From assembly GCA_947487955.1 (NCBI GenBank), contig CANKYV010000002.1, positions 36,466 through 100,465 on the forward strand: a DNA stretch of 64,000 nucleotides. Reading direction: 5' to 3'. Positions within the stretch are counted from its first letter, which is position 1, and every line of letters begins with the position of its first letter. This document shows positions 1-64,000 of this stretch, piece by piece. Source of the stretch: Alphaproteobacteria bacterium (GTDB lineage Bacteria > Pseudomonadota > Alphaproteobacteria > Paracaedibacterales > CAITNM01). A program made the position numbers and the translations under genes. The notes under the pieces are model-generated. The model saw nothing but the letters and a program-made list of their open reading frames with translations, was not told the origin of the DNA and did no database searches.

Positions 1-36
1 AACATGAGCTGCGTCAATTAATAATTTTTTACTCAT
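1..36 (-). CDS. rne: RNase E N-terminus (partial, continues off the left edge)
   Basis: The reverse strand of 1-36 reads ATG AGT AAA AAA TTA TTA ATT GAC GCA GCT CAT GTT, which translates to MSKKLLIDAAHV. This matches the conserved alphaproteobacterial RNase E start (MSKKMLIDAAH...). Only 12 codons are visible. Confidence 0.4.
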   Translation of the reverse strand, partial: MSKKLLIDAAHV

Positions 37-342
37 AAATAAAATATCTCCAGTCGATAACAAGCGGCCAGGTTTGTAACATATTCTCCCAGCTCTCTAC
101 TTTGCTTTTCTTCATTAAACCATAAAAGCACAAAAACAGGCAAGTTTTTTTAATTTTCATAAAAATAAAAAAAATATATATATTATAAATTTACATTTTT
201 TTCATTACCTATAAATAAAATAACTAGTTTTTATTTTGTTTTTAAAGAAAAAATTTTATAAAATAGAAAAAAATAAACATATTATTAACAATATATTAAA
301 ATTGATATTTTAAAATAAAAACACCAATAAAAAATAATTTTT

Positions 343-672
343 ATGAAACTCTATATTAAAAAAATTATATGTATAATCGCAATCGCTATGCTGAATATAA
401 TATTCAGCAATGCTATTTTACCACTTTTAGAAATTCATAAATTGCGCTCCGAAAAATTAAGCAAAAATCGACTCTCTCATGGGAAAAAAATTCTTATAAA
501 ACGTCTTGGCGGCCAATCCCTATTTTTAATAAACAGCATAACAGATATGGCTAGTAGGATAGGATGTGACCAAAGCATGCAGATAGCTGCAAAACAAGGA
601 TTAGGCAAAAAATCATTGAAGTACAATACGTTGATTACCTCCGCTTGCGACGCAAAAAATAGAGAAAAATAA
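343..672 (+). CDS. Hypothetical small basic protein with a hydrophobic N-terminus
   Basis: A 109-aa ORF in an extremely AT-rich region. The N-terminal hydrophobic stretch is IICIIAIAMLNIIF. I recognised no family, and it could be a spurious AT-rich ORF. Confidence 0.25.
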   Translation: MKLYIKKIICIIAIAMLNIIFSNAILPLLEIHKLRSEKLSKNRLSHGKKILIKRLGGQSLFLINSITDMASRIGCDQSMQIAAKQGLGKKSLKYNTLITSACDAKNREK

Positions 673-676
673 AAAT

Positions 677-1264
677 CTATTTCATCTGAAAAATTGATGC
701 ATCAATATCTATGGCCATATGCGTTTTTTCGGGGTTTAAATGCACATTTGTTACAGATCCATCAGGATTTTGAATTGTCCATCCCAGCAAAATCATAACT
801 GGTAGCGGCTTAAAGTAAAGCGTCACTGGTATCTGACCTATAGGGCTATCATAAAATAAAAACAACTGCCAAAGGTCATTTCTTTTAGTCAAACTTTTTA
901 CTATGAACTTTTCTTCTTTAAAATTAATAGTCGGTTTTAATAAGATACCCGCTGGTGTATTCTCTGTTTCAATTTTTTGCACTTCTTGATTTTCTTGGTC
1001 GATAAAAAGCATCCCTTCCCTGGCTATCATAACGTTTTTTCCGTAATTAATACGCAAAAAACCATGATGACGATCTAACCAAATTTTTCCTTCAAAATAT
1101 TCTGATACCGAGTTTTTCTCTCCTGAGCAAATATCCATGGTCATATCAGCCTCAAGCGTATTCATAGAACTTAAAAACTGTTCAATGATTTTTAAGCTTG
1201 CCTCATCAACAACTGAAAAAACAGAGCTAAAAAACACAACAACTAATAACAGGAAGGCAGGCAT
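677..1264 (-). CDS. lolA: LolA-like outer-membrane lipoprotein carrier protein
   Basis: 195 aa with a signal peptide (MPAFLLLVVVFFSSVFS). Its size and beta-rich pattern (FEGKIWLDRHHGFLRINY ... LFIDQENQEVQ) are typical of the LolA family. Confidence 0.5.
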   Translation of the reverse strand: MPAFLLLVVVFFSSVFSVVDEASLKIIEQFLSSMNTLEADMTMDICSGEKNSVSEYFEGKIWLDRHHGFLRINYGKNVMIAREGMLFIDQENQEVQKIETENTPAGILLKPTINFKEEKFIVKSLTKRNDLWQLFLFYDSPIGQIPVTLYFKPLPVMILLGWTIQNPDGSVTNVHLNPEKTHMAIDIDASIFQMK

Positions 1265-1282
1265 AATACTTTCTCAAAATCT

Positions 1283-2659
1283 CTATAAGTAATAAGGACG
1301 AATAGAAAATAATTTTTCAATTTTATGAACAGATTCTTTTTGGGTGACAATAATAAGTCTGTCGTTTGCGCTTATATTCATACGATGAGGCAAGAAATGC
1401 AGGTCATCTTCTCGTATAAGCACAACCACCATAATTTCAGACATAATTGTTACGTCTTCAATATCAAGACCAATAATATGACTTGTCTCTCGAGCTCTAG
1501 CCTCAATCACAACAACATTACCTTCGGCAATTGGATGTATGCTTTGAAGATTACCTTCACGCACATGCTTTAAAATAGTCGATACTGTTAAAGCTTTGGG
1601 ACTAATTACTGCATCTGCCCCTAAAGAGGTAACCATTGATGCATACTGCATATTGTTTAAAAGCGCCAATGAACGTCTAGCGCCATGTCTTTTGCTAATT
1701 AAAGACGATAAAATATTAACTTTATCATCATTACTAACAGCAATAACCGTTTCACAATTTTCTATATTCGCTTCTTGAAGCAAATCGTAATCCAGTGCAT
1801 CACCATGCAGGATTTCCGTACGCTTTAAAAAACGTGCGATTTGTTCACAGCGTTTTGCATCCCTCTCGATAATGCGTGCATGAACATTTTTGTATTCTTT
1901 CTCCATACCAATAGCGAGATTTAATCCAATATTACCACCACCAACTATCAAAATTTCACGACTTTCTGATGTTGAATAACCAAATGCCTCCATTACGCCG
2001 TTAAGCTGTTCCTGCAAAGTAACAACATAAACTTCATCATCAACTAAAAGATGGTCACGTGATGAAGGAAAAATAACCTGCTCATCGCGCTTAATAAGCA
2101 CTATTGCTAAATCAAGATTAGGATACAAAGAATTGATATGTTTTATAGGTGTATTTATAATTCCTGAATGCGCCAAACACCTGATACCAATGAGCTTCAA
2201 TGACTCATCAACCAAAGAGACAACGTCGAAAGCTCCAGGAACGCGCAAATTTCTGCTTATGGTTTGAGCAACTTCAACTTCCGGAGAAATAATAACATCA
2301 ATAGTTAGTTGCTGAGATGCTAGCATCTCAGACCAAGAAGAGTGTAAATAGTTTTGATGTCTCACTCGTGCTATTTTCATGGGAACATCAAATAAGCACT
2401 TTGCAACTTCGCAAGCTATCATGTTGACTTCATCTGAAGAAGTCACCGCAATAATCAAATCTGCTTCCTTAGCACCAGCACGCTCAAGCACATCTGGATG
2501 AGAAGCAAACCCAAGAACTGGCTGCACATCAAGTTTATCAGAAATGATATCAAGAACTTGTGGAGAGTGATCTACAACGGTAATGTGATTTTGTTCTTGC
2601 ACTAAATAACGCGCAATACTAAATCCTACCTGGCCAGCACCAAGAATAATTGCTTTCAC
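1283..2659 (-). CDS. trkA: Trk potassium uptake system NAD-binding protein TrkA
   Basis: 458 aa with two Rossmann/KTN repeats (MKAIILGAGQVGFSIARYL; ILIVGGGNIGLNLA). It lies downstream of ntrYX, as in many alphaproteobacteria. Confidence 0.85.
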   Translation of the reverse strand: MKAIILGAGQVGFSIARYLVQEQNHITVVDHSPQVLDIISDKLDVQPVLGFASHPDVLERAGAKEADLIIAVTSSDEVNMIACEVAKCLFDVPMKIARVRHQNYLHSSWSEMLASQQLTIDVIISPEVEVAQTISRNLRVPGAFDVVSLVDESLKLIGIRCLAHSGIINTPIKHINSLYPNLDLAIVLIKRDEQVIFPSSRDHLLVDDEVYVVTLQEQLNGVMEAFGYSTSESREILIVGGGNIGLNLAIGMEKEYKNVHARIIERDAKRCEQIARFLKRTEILHGDALDYDLLQEANIENCETVIAVSNDDKVNILSSLISKRHGARRSLALLNNMQYASMVTSLGADAVISPKALTVSTILKHVREGNLQSIHPIAEGNVVVIEARARETSHIIGLDIEDVTIMSEIMVVVLIREDDLHFLPHRMNISANDRLIIVTQKESVHKIEKLFSIRPYYL

Positions 2660-2662
2660 TCT

Positions 2663-4054
2663 TTACCCTTCACGATAATCACCAACCCCTAATGCACGTA
2701 ATTTTCTATGTAGCGCAGATCTTTCCATTCCAATAAATCTTGCCGTTTGCGAAATATTTCCATCAAATCGCTGAATTTGAGCCAATAAATATTTTCTCTC
2801 AAAAGTTTCTCTAGCTTCACGCAAAGGAAGCACAATAATATCAGCAGATTTTTGCTGCCAATTTCCTCCAAGAGGTGTGTCATCCTGAATCTCTGGCGGA
2901 AGCATTTCAGGAAGTATTGCACTGGCAGGATCCCCACCAGCCATTATTAAAAGCCATTCAACAACATTTTTGAGCTGCACAATATTTCCAGGCCAATTAT
3001 ATGTTTGCAAAATTGTTAATGAAGAATCATCAATTTTTCTAGTCATTGAACAACGGTTTTTAGCAATACTTTCCATAAAATATGATATTAGAAGGGGTAT
3101 ATCACTTGCTCGCTCTTTCAATGAAGGAAGTCGAATATGATTCGCAGTAAAACGATAGTACAAATCTTCACGTAAATTTCCGTTTTGTACTAGGTCATTC
3201 AAGTTCTCGGATGTGCTTGCAAAATACCTGATATCAACCTTAATAGGATCTTTGGCACCCAACCGAAAAAATGTACCATCTTGTAATAATTTTACGATTT
3301 TACCTTGGATAGGCAGGGGCAAAAGCTGAATCTCTTCCAGATATAAAGTCCCTCCATGTGTTTTTTCAACAATACCAATCTTTCGAGGCTCATTTTGATT
3401 TTGCCCTTGAATCTCTGTGCCAAAAAGCTCTGCTTCAATAGTAGTAGGATGTACACTACCACAATGAAATACAGTAAAAGGTAAACTTGCTCGCTTTGAA
3501 AGCCTGTGTATTTCGCGAGCAACTGTTTCTTTTCCGGTACCCTGTTGCCCTGTTATAAATGCTCTGCTATTTCCTTCTGCTATCTCTTCAATAAGATGAC
3601 GAATCTGTTCTATAGCCAAACTCTTTCCAACAAGACCAGAATTACCAGTTTTCTGACGCAATTCGTCGTTTTCGCGTTTTAAAGAAGATGACTCAATAGC
3701 ACGTTCGACAACCATAAGTAAGCGTTCTGTTTTAAAAGGTTTCTCAATAAAATCGTAGGCCCCCTTTTTTATAGCACTAACCGCAGTTTCAATTGTACTG
3801 TGACCACTAACCATAACGGCCGGCACATACGGATGATCTCGCTTTATAATTTCTAAAATTTTTAAACCATCTCGTTCGCCATCCCCCAACCACACATCCA
3901 GCACGACCAGATTCGGCTGGCGTTTTTTTATTTCTTCTAAAGCCTGCACCCCATCAGCTGCAACCCGGCAATTGTAGCCTTCATCACTGAGAATTCCACT
4001 AATAAGTTCGCGAATATCTTTCTCATCATCTACAACTAAAATATCAAACGCCAT
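2663..4054 (-). CDS. ntrX: NtrX-type response regulator (receiver + AAA+ + HTH)
   Basis: Contains a receiver domain (ILVVDDEKDIRE ... VVLDVWL), an AAA+ Walker A motif (ITGQQGTGKE) and a C-terminal Fis-type HTH. The segment ELFGTEIQGQNQ lacks the GAFTGA sigma-54 contact motif, as is typical for NtrX. It overlaps ntrY by 11 nt. Confidence 0.85.
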   Translation of the reverse strand: MAFDILVVDDEKDIRELISGILSDEGYNCRVAADGVQALEEIKKRQPNLVVLDVWLGDGERDGLKILEIIKRDHPYVPAVMVSGHSTIETAVSAIKKGAYDFIEKPFKTERLLMVVERAIESSSLKRENDELRQKTGNSGLVGKSLAIEQIRHLIEEIAEGNSRAFITGQQGTGKETVAREIHRLSKRASLPFTVFHCGSVHPTTIEAELFGTEIQGQNQNEPRKIGIVEKTHGGTLYLEEIQLLPLPIQGKIVKLLQDGTFFRLGAKDPIKVDIRYFASTSENLNDLVQNGNLREDLYYRFTANHIRLPSLKERASDIPLLISYFMESIAKNRCSMTRKIDDSSLTILQTYNWPGNIVQLKNVVEWLLIMAGGDPASAILPEMLPPEIQDDTPLGGNWQQKSADIIVLPLREARETFERKYLLAQIQRFDGNISQTARFIGMERSALHRKLRALGVGDYREG

Positions 4055-5870
4055 GCTGTTCCTTCTTTGAATAAGAAAACTCTAAAACAACTCTTGCACC
4101 TGATTGATGCTCATTGTCTTTAAATTCTATATTTCCATTGTGATCCATTGCAATTTTAGAAACAATCGCTAAACCTAATCCAGTACCTTTTTCACGTGTT
4201 GTATAATAAGGCTCAATCAAGCGTTCACGATTTTCTTTTTCAAAACCAGGACCATTATCTTCAATAATCATATAAAAATGTTTATCATCAGGCAACAATC
4301 TAAGTGAAATTAATGGTTTTAAAACTTTACTTTCCTCTACTGCATTAATAGCATTTTGTAAAAGATTTGTAAGTACTTGGTTAATTTGTTGACTATCACA
4401 ATCCCACAAAAAATTTTTAGGACCTTTAAATTCAAAATTAATATGGGGATAAGCCTGAATCTGCAAATCCATTGCTTGTTTACATAAATCAACAAGATCC
4501 TCTTCTTGTGTTTTTGGGTCCGGCATTCTTGCAAATGCTGAAAATTCATTCACAAGATTACCTATATGGTTTACTTGACGAATAATTGTATCAATACAAT
4601 TTTGGAAGGTATCTGGATCTTTTTCAATCTGCTGAAGATACTTCCGTTTTAACCGCTCCGCCGAAAGTTGAATCGGCGTTAAAGGATTTTTAATTTCATG
4701 AGCGATTTTTCTAGCCACATCAGCCCAAGCAGCTTTCCTTTGATTAAAGGCAAGCTCTTCATTCTGTTTTTTCAAGCGTTGAGTCATATGATTAAACGCC
4801 CCTATCAAATTATCAATTTCGTTGTTCAAAGGCTTATTTGTTATACGAACTGTCAAATCACCCTGACTTACACGGTGAGCAGCTTCAATAAGCTTAGAAA
4901 TAGGCGAAAATAGCGTATTAGCAAGAGATAAACCTAGCCATGCAGATGCTAAAATCAGAACTAAAACTAAAACCGCAAAAAATGCCAGGAATGTCAATTG
5001 TATATCCCCCTGCTGAAGCTCTAACATTGAGTAAGCTGTCACTGCTCCCTTAGCTTTTTTCATTGCTTTCGTAACTTCCTCAGAAACAGTTTTTCCAATA
5101 AATAAATAGGTATCACTGACTGGATCTAACTGTATAAGTGCGCGAACCTTATCTTTATGAGTGAACAAAACAATCTCACCTTCTTTGGCTTTGCTTAAGT
5201 CTTGCAAAGTAATATTTTCAAAGGCTAACGCAAAAGTAAAATATGATTTCGCAATAATATTAAGATGACCATCAAAAACAATGACCTCATTAAGGCCACG
5301 CTGCTCAGACAGTTGAGTTAATCCATGATTAAATTCCTCTGTATTTTGCAAAAGGGCGGAGGTGATGGGACGTAACTGCATCACCATGCTCATTCCATCG
5401 ATGCGAATTGTTTTTTGGTTTTCCTTTATATAATTTTCAGCGATTTCTGTGGCAGCATTGATAGTAGTTTTGAATGGTTCTGTAAATAACGATTTAATAG
5501 ATGAATTAAAAAAGAAAGTTGAGAACACTGAAATTCCAACAGCTGGGAGCAAACAAGTAATTGCTAAAACCATTATCAAATGCAAATGTAATTTTGTGCC
5601 ACGAATCCCTCTTTTTCGGTCCAACCATAAAGCGACAACTCGCCTGACAATAAATATAAGCATTAACACCAGAAGGCCAAGATTGATGTAAAGATAAGGC
5701 AAGACAGCAGCAGCTCTTAAAACCCCAGAACCAAGATGCATAACCCAAAGCGTGGCAATACATGAGCAAAGAGCAAGAAACATAACGACATACTGCATAT
5801 TTTTTGTAACTTTATCGCTACTCAAAAGCTGCATAATTCTTGCAGTAAAAGATGAAGTATCCACTATCAT
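4044..5870 (-). CDS. ntrY: NtrY-type sensor histidine kinase
   Basis: Has N-terminal TM helices, a HAMP domain (SQGDLTVRI...AFNHMTQRLKKQ), an H-box (ARKIAHEIKNPLTPIQLSAERL) characteristic of NtrY, and an HATPase domain (EDNGPGF ... GTGLGLAIV). Confidence 0.85.
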   Translation of the reverse strand: MIVDTSSFTARIMQLLSSDKVTKNMQYVVMFLALCSCIATLWVMHLGSGVLRAAAVLPYLYINLGLLVLMLIFIVRRVVALWLDRKRGIRGTKLHLHLIMVLAITCLLPAVGISVFSTFFFNSSIKSLFTEPFKTTINAATEIAENYIKENQKTIRIDGMSMVMQLRPITSALLQNTEEFNHGLTQLSEQRGLNEVIVFDGHLNIIAKSYFTFALAFENITLQDLSKAKEGEIVLFTHKDKVRALIQLDPVSDTYLFIGKTVSEEVTKAMKKAKGAVTAYSMLELQQGDIQLTFLAFFAVLVLVLILASAWLGLSLANTLFSPISKLIEAAHRVSQGDLTVRITNKPLNNEIDNLIGAFNHMTQRLKKQNEELAFNQRKAAWADVARKIAHEIKNPLTPIQLSAERLKRKYLQQIEKDPDTFQNCIDTIIRQVNHIGNLVNEFSAFARMPDPKTQEEDLVDLCKQAMDLQIQAYPHINFEFKGPKNFLWDCDSQQINQVLTNLLQNAINAVEESKVLKPLISLRLLPDDKHFYMIIEDNGPGFEKENRERLIEPYYTTREKGTGLGLAIVSKIAMDHNGNIEFKDNEHQSGARVVLEFSYSKKEQHGV

Positions 5871-5955
5871 TTTATTTTTCTTGTGCGTTGATCTTAGACA
5901 TATTCTTTCGCATAATTAAGCAAAGAGACTAAAAGTAGTATAAGACATATTTATC

Positions 5956-6867
5956 ATGCTTCAAAGGTTTGCGCTATGCTTGTTAATAACCTCGTTAAAA
6001 TTAAATTCAGCAGATGATGAATTTAATATTCAGCAAAAAATTCAAACCACGACAAGTAAGCTTTACAATAACATCACACTGGCAGCCAAACGTTGTCTAG
6101 TGTCACTTCCTTTTGACTGCCTCATAATCACTAGGCAAGTAACTGGCGCCCCCTACTCAGAAATTTCCGAGAATTTAATTCGTAAAAACACATCTTTAAC
6201 AAAAATTTTTAAAGTTCATTTTATAGAAACTTTCCTTAGGGCTGAAATGATTTATAACCTTTTTCCTTTTGTCAGCAGAGGAACAAAAGAATGCTTTCCC
6301 AGATTTTCAGAGTTATATCCCTTAGCACCCTCTATTGCAGCAGCAACAGCAATAGCCATAGGAGATATAGTGACTGCAAATCCATTTGAGCGCGTGAAAG
6401 TTTGCTATATTCGTAAGCTACCTATTCCTTTTTATTCATCGGATAAATTTGATTTTTCTGAATTCGCTAAAAGTAGAAAATGGCTTTTCACAGGAGGTAG
6501 CGTAACTTTTTTATCAAGTTTTGTTCATGTAGGCACCTTTTTAACACTCAACCATCACCTAAAACACTGGTTATTTAATAAAGAGAATGCTCTTACATTT
6601 TATGAATCATGCTTAATAGGCCCAATCATATCAACAGCACAAGCCACCATTTCATTTCCTCTCCTAACTTTCCGTGCAAAATTGCATGCAGAGCAATTGG
6701 AAGTGTTATCCAGAGGTATAATCAGTATTTCAGCGCCGCAATATTTTTACCAACTCTACCAAACAAATATGTTACCTGGTTTATTTTATGGCTGGCGAGC
6801 ACGTGCTGCACGTGGAACTATTATGGCAATGCTTGACACTTATTGGTTAAATCAAACTGCAAAATAA
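5956..6867 (+). CDS. Divergent mitochondrial carrier family (MCF/SLC25)-like protein
   Basis: 303 aa with three repeats of about 90-100 aa. Each repeat begins with a degenerate carrier signature P-x-[DE]-x-x-[KR]: PFDCLIITRQ (about aa 52), PFERVKV (about aa 144) and PLLTFRAK (about aa 234). Each is followed by a G-rich second motif: WLFTGGSVTFL and GLFYGWRARAARGTIMAMLDTYW. The size and tripartite layout fit MCF, but individual motifs are degraded. Confidence 0.4.
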   Translation: MLQRFALCLLITSLKLNSADDEFNIQQKIQTTTSKLYNNITLAAKRCLVSLPFDCLIITRQVTGAPYSEISENLIRKNTSLTKIFKVHFIETFLRAEMIYNLFPFVSRGTKECFPRFSELYPLAPSIAAATAIAIGDIVTANPFERVKVCYIRKLPIPFYSSDKFDFSEFAKSRKWLFTGGSVTFLSSFVHVGTFLTLNHHLKHWLFNKENALTFYESCLIGPIISTAQATISFPLLTFRAKLHAEQLEVLSRGIISISAPQYFYQLYQTNMLPGLFYGWRARAARGTIMAMLDTYWLNQTAK

Positions 6868-6945
6868 TACCATTTTATGATTCTAGCCCTAGATTAATCT
6901 GGCAGCCTTTGTTAGGTTACACTATTAATATTTGCGATACTAAAA

Positions 6946-7800
6946 ATGCAATCTGATCAGTGCATGTCCTTTTACCTAAGCAATGGTTTAGTAAAGGGGC
7001 ATTTTTGTCGATTAAGCACCTCAATTACTAATGCCCTAGAAAATCACAATTATTCTAATAAAATTAAATCCCTACTTGCGGAAATGGCAGCTATTTCTCA
7101 ATGTTTTACTATGGATATAAAGACGGATTCACAAACAACGATGCAGATAACAGGAACTTCTCCTGTCAAATTAGCATTGGTTAATTCGCTAAATTGCGAA
7201 TCTTTTAGATGCTGCGCAACGATAAATCAGCAGGCTAGCAAAAATATTGACCAACTATCATTACCTCAAGTATTTGGACAAGATGGAAAGCTTATTTTTA
7301 CAATAGATTTTGCCAATCAGTATTATCAAACCATTGTTGAATTGAATGCTTCAAGCTTACAAGAATGCTTTCAGCATTACTTCATTCAATCTCAGCAAAT
7401 TCCAACAATTGTCATGGTATGCAGCACGGTAGAAGATAAAAAAATTGAAAGCGCGGCTCTAATATTACAAAAAATGCCCTCAATTTCAAAAACACACATA
7501 GAGGAAGAGAATCAAACGTGGCATGAGGCTGCATGCTTTGCTTCCACCATAAAACCTCAAGAATTGATTGACACTAAATCCTCATTGAAAAACTTTATTA
7601 GCCTAGTATTTAATGATTTAAATCCAGTTGTTTCACGTGAAACATCTCTATCTTTTTGCTGCACTTGCAATAACAAAAAGATTGTCGACATCCTTAAAAA
7701 TTTTGGAGACCAGGATTTAAATGAGGAAAAAATTTTTGAAGTTGTGTGTGAATATTGCAATAAAAAATACACTATAGACAAAACAGAAATTGATTCATAG
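6946..7800 (+). CDS. hslO: Hsp33 redox-regulated chaperone
   Basis: 284 aa with the C-terminal zinc/redox switch CxC...CxxC (FCCTCNNKK...VVCEYCNKKY) and an Hsp33-like N-terminal domain. Confidence 0.8.
   Translation: MQSDQCMSFYLSNGLVKGHFCRLSTSITNALENHNYSNKIKSLLAEMAAISQCFTMDIKTDSQTTMQITGTSPVKLALVNSLNCESFRCCATINQQASKNIDQLSLPQVFGQDGKLIFTIDFANQYYQTIVELNASSLQECFQHYFIQSQQIPTIVMVCSTVEDKKIESAALILQKMPSISKTHIEEENQTWHEAACFASTIKPQELIDTKSSLKNFISLVFNDLNPVVSRETSLSFCCTCNNKKIVDILKNFGDQDLNEEKIFEVVCEYCNKKYTIDKTEIDS
7629..7644. promoter_or_regulatory. parS: parS centromere-like site (perfect palindrome TGTTTCACGTGAAACA)
   Basis: An exact 16-mer match to the canonical ParB-binding parS consensus. It is embedded in the hslO coding sequence, where it encodes VSRET. 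Confidence 0.8.
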
Positions 7801-7851
7801 AATTTAACAAATAGCCTTCGTCACTCTTGTTTTTATAATTTTACAGATACA

Positions 7852-8421
7852 ATGACAGCAGAAACCTTTAAACTATTTGTTACTGAATTAATAAAATGGA
7901 ATAAATCTATTAATTTAATTCAAGGAAAAACCGAAGAAGAATTATACAAGCGGCATATTCTTAACTCTTTAGAATTAAAACCTTATCTAGACTATGAAAA
8001 TGATATCATTCTAGATATAGGCTCCGGCGCAGGATTTCCAGCTATTATTCTAGCAATTGATGGCGCAAAGAATGTGCATTTGGTTGAACCCACAGGGAAA
8101 AAAGCTATTTTTTTAAAACATATACAAAAGTTATACAACTTACCCATTACAGTTCACCAGAAAAGATGGCAAGATTTAAACATTAATAATCCAACCGCAG
8201 TTATTAGCAGAGCTTTTGCATCACTAACGGAGTTATTAGAAATAATAAATTTTGTTTCACGTGAAACAAACAAAGCACGAGGACTCTTTTTAAAGGGCGA
8301 AAAAATAAAAGAAGAAATTTCTGAAGCAAACAAAAAATGGAAATTCGAAGTAGAAGTTTTTCAAAGTTCCACGCATGAAACAGGATGTATTGCAAAAGTA
8401 TGGGGAGTCTATAAAAAATGA
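7852..8421 (+). CDS. rsmG: 16S rRNA (guanine527-N7)-methyltransferase RsmG (GidB)
   Basis: 189 aa with the SAM motif DIGSGAGFPAIILAI. It lies directly upstream of parA with a 4-nt overlap, the conserved gidB-parA-parB synteny. Confidence 0.85.
   Translation: MTAETFKLFVTELIKWNKSINLIQGKTEEELYKRHILNSLELKPYLDYENDIILDIGSGAGFPAIILAIDGAKNVHLVEPTGKKAIFLKHIQKLYNLPITVHQKRWQDLNINNPTAVISRAFASLTELLEIINFVSRETNKARGLFLKGEKIKEEISEANKKWKFEVEVFQSSTHETGCIAKVWGVYKK
8253..8268. promoter_or_regulatory. parS: parS centromere-like site (perfect palindrome TGTTTCACGTGAAACA)
   Basis: A second exact copy of the 16-mer, embedded in rsmG (again encoding VSRET). It lies about 150 bp upstream of the parA start. Confidence 0.8.
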
Positions 8422-9176
8422 CAGCAAAAATTATTATGTTTGCAAACCAAAAAGGTGGCGTTGGAAAAACGACTACAGCCGTTAATATGGCAACTATCAT
8501 TGCGGCTTCCCAGTACAAAACACTTCTAATCGATTTTGATCCACAAGGAAATAGCACCTCTGGGGTTAATGGAGAAAAACAACATTTTGGTGCATACGCA
8601 TGGATGACAGGAACCCCAGGAAATCCAATCCAAAAAACCTACATTCCACACTTACATTTGATTAGCGCCAACATGGAATTAGCTGCAGCAGACATAGAGC
8701 TGCTCCAAACACAAAAGAGAGAATTTGTTTTGCAAGAAAAACTCGAACAATATAAAAGTGAATATGATTATATAGTTATTGACTGCCCTCCCTCTCTTGG
8801 TCTTTTAACGGTAAATGCCTTAACCGCAAGCTCACATATTATTGTACCAATGCAATGCGAATATTATGCCCTTGAAGGTATTAGTCATATTATGCAAATA
8901 ATCCAGCGGGTACAAAGTGGACTTAATCCTCACCTTCAATTACTTGGGATTCTTTTAACCATGTATGATAAACGCAGCTCTCTTAACCAACAAATAGCTA
9001 ATGATATCCGCTTCCATTTTCAGCAAAAGGTTTTTTCAGCGGTAATCCCAAGAAATGTTAAAATTGCAGAGGCACCATCACATGGAAAACCTATTATTTT
9101 GTATGATGTTAGAAGCACAGGAGCTATATCGTATATGGATGCAACAAAAGAACTACTTCAGCGCGTAAATATATAG
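8418..9176 (+). CDS. parA: Chromosome partitioning ATPase ParA (Soj)
   Basis: Has the deviant Walker A motif ANQKGGVGKTTTAVN. Length (252 aa) and position upstream of parB fit. Confidence 0.9.
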   Translation: MTAKIIMFANQKGGVGKTTTAVNMATIIAASQYKTLLIDFDPQGNSTSGVNGEKQHFGAYAWMTGTPGNPIQKTYIPHLHLISANMELAAADIELLQTQKREFVLQEKLEQYKSEYDYIVIDCPPSLGLLTVNALTASSHIIVPMQCEYYALEGISHIMQIIQRVQSGLNPHLQLLGILLTMYDKRSSLNQQIANDIRFHFQQKVFSAVIPRNVKIAEAPSHGKPIILYDVRSTGAISYMDATKELLQRVNI

Positions 9177-9186
9177 GAGAAATATA

Positions 9187-10047
9187 ATGTCAATACCAAC
9201 TAGACCATCATTAGGAAAGGGACTTGCTGCACTACTTGGAGATGCGAATATTTCTCACGCACAGCAAACACCTCAATCTATTGATATTATGAAAATTCAG
9301 CCAGGACGCAATCAGCCACGCCAAGAATTTTCCTCTGAAAATTTAACGGATTTAGCGCTATCAATTCAACGCAAGGGGATTCTGCAACCTTTATTGGTAA
9401 GATCTATTCAACCAGGTAAGTTTGAAATTATTGCTGGAGAAAGGCGCTGGAGAGCCGCACAGCAAGCAAAACTTGAACGAGTTCCAGTAGTCATTATAAA
9501 TTGCAATGACCAAGAAGCTTTAGAGATAGGTTTAATTGAAAATCTTCAGCGTCACGACCTAAATCCAATTGAAGAAGCAGAAGCAATTAGAAGACTTCAG
9601 GAAGAATTTAATTTAACCCAAGAACAAATTGCAAATAGTATTGGCAAAAGTCGAAGTTACGTTGCCAATATGGTGCGCCTAACATTACTCTCACCAAACA
9701 TAAAAACACTTATTTTCGACAATAAATTAAGCGCCGGACATGCCCGCGCAATAATAACATCAGAAAACCCAAATGAACTCGCTGAACAAATTCTAGAAAA
9801 AAAACTCAACGTAAGAGATGCAGAAAAACTGGCCAAAGAAACAAAGCATCCCAAACCAAAAAAAGCAAGTGGCGGGACGCAGTATATCGGCCCTATGGAT
9901 ACAGACATACAAGTTATTACTGATCTGTTGGGAGATGCTCTTAATATGAAGGTTGACCTTACAGTCAAAGGAGAGGCGGGCACTCTCACTATTCACTTTC
10001 AAAAGCTAACACAGCTTGATATTTTGCTTAATCGTTTACAAAGATAG
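9187..10047 (+). CDS. parB: Chromosome partitioning protein ParB (Spo0J)
   Basis: N-terminal GLGKGLAALLG and the ParB box IIAGERRWRAA, with an HTH region. 286 aa. Confidence 0.9.
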   Translation: MSIPTRPSLGKGLAALLGDANISHAQQTPQSIDIMKIQPGRNQPRQEFSSENLTDLALSIQRKGILQPLLVRSIQPGKFEIIAGERRWRAAQQAKLERVPVVIINCNDQEALEIGLIENLQRHDLNPIEEAEAIRRLQEEFNLTQEQIANSIGKSRSYVANMVRLTLLSPNIKTLIFDNKLSAGHARAIITSENPNELAEQILEKKLNVRDAEKLAKETKHPKPKKASGGTQYIGPMDTDIQVITDLLGDALNMKVDLTVKGEAGTLTIHFQKLTQLDILLNRLQR

Positions 10048-10048
10048 T

Positions 10049-10134
10049 TGGTGGAAGGGGTAGGGTTCGAACCTACGTAGACATACGTCGGCAGATTTAC
10101 AGTCTGCTGCCTTTAACCACTCGGCCACCCTTCC
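10049..10134 (-). tRNA. tRNA-Tyr (anticodon GTA), encoded CCA, long variable arm
   Basis: The reverse complement is GGAAGGGTGGCCGAGTGGTTAAAGGCAGCAGACTGTAAATCTGCCGACGTATGTCTACGTAGGTTCGAACCCTACCCCTTCCACCA. The acceptor stem is GGAAGGG/CCCTTCC, the anticodon stem-loop is GCAGA-CTGTAAA-TCTGC, and the T-loop is GGTTCGAACC. Confidence 0.9.
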
Positions 10135-10315
10135 AAAGGTTTGACAACAATAAGAAATTTTAAGTGAACCGTCAAATAAAAACATAAATTAAATAGACCA
10201 ATTCTCAACAAATTAAGAAAGTTTTTTGGAAAAACCCAAACTCCTCTAAAGGAATTTCTTGCTATTCGTCTAAAAAATTCTCATAATTTTATTAAAATAT
10301 TCTTTTTTTAATAGT

Positions 10316-11641
10316 ATGCCATCTATAACGCTTTCAAATGTTTACAAAGTTCAGTGGCACGAGGGAATGCTTCTCAGCCCTCAGCACTTTCAATATGGCG
10401 AGCAAAGGCTTGAGCAGTTATTTTATACATCAACTCTCTGTGGCGCTTACACTGGGTGGGGACTTTTAGAATTTGATATCGATAGAAATATGCTTAGCCA
10501 AGGCATTATAGAGGTATCACAACTTTTCGCCATTCTTCCAGATGGCACAATTGTGCTACATAGTTCAGAAAATACAAAAACACCACAACAAACACTTACC
10601 TTAAGATATAACTTAAATGATTTAGGTTTAAAAAATGCAACAGAAGTTACCATTTGTTTGTGCCTTTATAAGACAACTGATAGTAACAAACGTTATGATT
10701 CAGTTGAATACACCAATATCAGTGATGAAAATAGTGCAGACAATGTAATTAATCTCCCCATCCTGCGTCCCAAAATATTTCTAAATCCTGATGTTGTCCC
10801 CAATGAATGCAGTGGATTTCCATTAATAAAGCTCACATTCGATGGAAAACAATTCTCAATGCAGCCATTTCTTCCTGCATCTTTAATAATTCCTATTAAT
10901 CATCCAATTAGAAAATTATTAATGGAAATTGTTTTAAATGTCCGTCAAAAAGCTGCGTATCTTATTAACAAATCTCAGCAAGTAACTTCTGCTTCTATTT
11001 TTCGAGAAACACAGGTAACACTAAAACCACTTATATCGTGCCTTTGTATTCTTGAACCCTTAGTAGGACAAGAAAAACTACACCCCGAAAGATTATTTGA
11101 TCATTTAGTTAATGTTGCTGCTCACTTGTTGCCTCTCCAAACAACACAAATTCCTGGCATACTACCAACCTATGATCCCTTTGACCCAGGCAACAGTATT
11201 GGGTACTTTTTAAAAATTTTTGAAAAAACTATAGCATCCATACAACAACGTTATTTAAGTATACCGTTTCATCAGCAGGACAGACTCTTTTATCTTCATA
11301 TACAACCCCCATATATAACAGACGATCTATACGTAGGATTTCGCTGCCCCCCAGGCATGAGTGAAAAGCAAATGTATGATTGGGTTCAAGAAGCCATCAT
11401 TAGTTCAGACGAGAAAATTGAAGTCGTCACAACACGACGAATTTCAGGCGCTATCAGAACTTCGGTGCAAGAAGAGCTAGATGATCTTATACCTAATTCT
11501 AACACGTTAGTGTTCAAGATCAAAAAAGGAGATGAATTTGTCAAAGCAAAAAACAATCTAAATATTTTCAATCCTGGAGATACTCAAGAAAAGCGGCCAC
11601 TAGATATTACTCTTTTTGTTCGCCAGGATGACTCCCCATGA
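10316..11641 (+). CDS. tssK: Type VI secretion baseplate/membrane-complex connector TssK (ImpJ/VasE)
   Basis: 441 aa. The N-terminus KVQWHEGMLLSPQHFQYGEQRLE matches the hallmark TssK start (W.EGm.L.PQHFQQ.dRy). Its stop overlaps the tssL start (ATGA). Confidence 0.85.
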   Translation: MPSITLSNVYKVQWHEGMLLSPQHFQYGEQRLEQLFYTSTLCGAYTGWGLLEFDIDRNMLSQGIIEVSQLFAILPDGTIVLHSSENTKTPQQTLTLRYNLNDLGLKNATEVTICLCLYKTTDSNKRYDSVEYTNISDENSADNVINLPILRPKIFLNPDVVPNECSGFPLIKLTFDGKQFSMQPFLPASLIIPINHPIRKLLMEIVLNVRQKAAYLINKSQQVTSASIFRETQVTLKPLISCLCILEPLVGQEKLHPERLFDHLVNVAAHLLPLQTTQIPGILPTYDPFDPGNSIGYFLKIFEKTIASIQQRYLSIPFHQQDRLFYLHIQPPYITDDLYVGFRCPPGMSEKQMYDWVQEAIISSDEKIEVVTTRRISGAIRTSVQEELDDLIPNSNTLVFKIKKGDEFVKAKNNLNIFNPGDTQEKRPLDITLFVRQDDSP

Positions 11642-12438
11642 AAACACCCAGCCTTTTTCACCACGGTATAATAAGCGAAGAATTTGATGTTTTCTATTAT
11701 GAACTTTTGCACGTTAAAGAAGCAGCACTAAGAAGCTATACTGCGCCTTCAATAATAGCAGAAGAACAAACTGATGATTCAAAAACAATTACGGTTTCTG
11801 GTCCTGTTCTTTCTCTACAAGAACGATTAACTACATTTTTTGATCAGCAACGCGAACGATTTAACAGAATTTCTATCGGACCAAATGCTATTTTTATACA
11901 AGAAGCACAATATGTTTTTGTAAGCTTAGCTGATGAAATAATGATCAATCAGGCATGGCACGGCGCAGATTACTGGCGGCAAAACTGCCTTGAAATTAAA
12001 ATTTTTCAAACGCAAGTTGCTGGAGAGCGAATATTCACACAAATAGAAAGTCTTTTAAAAACAAATGATCCTTTGCAGCGTGAACTTGCAAGGGTTTATC
12101 TTTTGTCTCTTTCCCTAGGTTTTCAAGGACGCTTTCGAGGACAGAGAGGGTTGCAAATTTTATCCTACAAACAACAACTTTTTAGTTTTATTTATCATCG
12201 CTCACCAACACTCACACAAGGAGAACATGATTATATAATAGATGACTCCTTAAAATTTGTTTTTACCGAAGCACCCACCAAGGGACTTCCTGACATAAGA
12301 CCCTGGTCATTAGCAGCCTTAAGTGTATTGCTAATCTATTTATTTGTAAGCTATGGAATATGGATAATTATCTCCCAAGACCTTCATGAAGTTCTTGAGG
12401 GTATTTTTCATCTTACAAAGCAAGGACCGGTAGTTTAA
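11638..12438 (+). CDS. tssL: Type VI secretion membrane protein TssL (DotU/IcmH family)
   Basis: 266 aa with a cytoplasmic DotU-like domain (YLLSLSLGFQGRFRG) and a single C-terminal TM helix (WSLAALSVLLIYLFVSYGIWIII). There is no OmpA/peptidoglycan-binding extension. It is coupled to tssM (TAATG). Confidence 0.8.
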   Translation: MKTPSLFHHGIISEEFDVFYYELLHVKEAALRSYTAPSIIAEEQTDDSKTITVSGPVLSLQERLTTFFDQQRERFNRISIGPNAIFIQEAQYVFVSLADEIMINQAWHGADYWRQNCLEIKIFQTQVAGERIFTQIESLLKTNDPLQRELARVYLLSLSLGFQGRFRGQRGLQILSYKQQLFSFIYHRSPTLTQGEHDYIIDDSLKFVFTEAPTKGLPDIRPWSLAALSVLLIYLFVSYGIWIIISQDLHEVLEGIFHLTKQGPVV

Positions 12439-15400
12439 TGGGCCCTAATACTTCTAATATGTTTTTTGACTTCATTCAATTTATACAAAACCAAACAAGC
12501 AGCCTACACAGCCTTATCTTCTCATTATTGTTTTTTGGTTTAGTGATTATGTTGATATGTGCACTCGTTATTAACATGAGTATTAATAAAAATAAGCCTA
12601 TAAATCTTAATGAAAAAAAGTCCTTCTTTAAAAGAAAATTTTCTCTACCCCCACTTGGGGGGGTGGTCACCTCTTTTTTAGTAAAAAATAGATGGATAGA
12701 AGTTAACTCAATTAGTCAAATTTTTCTAAAAGGGCTGGGGTTTTTAAAAAAGCATTTTGGAGAATATGCCTTATACAGACTGCCTTGGTACTTGGTACTT
12801 GGCGCAAAAGACTCAGGAAAATCCACCCTTGTAAACCATACTCAGTTACATGAGCCACACAGTAGTCCAGATTTCAGTTTTCATGAACCAAACCCATCAA
12901 TTCAATGGAAATTTTTTAGCAGGGGTGTACTTATAGATGTCGCTGGTCGATTATTTCTAAATAATCCCGAGACAGAAACTGACACAAATTCCTGGCGCAA
13001 TCTTCTCATTCTCCTAGCGCGATATAGAGCTCAAAGACCTTTAAATGGTATTGTGCTGTGTATAAATGCAAAAGATCTTTATGGAAAAGAAAAGTTATCA
13101 CCCGATGCATTGCAAATTCGAGCAAATGCGATGTTACACACTCTAAGCAGAACACAAACCAGTTTACGCATACGCTTACCTATTTATGTGATTGTTACTC
13201 ATTGTGATGCAATCCCCGGATTTCAAAGTTTTGTTCAAGAATTGCCAACAAAAAATCAGGGAAATATACTGGGCTGGTCAAGCCCTTATAACCTACAGTC
13301 CCTTTATTCACCAAGCTGGATTGAAGAAGCCTTTCAATATCTTGATGAAAAAATTGACAACTTACGAACTGAACTTTTAAGTTCGGAAATAAATCCAAAT
13401 AATGCGGATGGGTTGTTTGTTTTCTCAAAAGAGCTTTTAACAATCAATGAAAATCTTTGCGGATACTTAAATCGTATTTTTCACAATAGTGCAACTCATG
13501 AAGCCCCAATCCTTCGAGGAATATATTTCACCGGTAACAGCGTTACACACGATTCAAATTTATCACTTACAAACGAACCTTCTTCGCAGCTATCACTCGA
13601 AGCACATTCAAATTCATCCATGTCGCTTGTGTTTTTGGAAGATTTATTTCAAGCAAAAATCTTCTCGGAAATAGGCATTGCTAAGCCTTTAATAGGAAAA
13701 ATTAGAACATTAAACCGAGGAGTAAGCTTAATTAGAAATGCAACTATATGTTTCACATTACTTGCAACTTATGGGCTATTTAATGCTTACGATACATTTG
13801 AAGAAAAAAAAGAACGAATTCTGCCTGTATTATCAAAAATGAGTGGTCTTTTAAGAGATATGCAACATTTAAAAATTGATGAGCCTGGACACTCCGGATC
13901 TTTGTTTGATACGTACGCACGCCAACTCCTTGAAATGATGCAAGAACTTCAACAAACCGAATTTTTTTCTGCTGCTGTTCCTGCTTCATGGTTTAGCCCA
14001 CTACATAAAGATTTACACGTAAGCTTACAGGTTGCCTATCAGGAAATAGTAATTCGTACAATTTATGTAGACTTGCTAATGAAAGCCAGAAATTTATTGC
14101 AGTTACGCCCAACAACCGCAGATCGATCAAATTCTCTAGCAGCACTTTTAAATCCTTTAACATCAAGCGAATATCTTCTCTTAAAGAAGTATGTTGAAGG
14201 CCTGCATGAACTAAATGACATGCTCTATAAGTTTAATAATTTAAAAAGTGCGCCCGATGCTCGAGACCTTGATAGTCTAGTTATGTACACCTTTAATGCA
14301 CACTTGCCAGAAACCTTTATTGGGCAATACGCAGGCTTTCGAAAGCTCTTAAACGAATCTGCTTATCCTTTAATAGATTTAAAGCCTTACCAGCAAATGG
14401 CTCGTCAAACTCTCTCTATCCTCTATGAAAATTTTTTAAATGCTCTATTTTCTAAAAATGACCCCTTAACACTCGTGTCGCGCATCCAAATTTTGATCGA
14501 TCAGCTACAAAGCCAAAATGAAAGACGTCTACTCGATCTCACTAGTCTTAGAAATGCCGTTGGAGATTTAACTATAACAGTACCATCTTTAGGAGAGCTT
14601 GGCTCAACTTGGATGGATGGAAAAAATTTCATGCCAGGAAAAGAATTTGACAAAATCCTAGATCACATTGACATGTCTCCTCTTTTTGGTCGCGATGTGA
14701 CTCAGTATCTAGTTGATCAAACTGCAATCGGCTTTAATCGTTTCAAAGCCTTTCTAGCAATGATCAATGACTCCTTGACAGATAAAAGCCTTAATCAGAA
14801 AGCATTGCCCTCTTCTCAGGGCCTATTAACCCTAGAAAAATACCTAACTTCCTTATTTAAGCTAAGCTTCATGGGGGCTCCTTCTGGCAAACCACTAACT
14901 ACAAAAATTCCAACAGGCAAGCTTGTATACTGGGACTTAAGCCTTGTACAGGCTGCCTATAACACAATGAAAGAATTTGACACCTTCATCAGTAAAGACT
15001 TATTGGCGTACCCAATATCAGTTCAAGAAAACATAAAAATAGCCGCCAGAATAAACTTACAAGAAGTCTTAATTGCAACACTTGGACGAGCCCAAACATT
15101 CATAGATACCCCAAAAGATATAAAGCCAGGAACAGAATCTGAACGCATATTGCGCGCTCAAATTAATGACTTTAAAGCCGTTGTTGATCCTCTTGGAAAG
15201 CTATTAGAGACTCTAAAACAAGACGATGTTAGCAAAGCTTACATAGACCTTCGTAATATACTCTGTAATCAGTCACAGTGGCTTCTTACCCATATTGATA
15301 CCTACATTAAGCAACATAAACTTTACAAAATGAAGCTTGATGATTTTGAATGGTGGGACGGAAAACCAGGCGCATCTGTTGCGGCTTTTGCTGTTCATGA

Positions 15401-16727
15401 TATCAATGATTTGAAGCACTACACAACTGTTCAGCGAGAATTACTAGTTGCTTCTATAAATGATTTTGCAAAACCAATTGTATCACTTCTTAAAACGCCC
15501 GCATTTGATGGAGCAGAAGACAGAGATGAAGAGCTTATTGAACGCTGGATAAGATTAACAGAACAGGTAGAAGCTTATAACAAAAAACAACCAAATAATT
15601 CACTTGCTCAACTTGAGAATTTTATTCTCAAAGATCTAAATGCTAGTAATTATAAAGATGCGCTTAAAAAGCTAAAACTCAAAGAACTCAACGAGATATC
15701 TGGCGATTATTTACTTGAAATTTTACGAGAAATTAAAGTAAAAATTTTGTCTCGCGCTGAAGCTTTACAGCGCCAACAAGCTATTGAAAATTACGAAAAT
15801 CTTGCTCTGTTTTTTAACAAAAATCTAAGAGGAAAATTTCCTTTTGTTGGTGCCGCTCTTGAAAAAAACACCGGAGAAGCAAATCCCGAAGACCTTCGTG
15901 AGTTTTTTGATTTATTCAAAGACTATGGTAACTCAACCAAAGAAATTCTAGATCAACTATACCAAATTGGCACTGACATGAAAGAAGTTGTGCAATTTTT
16001 GCTTGCAATGGAAGATGTTCGTCAGTTCCTTAATGCATACTTAAAAGATCCCAACGCAGATAAACCAACTTTCAATATTAAAGTTGATTTTAGAACTGCG
16101 CGCGATAAAGAAAGAGGCGGCAATATTATTGTTGATTGGTACTTAAAAACAGATGAAATAACCACTATTGATAAGCAAGATAAAAAAACCGAAGGAACTT
16201 GGTCGTTTGGCAAGCCTGTAACGGTCGGTTTTAAATGGCCAGAGACAGGAAAAACCCCCAAACCAACATCTGATTCAGGCCAAGCTTCTTTGAAAGTTGA
16301 AGATTCCACAGCTGAATTTGTCTATGATAGCCAATGGGCATTGCTATGGTTAATTCGCGATCATCTAGCCCCAGAAGGATCCTACTCTAAAATTGCCGCC
16401 CCTAATCCGTACGTCCTAAAATTCAGCATGCCCTTAACCGATCAAACATTTACAACCGTGTACTGCTCTATAAGCCTTCTTGATTCCTCTGGTAAACCCA
16501 AGGGCTCACCAAAAATTATTACAATACCTACATTTCCAACTTTAGCACCAGATTTACCCAAAAAAGCCAAAGAAATAAAAGATAACCCAGTCTTAACCGA
16601 AGGAACAATAGAAGCCGTAGATTTTGATACCCTTATTGGCAAGCAAAAAAACACACCAAAAGAAGAAACGACTGATGGCCCTCAGGAAGCCCCTGAAGAA
16701 AAAGATAAAGAAGAGGGGGATCAATGA
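12438..16727 (+). CDS. tssM: Type VI secretion membrane protein TssM (IcmF family), long form
   Basis: 1429 aa with an N-terminal TM, a Walker A NTPase motif (WYLVLGAKDSGKSTLV), a further TM at about aa 430-450, a large periplasmic IcmF-like region (NLRGKFPFVGAALEKN...EDLREFFDLF) and an acidic low-complexity tail (EAPEEKDKEEGDQ). Confidence 0.85.
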   Translation: MGPNTSNMFFDFIQFIQNQTSSLHSLIFSLLFFGLVIMLICALVINMSINKNKPINLNEKKSFFKRKFSLPPLGGVVTSFLVKNRWIEVNSISQIFLKGLGFLKKHFGEYALYRLPWYLVLGAKDSGKSTLVNHTQLHEPHSSPDFSFHEPNPSIQWKFFSRGVLIDVAGRLFLNNPETETDTNSWRNLLILLARYRAQRPLNGIVLCINAKDLYGKEKLSPDALQIRANAMLHTLSRTQTSLRIRLPIYVIVTHCDAIPGFQSFVQELPTKNQGNILGWSSPYNLQSLYSPSWIEEAFQYLDEKIDNLRTELLSSEINPNNADGLFVFSKELLTINENLCGYLNRIFHNSATHEAPILRGIYFTGNSVTHDSNLSLTNEPSSQLSLEAHSNSSMSLVFLEDLFQAKIFSEIGIAKPLIGKIRTLNRGVSLIRNATICFTLLATYGLFNAYDTFEEKKERILPVLSKMSGLLRDMQHLKIDEPGHSGSLFDTYARQLLEMMQELQQTEFFSAAVPASWFSPLHKDLHVSLQVAYQEIVIRTIYVDLLMKARNLLQLRPTTADRSNSLAALLNPLTSSEYLLLKKYVEGLHELNDMLYKFNNLKSAPDARDLDSLVMYTFNAHLPETFIGQYAGFRKLLNESAYPLIDLKPYQQMARQTLSILYENFLNALFSKNDPLTLVSRIQILIDQLQSQNERRLLDLTSLRNAVGDLTITVPSLGELGSTWMDGKNFMPGKEFDKILDHIDMSPLFGRDVTQYLVDQTAIGFNRFKAFLAMINDSLTDKSLNQKALPSSQGLLTLEKYLTSLFKLSFMGAPSGKPLTTKIPTGKLVYWDLSLVQAAYNTMKEFDTFISKDLLAYPISVQENIKIAARINLQEVLIATLGRAQTFIDTPKDIKPGTESERILRAQINDFKAVVDPLGKLLETLKQDDVSKAYIDLRNILCNQSQWLLTHIDTYIKQHKLYKMKLDDFEWWDGKPGASVAAFAVHDINDLKHYTTVQRELLVASINDFAKPIVSLLKTPAFDGAEDRDEELIERWIRLTEQVEAYNKKQPNNSLAQLENFILKDLNASNYKDALKKLKLKELNEISGDYLLEILREIKVKILSRAEALQRQQAIENYENLALFFNKNLRGKFPFVGAALEKNTGEANPEDLREFFDLFKDYGNSTKEILDQLYQIGTDMKEVVQFLLAMEDVRQFLNAYLKDPNADKPTFNIKVDFRTARDKERGGNIIVDWYLKTDEITTIDKQDKKTEGTWSFGKPVTVGFKWPETGKTPKPTSDSGQASLKVEDSTAEFVYDSQWALLWLIRDHLAPEGSYSKIAAPNPYVLKFSMPLTDQTFTTVYCSISLLDSSGKPKGSPKIITIPTFPTLAPDLPKKAKEIKDNPVLTEGTIEAVDFDTLIGKQKNTPKEETTDGPQEAPEEKDKEEGDQ

Positions 16728-17917
16728 GCAATAGCCCCATCTCAACGCCGTCACCTCTTTTTGAGAAATTATTAGCGCCCCTTACCACAAACAATGGTGT
16801 GGGAGAATGGTTACGCTACGATCCTGTTTATGTGAAAATTCGTGATGCAAGGCGCGAAGAAAATGATGGCATGCGCAGAGAAAGCTGGGAAGGAGAGTTA
16901 AAACATGCCGACTGGCAAGAGGTTGAAAACCTTGCTGTCGAGACATTAGAAAAAAAATCAAAAGATTTGCAACTTCTTGCTTGGCTAATAGAAGCAAGAT
17001 TACATTTATATGGTTTAGATGTTTTTTCTGAAGACATAGGGCTCCTACTAGCGTTCATGAAATCTTTTTGGAGCAACTGTTACCCGCAAAAAACAGAAGA
17101 TCCCGAACAAGAATTTCGTACACACATTTTAGAGGCGCTTCTAAGAGCAACAACGGAAACCCTTATTCTTGAGCCGTTTACAGAACTTTCACCAATATTG
17201 AATCAGCCTATAAACTTAGCAAAATGCTACGAAAACGATAGTTTAGAAAAAATGTCTAAAAAAGGGGGGGCGGCCACTGACTCTTATCAAAAAGCCTTGG
17301 CAAATGGCCTCATAACAATAGGCAGAATCAAAAATGCATTTTCTGAGGTAAGCAAAGAAGCAGGCACAACGAAATTGGCCAAGCTAGAAACATGCATACA
17401 AAACCTGAAAGATATCGATGATTTTCTTGATAAAGAAATTGGAAATGAAGGCCCTAATTTTGATGGGATAATTAATCACCTACAAGAAATGAAGGGATTA
17501 TATAGTCTATGCCAAAAAGTTATTAGTGAAAAAACAACAAAAGAAAATCCCTCAACCTCAAAATTAACATCTCCAGAAGAAGAAATTTCTCAAGCACCAG
17601 AAGAAAGTGATCCAAGCAAAAAAACCATAAATGATCGAGCCGGTGTCTATCAAGCAATTCGCCAACTGGGAGATTTTTTGTTAATGTTAGAGCCTCACAG
17701 CCCATCTCCAGCCATCCTAAAGCTTATCGGAGGGTGGGAGAATAAAACTCTATCGCAAATCTTAGTAGAACTACAGTCCGCCCAGCCAGAGACCCGATCA
17801 CTTTTAGAGCTACTGGCTAGAGCAACACAACAAGAAAAAGTTCAACCTACCCCCGCCAACAACAGCCCTCTCGGGTCAATAGACACGAGCGCCCTAAGCA
17901 ATCTAGCCCAAGGATAG
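16724..17917 (+). CDS. tssA: Type VI secretion protein TssA (ImpA N-terminal domain family)
   Basis: 397 aa. It has ImpA_N-type motifs (GEWLRYDPVYVKIRDARREEN; DLQLLAWLIEARL) and the C-terminal motif EPHSPSPAILKLIGGWENKTLSQILVEL, typical of short TssA proteins. It is coupled to tssM (ATGA). Confidence 0.75.
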   Translation: MSNSPISTPSPLFEKLLAPLTTNNGVGEWLRYDPVYVKIRDARREENDGMRRESWEGELKHADWQEVENLAVETLEKKSKDLQLLAWLIEARLHLYGLDVFSEDIGLLLAFMKSFWSNCYPQKTEDPEQEFRTHILEALLRATTETLILEPFTELSPILNQPINLAKCYENDSLEKMSKKGGAATDSYQKALANGLITIGRIKNAFSEVSKEAGTTKLAKLETCIQNLKDIDDFLDKEIGNEGPNFDGIINHLQEMKGLYSLCQKVISEKTTKENPSTSKLTSPEEEISQAPEESDPSKKTINDRAGVYQAIRQLGDFLLMLEPHSPSPAILKLIGGWENKTLSQILVELQSAQPETRSLLELLARATQQEKVQPTPANNSPLGSIDTSALSNLAQG

Positions 17918-18869
17918 ATCCCCCCTCTATTAAGAGGCGAACACTCTTTTCTAAACATTTTATATACAAAGGGTTGTCACCCAAAGCAGGAACCCTACCA
18001 TAAAAAGGAACCCCCCATTCTTTGGCCTTTTTTGCATAGTCAATATCTAGCTCCACTAATGTTTCTGAATGCTCAGAAACAAAAGATACGGGAACAACAA
18101 CCACCGCTCTGTTGTGCTTTGCCGCTCTTTTTAGCTCTTCGTCTATACTTGGGCCAATCCACTCCAACGACCCAACCCTACTTTGATAACAAATTGCATA
18201 ATCCGTATTTTTAAAATTCTTCATTATAGAGGTCACCGTTGCCTCAACTTGACCTTGATAGGGATCTCCATCATCAACAATCTTTTTAGGCAACCCATGG
18301 GCCGAAAAGAGGATCCTAGGGACACCATGTTTAATGGCCTCTTCTAAAATTGGAGAGATTAATTTTTGATGCGCACCTATAAAATCAGGGTCATTAAAAT
18401 AACAGCATCTTGTTACTGTTTTTTCTTGCCATTGGGGGGCTACTTTTTTCCACTCCTCAATCGAAGATAAAGTAGTGGTTGTTGAAAATTGAGGATACAA
18501 GGGTAAAAGCACAACCCGAGATGGATTAAACCCTCCTAAAACCTCAAGCACATCTTTGGCTCTGGGGCGCCAATATCGCATTGCCGGAACAACCAAAACC
18601 TCAAAATCTTTTTCCAAGGATTTCTTTAAAGCTCTTGCTTGCTCAAGGGTATTTTTTAAAATAGGAGATCTTCCCCCCATTAAAGAATATATCCTCTTAG
18701 ACTTTTTGCTACGTTTGAGTGAAATAAATACCGCCAACAAAAAGCGAAATGGATTAGGCAATCTCAAAATTGCCCTATCGTAAAAAAGATTAAACAAAAA
18801 CGGACGAACAGCCCCAAGCGAATCTGGCCCACCAAGGTTTGTCAAAATAACCAAAATTTTAGGCCTCAC
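17847..18869 (-). CDS. hemH: Ferrochelatase, with Cys-rich C-terminal tail (possible [2Fe-2S] type)
   Basis: 340 aa. N-terminus ILVILTNLGGPDSLGAVRPFLFNLFYD, plus the conserved motifs LLPLYPQFS and FSAHGLP. Cys155/156 together with C324, C329, C336 and C337 are in the tail. There is a 4-nt overlap with hemE. Confidence 0.85.
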   Translation of the reverse strand: MRPKILVILTNLGGPDSLGAVRPFLFNLFYDRAILRLPNPFRFLLAVFISLKRSKKSKRIYSLMGGRSPILKNTLEQARALKKSLEKDFEVLVVPAMRYWRPRAKDVLEVLGGFNPSRVVLLPLYPQFSTTTTLSSIEEWKKVAPQWQEKTVTRCCYFNDPDFIGAHQKLISPILEEAIKHGVPRILFSAHGLPKKIVDDGDPYQGQVEATVTSIMKNFKNTDYAICYQSRVGSLEWIGPSIDEELKRAAKHNRAVVVVPVSFVSEHSETLVELDIDYAKKAKEWGVPFYGRVPALGDNPLYIKCLEKSVRLLIEGGSILGLDCLGRSCLLTREGCCWRG

Positions 18870-19855
18870 CCCCGGCCCCTTACTAATGCAACAAATCTTT
18901 CAACATGAGATATTGGTGTCTTCGGAAGAATCCCGTGACCTAAATTAACAATAAATGGTCGATCTTTTGCAAATTCCAAAATAGCTAAAACGTCCGCTTC
19001 AAAATTACCATCCAAAAGCTTCTCGGGATCCAAGTTTCCCTGTAAACAAGTGGCCGTGTCGCTAAAGTCAGAAAGACTTGCTTCCTGGCTTATACCAAAA
19101 CCAACACCTAAATGATCCAAGGCCCCCAAAGCCTCCAGCGCAACACCCTTGCCATAATAAATAATATTAGCTTCCGGTACCCCCCTTCGAATGCGCTGAA
19201 CAATTTTCTCTGCGGGGTCAAACAGCCACTCTCGTTGAAAATTTTTTGGAACCGCTGCTGCCCATGATTCAAAAAGCTGCACAATATTTGCCCCAGCCCT
19301 TAACTGACCCACCGCATGATCAGCAATCACCTCAATAAGCTTGTTCATAAGCGCACTAAAAAATGGCCATGTTTTTACAAAATCAACCAGCCCTTCAAAT
19401 TTTATCGTTTTTCCAGCGCTTATCATGTAAGAGGCTATTGTCCATGGACATCCAACAAAGCCTATTAATGCTTTCTGCGGATCAAGCTCTTTTCTGACAT
19501 CTGCAATGATTCGATAAACAACCTGAATATCATCACGCACAGAAGAGTTGAGAATTTTTTGCCAGTCTGGGTTTTCTAATATGGGACCAACCCCCTCTTT
19601 GAAATGAACCTTCTGACCCAGAAAATGGGGGATAACAAGGATATCGCTAAAAGCAATCGCCGCATCAAAATCAAATCGTTGAATTGGCTGAAGGGTAGCT
19701 TGAACAGCCATTTCTTGGTTCAAGCAAAATTCCATAAAACTAGGAAATCTCTCTCTTAAGGTCCTGTATTCAGGAAGATAGCGACCCGCTTGTCGCATCA
19801 TCCAGATGGGCTTTATGTTTTCAACATGACCGCTTAGGGTTCGTACTAACTTCAT
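18866..19855 (-). CDS. hemE: Uroporphyrinogen decarboxylase
   Basis: 329 aa with the N-terminal signature PIWMMRQAGRYLPEYR and a URO-D family pattern throughout. Confidence 0.9.
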   Translation of the reverse strand: MKLVRTLSGHVENIKPIWMMRQAGRYLPEYRTLRERFPSFMEFCLNQEMAVQATLQPIQRFDFDAAIAFSDILVIPHFLGQKVHFKEGVGPILENPDWQKILNSSVRDDIQVVYRIIADVRKELDPQKALIGFVGCPWTIASYMISAGKTIKFEGLVDFVKTWPFFSALMNKLIEVIADHAVGQLRAGANIVQLFESWAAAVPKNFQREWLFDPAEKIVQRIRRGVPEANIIYYGKGVALEALGALDHLGVGFGISQEASLSDFSDTATCLQGNLDPEKLLDGNFEADVLAILEFAKDRPFIVNLGHGILPKTPISHVERFVALVRGRG

Positions 19856-20230
19856 ATAAAATAATATATATATTTAAAAGGTTTTAGTATTGGTAATAGG
19901 GCTTGTGTAAAAGTCTAATCCCAAGAATGTCCCCATCTTATCCACAAGATTTTCCATTTGTATAGGGGGGAATTGCCAAGTGTGGTGCGGTTATCTAAAA
20001 TTTTTTCAAATCTGGGGATAATTTTTGTTTGTGTGTTTATAATCGGTGTATAAGTTTCTAATTTTGGTGAGTAAGTGTGTGTTTATGCACAGGCACCATT
20101 TTTCCCACAATTAGTTGTTCACCACTTGTGTGTTTTTCCACAGCCTTGTGCACAGAAATTTTTTAATTTGTAAAAACCATATCAAAGTATTACGTGTGTA
20201 ATAAATTATTTAATGTTGATGTAAAATTTT
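19856..20230. other. oriC: Candidate chromosomal replication origin (oriC): DnaA-box cluster plus AT-rich tract next to hemE
   Basis: Matches to TTATNCACA are: TTATCCACA 19938-19946 (perfect), TGGGGATAA 20013-20021 (inverted, 1 mismatch), TTATGCACA 20083-20091 (perfect), TTTCCCACA 20101-20109 (2 mismatches), TTTTCCACA 20134-20142 (1 mismatch) and TTGTGCACA 20146-20154 (1 mismatch). An AT-rich run (TAAAATAATATATATATTTAAAA) lies at 19856-19880. hemE adjacency is the conserved origin position in alphaproteobacteria. Confidence 0.65.
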
Positions 20231-20995
20231 ATGAATAAATGCTTATGCAGTTTTTTTGCTGTTTTAGTGGTGGTGTTATTTGATACGCAAAGAGTTTTTG
20301 CGACAGCAAGTGATATTTTGGGGGCGACATATACCAATGAAACAATAGAAGACCCAGAAAAAATAATGAATTTTAAGGCTCCTTATGGAAGCATTCCTCC
20401 TATCTCAGAGTTGTTTGTTCATCCGCAGCTTCCTGAGGAAACAATAGTTCTTCCGAATGGGGGAAAAGCAATATGCGGTCGTGCTTGTGATATTGAAACT
20501 AATGGAATGAAAGTTGAATCATTTGGAATGGGAGAGAGAAGGGTTGTTCAGGAAAAAGAAGAGCTTTTATATACCTTTGGTATATGTGATTGTATCGGTA
20601 TTTCTATATGGGATCCACAAAGTAAAACGGCTGGCTTGTATCATGCCTCTAAAATGGAACTTCGTGAAAATAATTTTTTATTTCAAGAAAACATTTCAGA
20701 AATTATGAAATTTTTTCCGGCTAATACTTCTTGTTTAGAGGTAAATTTGGCCAGTTGTTATTGGTCAAACGATTTATCTGAGGTTATAGACTTGCTGCAA
20801 GCAAGGAATTTTAGAATTTCGGGTCTTTTTTCTCCTGATGTTTTATTAGAAAGCACAGAGCACGGAAGAAAAATATATGTTAATAAAGAAACCACACCAT
20901 TATCATACTTTCAAAAGACATGTTGTAGCTTGATAGTAGCCCTCAACAGCAGTACTGGGGAGATAGGAATTTACCCTAGTTGGTTAAACAATTAA
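20231..20995 (+). CDS. Hypothetical secreted protein with a conserved-looking Cys/His pair
   Basis: 254 aa with a signal peptide (CSFFAVLVVVLFDTQRVFA). The core FGICDCIGISIWDPQSKTAGLYHAS loosely resembles CheD-type or other Cys-His hydrolase cores. No confident family assignment. Confidence 0.5.
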   Translation: MNKCLCSFFAVLVVVLFDTQRVFATASDILGATYTNETIEDPEKIMNFKAPYGSIPPISELFVHPQLPEETIVLPNGGKAICGRACDIETNGMKVESFGMGERRVVQEKEELLYTFGICDCIGISIWDPQSKTAGLYHASKMELRENNFLFQENISEIMKFFPANTSCLEVNLASCYWSNDLSEVIDLLQARNFRISGLFSPDVLLESTEHGRKIYVNKETTPLSYFQKTCCSLIVALNSSTGEIGIYPSWLNN

Positions 20996-22397
20996 TGAAG
21001 TTTCGGTAAGGTGTCTGTGGTAAACAGGTGGGTAGATAAGCATCAATAAACCCAATTTTGTTAAGCTCTAGTTGGTGAATAATTCTGCCATAAGCATCAA
21101 TTACTGCACTTATTCCATTATTAGCTACGCGTATTAGGGGTAATCCTTCCTCTATGGCTCGTACTTGCACTATTTTAAGGTGCTGATAGGGGCCGCTAGT
21201 TATTCCATACCATGCGTCATTCGTAATGTTCAAAAGCCACTGAGGACGATCAACGGGGGCAATAACTGCACCGCTAAAAATAGCTTCATAGCATATAAGG
21301 GGGCTGAAAGGTGGAACGCCTTTCACGTGTATTGTTTTTGGTCCTGAACCTGGAGAATAATCAAGTTTTCCACTGGTAAGCTTAGGAAGGGGATTAAGAG
21401 AGCTTAGGGGTATATATTCTCCAAAAGGTACTAAGTGAAATTTGTCAAAGGTTGCATGAATTACACCAGATTGATCAAGCACTTGAAGGCTGGAAAAGGC
21501 TTTTTCTGGATTGTGTTCTCGCCTGGGAGCTCCTGTTATTAAATATCCATGTTCAATAAAGCTTCCAATATGTACTGAAAAGTCAGCATGTGCATCAAGT
21601 GGAATAATTACAGCAGCTTCTGGCCAAATAGTTATTTGAATGGGTTTTTCTGCTTTTGCACTAGTTAGAACTTCTAAAATTGATAAATTTTTTTCAAAAA
21701 AATTAATATCCCATTTTTCTTGTTGATCAATGGAGGGTTGAACTAGTCGTAAGCAAATATCGGTGTGTTTTTGGGGGGATTTTAACCGTTGATTTCCCTC
21801 GATCCAAAGTCCTAATAAAGCTCCAAAAATGCATATTCCAAGCCACTTTTGTTTTGTATATAAAACAGTTGCTGCAGCAGTTGTTAAAAACGACAAACCA
21901 AAAATTCCAAAAAATCGAGTGCTTTGCAAAAGCGGCAAATCCCAAACGTAACCATTTAAATTCCAGGGAAATCCTGTAAACAAAAAGCTTCTAGCTATTT
22001 CGCTTGTACACCAACCAAGACAAAATACCCACGCAAATGCTGTCGGATTTTTCCTGAAAAAGAAGCTCGGTGTAATAAATATAGTGGGAAATATACCAAT
22101 TATTATTGGCATGCCTATTAATCCAATAGGTACAATCTCTGGAATGCCATAAACTTTAAATGCCCATGCCACCCAATAAAGCTGGGCGAGAAAAAAAAAG
22201 AAAAAAAAGATAAACGTTCGCTTAAAAAAGTGATAAAAGTTTACCTGTGCTTGAAGATACGTAAGAAGCATATAAACAGAAAAAAACAAAGCAACAGGCT
22301 GATTAAATGGCGAAAATGCAATCCCGCCTATAATTGCGAAAAATATCAGCATTTTTAAATTAATTGGAGAGTATTTTAATGTTTTATTCATCATCAA
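20976..22397 (-). CDS. lnt: Apolipoprotein N-acyltransferase
   Basis: 473 aa with a multi-TM N-terminal half and a C-terminal nitrilase-like domain containing the catalytic-Cys motif PLICYEAIF. Confidence 0.85.
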   Translation of the reverse strand: MMMNKTLKYSPINLKMLIFFAIIGGIAFSPFNQPVALFFSVYMLLTYLQAQVNFYHFFKRTFIFFFFFFLAQLYWVAWAFKVYGIPEIVPIGLIGMPIIIGIFPTIFITPSFFFRKNPTAFAWVFCLGWCTSEIARSFLFTGFPWNLNGYVWDLPLLQSTRFFGIFGLSFLTTAAATVLYTKQKWLGICIFGALLGLWIEGNQRLKSPQKHTDICLRLVQPSIDQQEKWDINFFEKNLSILEVLTSAKAEKPIQITIWPEAAVIIPLDAHADFSVHIGSFIEHGYLITGAPRREHNPEKAFSSLQVLDQSGVIHATFDKFHLVPFGEYIPLSSLNPLPKLTSGKLDYSPGSGPKTIHVKGVPPFSPLICYEAIFSGAVIAPVDRPQWLLNITNDAWYGITSGPYQHLKIVQVRAIEEGLPLIRVANNGISAVIDAYGRIIHQLELNKIGFIDAYLPTCLPQTPYRNFINCLTN

Positions 22398-22440
22398 GTG
22401 ATATTATCTGGAAACGTGTTTCTCTAAAGAGGAATTAAAA

Positions 22441-23034
22441 ATGCAAAAACTGTTACATGTTATCTCTTTTATTTGTTTGTGTATATTCCCAGTTGGTGGA
22501 TCTGAGGTCTGTGCGAACACAGAAGTTGGTGAAGGGACTGCAATTAGTTTCATTAATAAAATGGTTAATGAGGCGCTTGATATTGTTAATAACAATGGTG
22601 CTTCTGAAAACGAAAAACGTAAAAAACTAAGTGAATGTATCAACAAGTACTTAGACATTGACCGTATAACAAAAGCCGTTTTTTCTCAAATGGGATATAA
22701 AGATTTATCAGAAGAAGATAAGCAAAAAGTAAAAAACTATCTAAAAAAATATCTACTTCGTTTTTATGCTGGAGAAGGAAAATTGTCAGCAATGATGAAC
22801 GCAAAGCTTTCGGGTGAGGTGGTCGCTGAAAAAAAAGATGATATAGATTTTTCAGTCACAACACAATTTGAAAAAAATTCGTCCCCGGCCCTTAAAATTA
22901 TTTGGGTAACAGATGGTAAAAAAGTTTATTACGTCGAAATAGAGGGTATAAACCAAATTATAACGTTAAGATCAGAAATGCAAACAGCAGTTGGATCTGG
23001 CACATTAATGGAATATATTAATAAGCAAAACTAA
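22441..23034 (+). CDS. MlaC/Ttg2D-like periplasmic phospholipid-binding protein
   Basis: 197 aa with a signal peptide. The pattern LDIDRITKAVFSQMGYKDLSEEDKQKVKNYLKKYLLRFYAG ... KVYYVEIEGINQIITLRSE is typical of the MlaC (toluene tolerance) family. Confidence 0.55.
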   Translation: MQKLLHVISFICLCIFPVGGSEVCANTEVGEGTAISFINKMVNEALDIVNNNGASENEKRKKLSECINKYLDIDRITKAVFSQMGYKDLSEEDKQKVKNYLKKYLLRFYAGEGKLSAMMNAKLSGEVVAEKKDDIDFSVTTQFEKNSSPALKIIWVTDGKKVYYVEIEGINQIITLRSEMQTAVGSGTLMEYINKQN

Positions 23035-23047
23035 TTAGCATGTTTGT

Positions 23048-23329
23048 ATGAAGAGAAATTTATTTGGTATTGATACTGAACCCTCAAAAAAGGAACCAGC
23101 AAAAGAAAAATCAAAATCTACTTTTCCTGATCTTTCTTTAATCAAGGGTTTACAAAAGCAAGAAGCAACATCAGAATCTGTTTTTTGGCACAGGATTTTA
23201 CTTAATAAATCTATCCGTCAGCAAAAGCCTATTCAATTTTTGCAAATTTTATCAAACGAAATTGCCCTGAAAAAAGGAAAAAAAGATTCATATTTGGCAA
23301 TTTTAGATAGTTTAAAACGAGGCACCTAA
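23048..23329 (+). CDS. Hypothetical protein
   Basis: A 93-aa lysine-rich ORF. I recognised no family. Confidence 0.3.
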   Translation: MKRNLFGIDTEPSKKEPAKEKSKSTFPDLSLIKGLQKQEATSESVFWHRILLNKSIRQQKPIQFLQILSNEIALKKGKKDSYLAILDSLKRGT

Positions 23330-23823
23330 AGAATAGGTTTTTCTGAGTTTGCTACTAAATCTTTACTTCTGAGAACTTTTTTCAAAATTTTAGAATCAAG
23401 ATTTTTTTGATTAATTATTATTTTTTTTTCTTTTTTTTCAGATTTTTTTAATGATTTTCTTTTTGGTTCAGAAGAGAGAAGTGCTATAGAATTTGCCACA
23501 ACAATTTCTGATGTCTTAGTTTTTATCTCTGGATCGATGCTATTTTTTAACCAACTAACGTGCTCAGCATGTTGCATACACTGTTGAGTAATGTTCGGAA
23601 TATTTTTCATAGTACTACTGTGTAAAAGTTCTTCCAAATTCTTTCGCATTAAAGAAAGCGCAATTTGAGCCACTTTCTTCATATCCACATTTTTTAACTG
23701 CTTACTGATTTCTTCAGTTTTTTCAATAGAAGTCTTACAACGAAATGCGGCTTCCGCAGAAGACATAGCATTGTATTTTTGAAAACATATAAAAAGTGCA
23801 ATAACTACTAGTCTGATTATCAT
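23326..23823 (-). CDS. Hypothetical secreted or membrane-anchored protein
   Basis: 165 aa with an N-terminal hydrophobic segment (IIRLVVIALFICF) and a lysine-rich C-terminus. It lies immediately downstream of the hemY-like gene on the same strand. Confidence 0.4.
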   Translation of the reverse strand: MIIRLVVIALFICFQKYNAMSSAEAAFRCKTSIEKTEEISKQLKNVDMKKVAQIALSLMRKNLEELLHSSTMKNIPNITQQCMQHAEHVSWLKNSIDPEIKTKTSEIVVANSIALLSSEPKRKSLKKSEKKEKKIIINQKNLDSKILKKVLRSKDLVANSEKPIL

Positions 23824-23824
23824 T

Positions 23825-25171
23825 TTAAACGACCTGACAAATCCGCATAACTTCTACATCTCCTTTAACATGCCGTTGAAGAGAGGAAGTTTCTTGCCAG
23901 CGAACTTGATCTACTGAAGAGCAGTTACCGCACACAAGCTGCCATTTATCAAAATGATGATGACACTCATTACATTGCCATTCATAGTCAGAAGAGGTTT
24001 GTGATGCTCTATGCCACCATTCACGTGCTAAATCAAACTGAGCTGGATGCTGAAGTTCCATTAGCTCAGCCATAAGATTACAACTGGTTCTGTTGTATCC
24101 ATGGCTTAGTAAGTTATCCAGGTGCTCTTTAGCTTGTCCCCATAATTGTGCACGCATAGCGCTGGAGGCTAGGCAAAATTGACTTTCTGGATGATTTTCT
24201 TGAGTTGCTACAAGCTTTTCCATTGTACGATAACGATCAATGGCTTCCATCTCATGAAATACAGAATCCCATAAGATGCCTAAAGAACGATGTGGATATT
24301 GCTTAAAAGCATCAATTAGTAATTTTTGTGCTTTTGAAAAATATTCATGCTGAATATAATATTCTACCAACTGCTGAACATTCGCTGTCCAATCGGGAGC
24401 AAGTTCAAATATTTTTAAGTGTAATTTTTCTTTTTCACCATTGGTTAAAAAATTTACATTTTGCAATTTGAGCCAGTTTAACATTGCCAAGTGACGAGAC
24501 CACTTTGTTTTGGAAACATACTTTGCCAGTTTATTTTTTTCTGTTTTGGGGAATACCCCCTTTTGAGCGAGGTAAACTGTGTTTAAAAAGTATTCATCTT
24601 GAAGCCAGGGAGAATCTGGCCTAATAGCAAGTGCTTTAATAATATATTCTTGAGCAAGTTTGTAGTCTTCTCTGTTTTTTGCTTGAAAAATTAATCCTCG
24701 AAGACCAAGAAAGCTTGTGCGCCTTTCCTTTTGCATAGACATGTACTGTCTGGTTGCAGCTTCTTCCTCTCCCGTCATATGTGATGCTTGAGCAGCAATA
24801 AATTGAGACAAAGGATTATCGGGTAAAAGTTCACAAGCAACCGTGATTATTTCTTTTGCTTCTTGATTTTGACCAGCGGCAATTGCACTAAGCCCATCAA
24901 TTAATAAATTGTTGCCTTTCAGAGTGCGTTTTCTTTGGAGGTGCGCTAAGTAATTTTGTGGAAGATTCCACAACCATTTCCATAAATTATAAAATGAAGT
25001 GATAATCGCAAAAAAAATCGATAAACAAGCTAAAAATAATCCTATTGGTAATGAAACAGAATAATTAAACCAGTCAAACCTTACTTCACCTGGGTAACTT
25101 ATAATCAATATACTGATGATACAAAGTACACTAAGAGCAATAAAAAATCGAAGACCTTTGATAAGTGCCAT
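23825..25171 (-). CDS. hemY: HemY-like TPR membrane protein (HemY_N family) with C-terminal zinc ribbon
   Basis: 448 aa with two N-terminal TM helices, TPR-like repeats and a C-terminal WQCNECHHHFDKWQLVCGNCSSVDQVRW, as in alphaproteobacterial HemY homologues. Confidence 0.7.
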   Translation of the reverse strand: MALIKGLRFFIALSVLCIISILIISYPGEVRFDWFNYSVSLPIGLFLACLSIFFAIITSFYNLWKWLWNLPQNYLAHLQRKRTLKGNNLLIDGLSAIAAGQNQEAKEIITVACELLPDNPLSQFIAAQASHMTGEEEAATRQYMSMQKERRTSFLGLRGLIFQAKNREDYKLAQEYIIKALAIRPDSPWLQDEYFLNTVYLAQKGVFPKTEKNKLAKYVSKTKWSRHLAMLNWLKLQNVNFLTNGEKEKLHLKIFELAPDWTANVQQLVEYYIQHEYFSKAQKLLIDAFKQYPHRSLGILWDSVFHEMEAIDRYRTMEKLVATQENHPESQFCLASSAMRAQLWGQAKEHLDNLLSHGYNRTSCNLMAELMELQHPAQFDLAREWWHRASQTSSDYEWQCNECHHHFDKWQLVCGNCSSVDQVRWQETSSLQRHVKGDVEVMRICQVV

Positions 25172-26088
25172 TAAGGAAGATTCTCCTGTGATTTTTCTGT
25201 AAAAGGTGATTCATTTTCCAGAGGTATTTGCTGAATCCAATTTTGTACTTTTTCAGCAAATGCAGAATACTCTTCTTCCAATAATATACGTTCTGCAACA
25301 CGCTGAGCCCATAATTGAATTACCTGCAGTTGAAGATGTTTTGTAAAAGAATATGCTAGTTTTAAATCCTGTGCTTCAAGAGCCTCTGTTATTGACTGAA
25401 ATGGGCTTTCATCAATCTGGTTTACTTTTTCAATTTTAATATTACCATGAAAAATCTTAGCAACTTTTTCTAGCCACTTTGGAAGAGTACTTTTTGTTTT
25501 GGCAGCTATGTAGCCTTTTTGAATATCTTCAAAAGATTTTTTAAGTTGCATAAAAGTTAGTGGAAGTTTTGACGAAAATTGTTGTAAAGACTGATATCCT
25601 GAAAAAGAAGAACATTCTTTAGGAAGACTAGTAAGTAGTCCGGAATAGGGCTCATTTAATCGAATTTTTTCACCAATACGATCAATTGTATCTAGGGTCG
25701 TTTTCTTAATGGCATTAATTGGAGATACATTGCCTTGCTGAACAGTTGCTGTTAGTAAAATTGATGATTTAACAAATTTTGCGTGTTGAATTTGCAGCGC
25801 CACAAATCGTTTATTCAATTCATTAAACCGTTGTTCAATATTCTTGATGTGAATTGCGTGCTGTTTATGAAGTTCAAAATTTTTTTTATCAATCAGTGTT
25901 GAGGTTTGTAAGACTGGCTTTTGATTTACCAGTACCAAGAAAACGATAAAAATAGGAATAATTTGTACCAAAAGTAACGTTGGCCAATATGTCTTTATTG
26001 CTTGAATATTCTTACAAAGTAATTCTTTGAATATGCTCATATCAAGCTTCAGCTTAGGTATTTTCTTAGTTTGTTGCAGCATCAACAT
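25171..26088 (-). CDS. HemX / alphaproteobacterial Mic60 (mitofilin)-like membrane protein
   Basis: 305 aa with one N-terminal TM (WPTLLLVQIIPIFIVFLVLV), a coiled-coil middle and the C-terminal segment ITEALEAQDLKLAYSFTKHLQLQVIQLWAQRVAERILLEEE, which resembles the mitofilin-domain pattern. It lies immediately upstream of hemY, the conserved alpha-Mic60 position. Confidence 0.45.
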   Translation of the reverse strand: MLMLQQTKKIPKLKLDMSIFKELLCKNIQAIKTYWPTLLLVQIIPIFIVFLVLVNQKPVLQTSTLIDKKNFELHKQHAIHIKNIEQRFNELNKRFVALQIQHAKFVKSSILLTATVQQGNVSPINAIKKTTLDTIDRIGEKIRLNEPYSGLLTSLPKECSSFSGYQSLQQFSSKLPLTFMQLKKSFEDIQKGYIAAKTKSTLPKWLEKVAKIFHGNIKIEKVNQIDESPFQSITEALEAQDLKLAYSFTKHLQLQVIQLWAQRVAERILLEEEYSAFAEKVQNWIQQIPLENESPFTEKSQENLP

Positions 26089-26887
26089 GAACCTGATCTA
26101 CATGTAAATGGGCAGGAATTTTAGCTGCACTTTTGAAAGTTAGCTCTTCTCCTGATTCTAGTAAATCTTGTTTCCATTTGTAAGGCCAAACACGAATTTG
26201 ACAAAGTCCTTGTTCATTGGGTGACTGATCTTGCTGACATGTTCCCCACGCTGTTAGCTGAATATTATGCAAAGGAATGGCTAAAAGTCCTGGATTCTTA
26301 ACAACGCCAACTACAATAATTTTTTGGTGCTCTTCATCAATAGGTTTCACATCAAATTGAATATTTTCGATGCTAAATTCTCCTGGTGTACTTGTTTCTC
26401 CCTGGGGCCTCTCTGTTGAAGTCAATAAAGGAGAATTGAACTGCATTGCAACGAGTGCTAAAGCAATGGTTGCACTAAAGATTATAAAACTCCACAAAAC
26501 CACTTGAGAAAGAGTTTTCCATCTTTTTGTTTTTAGTGCATCTTTTGTTTGCAAAGCTGGTTGTTGTGGAAACGGGCGAATATCAGCTCTTGCCGCAAAT
26601 GTGACATCTGGCTCTGCTTGATACGCTTGGTGTGCATAATTTGATGATTGCCTTTGGTACAATAAGGAAATATCTGTTAAATTTCTAAATGGCTGCTCTG
26701 GTGCAGCTGTTTTATATTCTTGCTGATTAGTATTAACTGATTCTTTTTTTAGCTCCCACCATTGTTCATGACAATTAGAACAAGCTAGCTGAATGCCTTG
26801 TCCGCTATTATCTGGAAGGTTGGTATAATTCAAACGACTCACATCGAGCCGATATTGCTTATGGCATCTTGGGCAAGAAACAATCAC
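26066..26887 (-). CDS. MJ0042-type zinc-ribbon protein with TM and DUF3426-like C-terminal domain
   Basis: The N-terminus has CPRCHKQYRL ... CSNCHEQW (a zinc ribbon), followed by a central TM (VVLWSFIIFSATIALALVA) and a beta-rich C-terminal domain. This architecture is common in alphaproteobacteria. Confidence 0.6.
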   Translation of the reverse strand: MIVSCPRCHKQYRLDVSRLNYTNLPDNSGQGIQLACSNCHEQWWELKKESVNTNQQEYKTAAPEQPFRNLTDISLLYQRQSSNYAHQAYQAEPDVTFAARADIRPFPQQPALQTKDALKTKRWKTLSQVVLWSFIIFSATIALALVAMQFNSPLLTSTERPQGETSTPGEFSIENIQFDVKPIDEEHQKIIVVGVVKNPGLLAIPLHNIQLTAWGTCQQDQSPNEQGLCQIRVWPYKWKQDLLESGEELTFKSAAKIPAHLHVDQVHVDAATN

Positions 26888-26942
26888 AATTGTTCATTTT
26901 TTGTAGTATTGGTGCCATTCTAATCGTTTTTACAAAGAGCTG

Positions 26943-27758
26943 CTACTTTAATTTCATTATTTGTTTTTTCCAGATATTAGGCCAGTTACTATCATGCTCA
27001 AAACCATCAATTTCTATAATGATTATCTTGTCAGAATTGATTTTTTGTTTATACATTAAGCCCAAATCAATTGTTGTATTGGTATCGCTTGTGCCTAGAA
27101 AATGGATTTGTGGAATTTTGCTCAAAATGTGCATATTTTCTATAGGATCAAGCGATTCAAAAAGTGGCTCTGCGTTATGATAATGCGTCCAGCTTTTATG
27201 ATCTAAGTTTCCTGCAAACGAAATAATTAGCTGAAGATTTTTTAAATGAGGCGCTAAGAGTAGTGCAACGGAAGCACCACCTGAATAGGCAACAAGCTCA
27301 ATGGTTTCAAAATGAAATTGTTGTTGGCAACTTTTTATTGTTTCTAAAATTGATCCAATAACTTCTGGTGAGTATCTGGCCGTCGTCCAGTATTTAGAAT
27401 TGGGATTTTCACTTTTTATGTAATGATAAGGCCTATTAACCACAATCTTGGTGAGATTTCTATTATCAACACAAGCAAGCCTTAATGCCATAGGGTCGGT
27501 AGGGGTAGAATTTAGCGCTATTTCACCATATTTGTTTAGAACAAGCCCATCACCCTCAAGGTAAATAATCGCATGTTTACTGTTGTGCGCCTGATAAAAA
27601 ATTTGTATGGGGAATATTGAGGTTTGAATAATAGACGCTTGGTAATGATTTTGTGCGGCTAAGTCAAAAGTTTTATTAATACGCATTTGGTCACTGCTAC
27701 AACCTAATAAAAAAAGAGCGGTGAAAATCACCGCCCTTTTTAGTCTTATTAAGTACAC
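26943..27758 (-). CDS. Lipoprotein, alpha/beta-hydrolase fold
   Basis: 271 aa with a lipobox (FTALFLLGCSS) and a nucleophile-elbow-like motif (LVAYSGGASVAL). Confidence 0.5.
   Translation of the reverse strand: MYLIRLKRAVIFTALFLLGCSSDQMRINKTFDLAAQNHYQASIIQTSIFPIQIFYQAHNSKHAIIYLEGDGLVLNKYGEIALNSTPTDPMALRLACVDNRNLTKIVVNRPYHYIKSENPNSKYWTTARYSPEVIGSILETIKSCQQQFHFETIELVAYSGGASVALLLAPHLKNLQLIISFAGNLDHKSWTHYHNAEPLFESLDPIENMHILSKIPQIHFLGTSDTNTTIDLGLMYKQKINSDKIIIIEIDGFEHDSNWPNIWKKQIMKLK
27709..27736 (-). terminator. Rho-independent terminator downstream of the outer-membrane protein gene
   Basis: On the minus strand the sequence is GGGCGGTGA-TTT-TCACCGCTC followed by a T-run, giving a 7-bp perfect GC-rich stem. 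It lies just after the stop of the 27764..28945 gene and overlaps the signal-peptide codons of the next gene. Confidence 0.55.
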
Positions 27759-27763
27759 TTCTA

Positions 27764-28945
27764 TTAGAAGCCGTAGTGTAAACGAAGACCAGTTACGTAA
27801 GTTTTCAACTGACCACGTGCTGTGTAGTCAAATTGTAAGCTTCCTGATAACGCATCATCATTACGCACGTGGAAACCAGCTCCACCACCGAATGCTGAAC
27901 GGTTAACTTTGTATTCTGCTGCTTTATCAAATGTAACACCTTGGTTTTTCTTCACGTCGTATTGACCGTGAATGTTGATGAAAGGCATTACACTTGGAGT
28001 CATTTGGTAACCTACCAAAACTTTTGCAGTCGCTGTTTGTGCTTTAAATGTGTTTGAAGGTACTGCTACAGCACTCCCATTATAAGCAGCTTGAGCTGAT
28101 TTTTCTGTAAATTTATCCATTTTGCTTTGCATCATTATATATCCAAGTTGCAAGCTAAATGAAGTTTTGTTTACTTTGTTTACAAAGTTAGCAAATACAC
28201 CACCAAACATAGCCTTTGACTTTGGTGAGCTAGTAAATGTGTTATCAATGTGATTTACAACACCTGCAGCGTTTGTTTGCTGTGTAGTTATCCAACGACG
28301 ACGATCATTACCTTTTGTTGTGCTCCAACCACCAACAAATTCAAAATTAAAGTTTTTGTGTGGAACAATGATAAAATATGGATTTACACCCAATGTATCT
28401 TGCTTCATTTCACCATTGTTAAACTCAGTTCTTGCGTTCAAGTGTGAATAGCTCAATCCTAAACCAGCGCAGAACATATTGTTGAATTTGTAGTCAGCAC
28501 CAATCATGGTTAGGTATGATTGACCATTCCACTTTTGATCAGTAACAGAATTGTCTATTGCGCCAAAGCTTGCACGTATCCATGTAGAAGCACGGTGTGC
28601 AGATCCTGATGAACCAGCAATTTTTGTACCAGTATCAGCACCCATTGCAGCAGCATTTGTGCCAACACCACTGTTCATTGATTCAGCAGCTTCTGCAGTT
28701 ACAGCACCAACTAAACCTAAAATCTTAGTTGTTTTTATTGCCATAATTGTTGGCTCAGTAACAACAGCACCAGGGGTTGTTGCAACAGAGCTATAAGCAT
28801 AATAACCGTCAGCTTTAGTTACACCTGCTGCTGGAGTAGGGGCGTTAACAGGCTTACCACCTTTTGGAGGCGCGAACAAATAGCCGCTTCCTGCACATGC
28901 AGCTATAAGCGCTAGCGCTCTTGCTGTCTTAAATTGTTTAAACAT
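27764..28945 (-). CDS. Outer-membrane beta-barrel protein (autotransporter-beta/porin-like)
   Basis: 393 aa with a signal peptide (ALALIAACAGSGYLFA), an Ala/Gly/Thr-rich N-terminal region, alternating beta-strand patterns (YLTMIGADYKF, GLGLSYSH) and a C-terminal aromatic residue (LRLHYGF). Confidence 0.6.
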   Translation of the reverse strand: MFKQFKTARALALIAACAGSGYLFAPPKGGKPVNAPTPAAGVTKADGYYAYSSVATTPGAVVTEPTIMAIKTTKILGLVGAVTAEAAESMNSGVGTNAAAMGADTGTKIAGSSGSAHRASTWIRASFGAIDNSVTDQKWNGQSYLTMIGADYKFNNMFCAGLGLSYSHLNARTEFNNGEMKQDTLGVNPYFIIVPHKNFNFEFVGGWSTTKGNDRRRWITTQQTNAAGVVNHIDNTFTSSPKSKAMFGGVFANFVNKVNKTSFSLQLGYIMMQSKMDKFTEKSAQAAYNGSAVAVPSNTFKAQTATAKVLVGYQMTPSVMPFINIHGQYDVKKNQGVTFDKAAEYKVNRSAFGGGAGFHVRNDDALSGSLQFDYTARGQLKTYVTGLRLHYGF

Positions 28946-29051
28946 AGATATCCTCTTAAAAATATTTTATTACAATTTAAAACCTACAAGACTTCTCTAA
29001 AATTTTTTAGTTTTTTTGCTTAATTTTTCTGTATAATCCACAGATGTATCC

Positions 29052-31073
29052 ATGATGCAACAAACTCTTAACAAAGTGTTAATTTTCACTTACGTCTTGT
29101 GGGGAAAAATGCCTTTCTTTCAAATAAATAGATTTTTTTATCTTTTGATTTTTCTGCCTTTTGTGCCAGTAATTTGGCCTATGGGTATTTTTCAAGAGTC
29201 TGATTGGACATTTTTTGGATTGTGGTTAGTGGCAGGTTTGTATGCGCTTTCTTTTGGATGTAATAAACCAAATTTAAAAATATCCACTCTGCCTTGTGGG
29301 CTTTTCTTATTGGCTGCTTTAAGTTTTTTAGGAATTTTCCAGAATAACTTAACAGCGTTGGGTGGTATTAATGAAATACGCGAAGGTACTGCTACATTTT
29401 TATCTTTAGCTATATTAATTATTGCTGGCAGGCAGCACAACATGAAAAATTTGCCACTCTGGCTCGTGCCAATGGCTTATAGTTTTCTAACAATTGCTGG
29501 ATTCCATCACTGGTTGCATATAAAAACTTATATTTTCTTAGATATTTCAGCCTTTCCTTTGCTTGCAAGTCTTCCCTTATATGTGAATTTTCGTAAATCA
29601 TTAATACGTTATACTTGTTTATGGGATGTTATTTATGTTGCAGCGTTTTTATATTTATTGAAGCACTGCGATAACGTTGCTGCGACTGTAGCTTGCATGT
29701 GTGCTTTTATTTTTGTCTTTTTACTACCAATTGCAAAAAAATTCATTAGGTTTCTGCCAAAAAAAGATGGTTGGTACGTGGTTTTTGGTCTTAGCTTTAT
29801 TGCTCTGATGATTCTTGTTTCTTGGTCTTTTTTCTCTCACTTATTACCGCAGTTACAAAGTCGTACTTTGCTAGGGATAGCATCTGTTCTTCAGTATTTG
29901 GATCATTTTGATTTATCAAAATTTTTGCATTTACTTTTTGGATATGGCTGGGGAAGTTATCAAGAATTTCCTGTGCTTAACCTCTTTAGATTCGAATATT
30001 TTTCTATGTATGCAAATGGAAATTTCAAACCAAATTGGGAATTTTTAGAACGGAATCTTTTGCATACTCATAACTTGATTTTAGAAACGCTTGTGTCTTC
30101 AGGTTTGATAGGTGTGGGATTTTTATTGACCATTATTTATGAGTGGATAAATAGCATTGATTCTAAGGATTGGGCAGGGCGATTTTTTGTTGTTAGCTAT
30201 TTAATTTTGCTAAGTGCTTGGTTTCAAACTCCACCAGTATTAATTTTCTCTCTTTTTGCAATGATTTTTGTTCAAGAAAATGTTAGTTATCAATTTAAAA
30301 TACCCAGCTTCGCTTGGATCACTTGTGGTTTATTTTTAATCATATTTTCTTGCACAGAATTTTGGTCATCTATTGCACTTGATAAACATAAATTCAGGAA
30401 AATCCAATCGTTTGAAGAAGATATTACCGCATTTGTTAACGATCCTGCTCATTCTTATGACAAGTGGAGCACATACAAAGCATCCAATTGGGCTATTGGG
30501 TGGTTTTTGCAAGGGTTAAATACTATTACTGAAGCTGATACTAAATATTTACCTAGCGTTGAAAAAGCTGTTGTATTGATTTCAAAAGATTATCTTGATT
30601 CTTGTCAAAAACGCAACGTTGTAAGCTCTGTGCATGTTATCAACATGTGCAACACCTTTGGTAATTTGCCTAAAGTAAAAATTTCATCGAACTCTGATTT
30701 TTTTAAATTTTTCAAAGAAGCGATTTTACAACATCTTGCGAGATTTCCAGAACGTGCAGACATGGCTATAGGGTTTTTAAATTTATGCTTTGATAAAATG
30801 GAAAATATTAAAGAAGTTAATGAAATAGCAGAAGTGATATTGGTCAAAGAACCTGAGCATCCAATAGGCCTTTGGTTTAAGGGGCTTGCAGGATTAAGTA
30901 TGGGTATTGATAAAACACAGTCTTTAGAAAAGATGCGCTCTGCTGTAAAAAAAGGCCTGTCTCGATTTATGCCAATTCAAAAAGAACTTCTTCAAACTTT
31001 AGGTGTTTATCAAGAAGCAATTGCTACCGAGCAAGCTGCTAGAAAATCAATGAAGTGGCAACTGCAGTCTTAA
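29052..31073 (+). CDS. O-antigen ligase/polymerase (Wzy_C)-family membrane protein with soluble C-terminal domain
   Basis: 673 aa with about 10-12 TM helices, the motif LLHTHNLILETLVSSGLIG (a Wzy_C/WaaL-like loop) and a C-terminal helical domain of about 250 aa. Confidence 0.6.
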   Translation: MMQQTLNKVLIFTYVLWGKMPFFQINRFFYLLIFLPFVPVIWPMGIFQESDWTFFGLWLVAGLYALSFGCNKPNLKISTLPCGLFLLAALSFLGIFQNNLTALGGINEIREGTATFLSLAILIIAGRQHNMKNLPLWLVPMAYSFLTIAGFHHWLHIKTYIFLDISAFPLLASLPLYVNFRKSLIRYTCLWDVIYVAAFLYLLKHCDNVAATVACMCAFIFVFLLPIAKKFIRFLPKKDGWYVVFGLSFIALMILVSWSFFSHLLPQLQSRTLLGIASVLQYLDHFDLSKFLHLLFGYGWGSYQEFPVLNLFRFEYFSMYANGNFKPNWEFLERNLLHTHNLILETLVSSGLIGVGFLLTIIYEWINSIDSKDWAGRFFVVSYLILLSAWFQTPPVLIFSLFAMIFVQENVSYQFKIPSFAWITCGLFLIIFSCTEFWSSIALDKHKFRKIQSFEEDITAFVNDPAHSYDKWSTYKASNWAIGWFLQGLNTITEADTKYLPSVEKAVVLISKDYLDSCQKRNVVSSVHVINMCNTFGNLPKVKISSNSDFFKFFKEAILQHLARFPERADMAIGFLNLCFDKMENIKEVNEIAEVILVKEPEHPIGLWFKGLAGLSMGIDKTQSLEKMRSAVKKGLSRFMPIQKELLQTLGVYQEAIATEQAARKSMKWQLQS

Positions 31074-31855
31074 GTGTTTAATAATAAGCGGTCACTATCA
31101 ATCGAGCTGCCAAATTGCTGCATTAAGTCCTGAGGCGTAAGTTTTTTACGATCCTCTCCTGTAATATCGTATATAAGCTGGCTTTCATGTAACATTATTG
31201 TGCGGGTGCCATACTGCAAAGCATGCGCTAAACTATGGGTAACCATTAAAGCCGTTAAACTTTTTTCTTCAACAATTCTTTGGGTAACATCCATCACAAA
31301 GCGACTCGTTTTTGGATCTAGCGCTGCTGTGTGCTCATCTAGAAGTAGAATTTTTAATGGGCTCAAAGTTGCCATAATTAAGCTAACCGCTTGGCGTTGT
31401 CCACCTGACAACATCGCCATGGATGTGTCCAAACGATTTTCTAGTCCTAAATTCAAAGGTTTCAATATGCTTTGGAAATAAGCTCTTGAAGTATTTGAGA
31501 GGGCACTTTTAAGTGAGCGTTGTTTCCCCCTGCAAGACGCTAATGCCAAATTTTCTCCAATAGTTAACTGAGAGCATGTCCCAGCTACAGGATCTTGAAA
31601 AACACGCGCAACATGTTTGGCTCTAATATTTGTTCCATGTTGAGTCACTTCTTCATCATCAATCCATATATGACCAGAATCAGGAATAACTTCACCAGCA
31701 ATCGCATTAAGCAAGGTAGATTTTCCTGCGCCATTGCTACCAATAACGGTTACAAATTCACCTTCTTGAATATTAAGTGTTACATCTTTTAGTGCAGCTC
31801 TAAATGCAGCTGTTCCTGCTCCAAAATGCACAAATATATTTTTCAAGCTAATCAT
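31070..31855 (-). CDS. ABC transporter ATP-binding protein
   Basis: Walker A GSNGAGKSTL, signature LSGGQRQ and Walker B LLLDEHTAALD. Last gene of a three-gene operon. Confidence 0.85.
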   Translation of the reverse strand: MISLKNIFVHFGAGTAAFRAALKDVTLNIQEGEFVTVIGSNGAGKSTLLNAIAGEVIPDSGHIWIDDEEVTQHGTNIRAKHVARVFQDPVAGTCSQLTIGENLALASCRGKQRSLKSALSNTSRAYFQSILKPLNLGLENRLDTSMAMLSGGQRQAVSLIMATLSPLKILLLDEHTAALDPKTSRFVMDVTQRIVEEKSLTALMVTHSLAHALQYGTRTIMLHESQLIYDITGEDRKKLTPQDLMQQFGSSIDSDRLLLNT

Positions 31856-32741
31856 GTTTTATTCCTAATTGCTTTTTTAAATCAGGTAATAACATGGCAA
31901 AACCTACAAGCACGGCAGTTACTAAATTCAAATCAGAAGCCTGCAGCAATGATCCACCAATGTTTAAAGCTGTTGCAATAACGAATCTGTAGAGTATTGC
32001 TCCAGCAATACAGGCAAGAATAGCGTGGCTAATTTTTCGTATCGGTAAAATTGCTTCTCCAATAATAACGGCAGCAAGTCCAATAATAATTGTGCCTACC
32101 CCCATACTTATATCGGCATAGCCACTAACTTGAGCAAATATAGCGCCTCCTAATGCCACAAAACTATTGGCAAGACATAAGCCTAAGCTAATCATTGCTT
32201 TATCATTAATTCCTTGTGCTCTTGCCATGCGTGCGTTGTTACCAGTCGCTCTTAAAGCTAACCCTATGTTTGTTTTTAAAAAGCGATTGAGTGCATATGC
32301 TAATAAGCCTATTAAAATAAAAATTGGCAACACTCTCCATAATCCTCCCAAAGGGGATTTTAATGGAAGAAAAAATTCTTCGAAAATAGTCCTCTCACCT
32401 AAAAGTGGAATATTTGGGCGTCCCATGATTCTAAGGTTAATAGAGTACAGCGCTGTCATTACTAGAATTCCTGACAACAAATTCATAAATTTTAAGTGGG
32501 TTGAAAGCCAAGCTGTTATTAAGCCTGCCATTCCTCCTAAAATCATTGCAGCAAGCGTTGCTACCAAAGGATGCACACCAGATACAATTAAAGCTGCACA
32601 TGTAGCTGCCCCTAAAGGAAATGTACCGTCTACTCCCAAATCTGGAAAATCAAGAACTCGTAATGACAGATAAATGCCTATCGCTACAAATCCATAAATT
32701 AGGCCCATTTCTATAGCGCCCACTAACTGAATTGTATTCAT
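31848..32741 (-). CDS. ABC transporter permease
   Basis: A 297-aa polytopic membrane protein that overlaps both neighbouring ABC genes. Confidence 0.75.
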   Translation of the reverse strand: MNTIQLVGAIEMGLIYGFVAIGIYLSLRVLDFPDLGVDGTFPLGAATCAALIVSGVHPLVATLAAMILGGMAGLITAWLSTHLKFMNLLSGILVMTALYSINLRIMGRPNIPLLGERTIFEEFFLPLKSPLGGLWRVLPIFILIGLLAYALNRFLKTNIGLALRATGNNARMARAQGINDKAMISLGLCLANSFVALGGAIFAQVSGYADISMGVGTIIIGLAAVIIGEAILPIRKISHAILACIAGAILYRFVIATALNIGGSLLQASDLNLVTAVLVGFAMLLPDLKKQLGIKHD

Positions 32742-33658
32742 AAATCTGCACCACCAACGGTGATAGCCTCATCTAATAAATCACCAGACTCCAATTGTAT
32801 GCCAAGGTGACGAATAGTATCCATATTTAAATGCAATTGAGGACATAATTCTTCAAAAGCGTTACTTTTTATGGTTTTTGTATCACGTAAAAAACTGTTT
32901 GAAATTTCGGCAATATCATGTGCAATTTCTTGTGTGTCAAAATCGTAGCCGCCTAGTGCACCAGAACGTACTAATCCAGCATGGTTAGCAAATACAGGAA
33001 TTTTTCGCATTTTAAAATGCTCTAAAATAAGCTCACAATCAGCAAAAACCAGAGGGCTTGGCAAAAGAATAACAGTATTAATATTTTTATAAGCTTCTTT
33101 CAAAACTGTAGCAACATTGCAATTTTTTGAAAGAGTGCACAACTGAAAATTCATTCCTTTAATTTTTGCAAGCTCTTGATATCGCATGACTAAACGTTTT
33201 GAGTATTCATTATTTTTGTCATATACCACTAAGCAAGATACTGGCTTTTTAAGAATATTTTCCATCAGCTCAAGCAGTTGCTGGATATTATCTTCTTCAA
33301 ACAAACAAATGATTTTTGAATCCTCATTTTCTAAAGAATCATGGAGATGAAGTCCAATTTTTAGCGCTGAATCATCCCTTTTGATGTATTCACTGAATTT
33401 TTCTTGTTCTAAGAATATTTTTATCAATGCACTTTCGCAGTGGCGATTTGAGTTTTCAACAATTTGATCACGTTTGATATCGTAAGCTTGTAAAGCTTGA
33501 CGAATTAAGTGCACATCGTCTTTTGTGCCTGGAATGTTGGATGAGAAAACACAGATTCTTTTTTCATCTGTGGTGCCTGATGATAGTTTTTTATAGAAAC
33601 CAATTCCGCTTATTACAACGACAATCACACTAATAATAAAAATTACGCGTCTATTCAT
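32738..33658 (-). CDS. ABC transporter substrate-binding protein (ABC_sub_bind-like), substrate unknown
   Basis: 306 aa with an N-terminal TM/signal anchor. It is first in the operon with the permease and ATPase and has a periplasmic-binding-protein-like alternating pattern. Confidence 0.55.
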   Translation of the reverse strand: MNRRVIFIISVIVVVISGIGFYKKLSSGTTDEKRICVFSSNIPGTKDDVHLIRQALQAYDIKRDQIVENSNRHCESALIKIFLEQEKFSEYIKRDDSALKIGLHLHDSLENEDSKIICLFEEDNIQQLLELMENILKKPVSCLVVYDKNNEYSKRLVMRYQELAKIKGMNFQLCTLSKNCNVATVLKEAYKNINTVILLPSPLVFADCELILEHFKMRKIPVFANHAGLVRSGALGGYDFDTQEIAHDIAEISNSFLRDTKTIKSNAFEELCPQLHLNMDTIRHLGIQLESGDLLDEAITVGGADL

Positions 33659-33847
33659 AAATTTCGCCTTTGACTTGCAGGAACTATAACTTGTTTTTTC
33701 TAAAAAAACTATGGTCGTTAGATGTTTTATTCAATTCACTATGATGATTGAGAAAAATAAAGCACGCCTATAACATTTTATAGCTTTTGAACGCTTGTTT
33801 TTCGCGTACTTTTAATAATTGTATCTCAAAATAAAAGAAAAAAATTA

Positions 33848-35353
33848 ATGAAGCTCGCAACCTGCTATACAGTTGCTTTTCTTGGGGTGCAGCCCAAATT
33901 GATTGAGGTTCAAGTTCAATTTGCTCCAGGGTTACCCACATTTACAATTGTTGGTTTAGCCGATAAAGCTGTTGCCGAATCAAGAGAAAGAATTCGCGCC
34001 TGCTTACATGGCTTAGGCATGGATATTCCATCTGTAAAACTAACGGTTAACCTAACACCCGCAGATCTTCAAAAAGAAGGAACTCACTATGATTTACCCA
34101 TTGCCTTGGCAATTCTTGGGGTTATGAACATTGTTCCTAGGGATGAATTGAAAAATTACATTGCTTTGGGCGAAATTACGTTAGATGGTCGTATCTTAAG
34201 TGTGCCCGGAGCTTTGCCAACAGCACTGTTGTCAGCTGAGCACAACAAAGGAATTATTTGTCCAAAAGATTGCGGATCAGAGGCAGCTTGGGGTGGCGAC
34301 ATTCGCATTTTAGCACCAAAAAATCTTTTAGAAATCATTCAGCATTTCAAAAATGAAATTATCTTAAGTCAGCCGGAACCCAAGCTTGATGAAGTAAATT
34401 CAAAAACTCTTGATATGAAAGATGTTAAATCTCAGAGGTTTGCAAAACGAGGATTAGAAATAGCAGCGGCCGGTGGTCACAATGTTTTGATGATCGGGCC
34501 CCCAGGCGCAGGAAAATCAATGCTTGCCGCGCGTTTGCCTGGAATCTTGCCAAGGCTCAGACCCAAAGAAGCCCTAGATGTAACTGTTGTGCATAGTTTA
34601 GCAGGGATGACTCCAAAAGATGGGTTAGTAAAAATACGCCCATTTAGGGATCCTCATCATAGCGCTTCATTGCCTGCATTGGTCGGAGGAGGGCAAAAAG
34701 GTAAGCCAGGAGAAATATCTCTAGCGCACAACGGTGTACTTTTTCTTGATGAGCTACCTGAATTTTCTAGGGCTTGTTTAGAAAGCTTGCGACAGCCTCT
34801 TGAAACAGGTTCTATAACAATTGCGCGAGTACAGCACCATTATACATATCCCGCAAGATTTCAATGTGTAGCAGCCATGAATCCTTGCCGATGTGGGTAT
34901 TTTGGTGATGATGATCGCCAATGTAACAAAGTTCCAAAATGTGCCGAAGAATATCAGCAAAAAATTTCTGGTCCAATGATGGATCGTTTCGACTTGGTTA
35001 TTCCTGTGCAGGCACTAAAACCAGAAGAATTGCAAGTGGAACGTAATGAAGAATCAAGCCAAAGTATTTTGAAACGGGTTGAGAGTGCTAGAAATAGCCA
35101 GCATGAGCGCTATAGTTCTCAAATAATCAATGCCTATGTTGATGGTGAAATGCTTGATAAAGCTGTACGTTCAGATAAGGAAGTTGATGCGCTTTTGCAC
35201 CAAGCCATTAACCGTTACAATTTGTCAGCTCGTGGGTATCATCGCCTATTGCGTGTATCGCGTACCATCGCTGACTTAGAGCTTAGCGAAAATATCTCAA
35301 ACAAGCATGTGCTCGAAGCGCTTAGCTATCGAGTAAATATGTTCAGAAGATAG
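33848..35353 (+). CDS. comM: YifB/ComM family Mg-chelatase-like AAA+ ATPase
   Basis: 501 aa with an N-terminal Lon-protease-like domain (GLPTFTIVGLADKAVAESRERI), Walker A (MIGPPGAGKSMLA) and GVLFLDELPEF. Confidence 0.85.
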   Translation: MKLATCYTVAFLGVQPKLIEVQVQFAPGLPTFTIVGLADKAVAESRERIRACLHGLGMDIPSVKLTVNLTPADLQKEGTHYDLPIALAILGVMNIVPRDELKNYIALGEITLDGRILSVPGALPTALLSAEHNKGIICPKDCGSEAAWGGDIRILAPKNLLEIIQHFKNEIILSQPEPKLDEVNSKTLDMKDVKSQRFAKRGLEIAAAGGHNVLMIGPPGAGKSMLAARLPGILPRLRPKEALDVTVVHSLAGMTPKDGLVKIRPFRDPHHSASLPALVGGGQKGKPGEISLAHNGVLFLDELPEFSRACLESLRQPLETGSITIARVQHHYTYPARFQCVAAMNPCRCGYFGDDDRQCNKVPKCAEEYQQKISGPMMDRFDLVIPVQALKPEELQVERNEESSQSILKRVESARNSQHERYSSQIINAYVDGEMLDKAVRSDKEVDALLHQAINRYNLSARGYHRLLRVSRTIADLELSENISNKHVLEALSYRVNMFRR

Positions 35354-35362
35354 GCAAGCTGC

Positions 35363-35452
35363 TTCATTCTGAGTATCTCACCACTCAGAGGTGGACTTGA
35401 AGGTTATTACCAACCCGTCATTGCGAACCTGCGAAGCAGGTGTGGCAATCCA
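35363..35452. repeat. Two units of a GC-rich hairpin repeat family (GTCAT...hairpin...ATCC)
   Basis: The units are TTCATTCTGAGTATCTCACCACTCAGAGGTGG (stem TCTGAGT/ACTCAGA) and CGTCATTGCGAACCTGCGAAGCAGGTGTGGCAATCC. The second unit is near-identical in design to the unit at 45382-45420. Confidence 0.7.
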
Positions 35453-35460
35453 GTTCTATA

Positions 35461-36147
35461 CTATCTTCCAGCTATATTAATGCACCGCACTATTTTCTCA
35501 ATATTACCATTATACCCTAATTCCACCACAGCAATACTGCTGGCATTACCATTCATTTCAGCATCACCATTATCACGTGCAAATTCTGCTGCAACGCCTT
35601 GCAATGTAGCATCTGGAGGATATCTATAAAATAAAGTCATATGAGGATTATAAAATTCTAACACACCACTTACACCATAAGCATCAACTTGTGCTTTTCT
35701 GTCTGGTGATAAATCTTCATAAATATCACGTGCTCTATCTAGTGGACGCATTCTATGTGAGCTTGCAATTTCTATAACTTTCCTGTGCAATTCATGTAGT
35801 GGGTCAGTATTTTTCATGCCCCAATCAATCCAACGATCAGCTGTGCTGTAAATATTTTTGAATTCCAATTGAAATGGTTCAATTTCTAATTTGCTTAACT
35901 CATCAACAATTTTCGTAAGAGATGCTTCACTGCAAGCAAGATGATACAAAGTTACATGCCAAAAATTGCCAGGATTATTGCCTAATTTTGTAGCGAATTC
36001 AGTATTCATTTCTGCTGCTTTTACAGCTATTTCAGCGGAAGGAAGCACAACAATGCCGTATTCTTTTATACCCTCTTCAGCAGAAAAAGAAGCGTTAATT
36101 AATGAAACAATCATTGCAGTACAATAAAAAAATCTATTCATTATCAT
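35461..36147 (-). CDS. 2H phosphoesterase superfamily protein (LigT / cyclic phosphodiesterase-like) with signal peptide
   Basis: 228 aa with two H-x-T-x motifs (FWHVTLYH and NPHMTLFY) at the spacing expected for the 2H fold, and the N-terminal signal-like sequence FYCTAMIVSLINASFSA. Confidence 0.6.
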   Translation of the reverse strand: MIMNRFFYCTAMIVSLINASFSAEEGIKEYGIVVLPSAEIAVKAAEMNTEFATKLGNNPGNFWHVTLYHLACSEASLTKIVDELSKLEIEPFQLEFKNIYSTADRWIDWGMKNTDPLHELHRKVIEIASSHRMRPLDRARDIYEDLSPDRKAQVDAYGVSGVLEFYNPHMTLFYRYPPDATLQGVAAEFARDNGDAEMNGNASSIAVVELGYNGNIEKIVRCINIAGR

Positions 36148-36234
36148 CTTAAACTTTTTAAATCTTATAGTTGCTCATATAAATCATTTTATTTTTTGAA
36201 GTCAAGTTCTCAAGTTTTCTAATGCTTCACAACC

Positions 36235-36272
36235 GTGTCATTTTGAGCCCGCATGCAGGCGTGAGAATCCAT
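36235..36272. repeat. One unit of the GC-rich hairpin repeat family
   Basis: GTGTCATTTTGAGCCCGCATGCAGGCGTGAGAATCCAT aligns with CGTCATCCTGAGCCCTCGAAGAGGGCGCGAGGATCCAT at 45284-45321. Confidence 0.7.
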
Positions 36273-36307
36273 TTTTGAATGTTATTAATTTTATTAATTA
36301 AATCGGT

Positions 36308-37168
36308 TTAGAGCTTTTCGATTTCTTCTTCTGGCATGCCGGTATATTTTATTATATCCTTAGTTGGCATTCCTCCTCTTTTCATATTAGATGCTATTTC
36401 TAATTTTCTTCTTTCCAAGCCTGCTTCAAAACCCTTAGATTCATATTTCTTCAAGGTATTCGCCTCAATCCTTAGCCATTTGAGATGATCTTCATAAGCC
36501 TGGCGCTCTTCCTCCCCAAAATTCATCACCGTTAAGACATCCAGCGCTTTCTTCAAATACGGCTTATCTAGATTTTTTGGTAAATTATCCCGATTGAGTA
36601 AATCATGACGAGTTAAAAACGCTCCCCAGACATCTAATGAGGTTTTAACCTTCTCAACAATGTCCTTAAGCTCTTCGTTTTGATTATTACAAAACTTCTT
36701 TAGCTCAATAGTATGTAATTCCAAATCCTTAAAGTAGACAAGGTTGCTGTCTTTTTCACGAATGTTAAAGACGTTGTGATACTTTTCTACCCCAAGAATT
36801 GAGGTGAAATTTAAAATATGAATACCAATTGCTTTAGAAAGCTGCGAATAATCTTCCCCACCCTTTAATTGTTCGGTATAAACTTTAGCCCAATAATAAA
36901 GAGCTCTTTTGTCATAATCTGCTTCATCACTAATCTGGATCTCAATGTTAAAATACTTGCCATTCTCACCCTTAGCTTTGATGTCTAGAATTGAGAGTTT
37001 ATCATTTTTAAAGTTTTGAGGATTGTAAGGATTCAATAGGATGACATCAGCAACCTTATCTTTCTCACTGACAATTGAATTAATCAATGAAATAAGTAGG
37101 TCTTTGTTTTCTTCCACACCAAAGATTTTCTTAAAAGCGATATCAACTCTTGGATTAATGTTTTCCAT
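36308..37168 (-). mobile_element. Rpn/YhgA-like PD-(D/E)XK nuclease family transposase-like protein
   Basis: 286 aa. The N-terminus VDIAFKKIFGVEENKDLLISLINSIV and the core LSILDIKAKGENGKYFNIEIQ are typical of the putative-transposase PDDEXK/Rpn family. I saw no terminal inverted repeats. Confidence 0.65.
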
Positions 37169-37248
37169 GATTTTTTCTTGTTGTTGTATGTTTACAATTA
37201 CCTGCCATTGAGTGGGATTCTATCACATTTTGGGAAGAATGGGGGAAA

Positions 37249-38724
37249 ATGTTATCAAGTTTCAACAATAGACTTTTTGTCAAATTCCGGTTAAAAATTC
37301 AGAATAGGTTACAGTTTAACGGTCTCGTGAGTTTATTAAATCCCATACGTATATCAGGCAAAGAAGTATTACCTCTTGTTGAAGGAGGGAAGGGTATTTC
37401 TATATCCAATGGAGAAAGCTCTGGCGCTTGGGCTGCAGCTGGAGGAGTTGGAACATTTTCCGCTGTTAATGCTGACGCTCATGATGCAGATGGCAACCTT
37501 ATTCCGGTAGTTTATCACGGAAAAACGCGCAGAGAACGTCATGATGAGCTAATAGCTTATTCTATTAAAGGTGGTATTACACAGGCTCGTCTTGCGCATG
37601 AACGCAGTAATGGCCAAGGTCGCATTCACATGAATGTACTTTGGGAAATGGGTGCGGTTGAGCCTATTCTTCATGGTGTTCTATCACAAACAAAAGGCCT
37701 TGTGCATGGCGTTACTTGCGGCGCTGGTATGCCGTTTAAACTTGCTGAAATTTGCGTAAGTTATGGGGTGCATTATTATCCGATCGTTTCTTCAGCACGA
37801 GCTTTTCATATTTTGTGGAAGCGTGCCTATAGTCGTTTTTCAGATTCATTAGGTGGTGTTGTCTACGAAGATCCGTGGTTAGCAGGTGGTCATAATGGTC
37901 TTTCCAATAGCGAGGACCCACTAGTTCCAGAAGATCCAATGCCTAGAGTCATTGCGCTTCGAAAGGCTATGCGCGAATGTGGACTTAACGATACACCTAT
38001 TTTTATGGCTGGTGGTGTCTGGTGGTTATCGGAATGGGCAAACTGGATTGATAATCCTGAACTTGGTCCTATTGCGTTTCAATTTGGGACTCGCCCACTT
38101 TTGACTCAAGAAAGTCCTATTTCTACTAGTTGGAAGAAAAAGCTTGTTACACTTAAAAAAGGCGACATTAGATTAAATCGCTTTAGCCCAACAGGTTTTT
38201 ACTCTTCAGGAGTACGTAATGCTTTCTTACAAAACCTAGAAAATAGATCCTTACGTCAAGTGGCCTATTCAGTTGATCCGGTTGGAGAACACACACAATC
38301 ATTTCCAGTTGGAGCAAGGGGTAGAGTTGTTTATCTAGCTCCACACGATAAAGAATCTGCTGATATATGGGTAAAGCAAGGTTTTGATACACCAATGCGC
38401 ACTCCAGACAGTACATTAGTTTTTGTAACAGAAGCAGAATCTAACCAAATTTTGACAGACCAAATTAATTGCATGGGCTGTTTATCAGCATGCAAATTTA
38501 GTAATTGGGCTCAAAATGAATCGTGGTCAACAGGTAAAAAAGCTGATCCAAGGTCTTTTTGTATTCAAAAAACACTTCAAGAAATTAGCCACAGTGAAGA
38601 TGTTGAAAATCAGCTAATGTTTGCGGGCCATCAAGCTTATCGCTTTGGGCAAGATTCTTTTTACGCAAATGGATTTGTACCAACAGTTAAGCAGTTAGTT
38701 GATCAGTTACAGACAGGCTATTAA
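37249..38724 (+). CDS. Nitronate monooxygenase / NPD-family TIM-barrel flavoprotein (long form)
   Basis: 491 aa with the motifs LPLVEGGKGISISNGESSGAWAAAGGVGTFSAV, VTCGAGMP and FMAGGVWW, resembling the 2-nitropropane dioxygenase/FabK-like family. The true start may be downstream of the listed one. Confidence 0.5.
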   Translation: MLSSFNNRLFVKFRLKIQNRLQFNGLVSLLNPIRISGKEVLPLVEGGKGISISNGESSGAWAAAGGVGTFSAVNADAHDADGNLIPVVYHGKTRRERHDELIAYSIKGGITQARLAHERSNGQGRIHMNVLWEMGAVEPILHGVLSQTKGLVHGVTCGAGMPFKLAEICVSYGVHYYPIVSSARAFHILWKRAYSRFSDSLGGVVYEDPWLAGGHNGLSNSEDPLVPEDPMPRVIALRKAMRECGLNDTPIFMAGGVWWLSEWANWIDNPELGPIAFQFGTRPLLTQESPISTSWKKKLVTLKKGDIRLNRFSPTGFYSSGVRNAFLQNLENRSLRQVAYSVDPVGEHTQSFPVGARGRVVYLAPHDKESADIWVKQGFDTPMRTPDSTLVFVTEAESNQILTDQINCMGCLSACKFSNWAQNESWSTGKKADPRSFCIQKTLQEISHSEDVENQLMFAGHQAYRFGQDSFYANGFVPTVKQLVDQLQTGY

Positions 38725-38726
38725 AT

Positions 38727-39197
38727 ATGGATTTTTTCCGCTCTCTCGACAAAAATATTCCTATTTTCGTATATACAGATGGAGCTTGCAGCGGAAATCC
38801 CGGCCCAGGAGGCTGGGGAGTGGTTGTGCATGCAAACGACAAAACTTTTGATTGGAATGGAGGAGAGCTTCAAACAACCAATAATCGCATGGAATTGACC
38901 GCCTGCATTGAAGCTTTAAAATTAATACCAAAAGACCTTTCCATTACATTACGTACTGATAGCCGTTATGTTCAAGACGGTGTCCTTCACTGGATTGCAG
39001 GATGGAAAAAAAATGGATGGAAAACAGCCGCTAAAACTCCTGTGAAAAATCAAGATCTTTGGCAAGAATTAGATAATCTGACCCAAAATCGTTTAATTCA
39101 CTGGGAATGGGTCGCCGCTCACAATGGCAACGATGGCAATGAACGAGCCGATATGATGGCAAAACAAGGAATCGTGATTGCCAAGATGAAGGGCTAA
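38727..39197 (+). CDS. rnhA: Ribonuclease HI
   Basis: 156 aa with VYTDGACSGNPGPGGWGVVV, TNNRMEL and ADMMAK, which include the catalytic DEDD pattern. Confidence 0.9.
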   Translation: MDFFRSLDKNIPIFVYTDGACSGNPGPGGWGVVVHANDKTFDWNGGELQTTNNRMELTACIEALKLIPKDLSITLRTDSRYVQDGVLHWIAGWKKNGWKTAAKTPVKNQDLWQELDNLTQNRLIHWEWVAAHNGNDGNERADMMAKQGIVIAKMKG

Positions 39198-39201
39198 TTT
39201 T

Positions 39202-39672
39202 TTAACTCAGGTAATGTCTTACTTCGTACGCATCACTTTCTAGAACAACCTGCCATCCTTCTTTATAATCTGGCGCCAGTATAATTGGCGCTTTAGTATT
39301 TACGCTAATTCGTTGTTTTTCAGATTCTTGATGAGCTGTTGCAACTAAAAATATAGCGACATCTTCAAACCCAAGATCTCGAGCTTGTAGATGAACTTTT
39401 AAATCTGCGGCGTCAATAAGGCGATCACCTCTAGGGCCTGCTGCTGCATCTGCTATAATTAGCGTGATATCTTGTTGTTCCATTGATTGTAAACACATAT
39501 AAGAGTCTGGCGTATTTTCACAAGGCAACTCTGCAACAATAAAATTTCTCAAATTATTAAACCCAAAAATTCCATTTTTAAAATAAAAGATATCTTCAAG
39601 GGTATATTCAAGTTCTCCAATTTTAGTTGTAAGAGATCTTTTAAGTAAATTTGACGTGGTAGTTCCAAACAT
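39202..39672 (-). CDS. fliW: Flagellar assembly factor FliW
   Basis: 156 aa with FKNGIFGFNNLRNFIV, CLQSMEQQDITLIIAD and VNTKAPIILAPDYKEGWQVVLESDAYEVRHYL, matching the FliW (DUF180) pattern. It lies downstream of flgL. Confidence 0.75.
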   Translation of the reverse strand: MFGTTTSNLLKRSLTTKIGELEYTLEDIFYFKNGIFGFNNLRNFIVAELPCENTPDSYMCLQSMEQQDITLIIADAAAGPRGDRLIDAADLKVHLQARDLGFEDVAIFLVATAHQESEKQRISVNTKAPIILAPDYKEGWQVVLESDAYEVRHYLS

Positions 39673-39677
39673 AATTT

Positions 39678-40586
39678 TTATCCTTCTAACATTCTTGCTG
39701 CATTTTGAGCATTACGCATTTGTTGGGTAAGCAAATGCTGACAAATTTGTTCCATCACATTTGATGACATAAGCTCTGTTAATAATTCCTCGACGCTATC
39801 TTCTGTATAATGTTCTCTTAGTTCCATTGCTTCTTGGATTGCATTTGATAATTCTTCGTCTTGATTCTCAACTTTATTGATTTCGTCTAATTTGTTGTAG
39901 TATTTTGACAGCAGTGCTTTTTGTGCGTTTGCAGCTAAAGCGCTTGCCTGATCAGAAGCAGAATCTGCTCCACTAGTTGATTCCCCAAGTTTCATAATTG
40001 CTTGATAAAGTGCTCCCACTTCTGCATCAAAATCGCTTCCTGATAAGCTAACAGTATCTCCCTCATCGTTAATATAAACAGTGATCGATCCTGATACAGG
40101 CGTGCTATAAGCAGTTGGTGATGCATTATATGCAGCAAAAGTTGTCGCATTCTTCATTGGTGGGTTTTGTGTTGCAATACCCCCCATTGCATATTCATCA
40201 GATATGGAATTGATGCTGTTGCCGATGTTTTGAAACAAATTTTTTATGTCGTCTTGAGTTGCAGCTAGTCCAGGTCTTGTATCTCCCATTGTGTAGCTAC
40301 CTGGCATAAATTCAGTTTGAATTCTTTGTGCTAGCTTTATGTAATTATCTAGTGCTAAAAGCTGAGTTCTCAAGCGATTTTCAACAAGCACATTATCTTT
40401 TTTAAATCCTTCAAGGCGTTCGATTTTATTTGTTGTTGTAATGCTAATATCAATCTGAGTACTAGTTTTTTCAGACCAAGCAGCTTGTGTCCCTCCAGTC
40501 GCAAGTCTTTCACTAAGCTTGAGACCCTGCCTACGAGTTTCGCTCACTCTTCCCGCCATAGAACCTAAACTATCTATACTACTCAT
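39678..40586 (-). CDS. flgL: Flagellar hook-associated protein 3 (FlgL-like, divergent)
   Basis: 302 aa, located directly downstream of flgK. The helical N- and C-termini are flagellin-family-like (C-terminal LLTQQMRNAQNAARMLEG). The sequence is divergent. Confidence 0.5.
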   Translation of the reverse strand: MSSIDSLGSMAGRVSETRRQGLKLSERLATGGTQAAWSEKTSTQIDISITTTNKIERLEGFKKDNVLVENRLRTQLLALDNYIKLAQRIQTEFMPGSYTMGDTRPGLAATQDDIKNLFQNIGNSINSISDEYAMGGIATQNPPMKNATTFAAYNASPTAYSTPVSGSITVYINDEGDTVSLSGSDFDAEVGALYQAIMKLGESTSGADSASDQASALAANAQKALLSKYYNKLDEINKVENQDEELSNAIQEAMELREHYTEDSVEELLTELMSSNVMEQICQHLLTQQMRNAQNAARMLEG

Positions 40587-40609
40587 ACAAAATTCCTTAC
40601 CTTAATTAT

Positions 40610-42553
40610 TTATTGTCCCATCTCTGCGACACGACTCATCATTCGCCAGTAGTTATTCAAAAAAGAAAAATACAAATCCTGACTTTTTGAAATCTGCATG
40701 GAACGAATAGCTATTTCCTGCTCATCCATTCCGTAATTTTGATCAAATAATATTTTCTGCTGTTTGTATGCTTCTTCCTGCGCTTCTACTTCTTCTTTTA
40801 AAGAATCTGCTGAGCTTGCAACTTGTTTCACTAGCCCTTTAGAGAATTCTTCTAATGTTTGAGAAATTGTTCCTCCAGTTGAGGTTTGAAAGCTTATCTT
40901 AGTGCGAGTAAATAAATCACTCATTGCACGTCCAATTGTGGCATCACCAGATACAGCCTGAGCCTCTCCAAGTGCATCATCCCTTAACTTATTAAGTGAA
41001 AAATATTGAGGATTGCTTAGCATGGCGCCGTTAACACTAAGGTTAGAAGCAAGTCCAGTTATTGATCCTCCTCGCCAAAAACCAGAAGAAGCGGTCAAAA
41101 CATCATTTAAATGAAAAAATTCGCTGAATCCATACGCTGTTGACCCAGTTACAGCTATGGTAGGGGCTGCTGATCCATCTACGCTTCCCAGGCTTATACC
41201 ACAACCTGTATCTGTTGTGGCTATCTGCAAAGAACCATTAACAATAGCGGCTGTTACGTGACCAGATAAAGTCGAATTACTATTAATAAGGTTTATGACA
41301 TCATTAACACTTCCAACGCCGCTCAGATCAATATCTGCATTAATAGTAGCTAGATTTGTAGATGTATTGATAACAGCAACTCTAAGTGTGCCTGCGCCTG
41401 TTATAGCTATGCTGTCTGTTAAAGTTGCGCCGCCAATATAACCGGAACTATTGCTTTGTAACGTCGCACGAGGCTCAATTGCCGTACTTAAATTATGAAT
41501 AGCATTAAAAGAATCACGCAGCCCTGCAGCATAAGCATCAAGTGCTTGACCAAATACTACAGAATCTCCTTGTAAAAATGACACAAGACCAGACATTGCT
41601 CCGCCTTGAGCATTTGCAAAATCACTTGTTACATCAAAAATGAAAGCCTCTGATCTTCTATCATAATAATTAGGATCACTGGGACTTCCTGATAAAGCAT
41701 CTGCTCCTGTTGATGGAGATTCCATGGCTGTAGTATCTACTGCAAGTGATTGCAGTGTAATCGTTCCTGCACTAAATATTTGAGAAGCATCAATTGCAGG
41801 AGGTGCATTATAGACAAATTCTGCGGCTAGCGAACCTTGAACAAGTACGCGTCCTTTAGGAGTGGTAACTAGAAATTCACTATCACTTCCTTCTTCCACA
41901 TTAATTTGTATATGTTCAGCTAATTGATTTAATAGATCTCTGCGTTGCCTTGAGTTAGAAATATTTGTATCAGGTGTGGCGCCTACTTCATTCATGCTGG
42001 CATTAATGGCTGCAATCTTTTGAAGTAAATTATTAATAGTGGGAAGTTCAGTCGATAATTCTTGTGAGGCTGAATTACGTAAATCCTGCAATTTATTTGC
42101 AAGGATATTTATTTGGCGCGTGTGGTCAGCTATTGCATCAAGAACGGCTTTTTTGTTTGCTGGTGTGTCTCCACCCTTGGCGCATACCGCATTTATCGTC
42201 GTAACAATCTTATTTCCACTATTTAGAAAAGCATTGCTTGCGCCCATTTGTCCAAAAGCTCTTTCATAATTGCCAATATATTTTGCTAATTCTTCATTTT
42301 GTTTTAATTGTGCAGCAAGACCGCGTAATTGATTTTCTGCGCCACTATCCGTAACTTCTCGAACTTCACCGTCAGTAATACCAATTGCGTTACCATTTGA
42401 ATAATAAATTGAGGATTCTTGAATTGTTTGTGTGAAACCTGGTTGATCCATTGCAACCATGTCGAGTTCTAAGCGTTTCATTGCTTTGCTTTGTTGTTTC
42501 AAAGCCGCTAAAGCTAACCCAAGTTCTGATCCTCCCCAAACTGTACCAACCAT
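40610..42553 (-). CDS. flgK: Flagellar hook-associated protein 1 FlgK
   Basis: 647 aa with a conserved helical N-terminus, a C-terminus (GMDEQEIAIRSMQISKSQDLYFSFLNNYWRMMSRV) resembling the FlgK C-terminal rod-like domain, and a large Ser/Thr/Ala/Gly-rich central domain. Confidence 0.65.
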   Translation of the reverse strand: MVGTVWGGSELGLALAALKQQSKAMKRLELDMVAMDQPGFTQTIQESSIYYSNGNAIGITDGEVREVTDSGAENQLRGLAAQLKQNEELAKYIGNYERAFGQMGASNAFLNSGNKIVTTINAVCAKGGDTPANKKAVLDAIADHTRQINILANKLQDLRNSASQELSTELPTINNLLQKIAAINASMNEVGATPDTNISNSRQRRDLLNQLAEHIQINVEEGSDSEFLVTTPKGRVLVQGSLAAEFVYNAPPAIDASQIFSAGTITLQSLAVDTTAMESPSTGADALSGSPSDPNYYDRRSEAFIFDVTSDFANAQGGAMSGLVSFLQGDSVVFGQALDAYAAGLRDSFNAIHNLSTAIEPRATLQSNSSGYIGGATLTDSIAITGAGTLRVAVINTSTNLATINADIDLSGVGSVNDVINLINSNSTLSGHVTAAIVNGSLQIATTDTGCGISLGSVDGSAAPTIAVTGSTAYGFSEFFHLNDVLTASSGFWRGGSITGLASNLSVNGAMLSNPQYFSLNKLRDDALGEAQAVSGDATIGRAMSDLFTRTKISFQTSTGGTISQTLEEFSKGLVKQVASSADSLKEEVEAQEEAYKQQKILFDQNYGMDEQEIAIRSMQISKSQDLYFSFLNNYWRMMSRVAEMGQ

Positions 42554-42562
42554 ATTTTCCTC

Positions 42563-42979
42563 CTACACTACATGCTGCACACCAAGACTTGGTGCGTAAG
42601 AGGTTTCAAATAGTTTTCCAAACGCTGTGTAAAACGTTGGTTTAATTCTTACTTTCTCAAAATACAAATCCATTAGTTTCTTATTTCCTCGACCCGAAAG
42701 ATCCAGTAAATCAAGATTTTTTTGCATTGCATTCGTAATGATTTTTAGTAATTCATCAACTTTTTGTCGCTGCGATGCTTCTAGTTGTTTCCAGCAAGTT
42801 GGATCAAGTATTTGATTGGCAAAATGTTGGTTACTTTTAAAAAGCTCTGTCTTCTTTTGTAACAATGAATCCAATTGAGTCAGGCGTGTGTCTTTTAGAT
42901 ACTGCTCTTCCATTTCCATAACTTGCAGTAAGCTTTCTGCTGTATTACAAAAATCCTTATATATCTCAGAGCCAGACAT
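42563..42979 (-). CDS. Possible FlgN-like flagellar chaperone
   Basis: A 138-aa all-helical protein positioned between the rod-binding protein gene and flgK. The call is from context only. Confidence 0.35.
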   Translation of the reverse strand: MSGSEIYKDFCNTAESLLQVMEMEEQYLKDTRLTQLDSLLQKKTELFKSNQHFANQILDPTCWKQLEASQRQKVDELLKIITNAMQKNLDLLDLSGRGNKKLMDLYFEKVRIKPTFYTAFGKLFETSYAPSLGVQHVV

Positions 42980-43346
42980 CGACCGCCTCCCTCATTTCTC
43001 CATGATTGTTTAAAGCTGGCTGAGGGGTATTTTCTGTATCCATCGTGCTGTACAAGCTTTTTTTGATAGAAGCTTTAATGTTGAGTGACTCTGCGCCTCC
43101 TGCGTGCGCGATAGCATCAATAAACATTGAACGTAAAATTCCAGAAGCATGGCTTTCTCCCCATATGGCACTATCTTCTGTTGTTGCAAACATAGATTTC
43201 ACCATGTGTGCGTAACACATAACCTCGTATTCTCCTGCAACCTTATCAATTTCCTTTTCATTGTTGCGAACATGAGTAAGTGATTCCAACCTATTTAAGG
43301 AGGATTGTGATGTCATAACTGAAATATCGACATTAGGTTGAATCAT
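42966..43346 (-). CDS. flgJ: Flagellar rod-binding protein (FlgJ N-terminal / Rod_binding domain only)
   Basis: 126 aa. The segment AGEYEVMCYAHMVKSMFATTEDSAIWGESHASGILRSMFIDAIAHAGG fits the Rod_binding pattern. It lies downstream of flgI, as in alphaproteobacteria. Confidence 0.55.
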   Translation of the reverse strand: MIQPNVDISVMTSQSSLNRLESLTHVRNNEKEIDKVAGEYEVMCYAHMVKSMFATTEDSAIWGESHASGILRSMFIDAIAHAGGAESLNIKASIKKSLYSTMDTENTPQPALNNHGEMREAVDVWL

Positions 43347-43349
43347 AAT

Positions 43350-44960
43350 TTAGCTCACTATAATTTCTGCATGCAGAGCACCGGCTGATTTTATACCCTG
43401 CAAAATTTGTGCCGTTTCTCTAGGTGTAGTGCCTAAAAGACTTAAAGCTTTTACTAGTTCTTCAAGATCAGCGCCAGATTCTAAAATAGTAAATTTACCT
43501 TTTTGTTCATCCACGTTAATTTTTGTTTCCGGCACAACAGTTGCTTGTTGTAATGGAGGTCCAGGGTTAAGAACAGCATTCATCATCGATGGTGCTGGTT
43601 GTGGTGCTGTCGGTGCATTTTGCAAAGGTGTAACAGGGGCAGCAGTTGGCATAGCATTAATAGCCAATGCTATTTGCTGAGGAGATGCGTTTGCAGGAAA
43701 CGCAACCAACGTAGCTGCTATCTTATCAGGAGTAACACCGGCAGGAATAACAGTTACTGCTGCTGGGCCTGTACCTGCTCCATTTCCAACAATACTACTT
43801 ATTGCGGCAGCTATAGTTGCGGTAGAAGCATTTCCAGGAAGGCTATATAAAGCATTTCGTACTTGTTCTGAAGTAGCATCTGTGGGAATAATTGCTGTTA
43901 TAGGGGTGCTAGTCACTGTTTGGGGTTGTATCTCTGTTTGTGCAATTGGCATCGGTGCTGGTATATTTGGTTGAAGTTCCATTGGTGCTCCATGATTATT
44001 AGCCTGTGGATTTGTAACTTGTGTAAGTGAATTAGGCTGTGAAACAGCAGAAGATTCAGTAATACGAACTGAAATTGAACCATGAGTTAAAGCTACCGTG
44101 CTTATACGTACTTTGCTTCCAAGAACAATAACTCCAGCAGGATCAATAATAACTTTTGCAACTTGATCAGGTTCAATTTCTAGTTGTTCTATTTGTGTCA
44201 TTGCTTCAATAATTTTTTCAGATGATCCTTTAGGCATTTCAATGTGAATTCCAGCTGAATCTTGAGCTGACGCAACTGTGCGCTGGAAGTGTGTATTTAT
44301 TGCTTCGGCAACACGTTTCGCTGTTGTTAAATCAGGGCTTCTTAAATTTAAAGTTTGATTTTTTATATCTGTTAGCTGGAAAATAATTTCTTTTTCTACA
44401 ATGGCTCCATTTGGAATTTTTGCGGTCGTTGGTAAGCCTGTAGCTTGAGAAGCTGCAACACCCACAACAGCCATACCAGAAGGAAGAACTTCACCTTGCG
44501 CAACAGCGTAGACCTCTCCATCTGCTGCTATTAAAGGTGTAACTAAAAGTGTGCCCCCATTCAAATCTTTTGCATCTCCAAGCGCCGAAACTACTACATC
44601 AATAGTTGTCCCTGTATGTGCGAACGGAGGCAATTTTGCTGTTACCATTACTGCTGCTACGTTTTTTCCTGATGGCAAGGCGTTATCACGAATATTAACG
44701 CCTAATCGCTCCAGCATTGCTGTTAAGCTCTCCTTTGTGTAAGGCGAATTTGCAAGGGTGTCACCGGTGCCGCTTAAGCCAACAACTAAGCCATATCCCA
44801 CAAGTTGGTTATCACGAATTCCAGAGAAATGAGCAATATCTTTAATGCGTACTTTTAGAGTTGATTTTTTTAAAACGGTTAGATCAGCCTTACCATTAGG
44901 ACTTTCTGCATTAACACTTAAGTTAAATAGTAGAGACAATAAAACACAGACAAAAGTCAT
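43350..44960 (-). CDS. flgI: Flagellar P-ring protein FlgI with large internal insertion
   Basis: 536 aa with a signal peptide. FlgI motifs include NQLVGYGLVVGLSGTGD, GGTLLVTPL and the C-terminal LVKALSLLGTTPRETAQILQGIKSAGALHAEIIVS. An insertion of about 160 aa rich in Pro/Ala/Thr/Gln (about aa 311-472) separates SAVSQPN from TVVPETKINV. Typical FlgI proteins are about 360-380 aa. Confidence 0.85.
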   Translation of the reverse strand: MTFVCVLLSLLFNLSVNAESPNGKADLTVLKKSTLKVRIKDIAHFSGIRDNQLVGYGLVVGLSGTGDTLANSPYTKESLTAMLERLGVNIRDNALPSGKNVAAVMVTAKLPPFAHTGTTIDVVVSALGDAKDLNGGTLLVTPLIAADGEVYAVAQGEVLPSGMAVVGVAASQATGLPTTAKIPNGAIVEKEIIFQLTDIKNQTLNLRSPDLTTAKRVAEAINTHFQRTVASAQDSAGIHIEMPKGSSEKIIEAMTQIEQLEIEPDQVAKVIIDPAGVIVLGSKVRISTVALTHGSISVRITESSAVSQPNSLTQVTNPQANNHGAPMELQPNIPAPMPIAQTEIQPQTVTSTPITAIIPTDATSEQVRNALYSLPGNASTATIAAAISSIVGNGAGTGPAAVTVIPAGVTPDKIAATLVAFPANASPQQIALAINAMPTAAPVTPLQNAPTAPQPAPSMMNAVLNPGPPLQQATVVPETKINVDEQKGKFTILESGADLEELVKALSLLGTTPRETAQILQGIKSAGALHAEIIVS

Positions 44961-45174
44961 GAGAATCCTTCCTTTGTTAGTGAGTTATGCAATTGTTGTG
45001 CCAAGTAACTTGATCGGGAAAAAAATTCTTTAATGCAATTTTCTTATCAACAAAAAAAATAGCCCAAGCCTTGCAACTAAGCCCCCAAGCGGCTTTTAGG
45101 TATGGGCTAAAATATTTTTTGCCAAAAATTAAATTAGAATAAGAATCAACAAGTCGACTTGGGAATAAAACAGT

Positions 45175-45524
45175 GTGTCATCCCTGGCAAGACGCGGTAA
45201 GCGTCGCAGTCCGGGGAACCATAAAAGCATTGGATTCTTGACGCTTTTCAGGCCTCAGAAAGACGATGGAGGAAGTACATTCTCGTCATCCTGAGCCCTC
45301 GAAGAGGGCGCGAGGATCCATTCAGAATACATAGAACTGGATCACCACGACCACTACGTGGTCTTGTGAAGACGAAAATGTCGTCATTGCGAACCTCCGA
45401 AGAAGGTGCGGCAATCTCCATACGCCGCGTCATTCCAGGGCGAAGCCCGTGGAAACCAGTCCTATAAATTCTTTAGTTTCTCTGTTGCAAACGTCGTCCC
45501 GTTGAAAGCGGGAGCAGGGTCCAG
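45175..45524. repeat. Array of seven degenerate GC-rich hairpin repeats (five forward, two inverted)
   Basis: Forward units are at about 45177-45222, 45284-45321, 45382-45420, 45428-45462 and 45492-45524. Inverted units are at 45231-45266 and 45338-45375. The shared design is (C)GTCAT + outer arm + inner GC hairpin (for example CCCTC-GAA-GAGGG) + complementary arm + ATCCA. GC content is strikingly higher than in the flanking DNA. Confidence 0.75.
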
Positions 45525-45545
45525 TAATGGCATCAATATTGACGT

Positions 45546-46913
45546 TTAAATGTGATTTTTAATGTCTTCGTAATTTTCTTCAGGGCGGAAAATTTCAACC
45601 GGAAGCTGTAATCCTTCTGCGGTTAATTTTCCTTGCAGTGAAAGCATTTGATATAAGTAGAAATAGTACTGCTGAATCGTGTTAATTTGATCAAGTTTTG
45701 CTTGTAAAAGTTGTGCTTGAGCGTTTAATACGTCAACTAAAATCTTTGTACCTGCTTGCATTTCTTGATTAACACCGTTAACCGCTATTTCCTGTGCTCT
45801 TACTTGCTTTGAAGAATTTTCCATATTGCTTTTAATCGCTATGAACGTTCTATAAGCTTGCTTACAGTTTTGAATAATATCTTGTCGAACTTTTTCAAAA
45901 TTAATGCGTCTCGCTACCACATTTTCTTTAGCTTCGCGGCGCTGTGAACGAGTAACGCCAGCATCATACAATGGGACAGAAAGAGTGAGACCAACTTGAT
46001 CGTTTCGTTGATTTTCAGTTGGTCTTGTTGTTACATCTATGTTCTGGGTATCTGTCTTATTTGTGTTAAATGACTGGCTAGTTGATGCCTTTAGATCAAG
46101 CGAAGGTAAAAGTTGGCCTGTAATGGCTCGTTTGTTTTGCTTTGCTGAAGAAATATCCTCGGCAGCTTGTTTAATTTTAGGATTTTCTCTTAAAGCTATT
46201 TCTTGCAACATTTCCATAGATTCTGGTATTTCAAGCAGTTCTTTCGGGTGATCAACTTGTTCAGGTGCAGTAAGTCCGGTTAGCTGCTCAAACATTGCTT
46301 TTGCAGCTTCTAATTCTGCAATGCCAAGTTGCAGTTTAGATTGCGCTTCAACGTATTTTGCTTCAGCCAAAGATTCCTGAGTAATAGTTTCTTCGCCTGT
46401 TTCACGTTTTATTTTTGCTGCTTCATGGCTTTTTTGCATGAAAGTAAGGTTGGCCTTATAGACTTCAACACTGGCATATTTTGCATACAAATCAAGGTAA
46501 GCCCTAATAACTTTTAAAAAAGTATCTTGTTCCTTATCTTTTAACTGCGCCCAATAGCTCATAATTTCATGCTTAGTTTTTGAAACAGTTGCCATATCAG
46601 AAAATCCTTTAAAAAGATTTTGTGATACAGAGATAGAACCACTGCGATTTTTATCTAAGCCACTATACATGGTGCTATTAGCGCCTCTATCTGTCTTACT
46701 TTTACTAATTGTGCGGGATGCTTGAGCATCAATTTTAGGCCTAAATCCACCTTTTGCTTGAACAATTTTTTCATGCATAGCAAGTACTGATTGACGTGTT
46801 GATAAAAGTTCTTGGTTGTTTTGGTAGGCTGATACAAGTGCATCCCGCACGTTAATCCCATAAGCTGACCCACAAGCCAACATGGTCGCTAAAAACACAA
46901 TACGAAATTTCAT
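45546..46913 (-). CDS. tolC: TolC-family outer-membrane efflux protein
   Basis: 455 aa with a signal peptide and two OEP repeats with long coiled-coil helices. It is adjacent to pcm, as in many alphaproteobacteria. Confidence 0.8.
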   Translation of the reverse strand: MKFRIVFLATMLACGSAYGINVRDALVSAYQNNQELLSTRQSVLAMHEKIVQAKGGFRPKIDAQASRTISKSKTDRGANSTMYSGLDKNRSGSISVSQNLFKGFSDMATVSKTKHEIMSYWAQLKDKEQDTFLKVIRAYLDLYAKYASVEVYKANLTFMQKSHEAAKIKRETGEETITQESLAEAKYVEAQSKLQLGIAELEAAKAMFEQLTGLTAPEQVDHPKELLEIPESMEMLQEIALRENPKIKQAAEDISSAKQNKRAITGQLLPSLDLKASTSQSFNTNKTDTQNIDVTTRPTENQRNDQVGLTLSVPLYDAGVTRSQRREAKENVVARRINFEKVRQDIIQNCKQAYRTFIAIKSNMENSSKQVRAQEIAVNGVNQEMQAGTKILVDVLNAQAQLLQAKLDQINTIQQYYFYLYQMLSLQGKLTAEGLQLPVEIFRPEENYEDIKNHI

Positions 46914-46925
46914 GACTACCTAAAA

Positions 46926-47234
46926 TTAATACAGAGGCACCGAAGGATCAATTTCCCTACTCCATGCATCTATTCCCCCGCTCACATTGTAAACATTTGA
47001 GAACTCATGTTGCAAGAGAAAAGCCGCAGCTTTAGCACTTCTTCCACCATGGTGGCATACTACAGCAATAGCGCAATTTTGATCAAGCTCACCAATTCTA
47101 GCCGCTATATCTTTTAGCGGAATATGGATAGATCCTGGAATGTGGGCGATATCCCATTCCCATTTTTCACGTACATCAAGCAGAGCAAAGTGTTCTAACT
47201 GGTCATGTAATTTTTGAACGGAAATTGATTGCAT
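46926..47234 (-). CDS. Single-domain rhodanese sulfurtransferase
   Basis: 102 aa with the active-site loop VVCHHGGRS and LLDVREKWEW...IPGSIHIP. Confidence 0.8.
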   Translation of the reverse strand: MQSISVQKLHDQLEHFALLDVREKWEWDIAHIPGSIHIPLKDIAARIGELDQNCAIAVVCHHGGRSAKAAAFLLQHEFSNVYNVSGGIDAWSREIDPSVPLY

Positions 47235-47236
47235 GG

Positions 47237-47905
47237 CTAAAATGTAAAACTCTCAGATTCGTTAAACTCTGTGCATGTTGGCATGTTTGTGTCAATTGTA
47301 AAGACTTCATGTAAGCCGTTAGCTTTTTTTTCAAAAACACAAGCTTTTGCAGAATCTTCTTCACCAGTTGTAATGCATATGGCAACCCTTCCGCCTTCTT
47401 CTAGTTGATCAATCACACATTCGGGAACTGAATTCAGTCCAATCTCGACAAGAATAGCTTTATATGGACCATTTTTGCTGAGCCCCATTTTTAATGGACC
47501 GCTATGAATAGTCGGGTTATATTTTTTTAATTTTTCGCGGCATTTAGCCACTAAAATAGGATGAGATTCAGCAATATATGCTGTGCATCCCATCTCGAAT
47601 AGCACTGTCGCTGTGTATCCGTAGTTTCCACCAATAACCAAAACTTTATCGTCAGGCATTAAATTTAAATGTTGCAAAAAAAGCCCAAGAATTTGTGGAG
47701 CAAAAAGATAGCGTCCTGAAATATCACAATAAATGGGTCCATCTCCGTAAGCAATTGATAGAGCAACTATTGGAATAAAGTGCTCTCTTGGAATTTTTTC
47801 AAATACGTTAAGGATTAACTTATCCATAACACCATTTGCTTTTAATTGAGTAAACACCATATTGCGACGTGCATTTTGGGCGTAATCAACACGATGAACT
47901 CGCAT
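47237..47905 (-). CDS. pcm: Protein-L-isoaspartate O-methyltransferase family protein
   Basis: 222 aa with PREHFIP and the SAM-binding-like motif KVLVIGGNYGYTATVL. It shows synteny with rhodanese and tolC. Confidence 0.6.
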   Translation of the reverse strand: MRVHRVDYAQNARRNMVFTQLKANGVMDKLILNVFEKIPREHFIPIVALSIAYGDGPIYCDISGRYLFAPQILGLFLQHLNLMPDDKVLVIGGNYGYTATVLFEMGCTAYIAESHPILVAKCREKLKKYNPTIHSGPLKMGLSKNGPYKAILVEIGLNSVPECVIDQLEEGGRVAICITTGEEDSAKACVFEKKANGLHEVFTIDTNMPTCTEFNESESFTF

Positions 47906-47975
47906 CTCTTGACCTTCGATTATAAATTCGTGTACTCATTATAATCGTGTAGGCAGTGCTTTGACAAAGGCAAAT

Positions 47976-48049
47976 GGCCGGGTGGCAGAATGGTTATGCA
48001 GAGGATTGCAAATCCTTGAATGTCGGTTCGATTCCGGTCCCGGCCTCCA
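47976..48049 (+). tRNA. tRNA-Cys (anticodon GCA), encoded CCA
   Basis: The sequence is GGCCGGGTGGCAGAATGGTTATGCAGAGGATTGCAAATCCTTGAATGTCGGTTCGATTCCGGTCCCGGCCTCCA. The acceptor stem is GGCCGGG/CCCGGCC and the anticodon stem-loop is GAGGA-TTGCAAA-TCCTT. Confidence 0.9.
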
Positions 48050-48078
48050 ATTGTTGGTTCAGGTCCCGTCTCCAGTTT

Positions 48079-48903
48079 TTAGTAATTTATATGTTTTAGT
48101 CCAGCAAAAGCAAAAGATTTTTTAAGTTTTCTGATGGCATGCTTTTCAATCTGTCGCACTCTTTCTTTTGTGATGCCATGGCAAATGCCAATTTCTTCTA
48201 AAGTTTGATGTGGTTCTTTTATTCGTCGTTTTTCTAAAATATCTAATTCGCGTTCATTAAGAAATTCATGCAATCTTTTGTATGTGTTGGTGTAGAAATT
48301 TTGTTCTTCTTCATGAATAAGAATAGAATCAATCGATTCACTTTCGTCAGCTAACATATCAACGAAAGTTATTTCGTAATCAGCATTTATTTTTTGATCT
48401 AAGCATTTGTCTTTTTGGGTAATTTTGTCGTACATAGTCTGTACTTCCTGTACTGAAATATTTAAATCTTGTGCAATCGTATTCGCAATATGTGGCTCGA
48501 AATACTGCGTATCAACCTTTTCTAAGCTGCGCTTTAAATAGCGTAATTGAAAAAATAATTTCTTATGTGTCGTTGTTGCGCCGACTCTTACAATAGACCA
48601 ATTACGCATTACATAATCTTGGCAATAAGCATTAACCCACCATCTGGCGTAGCTTGAAAAACGAACGCCTCGATTCGAATCGTATTTGTATAATGCAACG
48701 CAAAGTCCTAGCCATGCTTCCTGAGCTAAATCTTCATGCAAAATACCATAATGCTTGTATTTTTTTACAACACTTAAAACCCAAGGCCTAAAAGCAAATA
48801 AGAGTTCTTTTTCATCTTTTAATTTATAAAACTCTTGCCAATTTTCTATAAGCTTCTCTTCTTGTGATTGGGTAAGAAATGTTGAGGTTTTTCCTGTGGG
48901 CAT
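48079..48903 (-). CDS. rpoH: RNA polymerase sigma-32 factor RpoH
   Basis: 274 aa with sigma-70 regions 2-4 and an RpoH box-like HKKLFFQLRYLK, plus region 2 motifs LAQEAWLGLCVALYKYD and RFSSYARWW. Confidence 0.85.
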   Translation of the reverse strand: MPTGKTSTFLTQSQEEKLIENWQEFYKLKDEKELLFAFRPWVLSVVKKYKHYGILHEDLAQEAWLGLCVALYKYDSNRGVRFSSYARWWVNAYCQDYVMRNWSIVRVGATTTHKKLFFQLRYLKRSLEKVDTQYFEPHIANTIAQDLNISVQEVQTMYDKITQKDKCLDQKINADYEITFVDMLADESESIDSILIHEEEQNFYTNTYKRLHEFLNERELDILEKRRIKEPHQTLEEIGICHGITKERVRQIEKHAIRKLKKSFAFAGLKHINY

Positions 48904-49097
48904 TTAATAAAATCACAAATATGAGTCATTATATGTTATCAAGAAAAAATTTACATTTTGTTAAAAATAAAAAAAGATATAAATGTTGTTTATTTAAATT
49001 TTATCATTTTCTTTTGGTCAAAAAAGATCTTCTTAACCATTATTTAATATTTTTAATTTAAAAAGGATGTTAGGCATTACTTTCATGTAGGTATTTT

Positions 49098-50444
49098 ATG
49101 AAAATGTTAAAATATTCATTATTTCTTGGTGTTGCTTCAACACTAATATATGGCTCTTCGCTATTTGCTGGAAAAGATCTTTTAGACTCTCCTGGTTCAA
49201 TGCAGATGTTTGTAGATCGGGAAAATTTAGATCCTAATGCAGAGTTAGAACAATCATCCTTGGTTGATCTGAAATCAAAAGATGTTGAGCAATCAGCAAA
49301 AAACCAAGAAGTTCTAGTATCTCCTTTAGGGGATGTAAATCATCAAGAATTAGTTAGTGAAAAAAAACCGATAATTGTTGAGCCAACAATTATTGATAGC
49401 AGAACTCCCCCTCCAACTCTTGATGCAGAACTAAGGGCTGAAGATGCTATACAAATAAAAGTGGAAGAACTTAAAGAGGAAAAAGCTAAAAAAGAAGCCA
49501 TGCTAAAAGAGCAAGAATCCCTTCTGCATTCCTCCGAGCTAGTTCATGAAGCATCAGTTCCAGCAGGTTTATTTGAAGAGCAGGCAGTAGTCGTAAAGCC
49601 AGCTAAAAAAGTTAAAAAAGCAAAATTAACTCAAGAAGAGATTGATGCATTAAGAAATGCTAGAGCCGCTAAAAAACAAGCTGCTATGGAACAGGCAGAG
49701 GTCATGCCGTTCTCTGAAGAAGAGTTAGCAGGTGAGTTTTTAGCAGCAGAAAATGAAGGTGTTAATGATGTGGCTATTGTGCCAAGTGCACAAAAAGTTG
49801 AACAGGAATATATGTTAGCTGAAATAGCTGCTCCAGAAGAACAAGTATTATTAGCGCCTGTTAAGAAGAAAAAAACCAGCAAAAAAACAAAATTAACACC
49901 AGAACAAATTGCTGCAATAAAAGCTGGTGGAGCTGAAAAAGAAGCTGTGATTGCAGAATTAAAAGTAGCTGGAGAAGAAAAGCGAAAAGCTAGAGTGGCT
50001 AAAAAAGAAGCTATAAAAGCGGCAGAAGAAGTAGTTCTTCTTGAGCATCAAGATGAGTTAGCTGTAATTGAGGCAGAAGAAGAAGTGATACAGCAGCAAG
50101 AAAAAGCTTCTACAGCAGTTATTCAAAGTGATGACAGTAGGAAGCCATATGCGATCCTTTATTTTACTCCAGATGGTGCAGTAAACCTTTCTGAAACTAT
50201 AAAAAAAGGTGAAGATTTCAATAATAAAGGACTTCCATCTGAAGTGGTGGTTCTTGATCCAATAAATAGGCAAGTAAACAATGATTCTGGAGCTATTATT
50301 GTCGAGCATACTGTGGATGGGCCAGAAGTTGATTTAGCAAAAAAAGAGCATAAGTCTGATGCTACAATGCATCATGATACGCCACCAGTAGAGCATCATC
50401 ATCAAGATGAAGGTACAAATCCTCTAACAGCGCTTCTGCAATAG
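49098..50444 (+). CDS. Hypothetical secreted acidic protein rich in Lys/Glu/Ala, with internal repeats
   Basis: 448 aa with a signal peptide (LFLGVASTLIYGSSLFA). It has a repeated module, KPAKKVKKAKLTQEEIDALRNARAAKK and VKKKKTSKKTKLTPEQIAAIKAGGAEK, and a His-rich C-terminus (HHDTPPVEHHHQDEG). Confidence 0.6.
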   Translation: MKMLKYSLFLGVASTLIYGSSLFAGKDLLDSPGSMQMFVDRENLDPNAELEQSSLVDLKSKDVEQSAKNQEVLVSPLGDVNHQELVSEKKPIIVEPTIIDSRTPPPTLDAELRAEDAIQIKVEELKEEKAKKEAMLKEQESLLHSSELVHEASVPAGLFEEQAVVVKPAKKVKKAKLTQEEIDALRNARAAKKQAAMEQAEVMPFSEEELAGEFLAAENEGVNDVAIVPSAQKVEQEYMLAEIAAPEEQVLLAPVKKKKTSKKTKLTPEQIAAIKAGGAEKEAVIAELKVAGEEKRKARVAKKEAIKAAEEVVLLEHQDELAVIEAEEEVIQQQEKASTAVIQSDDSRKPYAILYFTPDGAVNLSETIKKGEDFNNKGLPSEVVVLDPINRQVNNDSGAIIVEHTVDGPEVDLAKKEHKSDATMHHDTPPVEHHHQDEGTNPLTALLQ

Positions 50445-50460
50445 TAGTGTTACACAATTC

Positions 50461-50520
50461 ATAGGAAAGTGATTTGCCTCGTCTTGGCGACCACTTTCCT
50501 ATTCTAATATTTTCTTTTTG
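50461..50520 (+). terminator. Probable rho-independent terminator
   Basis: A perfect 11-bp stem ATAGGAAAGTG/CACTTTCCTAT (50461-50471 and 50492-50502) with additional inner GCC/GGC pairing, followed by the T-rich tract TCTAATATTTTCTTTTT. Confidence 0.5.
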
Positions 50521-50554
50521 CAGCTAATCTGTAAAAAATTCAAATATAGAAATT

Positions 50555-51274
50555 ATGACACGTATTGATAAGCGTACTCCTGATGATTTGCGTTCTGTTT
50601 TTCTTGGGCCAGGTTTTGCTAAGTTTGCGCATGGATCTTGTTTTGTTAAATTTGGTGATACGCATGTATTGTGTACAGCAACAATTGAAGAAAAGGTTCC
50701 TCATTTTTTAAAAAATACAAAAACTGGATGGATTACCGCTGAATATGGAATGCTTCCTTGTTCTACTCAAGAACGAATAGATAGAGAAGCATCAAAAGGC
50801 AAACAATCAGGGCGTACGCAAGAAATTCAGCGACTCATTGGTCGCAGTCTCCGTGCCATAGTTGATTTGAAGGCTTTGGGGGAAAGGCAAATAAAAATAG
50901 ATTGTGACGTTTTACAAGCTGATGGAGGCACTCGTACGGCAAGTATTACCGGGGCATACGTTGCTCTTTATCAAGCAATGCAAAGATTAGTCAGCAAAAA
51001 ACAGATTTCTTCTATTCCTTTTACGGACCAAGTAGCAGCTATTTCTTGTGGTATTTATAAGCAAGAAGCCTTGCTAGATTTAAATTACGTTGAAGATTCT
51101 TCCGCTGAGGTAGACGCAAATTTTGTTTTAACTGCAAGTGGTAAAATTATTGAAGTGCAAGCTTGTGCTGAAAAAGACCCATTTAATCAGCAACAGTTTT
51201 TAGATATGTTAACGCTTGCACAAAAAGGAACGTCGCAACTATTCGAATTGCAAAAAAAAGCTCTAAACCTTTAA
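50555..51274 (+). CDS. rph: Ribonuclease PH
   Basis: 239 aa with [43 protein letters not shown] and [19 protein letters not shown]. Confidence 0.9.
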
Positions 51275-51363
51275 TTTTTACGAAGAAAAAATTTGTCGGC
51301 CATTGCCAGAAGTTTTCACTAAGGATTACAATCACAAAGATAAAAAATAATAAGGAGAGACAA

Positions 51364-51687
51364 ATGTCTCATGAAAAGTCAGTTAATGTTCAAGATGCTT
51401 TTTTAAACCATATTCGTAAAAATAAAACACCTCTTACCGTTTTTCTAGTAAATGGTGTCAAATTACAAGGTACTATTACATGGTTTGACAGTAATACAAT
51501 TTTATTGCGACGCGAAGGTCACGCACAGCTTATCTATAAGCATGCTATTTCGACCTTAATGCCACATGGGCCGGTTAGTATTCTTGATTATCAAAATAAT
51601 GATCGAGAAGATCGCTATACGCCAAGTACAGCAGAAGCAGAAGTCATTGATGATTTTGAAGAAGAGGATGAAGAAGACGGTATGTAA
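51364..51687 (+). CDS. hfq: RNA chaperone Hfq with extended acidic C-terminal tail
   Basis: The Sm1/Sm2 core is [56 protein letters not shown]. At 107 aa it is long, and it ends [15 protein letters not shown]. Confidence 0.9.
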
Positions 51688-51690
51688 AAA

Positions 51691-51775
51691 TGGTGCGGTC
51701 GAGAAGACTCGAACTTCCACGGATTGCTCCACAGCGACCTCAACGCTGCGTGTCTACCAATTCCACCACGACCGC
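51691..51775 (-). tRNA. tRNA-Leu (anticodon GAG), encoded CCA, long variable arm
   Basis: The reverse complement is GCGGTCGTGGTGGAATTGGTAGACACGCAGCGTTGAGGTCGCTGTGGAGCAATCCGTGGAAGTTCGAGTCTTCTCGACCGCACCA. The anticodon stem-loop is CAGCG-TTGAGGT-CGCTG. Confidence 0.9.
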
Positions 51776-51838
51776 AGTGACGAAAACATAGCAAAGTTAA
51801 TTTAGGTGCACAAGACTGTAATCGCTTGTTGCTTGTAT

Positions 51839-52309
51839 TTACAGCAAGGAATTTGCGTTACTAACCAAACAAACACCAGGGTTTTCTTCGATGTTTGTTT
51901 TCAAGATAACACCATTTTCAATAACTAAAAGAAATCTTGTGCAACGCAGTCCCATGTGTTTTTCTGCCAGATCTAGTTCTAGGCCTAATGCCTTAGTAAG
52001 CGTAGCACTGCCGTCAGCTAACATTATGATATCAGCGTTTGGTGCAATTTGTTCTTTCCATGCCTGCATCACAAAAGCATCATTAACAGCCATGCAAATG
52101 ATTTTTTCGTAACCTTCTTCACGTAAGCTTTTCTCGTTTTCTACAAAACTAGGAAGTTGAGTTTGTGTGCAGACTGGTGTAAAAGCGCCTGGCAGACCGA
52201 ATAAAATAGTTTTTCCTCTAAATAATTCCTCAGTGCTTATTTCTTTTTTTTCATTAGAAATTATCACTTGCACCGTTAAATGTGGGATTTTAGTGCCTTC
52301 AATAATCAT
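51839..52309 (-). CDS. Peroxiredoxin (Prx5/type II-like, AhpC/TSA family)
   Basis: 156 aa with the peroxidatic Cys motif PGAFTPVCTQTQLP. Confidence 0.8.
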   Translation of the reverse strand: MIIEGTKIPHLTVQVIISNEKKEISTEELFRGKTILFGLPGAFTPVCTQTQLPSFVENEKSLREEGYEKIICMAVNDAFVMQAWKEQIAPNADIIMLADGSATLTKALGLELDLAEKHMGLRCTRFLLVIENGVILKTNIEENPGVCLVSNANSLL

Positions 52310-52558
52310 CTTTGACTCTATAGCTGGAAACTAAGCGCAGAATACTCGAGCTAAAATATCAACACAAGAGATTGTGAGAATAATTTTTAATATGCTAATA
52401 TTATTGCTATAATGAAAAAAATAATTCACAAAGATTATTTTTTAAGTCCAAGGCAAGCATCACAGTTTTGTAAATTCATTTTATTTTAAAATTTGCTGAC
52501 TTTTCCTTGTTTTTTGTAAAGATTATTGGCTACTCTATAAGTCAAAAGGAGGCTATCA

Positions 52559-53854
52559 ATGCACGGCGAATTCAGCATAACCAACATAGCTCTGGTAATA
52601 TTAATCGCTCTAGTGTTTGGTTTAGGCATGACTCGCTTAAAGCAGCCACCTATTTTGGGTTATATCATAGCAGGACTAATTTTGGGTCCATCAGGTCTTG
52701 CTTTTGTTGAGTCGCGCGATCAGGTTAGTATTCTTGCTGAAATGGGCGTATTACTACTACTTTTTGTTATAGGTATTGAGCTTAATTTACGTACCTTTAA
52801 AAAAGTTTGGTTGGTCACGTCCCTTGCTACAATTTTTCAAATCGCTATATGTACAGCTGTTACCTGGATTATTTCTTATTTTTTAGGTTGGAGCAGTGGT
52901 TTGCCTATACTTTTAGGATTCATTACAGCAATCTCCTCAACAGCAGTTGCGGTGAAAATGCTAGATACAATTGGTGAGGTGAATTCTGAAATTGGGCAAA
53001 TAAGCGTTGGTATTTTGATCGCTCAGGATTTTGCCATCGTACCGATGATTTTAATTTTACGTAACTATCATAACGATCTGTCAATTTTAGGACTTTTCTC
53101 AAAGCTTTTACTTGCTATTGGCATTATTGTGGGGCTTATCTACTATCTGAGTCAAAAACAACGAGTGCGCATTGGCTTCTTAGCCGATGTTATTCGCCAA
53201 AAAGATTTACTTCCTTTGGTAAGCTTAGCTTTTTGTTTCGCGGCTGCTGCTATTTCTGGTTTAATTGGTTTGTCAGCTGCATATGGTGCATTCTTGGCGG
53301 GTCTTACGATTGGAAACACTCATGAGCGTAGTGCTGTGTTAGATACCGTTAAGCCAATTCAAAGTACTTTGATTATGGTATTTTTCTTGTCTATAGGAAT
53401 ATTGATGGACGTTGGGTTCATCTATATTCACTTGGCAACCTTTATTCTGCTGCTGCTGTTGATAACTGTGGGAAAAACCGCCATCAACATTGTTATTTTG
53501 CGTTTCTTGCAAATTCCTTGGTCTGAGGCTTTTTTGGTTGGTGTTGTTCTTGCTCAAATCGGAGAATTTGCGTTTCTTATGGCTTCTATTGGGCATGAAT
53601 CTAAGATTATCAACGAATTTGGTGAGAAGCTCATTTTGTCTTTAACAGCCTTGTCGTTGTTATTTAGTCCAATTTGGATGACTCTTGCTCGACATTTAAA
53701 AAATATTACTGATGAATCAAAAATATCTATACGTGATGTTGTCGCATGGATTAGTATGCCGGGTAGTCACTTCTTAAAGCTTGTGTGGAAACGCGCAGCA
53801 AAAGAGTGGCGTGAAGAGGAAAAAAGTATCAAGCATATGAATGATGATGCCTGA
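52559..53854 (+). CDS. Cation:proton antiporter (CPA2/Kef-type membrane domain, no KTN domain)
   Basis: 431 aa with about 12 TM helices, GYIIAGLILGPSGL near the N-terminus, and a good SD (AAGGAGG) upstream. Confidence 0.75.
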   Translation: MHGEFSITNIALVILIALVFGLGMTRLKQPPILGYIIAGLILGPSGLAFVESRDQVSILAEMGVLLLLFVIGIELNLRTFKKVWLVTSLATIFQIAICTAVTWIISYFLGWSSGLPILLGFITAISSTAVAVKMLDTIGEVNSEIGQISVGILIAQDFAIVPMILILRNYHNDLSILGLFSKLLLAIGIIVGLIYYLSQKQRVRIGFLADVIRQKDLLPLVSLAFCFAAAAISGLIGLSAAYGAFLAGLTIGNTHERSAVLDTVKPIQSTLIMVFFLSIGILMDVGFIYIHLATFILLLLLITVGKTAINIVILRFLQIPWSEAFLVGVVLAQIGEFAFLMASIGHESKIINEFGEKLILSLTALSLLFSPIWMTLARHLKNITDESKISIRDVVAWISMPGSHFLKLVWKRAAKEWREEEKSIKHMNDDA

Positions 53855-54461
53855 TTTTTCTTTTGAAAAAAGACTGTATCTTAAAAAAATAGCTGGTATC
53901 GATGAAGCGGGTTGCGGTCCGTGGGCGGGGCCTGTTGTTGCTTCGGCTGTTATATTTTTTGAATATGATCAAACAACTTGGACTGATTTGAATGATTCCA
54001 AAAAACTGACTTCTCAAAAGCGTCAAAAATGTTTTGAAACATTGGTAAATTCACCTTTAATTACCTATGGAATTGGTTCAGCTTCTGTTGATGAAATTGA
54101 CGAGCTAAATATTGCCAATGCAACTCGACTAGCCATGAAACGAGCTATTAAAGATTTATCTGTTCAGCCCGAACATGTGCTAATCGATGGAATTCGTGAG
54201 CCATCAATAAATATTCCTTTTACCATGATTACAAAAGGTGACGGGCTTTCTTTAAGTATTGCAGCTGCTTCTATTATCGCAAAAGTTACTCGTGATCGAA
54301 TCATGAATGATCTTGCAAAGGATTATCCTATGTATCATTGGTCAAAAAATGCAGGTTATGGAACAGCTTTACATCAAGAAGCTTTAAAAAAATATGGACC
54401 AACACCTCACCATCGAAAAAGTTTTGCGCCTATTCGTGCTTTGTTAGGTGAAGTTGCATGA
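53841..54461 (+). CDS. rnhB: Ribonuclease HII
   Basis: 206 aa with IAGIDEAGCGPWAGPVVASAV, DSKKL and ASIIAKVTRD. Confidence 0.9.
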   Translation: MMMPDFSFEKRLYLKKIAGIDEAGCGPWAGPVVASAVIFFEYDQTTWTDLNDSKKLTSQKRQKCFETLVNSPLITYGIGSASVDEIDELNIANATRLAMKRAIKDLSVQPEHVLIDGIREPSINIPFTMITKGDGLSLSIAAASIIAKVTRDRIMNDLAKDYPMYHWSKNAGYGTALHQEALKKYGPTPHHRKSFAPIRALLGEVA

Positions 54462-55168
54462 CTTATTGGATGTATGGTTGGCATGCATGCCATGCAGCGC
54501 TTAATAATCCTTTGAGAAAAATTGAAAAAATTCTTTTGGACAAGCGTCAAGACCCCAAGAAATTGCAGCTAAATCGCAAGATTCCTCTAGAGGAGGTGGA
54601 TGTAAAAATTATTGAGCAGAAAGTTGGGAAAGAAGCTGTGCATCAAGGAATTTCCATGTGTGTGCATGAGCTAGTTTCTGAAGATATTTCAGTATTTCAG
54701 CAAGATACCTCAATGTTAATTGTTATCCTTGATCAAATTACAGATCCGCATAACATGGGAGCTATTTGGAGATCATGTGCTGTTTTTGGTGCAGCGGGAA
54801 TTGTCACAACAGAACGTAATAGCGCTCCAGAATCGGGTGTATTAGCAAAATCAGCTTCGGGAGCTTTAGAAGTTGTGCCTCGCATAGAAGTGAAAAATCT
54901 TGCCTCTTCTATTGCTGAACTAAAAGAATTTGGCTTTTGGGTGTACGGATTTTCTGAGCACTCAAAAGAATCGCTTCAAAAATTTTCTTTTGGCAAAAAA
55001 ACCGCTTTAGTTTTTGGTAATGAAGGCGATGGTATGCGCTCTTTAACAATGAAAAATTGCGATCAAACTCTTCAGTTACCAACGTCTCAAAATTTTCAAA
55101 CACTTAATGTTTCAAATGCTGCTGCTGTTGCATTGTATGAGGTTTTTAAACAGCAAACTCACTTTTAG
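54458..55168 (+). CDS. rlmB: TrmH/SpoU-family RNA 2'-O-methyltransferase (RlmB-like)
   Basis: 236 aa with SpoU motifs DQITDPHNMGAIWRSCAVFG, LVFGNEGDGMR and LNVSNAAAVALYE. Confidence 0.75.
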   Translation: MTYWMYGWHACHAALNNPLRKIEKILLDKRQDPKKLQLNRKIPLEEVDVKIIEQKVGKEAVHQGISMCVHELVSEDISVFQQDTSMLIVILDQITDPHNMGAIWRSCAVFGAAGIVTTERNSAPESGVLAKSASGALEVVPRIEVKNLASSIAELKEFGFWVYGFSEHSKESLQKFSFGKKTALVFGNEGDGMRSLTMKNCDQTLQLPTSQNFQTLNVSNAAAVALYEVFKQQTHF

Positions 55169-55177
55169 GAATATTTT

Positions 55178-56548
55178 ATGGCAAAAAACATTGTTATTAT
55201 TGGTGCTGGGCCAGGCGGATATGTGTGTGCTCTTCGTGCTGCTCAGCTTGGCGCAAATGTTACAATTATTGATTCAATGAAACGTCCTGGTGGTACATGT
55301 TTAAATATGGGGTGTATTCCCTCAAAAAATCTTTTATATGCATCTTACGAATACTACAAAGCTAGCAATCATTTTGCAAAGCTTGGAATATCTTTTGAGA
55401 GATTAGGTCTTGATATCAAGCAACTACAAACACAAAAAAAACAAGTTCTTGAAGACCTTGGTCAAGGGATTCAATTCTTGTTTAAAAAAAACTCAATTCG
55501 TTTCATTTGCGCAACTGCGCAAATAATTGATCAAAATAAGATTAAGGCTGGTGATGAGTTGCTAGGTGCTGATGCTATCGTTATAGCAACAGGATCAATT
55601 GTTAGAACTCTTCCAAATATTTCAATAGATGAATCATTAGTGCTGTCTTCAACTGGTGCTCTTGATCTTGATCACGTACCAGGAGCTATTGCTATTATTG
55701 GCGGAGGATACATTGGATTAGAGTTAGGATCAGTTTGGAATAGATTGGGATCAAAAATCCATGTCATTGAAGCTCTTGATCGTATTGCACCCGGTCTTGA
55801 TCCTGACCTTAGCCTTGCTTTGCATATAGCGCTTGAAAAACAGGGATTTGCATTTCATCTGAACTCTAAAGTAAATACTTTCAGCAAGCTCAAATCAGGA
55901 GTCGAACTAACTTTTTCTAACAATGAAAAACTTATTGTAGATAAAATTCTAGTATCAGTTGGACGTATTCCTTATACAGCAGGTCTTAACCTTGAAAAAG
56001 TTGGCGTCGAAAAAACACAGCAAGGGTATATCAAGGTAAATAAGTATTGCGAAACTGTTATTAGCAATATTTATGCTATTGGTGATGTCATAGATGGTCC
56101 TATGCTAGCTCATAAGGCAGAAGAAGAGGGAATAGCGGTTGCTGAGCACATCTTTGGCTTAAAGTCACATGTTGATTACAATGTGATTCCAGCAGTTGTG
56201 TATACTCAACCTGAAGTCGCGAGTGTCGGTTTTTCAGAACCTCAAGTGCAAGAAGTTGGCATATCCTATAAATCTAGTAAATTCCCTTTTTCTGCTAATA
56301 GCAGAGCAAAAGCAACTCATGATACTGAAGGATTTGTGAAGCTATTAAGCCATCAAGAAACAGGTCTTGTGTTGGGGGCGCATATCATCGGTAGTTGCGC
56401 AGGCTCAATGATTGCTCAAGTAGCTCAGGCTATGAGTTTACATGCAACTGTTGAAGATATTGCGCGCACGTGTCATGCGCATCCAACGCACAGTGAAGCA
56501 ATTAAGGAAGCTGCATGGGCAGGGGTTTTTAAGGCAATTCATGCTTAA
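55178..56548 (+). CDS. lpdA: Dihydrolipoyl dehydrogenase (E3)
   Basis: 456 aa with the FAD motif IIGAGPGGYVCA, the redox-active disulfide GGTCLNMGCIPSK and the C-terminal HAHPTHSEA. Confidence 0.9.
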   Translation: MAKNIVIIGAGPGGYVCALRAAQLGANVTIIDSMKRPGGTCLNMGCIPSKNLLYASYEYYKASNHFAKLGISFERLGLDIKQLQTQKKQVLEDLGQGIQFLFKKNSIRFICATAQIIDQNKIKAGDELLGADAIVIATGSIVRTLPNISIDESLVLSSTGALDLDHVPGAIAIIGGGYIGLELGSVWNRLGSKIHVIEALDRIAPGLDPDLSLALHIALEKQGFAFHLNSKVNTFSKLKSGVELTFSNNEKLIVDKILVSVGRIPYTAGLNLEKVGVEKTQQGYIKVNKYCETVISNIYAIGDVIDGPMLAHKAEEEGIAVAEHIFGLKSHVDYNVIPAVVYTQPEVASVGFSEPQVQEVGISYKSSKFPFSANSRAKATHDTEGFVKLLSHQETGLVLGAHIIGSCAGSMIAQVAQAMSLHATVEDIARTCHAHPTHSEAIKEAAWAGVFKAIHA

Positions 56549-57443
56549 TAACATCTCCCCAAACACACTTTTTTAAAGATTTATAATGCTTTGAACTACG
56601 GCTAACTGTTGGTGTTGTGATTTTTCCATCTTTAGTGCAGATTTTTAAATCTATATGCCCTCCATGAAGCCGAGGTTTTGCTACTAAACGACCAAAGTCA
56701 TTATTGTTTTTGGGGATTTTTGAAAATAACATATAACTGTAGGCTTCTTGCTCAAATCCTCGCTCCCCATTTTTAAGCATACGATGCTCTTTTGAGCGAG
56801 GTACATTAACAGAAAAATGGCACCAATCATTGGATTTCAGCGGGCAACCATTAGTGTGGCAACAAGGCCCTAAAAGGTATGCGCCTTTTGTTAGCATATA
56901 CTCTCTAACTGTTAGTAATTGCTTATAATGAGCAGACGTGCCTGGCTCTATGATTAACAAATAGTTTGCTTTTTGCCAAACATCATCCAGAATTGTCTGC
57001 CAATTTGACACTTCACCCAGAGAATAGCTGAAGATGCATAAATCAACATTTTTTGAAGGTATATCTTGATTGACGATATTATTAGGATAAAAATGTTTTA
57101 TGAATTGCATTGCGTAAGATTTTGCTTGTTGATCTTGCTCTATTAAAAAACACTCTAGATTTTGGAAATACTCACTTAGTGCAAGTGAAGCTGTTCCAAT
57201 TCCACAACCCCAATCCAAGACAGAATGAATCTCAAAATCTTTCAAATGCTGTTCAATAAGCTTCAAGCAAACACGATATGTAGCGGGAAATCTAGTGAAA
57301 ACGTAAGCTTGAATTTGTTCTAAGTTTTTATATCCAGTACGTTCTCTAGCTCTGTATTCCTGCTGTAATTCTAGATAAGCATCTTTAATATTTTTGGGTA
57401 ACCACCCTAAATGTTGCAGAACGTACTGTTGAAGAAAATCCAT
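56529..57443 (-). CDS. Rsm22-family SAM-dependent methyltransferase (homologue of mitochondrial small-subunit Rsm22)
   Basis: 304 aa with the SAM motif VLDWGCGIGTASLAL and the C-terminal Cys cluster GPCCHTNGCPL...WCHFSV, typical of COG5459/Rsm22 proteins. Confidence 0.6.
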   Translation of the reverse strand: MDFLQQYVLQHLGWLPKNIKDAYLELQQEYRARERTGYKNLEQIQAYVFTRFPATYRVCLKLIEQHLKDFEIHSVLDWGCGIGTASLALSEYFQNLECFLIEQDQQAKSYAMQFIKHFYPNNIVNQDIPSKNVDLCIFSYSLGEVSNWQTILDDVWQKANYLLIIEPGTSAHYKQLLTVREYMLTKGAYLLGPCCHTNGCPLKSNDWCHFSVNVPRSKEHRMLKNGERGFEQEAYSYMLFSKIPKNNNDFGRLVAKPRLHGGHIDLKICTKDGKITTPTVSRSSKHYKSLKKCVWGDVIKHELP

Positions 57444-57491
57444 ATAAAAAAAGGAGGCATATGCCTCCTTCCTTCTGTTAATTGAGTTATA

Positions 57492-58028
57492 TTAGTGCTG
57501 AGCGGCAGTTTTTTCAGTGCTAACTGTTTCCACTGCTTTACCCATAGTGTTTGCTGCTGCTTCAGCAACTTCTTTATGATCAGCTTTTTTCTCTTCTTCT
57601 TTTGCATTCATATTGTGATCTGCATGAGCGGTTTTCACATCATCTTTGTGAGCGTGAGCATGATGTGCTGCTGCTTCATGATGGTGATGCGTTGCTTTAT
57701 GAGCATGATGTGCGTGTGCTTTTTTTTCATCACAACATGGAGGCATAGTAATTGTTGTTAAAGGTCCCTTCCATGGGCCTTGATCTGTTCCCAAAGCTTT
57801 TGTGAGTTTGTTTGCAGCAGCACGATTCACATGCTCAACATGTGTAGCGTGATGTGCAGCATGCTCTTCATGCTTTGTTTCCATTTTTTCTTCGGCTTTA
57901 GCTTCTGGTGCTGCTGCATCCTTATGTTCAACTTCCATTGCTTCTGGCTTAGCTTCAGCCTTAGCTTCTTCTGTGTAAGCAGTTGAAACAACAAGTGTTA
58001 CAGCCAATAATTTCAATAATTCTTTCAT
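57492..58028 (-). CDS. Secreted histidine-rich protein (putative metal-binding)
   Basis: 178 aa with a signal peptide (LLKLLAVTLVVSTAYT) and about 23 His by my count. The His residues fall in two blocks (HEEHAAHHATHVEH and HAHHAHKATHHHHEAAAHHAHAH) flanking a central GPWKGPLTTITMPPCCDEKK. Confidence 0.6.
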   Translation of the reverse strand: MKELLKLLAVTLVVSTAYTEEAKAEAKPEAMEVEHKDAAAPEAKAEEKMETKHEEHAAHHATHVEHVNRAAANKLTKALGTDQGPWKGPLTTITMPPCCDEKKAHAHHAHKATHHHHEAAAHHAHAHKDDVKTAHADHNMNAKEEEKKADHKEVAEAAANTMGKAVETVSTEKTAAQH

Positions 58029-58221
58029 ATCTTAAAAACTCCATGTTAAAATTTACAGTCTTCGCATACTGCACCCTATAGCAGTAATACTACTCCATAG
58101 TCTTTATAAGGCTAGTATAATTAAAATTATAGATAATTTTTTGTTTTGTACTGTTGTATTTTCGCGACGTTTGTTGTTATAAAGAATTCATATCATTTGC
58201 TTAATAATTGCATCTTGAATT

Positions 58222-58803
58222 ATGAAAATATTTCTTACTATTTTTTTGTTATTAAATTCACTTATTGGTGCTGATGCCTCAAGAATACTGGGAGTGTATG
58301 ATGAACGACCATCTTGGTTTAATCCTAAAATAAGCGTGTCAGCATGCTATGCTTCTTGTTGTCATGAATACCTTCTATTACAACGCCAAGATGATGGTGT
58401 ATGGGGAGTCCCTGGTGGTAAAGTCGAAGGAGAAGAATCTTCGTTTAATGCAGTAATCAGAGAATTTTTTGAAGAAACACGAATATCATTGGAAGAAAAT
58501 TCTGTAGGCTACATCAAAACAGTTTACATATCTGATCCTAAGAAAGATTTTATTTTTCACATTTATGTTTTCAATTTTTGGAAGATTCCAGAAGTTATAT
58601 TATGCGAAAGGGAACATCAAGCTTACGCGTGGAAAACCTTACAAGAATCTTTGGGAATGCCTCTTCTTTGGGGTGAAAAAGAAGTGTTTGAAAGATATGT
58701 TGAATTCAAGATCCGCATTCATAATTTTCTGCAGGAATATTTAGATAGCTGGAAGCACAGTTCACTATTTGATATTCCATTATGGAATCATCAAAATTGG
58801 TGA
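58222..58803 (+). CDS. NUDIX hydrolase with N-terminal signal-like sequence
   Basis: 193 aa with the Nudix box GGKVEGEESSFNAVIREFFEETRI and the N-terminus MKIFLTIFLLLNSLIGADA. Confidence 0.7.
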   Translation: MKIFLTIFLLLNSLIGADASRILGVYDERPSWFNPKISVSACYASCCHEYLLLQRQDDGVWGVPGGKVEGEESSFNAVIREFFEETRISLEENSVGYIKTVYISDPKKDFIFHIYVFNFWKIPEVILCEREHQAYAWKTLQESLGMPLLWGEKEVFERYVEFKIRIHNFLQEYLDSWKHSSLFDIPLWNHQNW

Positions 58804-59873
58804 CTGCGTATACGCATCGCGGTACGAATAACTTCCGCAACAATTTTATAATATTCAGGTGGAATTTGTTGATCTAGGTTAACGCTGTCATACAACGACC
58901 GTGCTACAGGAGCATTTTCAACAACTGGTACTTTGTGCTCTTTTGCGATTTCACGAATTTTAAAAGCTAAGACATCTGCTCCTTTAGCAATAACTACTGG
59001 TGCATCCATGCTATCTTCTTCCCACTGTAGAGCTACTGAAAAGTGCGTTGGGTTAGTAACAACAACTGTAGCTTGAGGAATTTTCCCAAGCATTCTCGTG
59101 CGAGAGCGTTCGCGTTGAATTTCTCGGACACGCGAGCGAATCTTAGGGTCACCTTCTTGCTCTTTATGCTCGTCTTTTTGCTCTTGCACTGTCATTTTCA
59201 GATTTTCTTTAAATACATGACGCTGATACCAAAAATCAAAACCACTTACAAAAGCATAAGCAATTAAAACAATAGACAAATACTTTATGATTAGCTGATT
59301 CAGCGTTACTAGATATTCAAGCGGACTGGCCCAAAGCCATACAGTTAATCTTGTGACATGATCTTCAAATATGAAATAGAACAAAATTGCTAGAAAAATT
59401 AATTTAACCGTTGATTTTGATGTTTCCACTAAAGATTGAAGGCTAAATATACGTTGCATACCTTTCATTAGCGAAATGTGAGATACTTTTGGTTCAATAA
59501 GCTTTGCCGAAATAGCTTTATAACTTTGGCTAAGTCCTACGATTATAGCCGCTAACATAAGTACTAAAAAGGGAATCCAAAGAGCATCGACTAATTTTAA
59601 CAGAGTGCTTTTGAACAAAAATCCCAATTTACTTGGTGTGTCTACGTGTAGTTCGCATGACATGCTAATGAAACTTGCCAGAAAAGCTAATGTGCGACGA
59701 AAGCACCAAGGTAAAACCCAAGCACATACACCTAAGCAAGCAACTAAAAAAGCAAAATTGTTAAAATCTTTAGAAATAGGTGCTTGACCTTTTTTGTAAG
59801 CGTCTTCAAGGCGCTTAGCACTTGGGTCTAGGGTTTTTTGCTCTTTATCTGGACTTTCATCAGCCATGAGCAA
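58791..59873 (-). CDS. flhB: Flagellar export apparatus protein FlhB
   Basis: 360 aa with an N-terminal KTLDPSAKRLEDAYKKGQ, four TM helices and the autocleavage motif VVVTNPTHFSVAL. Confidence 0.9.
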   Translation of the reverse strand: MLMADESPDKEQKTLDPSAKRLEDAYKKGQAPISKDFNNFAFLVACLGVCAWVLPWCFRRTLAFLASFISMSCELHVDTPSKLGFLFKSTLLKLVDALWIPFLVLMLAAIIVGLSQSYKAISAKLIEPKVSHISLMKGMQRIFSLQSLVETSKSTVKLIFLAILFYFIFEDHVTRLTVWLWASPLEYLVTLNQLIIKYLSIVLIAYAFVSGFDFWYQRHVFKENLKMTVQEQKDEHKEQEGDPKIRSRVREIQRERSRTRMLGKIPQATVVVTNPTHFSVALQWEEDSMDAPVVIAKGADVLAFKIREIAKEHKVPVVENAPVARSLYDSVNLDQQIPPEYYKIVAEVIRTAMRIRSHQF

Positions 59874-60639
59874 AACCCATTATTGAATAAGCTGATGTAT
59901 TAATTTTTTCATAGAATAAAAGCATTGCTCCAAAGCTTATGAGCAAAACAAACCAACCCAAGAGAATTTGCAAAGACATACCTAGAAAAAAAACTTGTAC
60001 TTGCGGCACTAACTTACCCAGTATTCCTAAAGCAAATTGCAGAACGGTATTTACCAAAAGAAAGGGAATACTAAGTTGAAATCCTGCTCTGATTAACATA
60101 TCGCTTAGTTCGACAATTCCTTTGAAAAAATCATGTACCAAAGGAGATTGGAAAGAAAACCATTCAGATGGCAATCTAGAATAAGTAGTCAACAAGTTTT
60201 TAAATAGCATATGATGCCCATCTAGTACCAAAAAGCTGGTCATTGCCGCCATTGTTAAGAACACGCTTACAATTGATCCATGGTTTGCCTGACTTGGGTT
60301 AAAAACTGTTGCAGATGAAACTCCGGCTGAAAAACCGATTAATTGTCCAGCAAATTCAACGGCAGCAAGCGCAAATCTTGCAATAAGCCCTAGAAAGAAA
60401 CCTATTAAAAATTCGGCAAGGAATCGACAAAAAGCCCATGCGAATGTTTGTAGGGCAGGAAAATAATCATCTGGCACAAGAGGATTAAACGCTAAAGTCA
60501 AAGCTATGCAAGCAACTGCTCGAAATCGACTTGATACCTCGATTTGACTCAAAAATGGCATACCCATTACTAAGCCAAATACTCTAGCAAATACAAAGAA
60601 AAAATGATGAAAATCAGAGAACCATGCTTCAAAGGGCAA
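59860..60639 (-). CDS. fliR: Flagellar export apparatus protein FliR
   Basis: A 259-aa polytopic membrane protein between fliQ and flhB, with overlapping ends. Confidence 0.8.
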   Translation of the reverse strand: MPFEAWFSDFHHFFFVFARVFGLVMGMPFLSQIEVSSRFRAVACIALTLAFNPLVPDDYFPALQTFAWAFCRFLAEFLIGFFLGLIARFALAAVEFAGQLIGFSAGVSSATVFNPSQANHGSIVSVFLTMAAMTSFLVLDGHHMLFKNLLTTYSRLPSEWFSFQSPLVHDFFKGIVELSDMLIRAGFQLSIPFLLVNTVLQFALGILGKLVPQVQVFFLGMSLQILLGWFVLLISFGAMLLFYEKINTSAYSIMGFAHG

Positions 60640-60922
60640 CGCTGGCCTCTTTAATCATTACTAGGTTGAATATATCTCCTGCAAAATCCTGCAAAGAACT
60701 CAACATAAATGGTAACAATAAAACTAATACCCCAAAAACAGCTAGCATTTTTGGAACAAAAGTTAAAGTTTGTTCTTGAATTTGCGTAAGTGCTTGTAGT
60801 AGAGAAATTATTACACCAACTGCTAGTGCTACAAGTAAAATTGGTAAGCTTAGTTTAATGATTAACAGTACGGCTTCCCTTAACATTAGAATCGCAAGAC
60901 CTTGATCCATGAAATTACACAA
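60629..60922 (-). CDS. fliQ: Flagellar export apparatus protein FliQ
   Basis: Contains LLIIKLSLPILLVALAVGVIISLLQALTQIQEQTLTFVPK, the hallmark FliQ motif. The true start is probably the internal Met at 60910 (MDQG...). Confidence 0.85.
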   Translation of the reverse strand: MCNFMDQGLAILMLREAVLLIIKLSLPILLVALAVGVIISLLQALTQIQEQTLTFVPKMLAVFGVLVLLLPFMLSSLQDFAGDIFNLVMIKEASVAL

Positions 60923-61030
60923 TTAAAATCTATATAAAAATCTTGACACAAACAGGTAAATCGCGATAGATATTTTAGGTGCTATACATTTTATGTATAC
61001 GGAATAATTTATATTACTTAGAGAGATGCT

Positions 61031-61345
61031 ATGTTTGCAGTGATCAAAACCGGCGGAAAACAATACCGCGTAGAAGAAAATAACATCATTAAGATAGAAA
61101 AATTAGATTCTGCTGAGGGTGAAGCGATTGCTTTTGATCATGTGTTAATGATTGGCGACGAGAAGAAATCAACTATAGGTTCTCCGCTTATTGCCGGAGC
61201 AAAGGTTGAGGCGCAGGTATTGAAGCAAATGCGTGATCGTAAGGTTATTGTTTTCAAAAAGAAGCGCCGGCAGAATTATCGCCGTAAGAAGGGGCATCGC
61301 CAACACTTAACGGTTGTAAAAATTACAAAAATTATTGCAAGCTAA
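61031..61345 (+). CDS. rplU: 50S ribosomal protein L21
   Basis: MFAVIKTGGKQYRVEENNII is the canonical L21 N-terminus. 104 aa. Confidence 0.95.
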   Translation: MFAVIKTGGKQYRVEENNIIKIEKLDSAEGEAIAFDHVLMIGDEKKSTIGSPLIAGAKVEAQVLKQMRDRKVIVFKKKRRQNYRRKKGHRQHLTVVKITKIIAS

Positions 61346-61366
61346 CTAACAATAGGAGATTGATCC

Positions 61367-61624
61367 ATGGCAACGAAAAAAGCTGGTGGTAGTTCACGAA
61401 ATGGTCGTGATTCTGAGAGTAAGCGACTTGGAGTAAAGCGCTTTGGCGGACAACAAGTAATATCTGGGAATATTATAGTACGTCAGCGCGGCACTAAATT
61501 TCATCCTGGTCAAAATGTAGGTATGGGAAAAGATCATACTTTATTTGCAACAGTTGAAGGCATTGTTGAATTTTCTAAAGGTCGCTCTAATCGTTCCTTT
61601 GTGTCTGTTATTCCAGTCGCATAG
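61367..61624 (+). CDS. rpmA: 50S ribosomal protein L27
   Basis: [29 protein letters not shown]...[13 protein letters not shown] is canonical L27. Confidence 0.95.
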
Positions 61625-61645
61625 CGTTTGTTTTGACATCTTTTG

Positions 61646-61675
61646 GCGCTTCGAAGAGCTCGAGGCGCTTTTTTT
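61646..61675 (+). terminator. Rho-independent terminator/attenuator between rpmA and obg
   Basis: Hairpin GCGCTTCGA-AGAGC-TCGAGGCGC (9-bp stem including one G-U pair) followed by TTTTTTT. Confidence 0.7.
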
Positions 61676-61683
61676 ATAGGTGA

Positions 61684-62691
<1,008 letters not shown>

Positions 62692-62742
62692 GCTTGATTC
62701 TTGATATGGGGTTACCTGCATTTCTAGAGAGTGAAATGGAAG

Positions 62743-63438
62743 CTAACAAGGAACAGCAATACGTTGTTCTTTTTCATTTTTTTTCATAGGAATACTGGCA
62801 TGAACACGTTTTATAGCAGCGACCCCAATAATACCACTGAATTTTTGTAACGTGCGCGAAGCAATCTGCTCGAATACCCATGACCATAAATTGCCTGACC
62901 AAGTAGATGAGGGAATGGTATAAAGGTTCCGAACTACGTCAACAGGAATAAAATTATATTTTTTCATAAGCAATGAAAGTTGCGTTAGTGTGTACGGCTG
63001 TCCAAAACCAAAAGGGGTTTTATCACTGCGAACCCAAATACCACGACGATTGGGCGTAATGATTATCAGACGTCCTTCTGGGCGTAAACACCTATAGCAC
63101 TCCTGAAGTAAATTACCAGCATGTTGCGCGTATTCTAACCCATGAACAATCACGATTTCATCGAAAATATGATCAGTAAATGCCCATTCATCCTCATAAG
63201 ATAGTAATGCACGATTTTTATCGTTATCTGGCCAGGCTAACACTCCAAAATGTGCTTGCATAAGCAAGAATTCGCTTTTAGTTTGTTCAGCATAAGGTGC
63301 GCCAAATCCTACAAATAGGGTCTTTTTATTCTGATAAGTCTGTCTCAGACGTGCTAGCATTTTTTTTATAACGTTTTGTACATTATTCGATAAGGGAGAT
63401 CGATAAAATTCTTTTAAATCAACAACATCAATGTTCAT
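62743..63438 (-). CDS. Class I SAM-dependent methyltransferase (Methyltransf_11-like)
   Basis: 231 aa. FDEIVIVHGLEYAQHAGNLLQECYRCLRPEGRLIIITPN fits the post-I/II motif regions of small-molecule methyltransferases. Confidence 0.5.
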   Translation of the reverse strand: MNIDVVDLKEFYRSPLSNNVQNVIKKMLARLRQTYQNKKTLFVGFGAPYAEQTKSEFLLMQAHFGVLAWPDNDKNRALLSYEDEWAFTDHIFDEIVIVHGLEYAQHAGNLLQECYRCLRPEGRLIIITPNRRGIWVRSDKTPFGFGQPYTLTQLSLLMKKYNFIPVDVVRNLYTIPSSTWSGNLWSWVFEQIASRTLQKFSGIIGVAAIKRVHASIPMKKNEKEQRIAVPC

Positions 63439-64000
63439 TTTTTGAGATATTTCCTGACTCTAGGAACTGAAATATTAGATAGTATTCCCATGCTAAGCAT
63501 CAAAGTTATCATAGCCGTTCCTCCATAGGACATAAATGGTAAGGGTACACCTACTACTGGTAGTAAGCCCATGACCATAGCAATATTGATAAAAACATAT
63601 AAAAACAAAGTTGTAGTAATGCCAATTGCTGTTAGTTTATCAAATTTTGGTCGTGCATGATCAGCAACAGTAAATCCCCAGAAAAGTAGTGTGCTAAATA
63701 ATCCAATAACAATAAAACATCCTATTAAGCCAAATTCCTCTGCAAACATCGTAAAAATAAAGTCAGTTTGTTTCTCAGGTAAAAAATTTAAGTGACTTTG
63801 AGTGCCTTTGAGCCAACCTTTTCCTGTGAACCCTCCAGATCCAAGGGCAATTTTCGATTGAGAAATATGGTATCCAGCATGTGTAGGATCACTTTCTGGG
63901 TTCAAAAATATAAGAATACGTTTCTTTTGATAGTCATATAAAAAATTCCACAAAACTGGTATTGCGCAAATTACTGTTAGAAATCCAGCTGTGAAAAACC
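63435..64000 (-). CDS. rodA: SEDS-family peptidoglycan polymerase, RodA-like (partial, N-terminus beyond the right edge)
   Basis: Contains QSKIALGSGGFTGKGWLKGTQSHLNFLPEKQTDFIFTMFAEEFGLIG and PFMSYGGTAMITL. The reading frame stays open upstream of the listed TTG start to position 64000 (FFTAGFLTVICAIPV...), so the gene is truncated by the window. Confidence 0.7.
   Translation of the reverse strand, partial: FFTAGFLTVICAIPVLWNFLYDYQKKRILIFLNPESDPTHAGYHISQSKIALGSGGFTGKGWLKGTQSHLNFLPEKQTDFIFTMFAEEFGLIGCFIVIGLFSTLLFWGFTVADHARPKFDKLTAIGITTTLFLYVFINIAMVMGLLPVVGVPLPFMSYGGTAMITLMLSMGILSNISVPRVRKYLKK

Follow-up and report, generated by a model that had tools for sequence, protein, structure and literature searches.

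The mitochondrial carrier family (SLC25) is regarded as a eukaryotic invention without bacterial ancestry (bioRxiv 10.64898/2026.03.31.715626), and the few copies found in bacteria have been read as effectors stolen from their hosts (PMC3252375, PMC5621508). LncP of Legionella pneumophila, which has homologues in Legionella longbeachae and Neorickettsia sennetsu, is translocated by Dot/Icm, is modelled as bypassing Sec/YidC, ends in host mitochondria and carries ATP and GTP in unidirectional transport (PMC3252375). Lpg1137, of the Pfam family SLC25_like (PF18405), is likewise a Dot/Icm effector and has been reported at ER-mitochondria contact sites (PMC5621508). The TLC/NTT nucleotide transporters of Rickettsiales, Chlamydiae and Holosporales are unrelated to these carriers: their 12-helix fold is of the MFS type and has a bacterial origin (PMC3252375; bioRxiv 10.64898/2026.03.31.715626). 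Our literature searches returned no description of a signal-peptide-bearing bacterial carrier and no paper linking carriers with Holosporales.

The window analysed here is a 64,000-nucleotide stretch of DNA from an alphaproteobacterial lineage that is probably Paracaedibacteraceae (Holosporales), a family whose described members are protist endosymbionts. It contains a carrier-family gene encoding 303 amino acids (Table 1) and no second carrier gene. The N-terminus of the protein is fixed by an in-frame stop codon 12 nt upstream of the ORF, and an entry in public data (P0001) is identical to it. As given in the preliminary description, ntrY is divergent from the carrier gene; ntrX lies behind ntrY, and ntrBC is absent upstream. 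One sigma-70-like site (5888-5916, + strand) was located in the gap between ntrY and the carrier gene, with a site count not above shuffled expectation. Only 78 bp separate the carrier gene from hslO, and a terminator scan detected no terminator-like site between the two.

Table 1. Features of the carrier locus, in window coordinates (residue numbers refer to the 303-aa protein).
Feature	Position	Strand	Basis and remarks
ntrX	2663-4054	-	Translation; behind ntrY; context only
ntrY	4044-5870	-	Translation; divergent neighbour of carrier; context only
ntrY/carrier intergenic region, 85 bp, AT-rich, divergent	5871-5955	.	Sequence read
Carrier-family CDS, 303 aa	5956-6867	+	ATG start, stop codon included; ORF list, Pfam, hhalign, AF2
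Sec signal-peptide-like N-terminus, residues 1-18 (MLQR / FALCLLITSL / KLNS, then acidic ADDE)	5956-6009	+	Hydrophobicity, rule
Repeat 1 (~residues 36-122): helix 1, short matrix helix, helix 2	6061-6321	+	In-register hhalign; AF2 helices 22-63, 67-76, 78-113
Repeat 1 signature, P52-F-D54-x-x-I57-x-x-R60-Q61	6109-6138	+	Family alignment
Contact point I, R95	6238-6240	+	Family alignment
Repeat 2 (~residues 123-212): helix 3, matrix helix, helix 4	6322-6591	+	In-register hhalign; AF2 helices 124-153, 167-178, 181-207
Repeat 2 signature, P143-F-E145-R-V-K148	6382-6399	+	Family alignment
Contact point II, S187-S188	6514-6519	+	Family alignment
Repeat 3 (residues 213-303): helix 5, matrix helix, helix 6	6592-6864	+	Pfam direct match; generic repeat HMM
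Repeat 3 signature, P235-L-L237-T-F-R240-A-K242	6658-6681	+	Family alignment
Contact point III, R286	6811-6813	+	On LRG arginine
hslO (Hsp33), rsmG, parA, parB, co-directional, conserved	6946-10047	+	Context only

The gene order ntrX-ntrY <> carrier-hslO-rsmG-parA-parB-T6SS was conserved among metagenome-assembled genomes labelled Finniella, Odyssella or Alphaproteobacteria. Carrier homologues occupied the same slot in 7 of 12 genome loci, plus Logan contigs, while other family members were flanked by dnaE and folD/bioY or neighboured MFS genes and gshB. In the syntenic loci ntrX was 92% and ntrY 88% identical. Domain annotation of one homologous locus (L017) identified NtrY_N, HAMP, HisKA and HATPase_c in ntrY, and Response_reg and Sigma54_activat in ntrX; HSP33, GidB, ParA and ParB_N were annotated on L016 and L017. 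Type VI secretion (T6SS) genes lie 3.4 kb downstream of the carrier gene, and a scan of 30 window proteins turned up no type IV secretion genes.

The GC content of the carrier gene (0.362) matches that of the window (0.372), and together with the conserved synteny this agrees with the earlier claim of a long-resident gene in a host-associated lineage: the gene is vertically inherited and has long been resident, and its origin, putatively, is likely eukaryotic. It is under purifying selection, with dN/dS values of 0.08-0.15 among close relatives, similar to those of hslO and rsmG. Its divergence rate was twice that of hslO and rsmG and five times that of parA. Intact ORFs were maintained in relatives down to 37-54% identity, and stops or frameshifts were encountered in four relatives (L003, L006, L011 and L012). 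On the L006 contig a neighbouring gene is also split, so some of these disruptions may be assembly errors.

Assignment to the carrier family was based on both sequence profiles and predicted structure. Pfam PF00153 (Mito_carr) matched residues 213-295, within repeat 3 only, at 25.4 bits (E 1.2e-5), above the gathering score of 22.3 bits, and the same model matched all 33 proteins of a wider alignment. Profile-profile comparison by hhalign of the family with 12 canonical carriers gave a probability of 99.0% and an E-value of 5.2e-18 over 240 columns, placing family columns 56-297 on carrier columns 25-279 in register through all three repeats. Identity to eukaryotic carriers is 12-17%. The best PDB sequence matches of the carrier were ADP/ATP carriers; a phmmer search of PDB sequences with the single sequence gave zero matches, and a single-sequence search of NCBIfam gave no relevant ones. 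Given the Mito_carr and profile-profile matches, the homologues in the same gene order and the low dN/dS, the ORF is more than a chance reading frame.

The AlphaFold (AF2) model, for which only 8 family sequences served as input, contained six long and three short helices (pLDDT 75.5, pTM 0.70). In a Foldseek search of the PDB, the top 15 matches were all carriers, including UCP1 and the ADP/ATP carrier, with probabilities of 0.99-1.00, and the next match fell to 0.23; the fit of the model to these known carriers was moderate (TM 0.45-0.61, rmsd 5-7 A). A search of BFVD had the same outcome, with the top 13 viral matches at a probability of 1.0 and TM 0.5-0.63. The identity first suggested from the reading frame, a carrier-family protein, was thus upheld by a significant Mito_carr match, by profile-profile comparison and by a predicted 3x2-helix fold whose confident structural neighbours were carriers only. 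Judged from these alignments and the model, the protein is a true but very diverged SLC25 homologue that has retained an intact mitochondrial-carrier fold, predicted to comprise six helices in three repeats.

All three signatures are present, at P52 (PFDCLIITRQ), P143 (PFERVK) and P235 (PLLTFRAK), spaced by 91 and 92 residues; an exact match to P-x-[DE]-x-x-[KR] is confined to the middle signature. The second motif, [FY]-x-G, was found in repeat 3 (FYG279) and repeat 2 (FTG180) but not in repeat 1, where V87 replaces the glycine. Internal repeat scoring, which had been suggested as a check, did not recover the repeats by mutual comparison: hhalign of the repeat sub-alignments against each other, global and local, gave probabilities below 4% (E 0.011-0.79), and a generic HMM trained on 36 repeats of canonical carriers was significant for repeat 3 alone, with repeats 1 and 2 at or below ~6 bits. 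Thus, the tripartite organisation rests on the alignment with canonical carriers and on the model. When repeat 3 is aligned with its counterpart in the yeast and bovine ADP/ATP carriers, R286 falls on the LRG arginine.

In the bovine carrier the matrix salt bridges pair E29 with R137, D134 with R234, and D231 with K32, and this scheme was applied to the family. Counted over 19 family members, the helix 1 acid (D/E54) and helix 3 base (K/R148) were retained in all 19, as were the helix 3 acid (E145) and helix 5 base (R240), Q61 and P235. The third pair was replaced on both sides in every member, the helix 5 acid by L/M/Q/I and the helix 1 base by I/T/V. Two of the three matrix bridges are therefore preserved, with helix 1 left without its base, helix 5 without its acid and PFERVK exact. 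The cytoplasmic network motif, [FY]-[DE]-x-x-[KR], was not complete in helix 2, 4 or 6 across the family; in the window protein these positions read Y100-N-x-x-P, N199-H-x-x-K203 and L293-D294-x-x-W297, respectively. Contact point I (residue 95) is R/K in 17/19 members, contact point II is S/T in 19/19 and contact point III (R286) is conserved in 19/19. Nucleotide carriers have G-[IVLM] at contact point II. Since the family has S/T-S/T at this position, a nucleotide would be no more than a candidate substrate.

Every family member carries ~25 extra N-terminal residues that resemble a Sec signal peptide and are absent from canonical carriers. The first signature proline lies at residue 52, compared with roughly 21-50 in canonical carriers. 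At the N-terminus of the window protein, hydrophobicity is highest in residues 1-18 (KD10 2.53); their n-region is basic, small residues occupy -3/-1, and an acidic patch follows. Signals were scored with a home-made heuristic, not SignalP, which looks for a basic n-region, a hydrophobic core of 10-15 residues, small residues at -3/-1 and a non-basic early mature region. Within the window this rule flagged the carrier, MlaC, a TolC-type protein, an autotransporter and ABC binding proteins, and none of the cytoplasmic proteins. It flagged 12 of 18 family members, the other six missing one criterion each, versus 0 of 13 canonical carriers, and falsely flagged one of eight signal-less bacterial carriers. 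The signal character, not the sequence, is conserved across the family. A lipoprotein signal was ruled out, as the conserved Cys at residue 8 has no lipobox before it. Helix hydrophobicity was indistinguishable among the family, the wider bacterial groups and canonical carriers, and did not separate inner-membrane proteins from effectors. Because the carrier helices are only moderately hydrophobic, the N-terminal segment is the strongest targeting element in the protein. At the other end, the tail after helix 6 is only 5-10 residues long, which leaves no room for a secretion signal.

We would put at about even the chance that the carrier sits in the symbiont's own inner membrane and moves an anionic host metabolite. 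The bacterial export signal at its start, unlike the Legionella example, suggests that it probably acts in the membrane of the bacterium rather than being injected. The carrier would have gained an N-terminal, Sec-type signal peptide that directs it to SecYEG/YidC and, from its sequence, may be cleaved. Its N-terminus would end up in the periplasm, so that the carrier domain would be oriented as in mitochondria, its 'matrix' face turned to the cytoplasm of the bacterium, and could thus work in the symbiont inner membrane. The substrate would most plausibly be phosphate-bearing, i.e. a nucleotide or nucleotide-derived cofactor; hints come from the ADP/ATP carriers as best PDB sequence matches, from a distant bacterial relative that overlaps a nucleoside-diphosphate-kinase gene in an operon, and from the ATP and GTP carried by LncP (PMC3252375). 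The S/T-S/T contact point II speaks against a nucleotide. Retention of two of the three matrix bridges without a cytoplasmic network argues for net or uniport-like transport over strict 1:1 exchange. Against an inner-membrane location we count the fast divergence and the disrupted relatives, which are typical of host-interaction or dispensable genes, the heuristic nature of the signal rule with its six partial members and one false flag, and the fact that all bacterial homologues of carriers characterised to date are effectors injected into hosts (PMC3252375, PMC12981334).

The main rival to an inner-membrane transporter is a LncP-like effector, delivered to the host by the conserved T6SS or an unseen type IV system, that would insert in the host mitochondrial inner membrane or another host membrane and alter metabolite or nucleotide flux. 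LncP, the sole characterised bacterial carrier, acts in this way (PMC3252375), the described members of the lineage are obligate intracellular symbionts, and their T6SS is thought to deliver host-directed proteins (PMC11909080). The proximity of T6SS genes, the fast sequence evolution and the disrupted copies in relatives would also suit an effector. However, hslO, rsmG and parAB, all housekeeping genes, lie between the carrier and the T6SS genes, Pfam identified neither PAAR nor MIX nor any further domain of type VI effectors, and the window proteins scanned included no type IV components, although a type IV system may be encoded outside these 64 kb. Furthermore, the C-terminal extension is absent, one matrix salt bridge and the entire cytoplasmic network have been lost, and the Sec-type segment occurs in all relatives, whereas the model for LncP demands that SecYEG/YidC be avoided (PMC3252375). 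Sec targeting alone is compatible with later export, since some highly hydrophobic type IV effectors follow a two-step route through an inner-membrane intermediate (PMC12981334). On balance, action on host mitochondria, which the preliminary description had raised as one option for a carrier homologue here, appears unlikely for this protein.

Some eukaryotic SLC25 outliers are scaffold, insertase-like or regulatory proteins. The window protein might similarly have ceased to transport and kept the carrier fold as a membrane scaffold or an insertase-like or regulatory protein, or might be a decaying remnant. Repeats 1 and 2 too diverged for Pfam, repeats that fail to recognise one another, the incomplete gate, the moderate fit of the model and the stops and frameshifts in four relatives could all be read in this way. 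Yet the gene is under purifying selection equal to that on neighbouring housekeeping genes, its invariant residues are the gate and substrate-contact positions of working carriers, its ORF is intact even in distant relatives, and some of the disruptions may be errors of assembly, given the split neighbour in L006; we therefore consider loss of transport quite improbable. Lastly, carriers are overwhelmingly eukaryotic and these genomes are metagenome assemblies of host-associated bacteria, so that a chance ORF, or host DNA mis-binned or mis-assembled in a bacterial contig, had to be weighed. The gene lies between bacterial genes with gaps of 78-85 bp, in an order repeated in independent assemblies, its GC content is the same as the genome's, introns are absent, the encoded protein opens with a signal of bacterial type, and its dN/dS is well below 1. 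An artefact is extremely improbable on these grounds, and contamination was ruled out by the synteny across independent assemblies.

These data describe a vertically inherited, selected carrier family in Alphaproteobacteria related to endosymbionts, in which an export signal and transport-critical residues have been kept. Should the carrier indeed work in the membrane of the symbiont itself, it would be the first of its kind active in a bacterial cell envelope, an endosymbiont would be wired to host metabolism through the transporter type of mitochondria, with a bearing on organelle integration, and a tractable bacterial system for carrier biogenesis would be at hand. If it is an effector instead, the LncP strategy would reach a second bacterial class and protist hosts. 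One gate bridge lost on both sides, together with the absence of a cytoplasmic network, also amounts to a natural experiment on carrier mechanism.

Further carrier-like proteins were found in bacteria, some with signal-like N-termini (P0038-P0046, P0064) and some without a signal (P0051, P0053, P0056, P0057, P0060, P0067-P0069); bacterial origin was verified for P0040 and P0051 only, and the P0040 contig encodes an alanine racemase 68% identical to that of Ca. Finniella inopinata. In BLASTP against the window family, the signal-bearing proteins scored 44-87 bits, the signal-less ones 36-64 and eukaryotic carriers 33-42. The bacterial proteins are only 17-24% identical to the window family and differ in gene neighbourhood. 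Those with a signal share the paired loss of the helix 5 acid and helix 1 base, while those without a signal keep all three P-x-[DE]-x-x-[KR] motifs. It is conceivable, but very doubtful, that the bacterial carriers are survivors of a native (alpha)proteobacterial, Sec-inserted lineage ancestral to mitochondrial SLC25. Their greater closeness to one another than to eukaryotic carriers, their occurrence in Alphaproteobacteria and their bacterial targeting signals would fit such a lineage, and would equally fit a single ancient transfer from a protist with rapid divergence afterwards. The carriers of giant and insect viruses in BFVD show the same fold outside eukaryotic genomes. Viral carriers are 12-15% identical, no closer than eukaryotic ones, and so nothing indicates a viral donor.

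Compared with eukaryotic SLC25 proteins (the ADP/ATP carrier, 1OKC, 4C9Q and 6GCI; UCP1, 8HBV), the window carrier has the same length of ~300 residues, six helices in three repeats, three short matrix-side helices, proline kink, glutamine brace, two of the matrix salt bridges and the basic residues at contact points I and III. It differs in being encoded on a bacterial chromosome with a signal-like N-terminal segment, in having only repeat 3 recognised by Pfam, in losing the helix 5 acid/helix 1 base bridge on both sides, in lacking the [FY][DE]xx[KR] network and in its S/T-S/T contact point II. Like Lpg1137 (PMC5621508), it is a very diverged SLC25 relative from an intracellular bacterium; PF18405 did not match the window protein even at E 10, and matched 7 of the 33 proteins in the wider alignment. 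The TLC/NTT transporters, which take up nucleotides or cofactors from the host cytosol through the inner membrane, would be functional analogues only, if the carrier does reside in the symbiont's own membrane. With LncP, compared here by description rather than by sequence, the window carrier shares its presence in a bacterium of intracellular lineage, a plausible nucleotide-type substrate and possibly a weak exchange requirement (PMC3252375). In LncP all three signature motifs are recognisable and the C-terminus bears a short extension, whereas the window carrier begins with a Sec-type segment, ends without an extension and sits at a conserved position in the core genome.

Over residues 213-295, the 303-aa product of the carrier gene matched Pfam Mito_carr (E 1.2e-5; 25.4 bits, against a curated cutoff of 22.3 bits), a PF00153 tag already given by public pipelines; NCBIfam and a single-sequence search of the PDB returned no match for it. 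Only eight relatives were recovered from 5.8 billion proteins, and their profile drew 43 proteins from 1.84 billion representatives, with Mito_carr found in 33 of the 33 proteins scanned in the weak tail of that search. A 13-member family profile aligned with a profile of 12 canonical carriers (probability 99.0%, E 5.2e-18, 240 columns) with all three repeats in register, and matched yeast ADP/ATP carriers at the sequence level (E 3e-5). The AlphaFold2 model, generated from the eight family sequences alone (pLDDT 75.5, pTM 0.70), contained six long helices and three short ones between pairs. The best 15 Foldseek matches in the PDB were all carriers (probability 0.99-1.00, TM 0.45-0.61; UCP1, ADP/ATP carriers of bovine, yeast and Thermothelomyces, and Tetrahymena carriers), the probability being 0.23 at rank 16; in agreement, 13 giant-virus or insect-virus carriers ranked first in a viral structure library. 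The carrier homology proposed in the preliminary description was thus borne out, and neither of the outcomes it named as refuting, a lack of a significant Mito_carr match or a predicted structure without the carrier fold, occurred. The tripartite organisation it described stands as regards register with canonical carriers, but the three repeats did not recognise one another when compared, and a generic repeat model detected repeat 3 only. The protein is an extreme member of the carrier family.

A few Legionellales, Rickettsiales and Chlamydiales are known to encode carrier homologues (PMC5621508), and a 2026 preprint treats prokaryotic homologues as unknown, proposing CysZ/YihY as remote ancestors (bioRxiv 10.64898/2026.03.31.715626). 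In our literature search, carriers were not connected with Holosporales in any paper, and no signal-peptide-bearing bacterial carrier was described.

Gate and contact residues were tabulated for 19 family members, mapped onto canonical carriers by alignment. Of the three degenerate P-x-[DE]-x-x-[KR] signatures noted earlier, that of helix 3 (P143-F-E145-R-V-K148) is complete, whereas helix 1 (P52-F-D54-x-x-I57-x-x-R60-Q61) lacks the base (I57) and helix 5 (P235-L-L237-T-F-R240) the acid (L237). We take the bridges of the bovine carrier (1OKC) to be acid(H1)-base(H3), acid(H3)-base(H5) and acid(H5)-base(H1). The pairs D/E54 with K/R148 and E145 with R240 were each kept in 19/19 members, the third bridge had uncharged residues at both partners in 19/19, and Q61 was invariant across those tabulated. 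The substrate contact point, defined as the residue seven positions past the [FY]xG glycine of each repeat, was R/K95 in 17/19, S/T187 in 19/19 and R286 in 19/19. Conservation thus centres on exactly the positions that a working carrier requires, and the gate is unusual in its architecture. None of the three even helices of the family retains the cytoplasmic [FY][DE]xx[KR] network; in published carrier theory a missing network favours net transport over strict exchange, and its absence here suggests the former.

The first signature proline lies at about residue 50 in the family, compared with roughly 21-50 in the canonical carriers retrieved, where the first hydrophobic segment is helix 1 itself. 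The additional stretch consists of a basic start, a 10-13-residue hydrophobic core, small residues at -3/-1 and an acidic patch (MLQR-FALCLLITSL-KLNS/ADDE), conserved across the family in character but not in sequence; with an in-frame stop 12 nt upstream of the ATG, this N-terminus does not depend on which start codon is chosen. One simple, crude set of criteria for Sec signal-like N-termini, run on all 63 long window ORFs, flagged the protein together with MlaC, TolC-type, autotransporter and ABC binding proteins, with all cytoplasmic controls (NtrX, ParA, ParB, RsmG, Hsp33, HemE, ChlI) negative. Among carriers, the positives were 12/18 family members (the remaining six each short of one criterion), 3/8 in a wider signal-bearing bacterial group, 1/8 in a signal-less bacterial group and none of the 13 canonical carriers. 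Because the rule is crude, we infer no more than a predicted Sec-type signal peptide. Family helices are no more hydrophobic than those of eukaryotic carriers, so this segment would be the strongest targeting element. Both termini of carriers face the intermembrane space; in a bacterium, N-terminus translocation would need just such a signal, either cleavable or left uncleaved as an anchor, and would give the mitochondrial orientation in the bacterium's own inner membrane.

The profile search also drew two further low-complexity, bacterial-looking carrier sets, one with signal-like N-termini and, as in the family, the H5-acid/H1-base bridge lost on both sides, the other signal-less with three complete signatures. 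BLASTP scores fell from the family through the signal-bearing and signal-less sets to canonical carriers. Bacterial gene context was seen for one protein of each type. The signal-bearing P0040, a very divergent second carrier type on a Finniella-like contig, adjoins a leucine-rich-repeat protein and lies close to a gene that combines FAD_binding_4 and cytokinin-dehydrogenase domains (L013, regions 5266-7011 and 11674-13011); these two neighbours are eukaryote-like features. Because the alanine racemase on this contig shares 68% identity with the Ca. Finniella inopinata enzyme, this lineage carries more than one divergent carrier type. The signal-less P0051 is encoded on a contig of 28% GC, where it overlaps the end of a nucleoside-diphosphate-kinase (NDK) gene at the stop codon (L014 5119-6811, L015 3744-5436); the operon also encodes another NDK and CYTH, radical-SAM and choline-kinase-like proteins. 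In P0066 a P0051-type carrier is fused to a ~250-aa N-terminal domain.

Within the window, ntrY is the divergent neighbour, as first described, and hslO starts 78 bp downstream, followed by rsmG, parA and parB. Base composition is flat through the region (carrier gene GC 0.362, window 0.372). Relatives are encoded at twelve genome loci; the MAGs concerned bear the labels Ca. Finniella, Ca. Odyssella or Alphaproteobacteria and, for L007 and L010, Candidatus Pelagibacter. The two Pelagibacter labels may be wrong, given where the family otherwise occurs. The order ntrX-ntrY <> carrier-hslO-rsmG-parA-parB is common to 7/12 loci, six extending into tssK, and Logan contigs have identical gene order around the carrier. 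Identity across syntenic loci is 92% for NtrX, 88% for NtrY and 85% for ParA but only 40-50% for the carrier. Some distant members follow dnaE and precede folD and bioY; others follow two MFS genes, gshB and a response regulator. At four closely related loci dN/dS was 0.08-0.15 for the carrier, 0.15-0.23 for hslO and 0.06-0.13 for rsmG; at long range, dN was about two times higher for the carrier than for hslO/rsmG, and five times higher than for parA. Disrupted copies include one with an in-frame stop (L006 5874-6794), two frameshifted (L003 5135-5952, L012 3989-4666) and one with an extra base in each of two tracts (T8->T9, A8->A9) near the 3' end (L011 8816-8845); the frameshifted C-terminus recurs in the 68-member protein cluster P0006. 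Genuine inactivation, phase variation or assembly error could explain these copies, the last since a neighbouring gene on the L006 contig is split as well and these genomes often contain tracts of this kind.

Coordinates of features in the window
Feature	Position	Strand	Remarks
ntrX	2663-4054	-	paired with ntrY, divergent from carrier gene
ntrY	4044-5870	-	divergent from carrier gene, 85 bp away
Carrier gene	5956-6867	+	303 aa, ATG start
Type VI block: tssK (T6SS_VasE), tssL (DotU), tssM (IcmF-related, 1429 aa), tssA (ImpA_N)	10316-17917	+	directly after parAB
ORF, 254 aa	20231-20995	+	signal-peptide-like N-terminus
Small autotransporter, 393 aa	27764-28945	-	beta-domain residues 123-372
ORF, 673 aa	29052-31073	+	signal-peptide-like N-terminus
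PD-(D/E)XK-family transposase	36308-37168	-	Pfam PDDEXK_2, E 1e-58
FlgI, flagellar P-ring protein	43350-44960	-	536 aa, Pfam match in two stretches
ORF, 448 aa	49098-50444	+	signal-peptide-like N-terminus

The window also carries flagellar, haem, ABC-transporter and autotransporter genes. FlgI is ~170 residues longer than its profile of 343 positions, so a large insertion is suggested; the small autotransporter has a passenger region of only ~100 residues, and the transposase gene is set in an otherwise housekeeping region. The 254-, 673- and 448-aa ORFs, with no Pfam match, are candidate lineage-specific exported proteins. The type VI block, whose tssK is syntenic in related loci, belongs to a system to which reviews ascribe a likely role in host interaction in Holosporales (PMC11909080). 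A scan of 30 window proteins turned up no type IV genes.

Hints of a possible nucleotide substrate are the pair of basic contact points that the ADP/ATP carrier also has, the rank of ADP/ATP carriers as best PDB sequence matches, the NDK operon of P0051 and the ATP/GTP activity of LncP, a Legionella pneumophila carrier-family effector (PMC3252375); contact point II (S/T187), however, is at odds with the nucleotide rule. We give roughly even chances to a carrier that sits in the inner membrane of the symbiont itself and moves an anionic host metabolite. The LncP-like secreted effector raised in the preliminary description seems unlikely, and a non-transporting role, set beside the conserved bridges and contact points, less likely still. 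The known precedent, LncP, is a substrate of Dot/Icm that enters host mitochondria by way of TOM and TIM22 and that is modelled as avoiding SecYEG/YidC (PMC3252375; PMC12981334). The own-inner-membrane reading is favoured over an effector because the design here is the opposite of LncP's: the window protein has a predicted N-terminal Sec-type signal and no C-terminal tail, and its gene lies at a core-genome position and is vertically inherited.

What the first reader, a model, noticed from the sequence alone, without database searches (positions are those of the whole stretch)
10316..17917. Stand-alone tssK-tssL-tssM-tssA operon: a T6SS membrane-complex/connector/cap module with no sheath, tube, spike or TssJ nearby
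Four T6SS core genes are tightly translationally coupled (ATGA, TAATG and ATGA junctions). They sit between parB/tRNA-Tyr and hemH in the origin-proximal region. Canonical T6SS-i loci carry 13 core genes, yet no tssB/C, hcp, vgrG, tssE/F/G, clpV or tssJ candidate is recognisable anywhere in this 64-kb window. TssL has no peptidoglycan-binding extension. TssM is unusually long (1429 aa) with an acidic low-complexity tail, and I recognised only one N-terminal TM helix before the P-loop. One possibility is that the apparatus is split across the genome, with the envelope-spanning module genetically uncoupled from the contractile module. Alternatively this is a remnant or a repurposed TssKLM(A) envelope complex, which would be unusual in a likely intracellular alphaproteobacterium.
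Basis: partly seen in the sequence, partly recalled or inferred. Interest (0 to 1): 0.7.

Follow-up and report, generated by a model that had tools for sequence, protein, structure and literature searches.

The report
Split type VI secretion operon, Holosporales-type
This is an intact four-gene operon for the membrane-anchor, baseplate and cap parts of a type VI secretion system in a Finniella-like protist endosymbiont; scattering the system's genes over several loci is already published as the norm for this bacterial group, so the finding is real but ordinary.

Summary
Four translationally coupled ORFs at 10316-17917 are tssK, tssL, tssM and tssA. They lie between parB/tRNA-Tyr and hemH, about 2 kb from a likely oriC, and no other T6SS gene is in the 64-kb window.

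The organism is a Finniella-like member of the Paracaedibacteraceae (Holosporales).

The "remnant" option is contradicted:
- The block and its flanks are syntenic in relatives.
- Its dN/dS (0.04-0.15) is no higher than that of neighbouring housekeeping genes.
- A promoter-like element upstream of tssK is conserved.

- The TssM belongs to a large "long TssM" subfamily (at least 1,253 clusters at 50% identity).
- Pfam and TIGRFAM models do not recognise its periplasmic part.
- It has one predicted N-terminal TM helix instead of two.
- In other bacteria this subfamily sits in contiguous lipoprotein-K-L-M-A-B-C-hcp-E-F-G-clpV clusters.

The window block is therefore the 5' segment of a fragmented cluster. 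Whether this genome holds the other loci could not be tested.

The parts
10259..10298 (+). Promoter-like element of the operon: TTGCTA, a 17-nt spacer, CATAAT, then the conserved run TTTTATTAAAAT. It ends 18 nt before the tssK start codon.
   Evidence: Consensus scan. The block is nearly invariant in 5 relatives while the rest of the spacer diverges, and it is kept in L005, where uvrA rather than parB/tRNA lies upstream. The 26-nt core is unique in the window, with 0 matches expected by chance. In metagenomes it recurs upstream of tssK in 3 further parB-tssK loci. Promoter function is inferred, not shown.
10316..11641 (+). tssK (441 aa), baseplate subunit that links the baseplate to the membrane complex.
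   Evidence: TIGR03353 180.8 bits (cut-off 100); PF05936. PDB TssK 5Y0E/5M30/6GIY. 72-80% identical in Finniella-like relatives.
11638..12438 (+). tssL (266 aa), short-form DotU-family inner-membrane subunit. The start overlaps the tssK stop (ATGA).
   Evidence: PF09850 91.5 bits (cut-off 27). PDB 4V3I/6Y4R/3U66. No PG-binding domain hit.
12304..12375 (+). TssL C-terminal transmembrane anchor (about residues 223-246). Only about 20 residues follow it.
   Evidence: Kyte-Doolittle maximum 2.38.
12438..16727 (+). tssM (1429 aa), member of the long-TssM subfamily. The start overlaps the tssL stop (TAATG).
   Evidence: PF14331 169 bits. TIGR03348 208 bits, below its cut-off of 388, matching N-terminal residues 93-480 only. 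hhalign against 4 canonical TssM gives 100% probability for the N-terminal ~460 columns only. Full-length alignments at 25-27% identity to the TssM of contiguous T6SS clusters L020/L021/L018.
12507..12578 (+). TssM single N-terminal transmembrane helix (about residues 24-47), followed by a K/R-rich stretch.
   Evidence: Kyte-Doolittle maximum 3.09. A single segment is seen across the whole clade and in L018/L019, whereas canonical Leisingera, Rhizobium and Moraxella TssM show two.
12801..12824 (+). Walker A motif GAKDSGKS (residues 122-129) of the cytoplasmic NTPase domain.
   Evidence: Regex match. G, G and K are nearly invariant in the 27-sequence alignment.
13725..13787 (+). TssM second transmembrane segment (about residues 430-450), the counterpart of canonical TM3.
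   Evidence: Kyte-Doolittle 1.3 (weak). It aligns to the TM3 region of canonical TssM in hhalign.
13818..16064 (+). TssM periplasmic helical region (residues 461-1209) with no Pfam model.
   Evidence: AF2 mean pLDDT 82, mostly helices. No Foldseek PDB match at E <= 0.001. No PDB sequence or profile hit.
16065..16487 (+). TssM C-terminal beta-sandwich domain (about residues 1210-1350), followed by a conserved P-x-F-P-x-x-A-P motif.
   Evidence: AF2 pLDDT mostly 84-96. The top Foldseek hit of the 280-residue model (1150-1429) that holds this domain is 6IXH_U, the TssM chain of the EAEC TssJLM membrane core complex: E 4.8e-3, prob 1.00, 178 columns. A weak hhalign match lines up the W-P and G-x-W motifs. 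Invariant columns P904, F906, P907, A910 and P911 of the fragment.
16578..16724 (+). Acidic, variable tail of TssM (residues 1381-1429); its last 28 residues are predicted disordered.
   Evidence: 15 D/E against 6 K/R in 49 residues. pLDDT below 50 for residues 1402-1429. No consensus in the alignment.
16724..17917 (+). tssA (397 aa), ImpA_N-family cap/priming protein. The start overlaps the tssM stop (ATGA). The 3' end overlaps convergent hemH by 71 nt.
   Evidence: TIGR03363 178.6 bits (cut-off 160.85), full-length match; PF06812. PDB 6HS5 TssA. hemH coordinates.

Best explanation
The region is one transcription unit, tssK-tssL-tssM-tssA. It encodes four parts of a contractile type VI secretion system (T6SS):
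- TssL and TssM, the inner-membrane and periplasm-spanning complex.
- TssK, the baseplate subunit that docks onto that complex.
- TssA, the cap protein that primes tail polymerisation.

The host is a Finniella-like member of the Paracaedibacteraceae (Holosporales), a group of protist endosymbionts. In this group the T6SS genes are normally dispersed over four or more loci. The sheath/tube, baseplate-wedge and spike genes are expected elsewhere on the chromosome, and the proteins would assemble in trans into one machine.

The block corresponds to the first segment of an ancestral contiguous cluster: lipoprotein-tssK-L-M-A-B-C-hcp-E-F-G-clpV. That cluster survives intact in other bacteria with the same long TssM subtype. 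Genome rearrangement separated the segments in Holosporales.

Shown:
- The gene identities, translational coupling, conserved synteny and purifying selection.
- A conserved promoter-like element.
- Membership of the long-TssM subfamily.
- Contiguous clusters in other members of that subfamily.

Taken from the literature: the other loci exist in related genomes, and the genes are transcribed in a related endosymbiont.

Inferred: the other loci exist in this genome, and the machine is functional and acts on the host or on competitors.
For: Identity.

Operon structure: ATGA/TAATG/ATGA junctions.

Organism: TssM is 74-83% identical to MAGs labelled Ca. Finniella inopinata or Alphaproteobacteria.

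Literature:
- PMC8163844 states the conserved multi-locus arrangement, including [tssK-tssL-tssM-tssA], for Paracaedibacteraceae and neighbouring families.
- Its Supplementary Table 3 lists a 4272-bp tssM in the same K-L-M-A run, tssB-tssC-hcp, tssF-tssG, tssE and vgrG at other locus tags, and RNA-seq reads for all of these.
- Reviews and genome papers call the T6SS conserved in almost all Holosporales.

Synteny:
- rsmG-parA-parB-tssKLMA-hemH-hemE is kept in L003 and L004; the shorter or rearranged loci L001, L002, L005 and L006 keep the block with the flanks they cover.
- In more distant lineages tssK-L-M is also alone among housekeeping genes. This includes Ca. Paracaedibacter symbiosus.

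Selection:
- dN/dS is 0.04-0.15 for the tss genes, against 0.12-0.19 for hemH/hemE.
- TssM pN is 0.09-0.16, below hemH at 0.17-0.21.

Promoter: a conserved -35/-10-like block.

Subtype:
- A profile of the TssM periplasmic region finds 1,253 representative proteins at E <= 1e-3, and the six scanned carry only PF14331.
- L020 and L021 carry the whole set K-L-M-A-B-C-hcp-E-F-G(-clpV) contiguously.
- The window proteins match those clusters far better than a canonical alphaproteobacterial cluster.

Spike link: a PAAR-like DUF4280 gene sits beside tssA in Paracaedibacter-type loci.
Against: - The rest of this genome is not available, so the sheath, tube, wedge and spike loci were not seen for this organism or for any of the Finniella-like MAGs. 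Exact-sequence look-ups of the window's TssK and TssM found no contig.
- No TssJ-type lipoprotein is present in the window or next to the block in Holosporales-type loci.
- Published surveys report TssJ and Hcp as undetected in many Holosporales. The assembled machine may therefore be non-canonical.
- dS is saturated, so the dN/dS values are approximate.
- The fold match of the TssM C-terminal domain is marginal (E 4.8e-3, TM 0.33).
Confidence: 0.85

Rival explanations
1. Repurposed autonomous envelope complex. TssK-L-M-A persists without a contractile tail and does something else in the envelope, for example acting as a scaffold or as a non-contractile export site.
For: No tail gene lies within the window or within +/-10 kb in any Holosporales-type locus. 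The TssM periplasmic part is highly divergent and longer than canonical, with a different predicted TM topology. TssJ is not detected. Surveys report Hcp and TssJ as missing in Holosporales.
Against: Related complete genomes do carry tssB, tssC, an Hcp-like gene, tssE/F/G and vgrG at other loci. TssK and TssA have no known role without a baseplate and sheath (established T6SS knowledge). The same long TssM type sits in full contiguous T6SS clusters with Hcp, sheath, wedge and ClpV. A PAAR-like gene lies next to tssA in Paracaedibacter.
Confidence: 0.06
2. Decaying remnant of a T6SS that this lineage has lost.
For: Only 4 of 13 core genes are present in 64 kb. Endosymbiont genomes undergo reduction.
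Against: All four ORFs are intact and translationally coupled. In six genome-scan loci they are as conserved as, or more conserved than, the flanking hemH/hemE, and further copies of the block turn up in metagenome contigs. The promoter block is conserved. Even 0.6-Mb Holosporales genomes retain the T6SS.
Confidence: 0.04
3. Ordinary contiguous T6SS cluster cut by the window edge, or a type IVB (Dot/Icm) IcmF-DotU pair rather than a T6SS.
For: IcmF and DotU homologues also occur in T4BSS. The TssM equivalog model is below its cut-off.
Against: The block is more than 10 kb from the left edge of the window and 46 kb from the right edge, and housekeeping genes flank it on both sides. The TssK and TssA equivalog models are above their cut-offs. 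The IcmH_DotU_IVB model scores 21.9 against a cut-off of 50. No Dot/Icm gene was seen in the window.
Confidence: 0.01

Closest known systems
Split T6SS of Holosporales endosymbionts, e.g. Ca. Bodocaedibacter vickermanii CPBP_00934-00937 (PMC8163844); the 'modified T6SS' of George et al. (bioRxiv 10.1101/719211)
   Same: Same gene order, tssK-tssL-tssM-tssA, as an isolated locus. TssM is the same length (4272 bp against 4290 bp) and TssL is also short (759 bp against 801 bp). Same bacterial order, and the family is named in the paper.
   Different: Bodocaedibacter has a T6SS-associated lipoprotein gene (CPBP_00933) directly upstream of tssK. Here tRNA-Tyr and parB lie upstream, and no such gene is in the window. 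This genome's other T6SS loci were not seen.
Contiguous T6SS clusters with the same long-TssM subtype (metagenome contigs L020 and L021; looser in L018)
   Same: tssK-L-M-A are in the same order. TssM aligns over about 1,380 residues at 25-27% identity, and TssK, TssL and TssA all match (E 1e-24 to 1e-54). The TIGR03363-type TssA is also seen in L018. L018 also has a single N-terminal TM segment in TssM.
   Different: There the block continues directly into tssB-tssC-hcp-tssE-tssF-tssG(-clpV). It is preceded by a conserved ~170-aa lipoprotein. The hosts are 54-60% GC organisms, not Holosporales.
Canonical T6SS-i membrane complex TssJ-TssL-TssM (EAEC Sci-1, PDB 6IXH) and the tssJ-K-L-M sub-operon of canonical clusters (e.g. 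Moraxella plasmid L015, Leisingera plasmid L013)
   Same: tssK-tssL-tssM adjacency. The TssM N-terminal NTPase domain plus the following TM aligns at 100% hhalign probability. The C-terminal beta domain has 6IXH TssM as its top fold match.
   Different: - No TssJ.
- The periplasmic region matches no Pfam PF06761/PF06744 model and is not detectably homologous by profile.
- TssM is about 200-270 aa longer.
- One rather than two N-terminal TM helices are predicted.
- TssL is the short form, whereas the plasmid examples carry long forms.
TssJ-less non-canonical membrane complex of Acinetobacter baumannii (PMC10564176)
   Same: A working T6SS without TssJ, in which an extra TssM feature and lineage-specific envelope proteins take over TssJ's roles. 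It is a precedent for a functional TssJ-less TssLM complex.
   Different: Different TssM lineage and different accessory proteins (TsmK and others). The Acinetobacter genes are clustered. No homology to those accessory proteins was tested here.

Membership tests
T6SS core components (TssK, TssL, TssM, TssA) | TssK: match to the curated equivalog model above its cut-off. | tested here: met
   TIGR03353 180.8 bits against 100; PF05936 90.8 against 23.4.
T6SS core components (TssK, TssL, TssM, TssA) | TssL: DotU domain plus a single C-terminal TM anchor. | tested here: met
   PF09850 91.5 bits against 27. TM at about residues 223-246. The stricter TIGR03349 model scores 84.3, just under its cut-off of 89.95.
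T6SS core components (TssK, TssL, TssM, TssA) | TssM: N-terminal IcmF-related NTPase domain with Walker A. | tested here: met
   PF14331 169.3 bits against 25. GAKDSGKS at residues 122-129. hhalign gives 100% probability to canonical TssM N-termini.
T6SS core components (TssK, TssL, TssM, TssA) | TssM: canonical periplasmic domains (PF06761 ImcF-related, PF06744 IcmF_C) and the full-length equivalog TIGR03348. | tested here: not met
   No Pfam hit beyond residue 417. TIGR03348 scores 208 against 388 and matches residues 93-480 only. Neither the single-sequence nor the profile search of PDB found a TssM chain.
T6SS core components (TssK, TssL, TssM, TssA) | TssM: C-terminal beta-sandwich domain with the fold of the TssJ-binding domain. 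| tested here: inconclusive
   The top Foldseek hit is 6IXH_U (TssM of the EAEC membrane core complex) with prob 1.00. However E is 4.8e-3, TMq 0.33 and rmsd 6.6 A. hhalign on the C-terminal parts gives only E 0.008.
T6SS core components (TssK, TssL, TssM, TssA) | TssM: three TM helices (an N-terminal hairpin plus TM3). | tested here: not met
   Hydropathy shows one N-terminal segment plus a weak TM at about residues 430-450. Three of four canonical controls show the hairpin. This is hydropathy only; no dedicated topology predictor was run.
T6SS core components (TssK, TssL, TssM, TssA) | TssA: ImpA_N domain and the full-length equivalog. | tested here: met
   TIGR03363 178.6 bits against 160.85, covering 3-351 of 353 profile positions; PF06812 97 bits.
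Complete T6SS-i apparatus | Sheath (TssB/C), tube (Hcp), wedge (TssE/F/G) and spike (VgrG) genes in the same genome. | not testable with these tools
   Only the 64-kb window is held and none of these genes is in it. Exact look-ups of the window's proteins found no contig.
Complete T6SS-i apparatus | TssJ outer-membrane lipoprotein adjacent to tssK. | tested here: not met
   tRNA-Tyr and parB lie upstream. No hit for Moraxella TssJ. No hit for an HMM of the subtype's own tssK-upstream lipoprotein. Absence elsewhere in the genome was not tested.
Holosporales split T6SS arrangement (PMC8163844) | An isolated tssK-tssL-tssM-tssA locus in that order, flanked by non-T6SS genes. | tested here: met
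   The same is seen in 6 close relatives.
Holosporales split T6SS arrangement (PMC8163844) | Host belongs to Paracaedibacteraceae, Bodocaedibacteraceae or Caedimonadaceae. | tested here: met
   The best genome hits are MAGs titled Ca. Finniella inopinata or Alphaproteobacteria, at 74-83% TssM identity. Finniella is placed in Paracaedibacteraceae. No rRNA or phylogenomic placement was done.
Holosporales split T6SS arrangement (PMC8163844) | Companion loci [tssB-tssC-hcp], [tssG-tssF] and [ywqK-vgrG] elsewhere in the genome. | not testable with these tools
The literature covers related genomes only.
Long-TssM T6SS subtype (defined here) | A periplasmic region that matches the A5 profile over its full length, with only PF14331 recognised by Pfam. 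| tested here: met
   The window sequence is the first row of the profile alignment. 1,253 representatives match at E <= 1e-3, most over about 900 profile positions. Six sampled members carry only PF14331.

The most novel reading that the evidence does not exclude
The long-TssM T6SS subtype may build its envelope-spanning complex differently from the EAEC paradigm. It would use a two-TM TssM with a longer, sequence-unrelated helical periplasmic region. Its own lipoprotein family would stand in for TssJ.

The Holosporales branch would then have removed even that lipoprotein from the operon, and perhaps from the genome. The result would be a truly TssJ-less membrane complex in obligate intracellular bacteria.

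If so, part of the published 'missing TssJ' and 'modified T6SS' calls would reflect a real structural variant rather than weak models.
Probability: 0.3. Interest if true: 0.45.

Novelty: already known. Interest (0 to 1): 0.25.

Why it matters
For this locus, little. It adds one more genome to a documented pattern, and it confirms that the operon is under selection in a freshwater Finniella-like lineage.

Two side results are more useful.

First, standard Pfam and TIGRFAM T6SS models recognise only the N-terminal third of this TssM type. They also miss the lipoprotein encoded upstream of tssK in the subtype. Automated surveys will therefore under-call these systems, or label them "incomplete" or "modified".

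Second, contiguous K-L-M-A-B-C-hcp-E-F-G clusters with the same TssM type show where the ancestral cluster was broken in Holosporales. The breakpoints coincide with functional sub-modules.

Because the T6SS is the leading candidate for host manipulation in Holosporales (PMC11909080), correct component calling matters for that field.

Tried and rejected
- **Exact-sequence look-up of the window's TssK and TssM** to find the source contig: nothing on record. The TssM sequence is nevertheless in the protein collection, on a 111-kb contig.
- **Foldseek of the whole 969-residue periplasmic model:** only generic helical-repeat noise. Re-predicting the last 280 residues was needed before the TssM hit appeared.
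- **PDB searches with TssM and with a 27-sequence profile:** no TssM chain found, not even for the N-terminal domain.
- **Homologue search with the N-terminal 460 aa:** returned mostly fragments and was of little use.
- **Reaching sheath or spike loci of Finniella-like genomes through the PAAR-like DUF4280 protein next to tssA in L010:** DUF4280 is 55-60% identical across unrelated phyla, so the hits cannot be assigned to a lineage.
- **Testing whether the conserved tssK promoter motif marks other T6SS operons:** a metagenome scan found only further parB-tssK loci and one AT-rich chance match without genes.
- **Supplements of PMC9992710:** no per-gene T6SS table for Finniella.
- **TssJ candidates in the window:** the lipoprotein-like ORFs at 26943-27758, 23326-23823 and 677-1264 gave no T6SS hit.
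- **The T4BSS IcmF/DotU reading:** considered and rejected.

Full report
**Observation**

Their junctions are ATGA, TAATG and ATGA.

Profile searches support the names.
- TssK is above the curated equivalog cut-off (TIGR03353, 180.8 against 100).
- TssA is also above its cut-off (TIGR03363, 178.6 against 160.85).
- TssL passes Pfam DotU (91.5 against 27) and narrowly misses TIGR03349.
- TssM passes Pfam IcmF-related_N (169 bits). It reaches only 208 of the 388 bits required by the full-length TssM equivalog. The match stops near residue 480 and nothing in Pfam covers the last ~950 residues.
- Solved T6SS proteins are hit by sequence for TssK, TssL and TssA, but not for TssM.

- TssL is a short form with one C-terminal TM and no PG-binding domain.
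- TssM has one strong N-terminal hydrophobic segment, a Walker A motif at residues 122-129 and an acidic, disordered tail.

tRNA-Tyr and parB lie upstream. hemH and hemE lie downstream.

**No other T6SS gene in the window**

- Pfam scans of twenty unassigned or uncertain ORFs gave none.
- The small intergenic ORFs are Hfq, L21, L27, FliQ, a rhodanese and noise.
- Six-frame tblastn used canonical proteins (Leisingera, Rhizobium, Moraxella, Vibrio) and same-subtype proteins (L020/L021). The query set covered TssB, TssC, Hcp, TssE, F, G, J, ClpV, VgrG, PAAR and DUF4280. It hit only the known tssK, tssL and tssM.

**Organism and literature**

A genome-collection scan with TssM returned six loci at 74-83% identity. 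All came from MAGs titled Ca. Finniella inopinata, Alphaproteobacteria or Proteobacteria. Finniella belongs to the Paracaedibacteraceae, Holosporales.

The literature already describes this arrangement. [quoted passage not shown]

Its Supplementary Table 3 gives more detail.
- It lists a K-L-M-A run with a 4272-bp tssM.
- It lists the other loci at distant locus tags.
- RNA-seq reads are reported for these genes.

George et al. describe a "modified T6SS" without detectable Hcp and TssJ in Holosporales. A 2025 review calls the T6SS conserved in almost all sequenced genomes of the group.

**Tests against the remnant reading**

The order rsmG-parA-parB-tssKLMA-hemH-hemE is kept in L003 and L004. 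The shorter loci L001, L002 and L006 keep the tss block with the flanks they cover. In L005 uvrA is inserted before tssK.

Protein identity to these relatives:

| Protein | Identity |
|---|---|
| TssM | 74-83% |
| TssL | 74-80% |
| TssK | 72-80% |
| TssA | 63-71% |
| HemH | 68-70% |
| HemE | 64-70% |

Nei-Gojobori dN/dS is 0.04-0.15 for the tss genes and 0.12-0.19 for hemH/hemE. Synonymous sites are saturated, so only the ranking is firm.

A 40-nt block just upstream of tssK is nearly invariant in five relatives while the rest of the spacer is not. The block reads TTGC[T/C]A, 17 nt, CATAAT, TTTTATTAAAAT. Its core is unique in the window. In metagenomes the core recurs upstream of tssK.

**How deep the stand-alone arrangement goes**

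More distant homologues are 33-47% identical in the periplasmic region. They too have tssK-tssL-tssM alone among housekeeping genes. tssA is either downstream, divergent upstream, or absent nearby.

In Ca. Paracaedibacter symbiosus the block is tssM-L-K with a divergent DUF4280 (PAAR-like) gene and tssA.

**What the TssM is**

An AF2 model of residues 461-1429 is confident (pLDDT 82). It shows a long helical region, a C-terminal beta-sandwich and a disordered tail.

- The whole model matches nothing in the PDB.
- The last 280 residues have TssM of the EAEC TssJLM core complex (6IXH_U) as their top hit. Probability is 1.00 but E is marginal at 4.8e-3.
- Profile-profile comparison with four canonical TssM aligns the NTPase domain through the second TM at 100% probability.
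- For the C-terminal parts it gives only a weak match that lines up the W-P and G-x-W motifs.

A single N-terminal TM segment is seen across the clade. Three of four canonical controls show the usual hairpin.

A profile of the periplasmic region was searched against 1.84 billion representatives.
- It finds 1,253 proteins at E <= 1e-3 and 724 at E <= 1e-30.
- Most are 1,350-1,500 residues long and matched end to end.
- Six sampled members carry only PF14331.
- One is from the gammaproteobacterium Ca. Venteria ishoeyi.

**Context of that subfamily**

- Contigs L020 and L021 carry contiguous clusters: lipoprotein-tssK-tssL-tssM-tssA-tssB-tssC-hcp-tssE-tssF-tssG(-clpV).
- L018 has lipoprotein-K-L-M-A with tssB-tssC 7 kb away.
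- Venteria has K-L-M alone.

The window's four proteins match these clusters much better than a canonical Leisingera cluster. TssM aligns over about 1,380 residues. TssK scores E 1e-49 to 1e-54, against 1e-11 for Leisingera.

The window block is therefore the first segment of a cluster that is contiguous elsewhere. It was cut after tssA, at the boundary named in PMC8163844.

The tssK-upstream lipoproteins of L018, L020 and L021 form one family.
- They are 42-56% identical, and two of the three have lipoboxes.
- Pfam and NCBIfam TssJ models do not recognise the L018 protein, the one member that was scanned.
- An HMM of the family finds nothing in the window or in any Holosporales-type locus.

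**Conclusion**

The best explanation is an ordinary, functional part of the dispersed Holosporales T6SS (confidence 0.85).

The main limit is that the remaining loci could not be looked for in this genome.

The non-canonical TssM and the absent lipoprotein leave room for a real structural variant of the membrane complex. A precedent for a TssJ-less complex exists in Acinetobacter.

Noticed in passing
window 19856-20230: Likely chromosomal replication origin. The 375-bp spacer next to hemE holds one perfect DnaA box (TTATCCACA at 19938) and three one-mismatch boxes (20013, 20083, 20134). It coincides with the cumulative GC-skew minimum. The tss operon therefore ends about 2 kb from oriC and is transcribed towards it, head-on to the leftward fork.
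   Followed up: partly
window 5956-6867 (+): A 303-aa ORF with a Pfam Mitochondrial carrier (PF00153) hit above the gathering score (25.4 against 22.3 bits, E 1.2e-5). This is a eukaryote-type solute carrier, rare in bacteria and plausibly host-derived.
   Followed up: no
window 17847-17917: The 3' ends of tssA (+) and hemH (-) overlap convergently by 71 nt. Relatives show overlaps of 4 nt (L003) and 53 nt (L004).
   Followed up: partly
window 39202-44960 and 58791-60922: Flagellar genes are present in this endosymbiont-lineage genome: fliW, flgL-like, flgK-like, flgN, a rod-binding protein, flgI-like, flhB, fliR and fliQ. The flgI-like ORF is 536 aa, which from memory is longer than usual for FlgI.
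   Followed up: no
L018 6976-7512; L020 7218-7724; L021 7048-7464: A conserved ~170-aa lipoprotein family lies directly upstream of tssK in long-TssM clusters. It occupies the position of tssJ. Pfam and NCBIfam did not recognise the L018 member (the only one scanned), and an HMM of the family does not match Moraxella TssJ. It may be a divergent or analogous TssJ.
   Followed up: partly
L019 10001-17677 (Ca. Venteria ishoeyi): A 2,558-aa TssM in which the periplasmic helical region matches the profile in four separate stretches, that is, an internally repeated periplasmic domain. Three small ORFs, one of them PemK-like, lie between tssK and tssL.
   Followed up: no
window 27764-28945 (-) and 36308-37168 (-): An autotransporter beta-domain protein (PF03797, E 1.6e-17) and a PD-(D/E)XK family transposase-like gene (PF12784, E 1e-58).
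   Followed up: no
L025 783-808: The only metagenome match to the tssK promoter motif that is not upstream of tssK. It lies in a 2.5-kb AT-rich contig with no ORF over 69 aa and is probably a chance match.
   Followed up: yes
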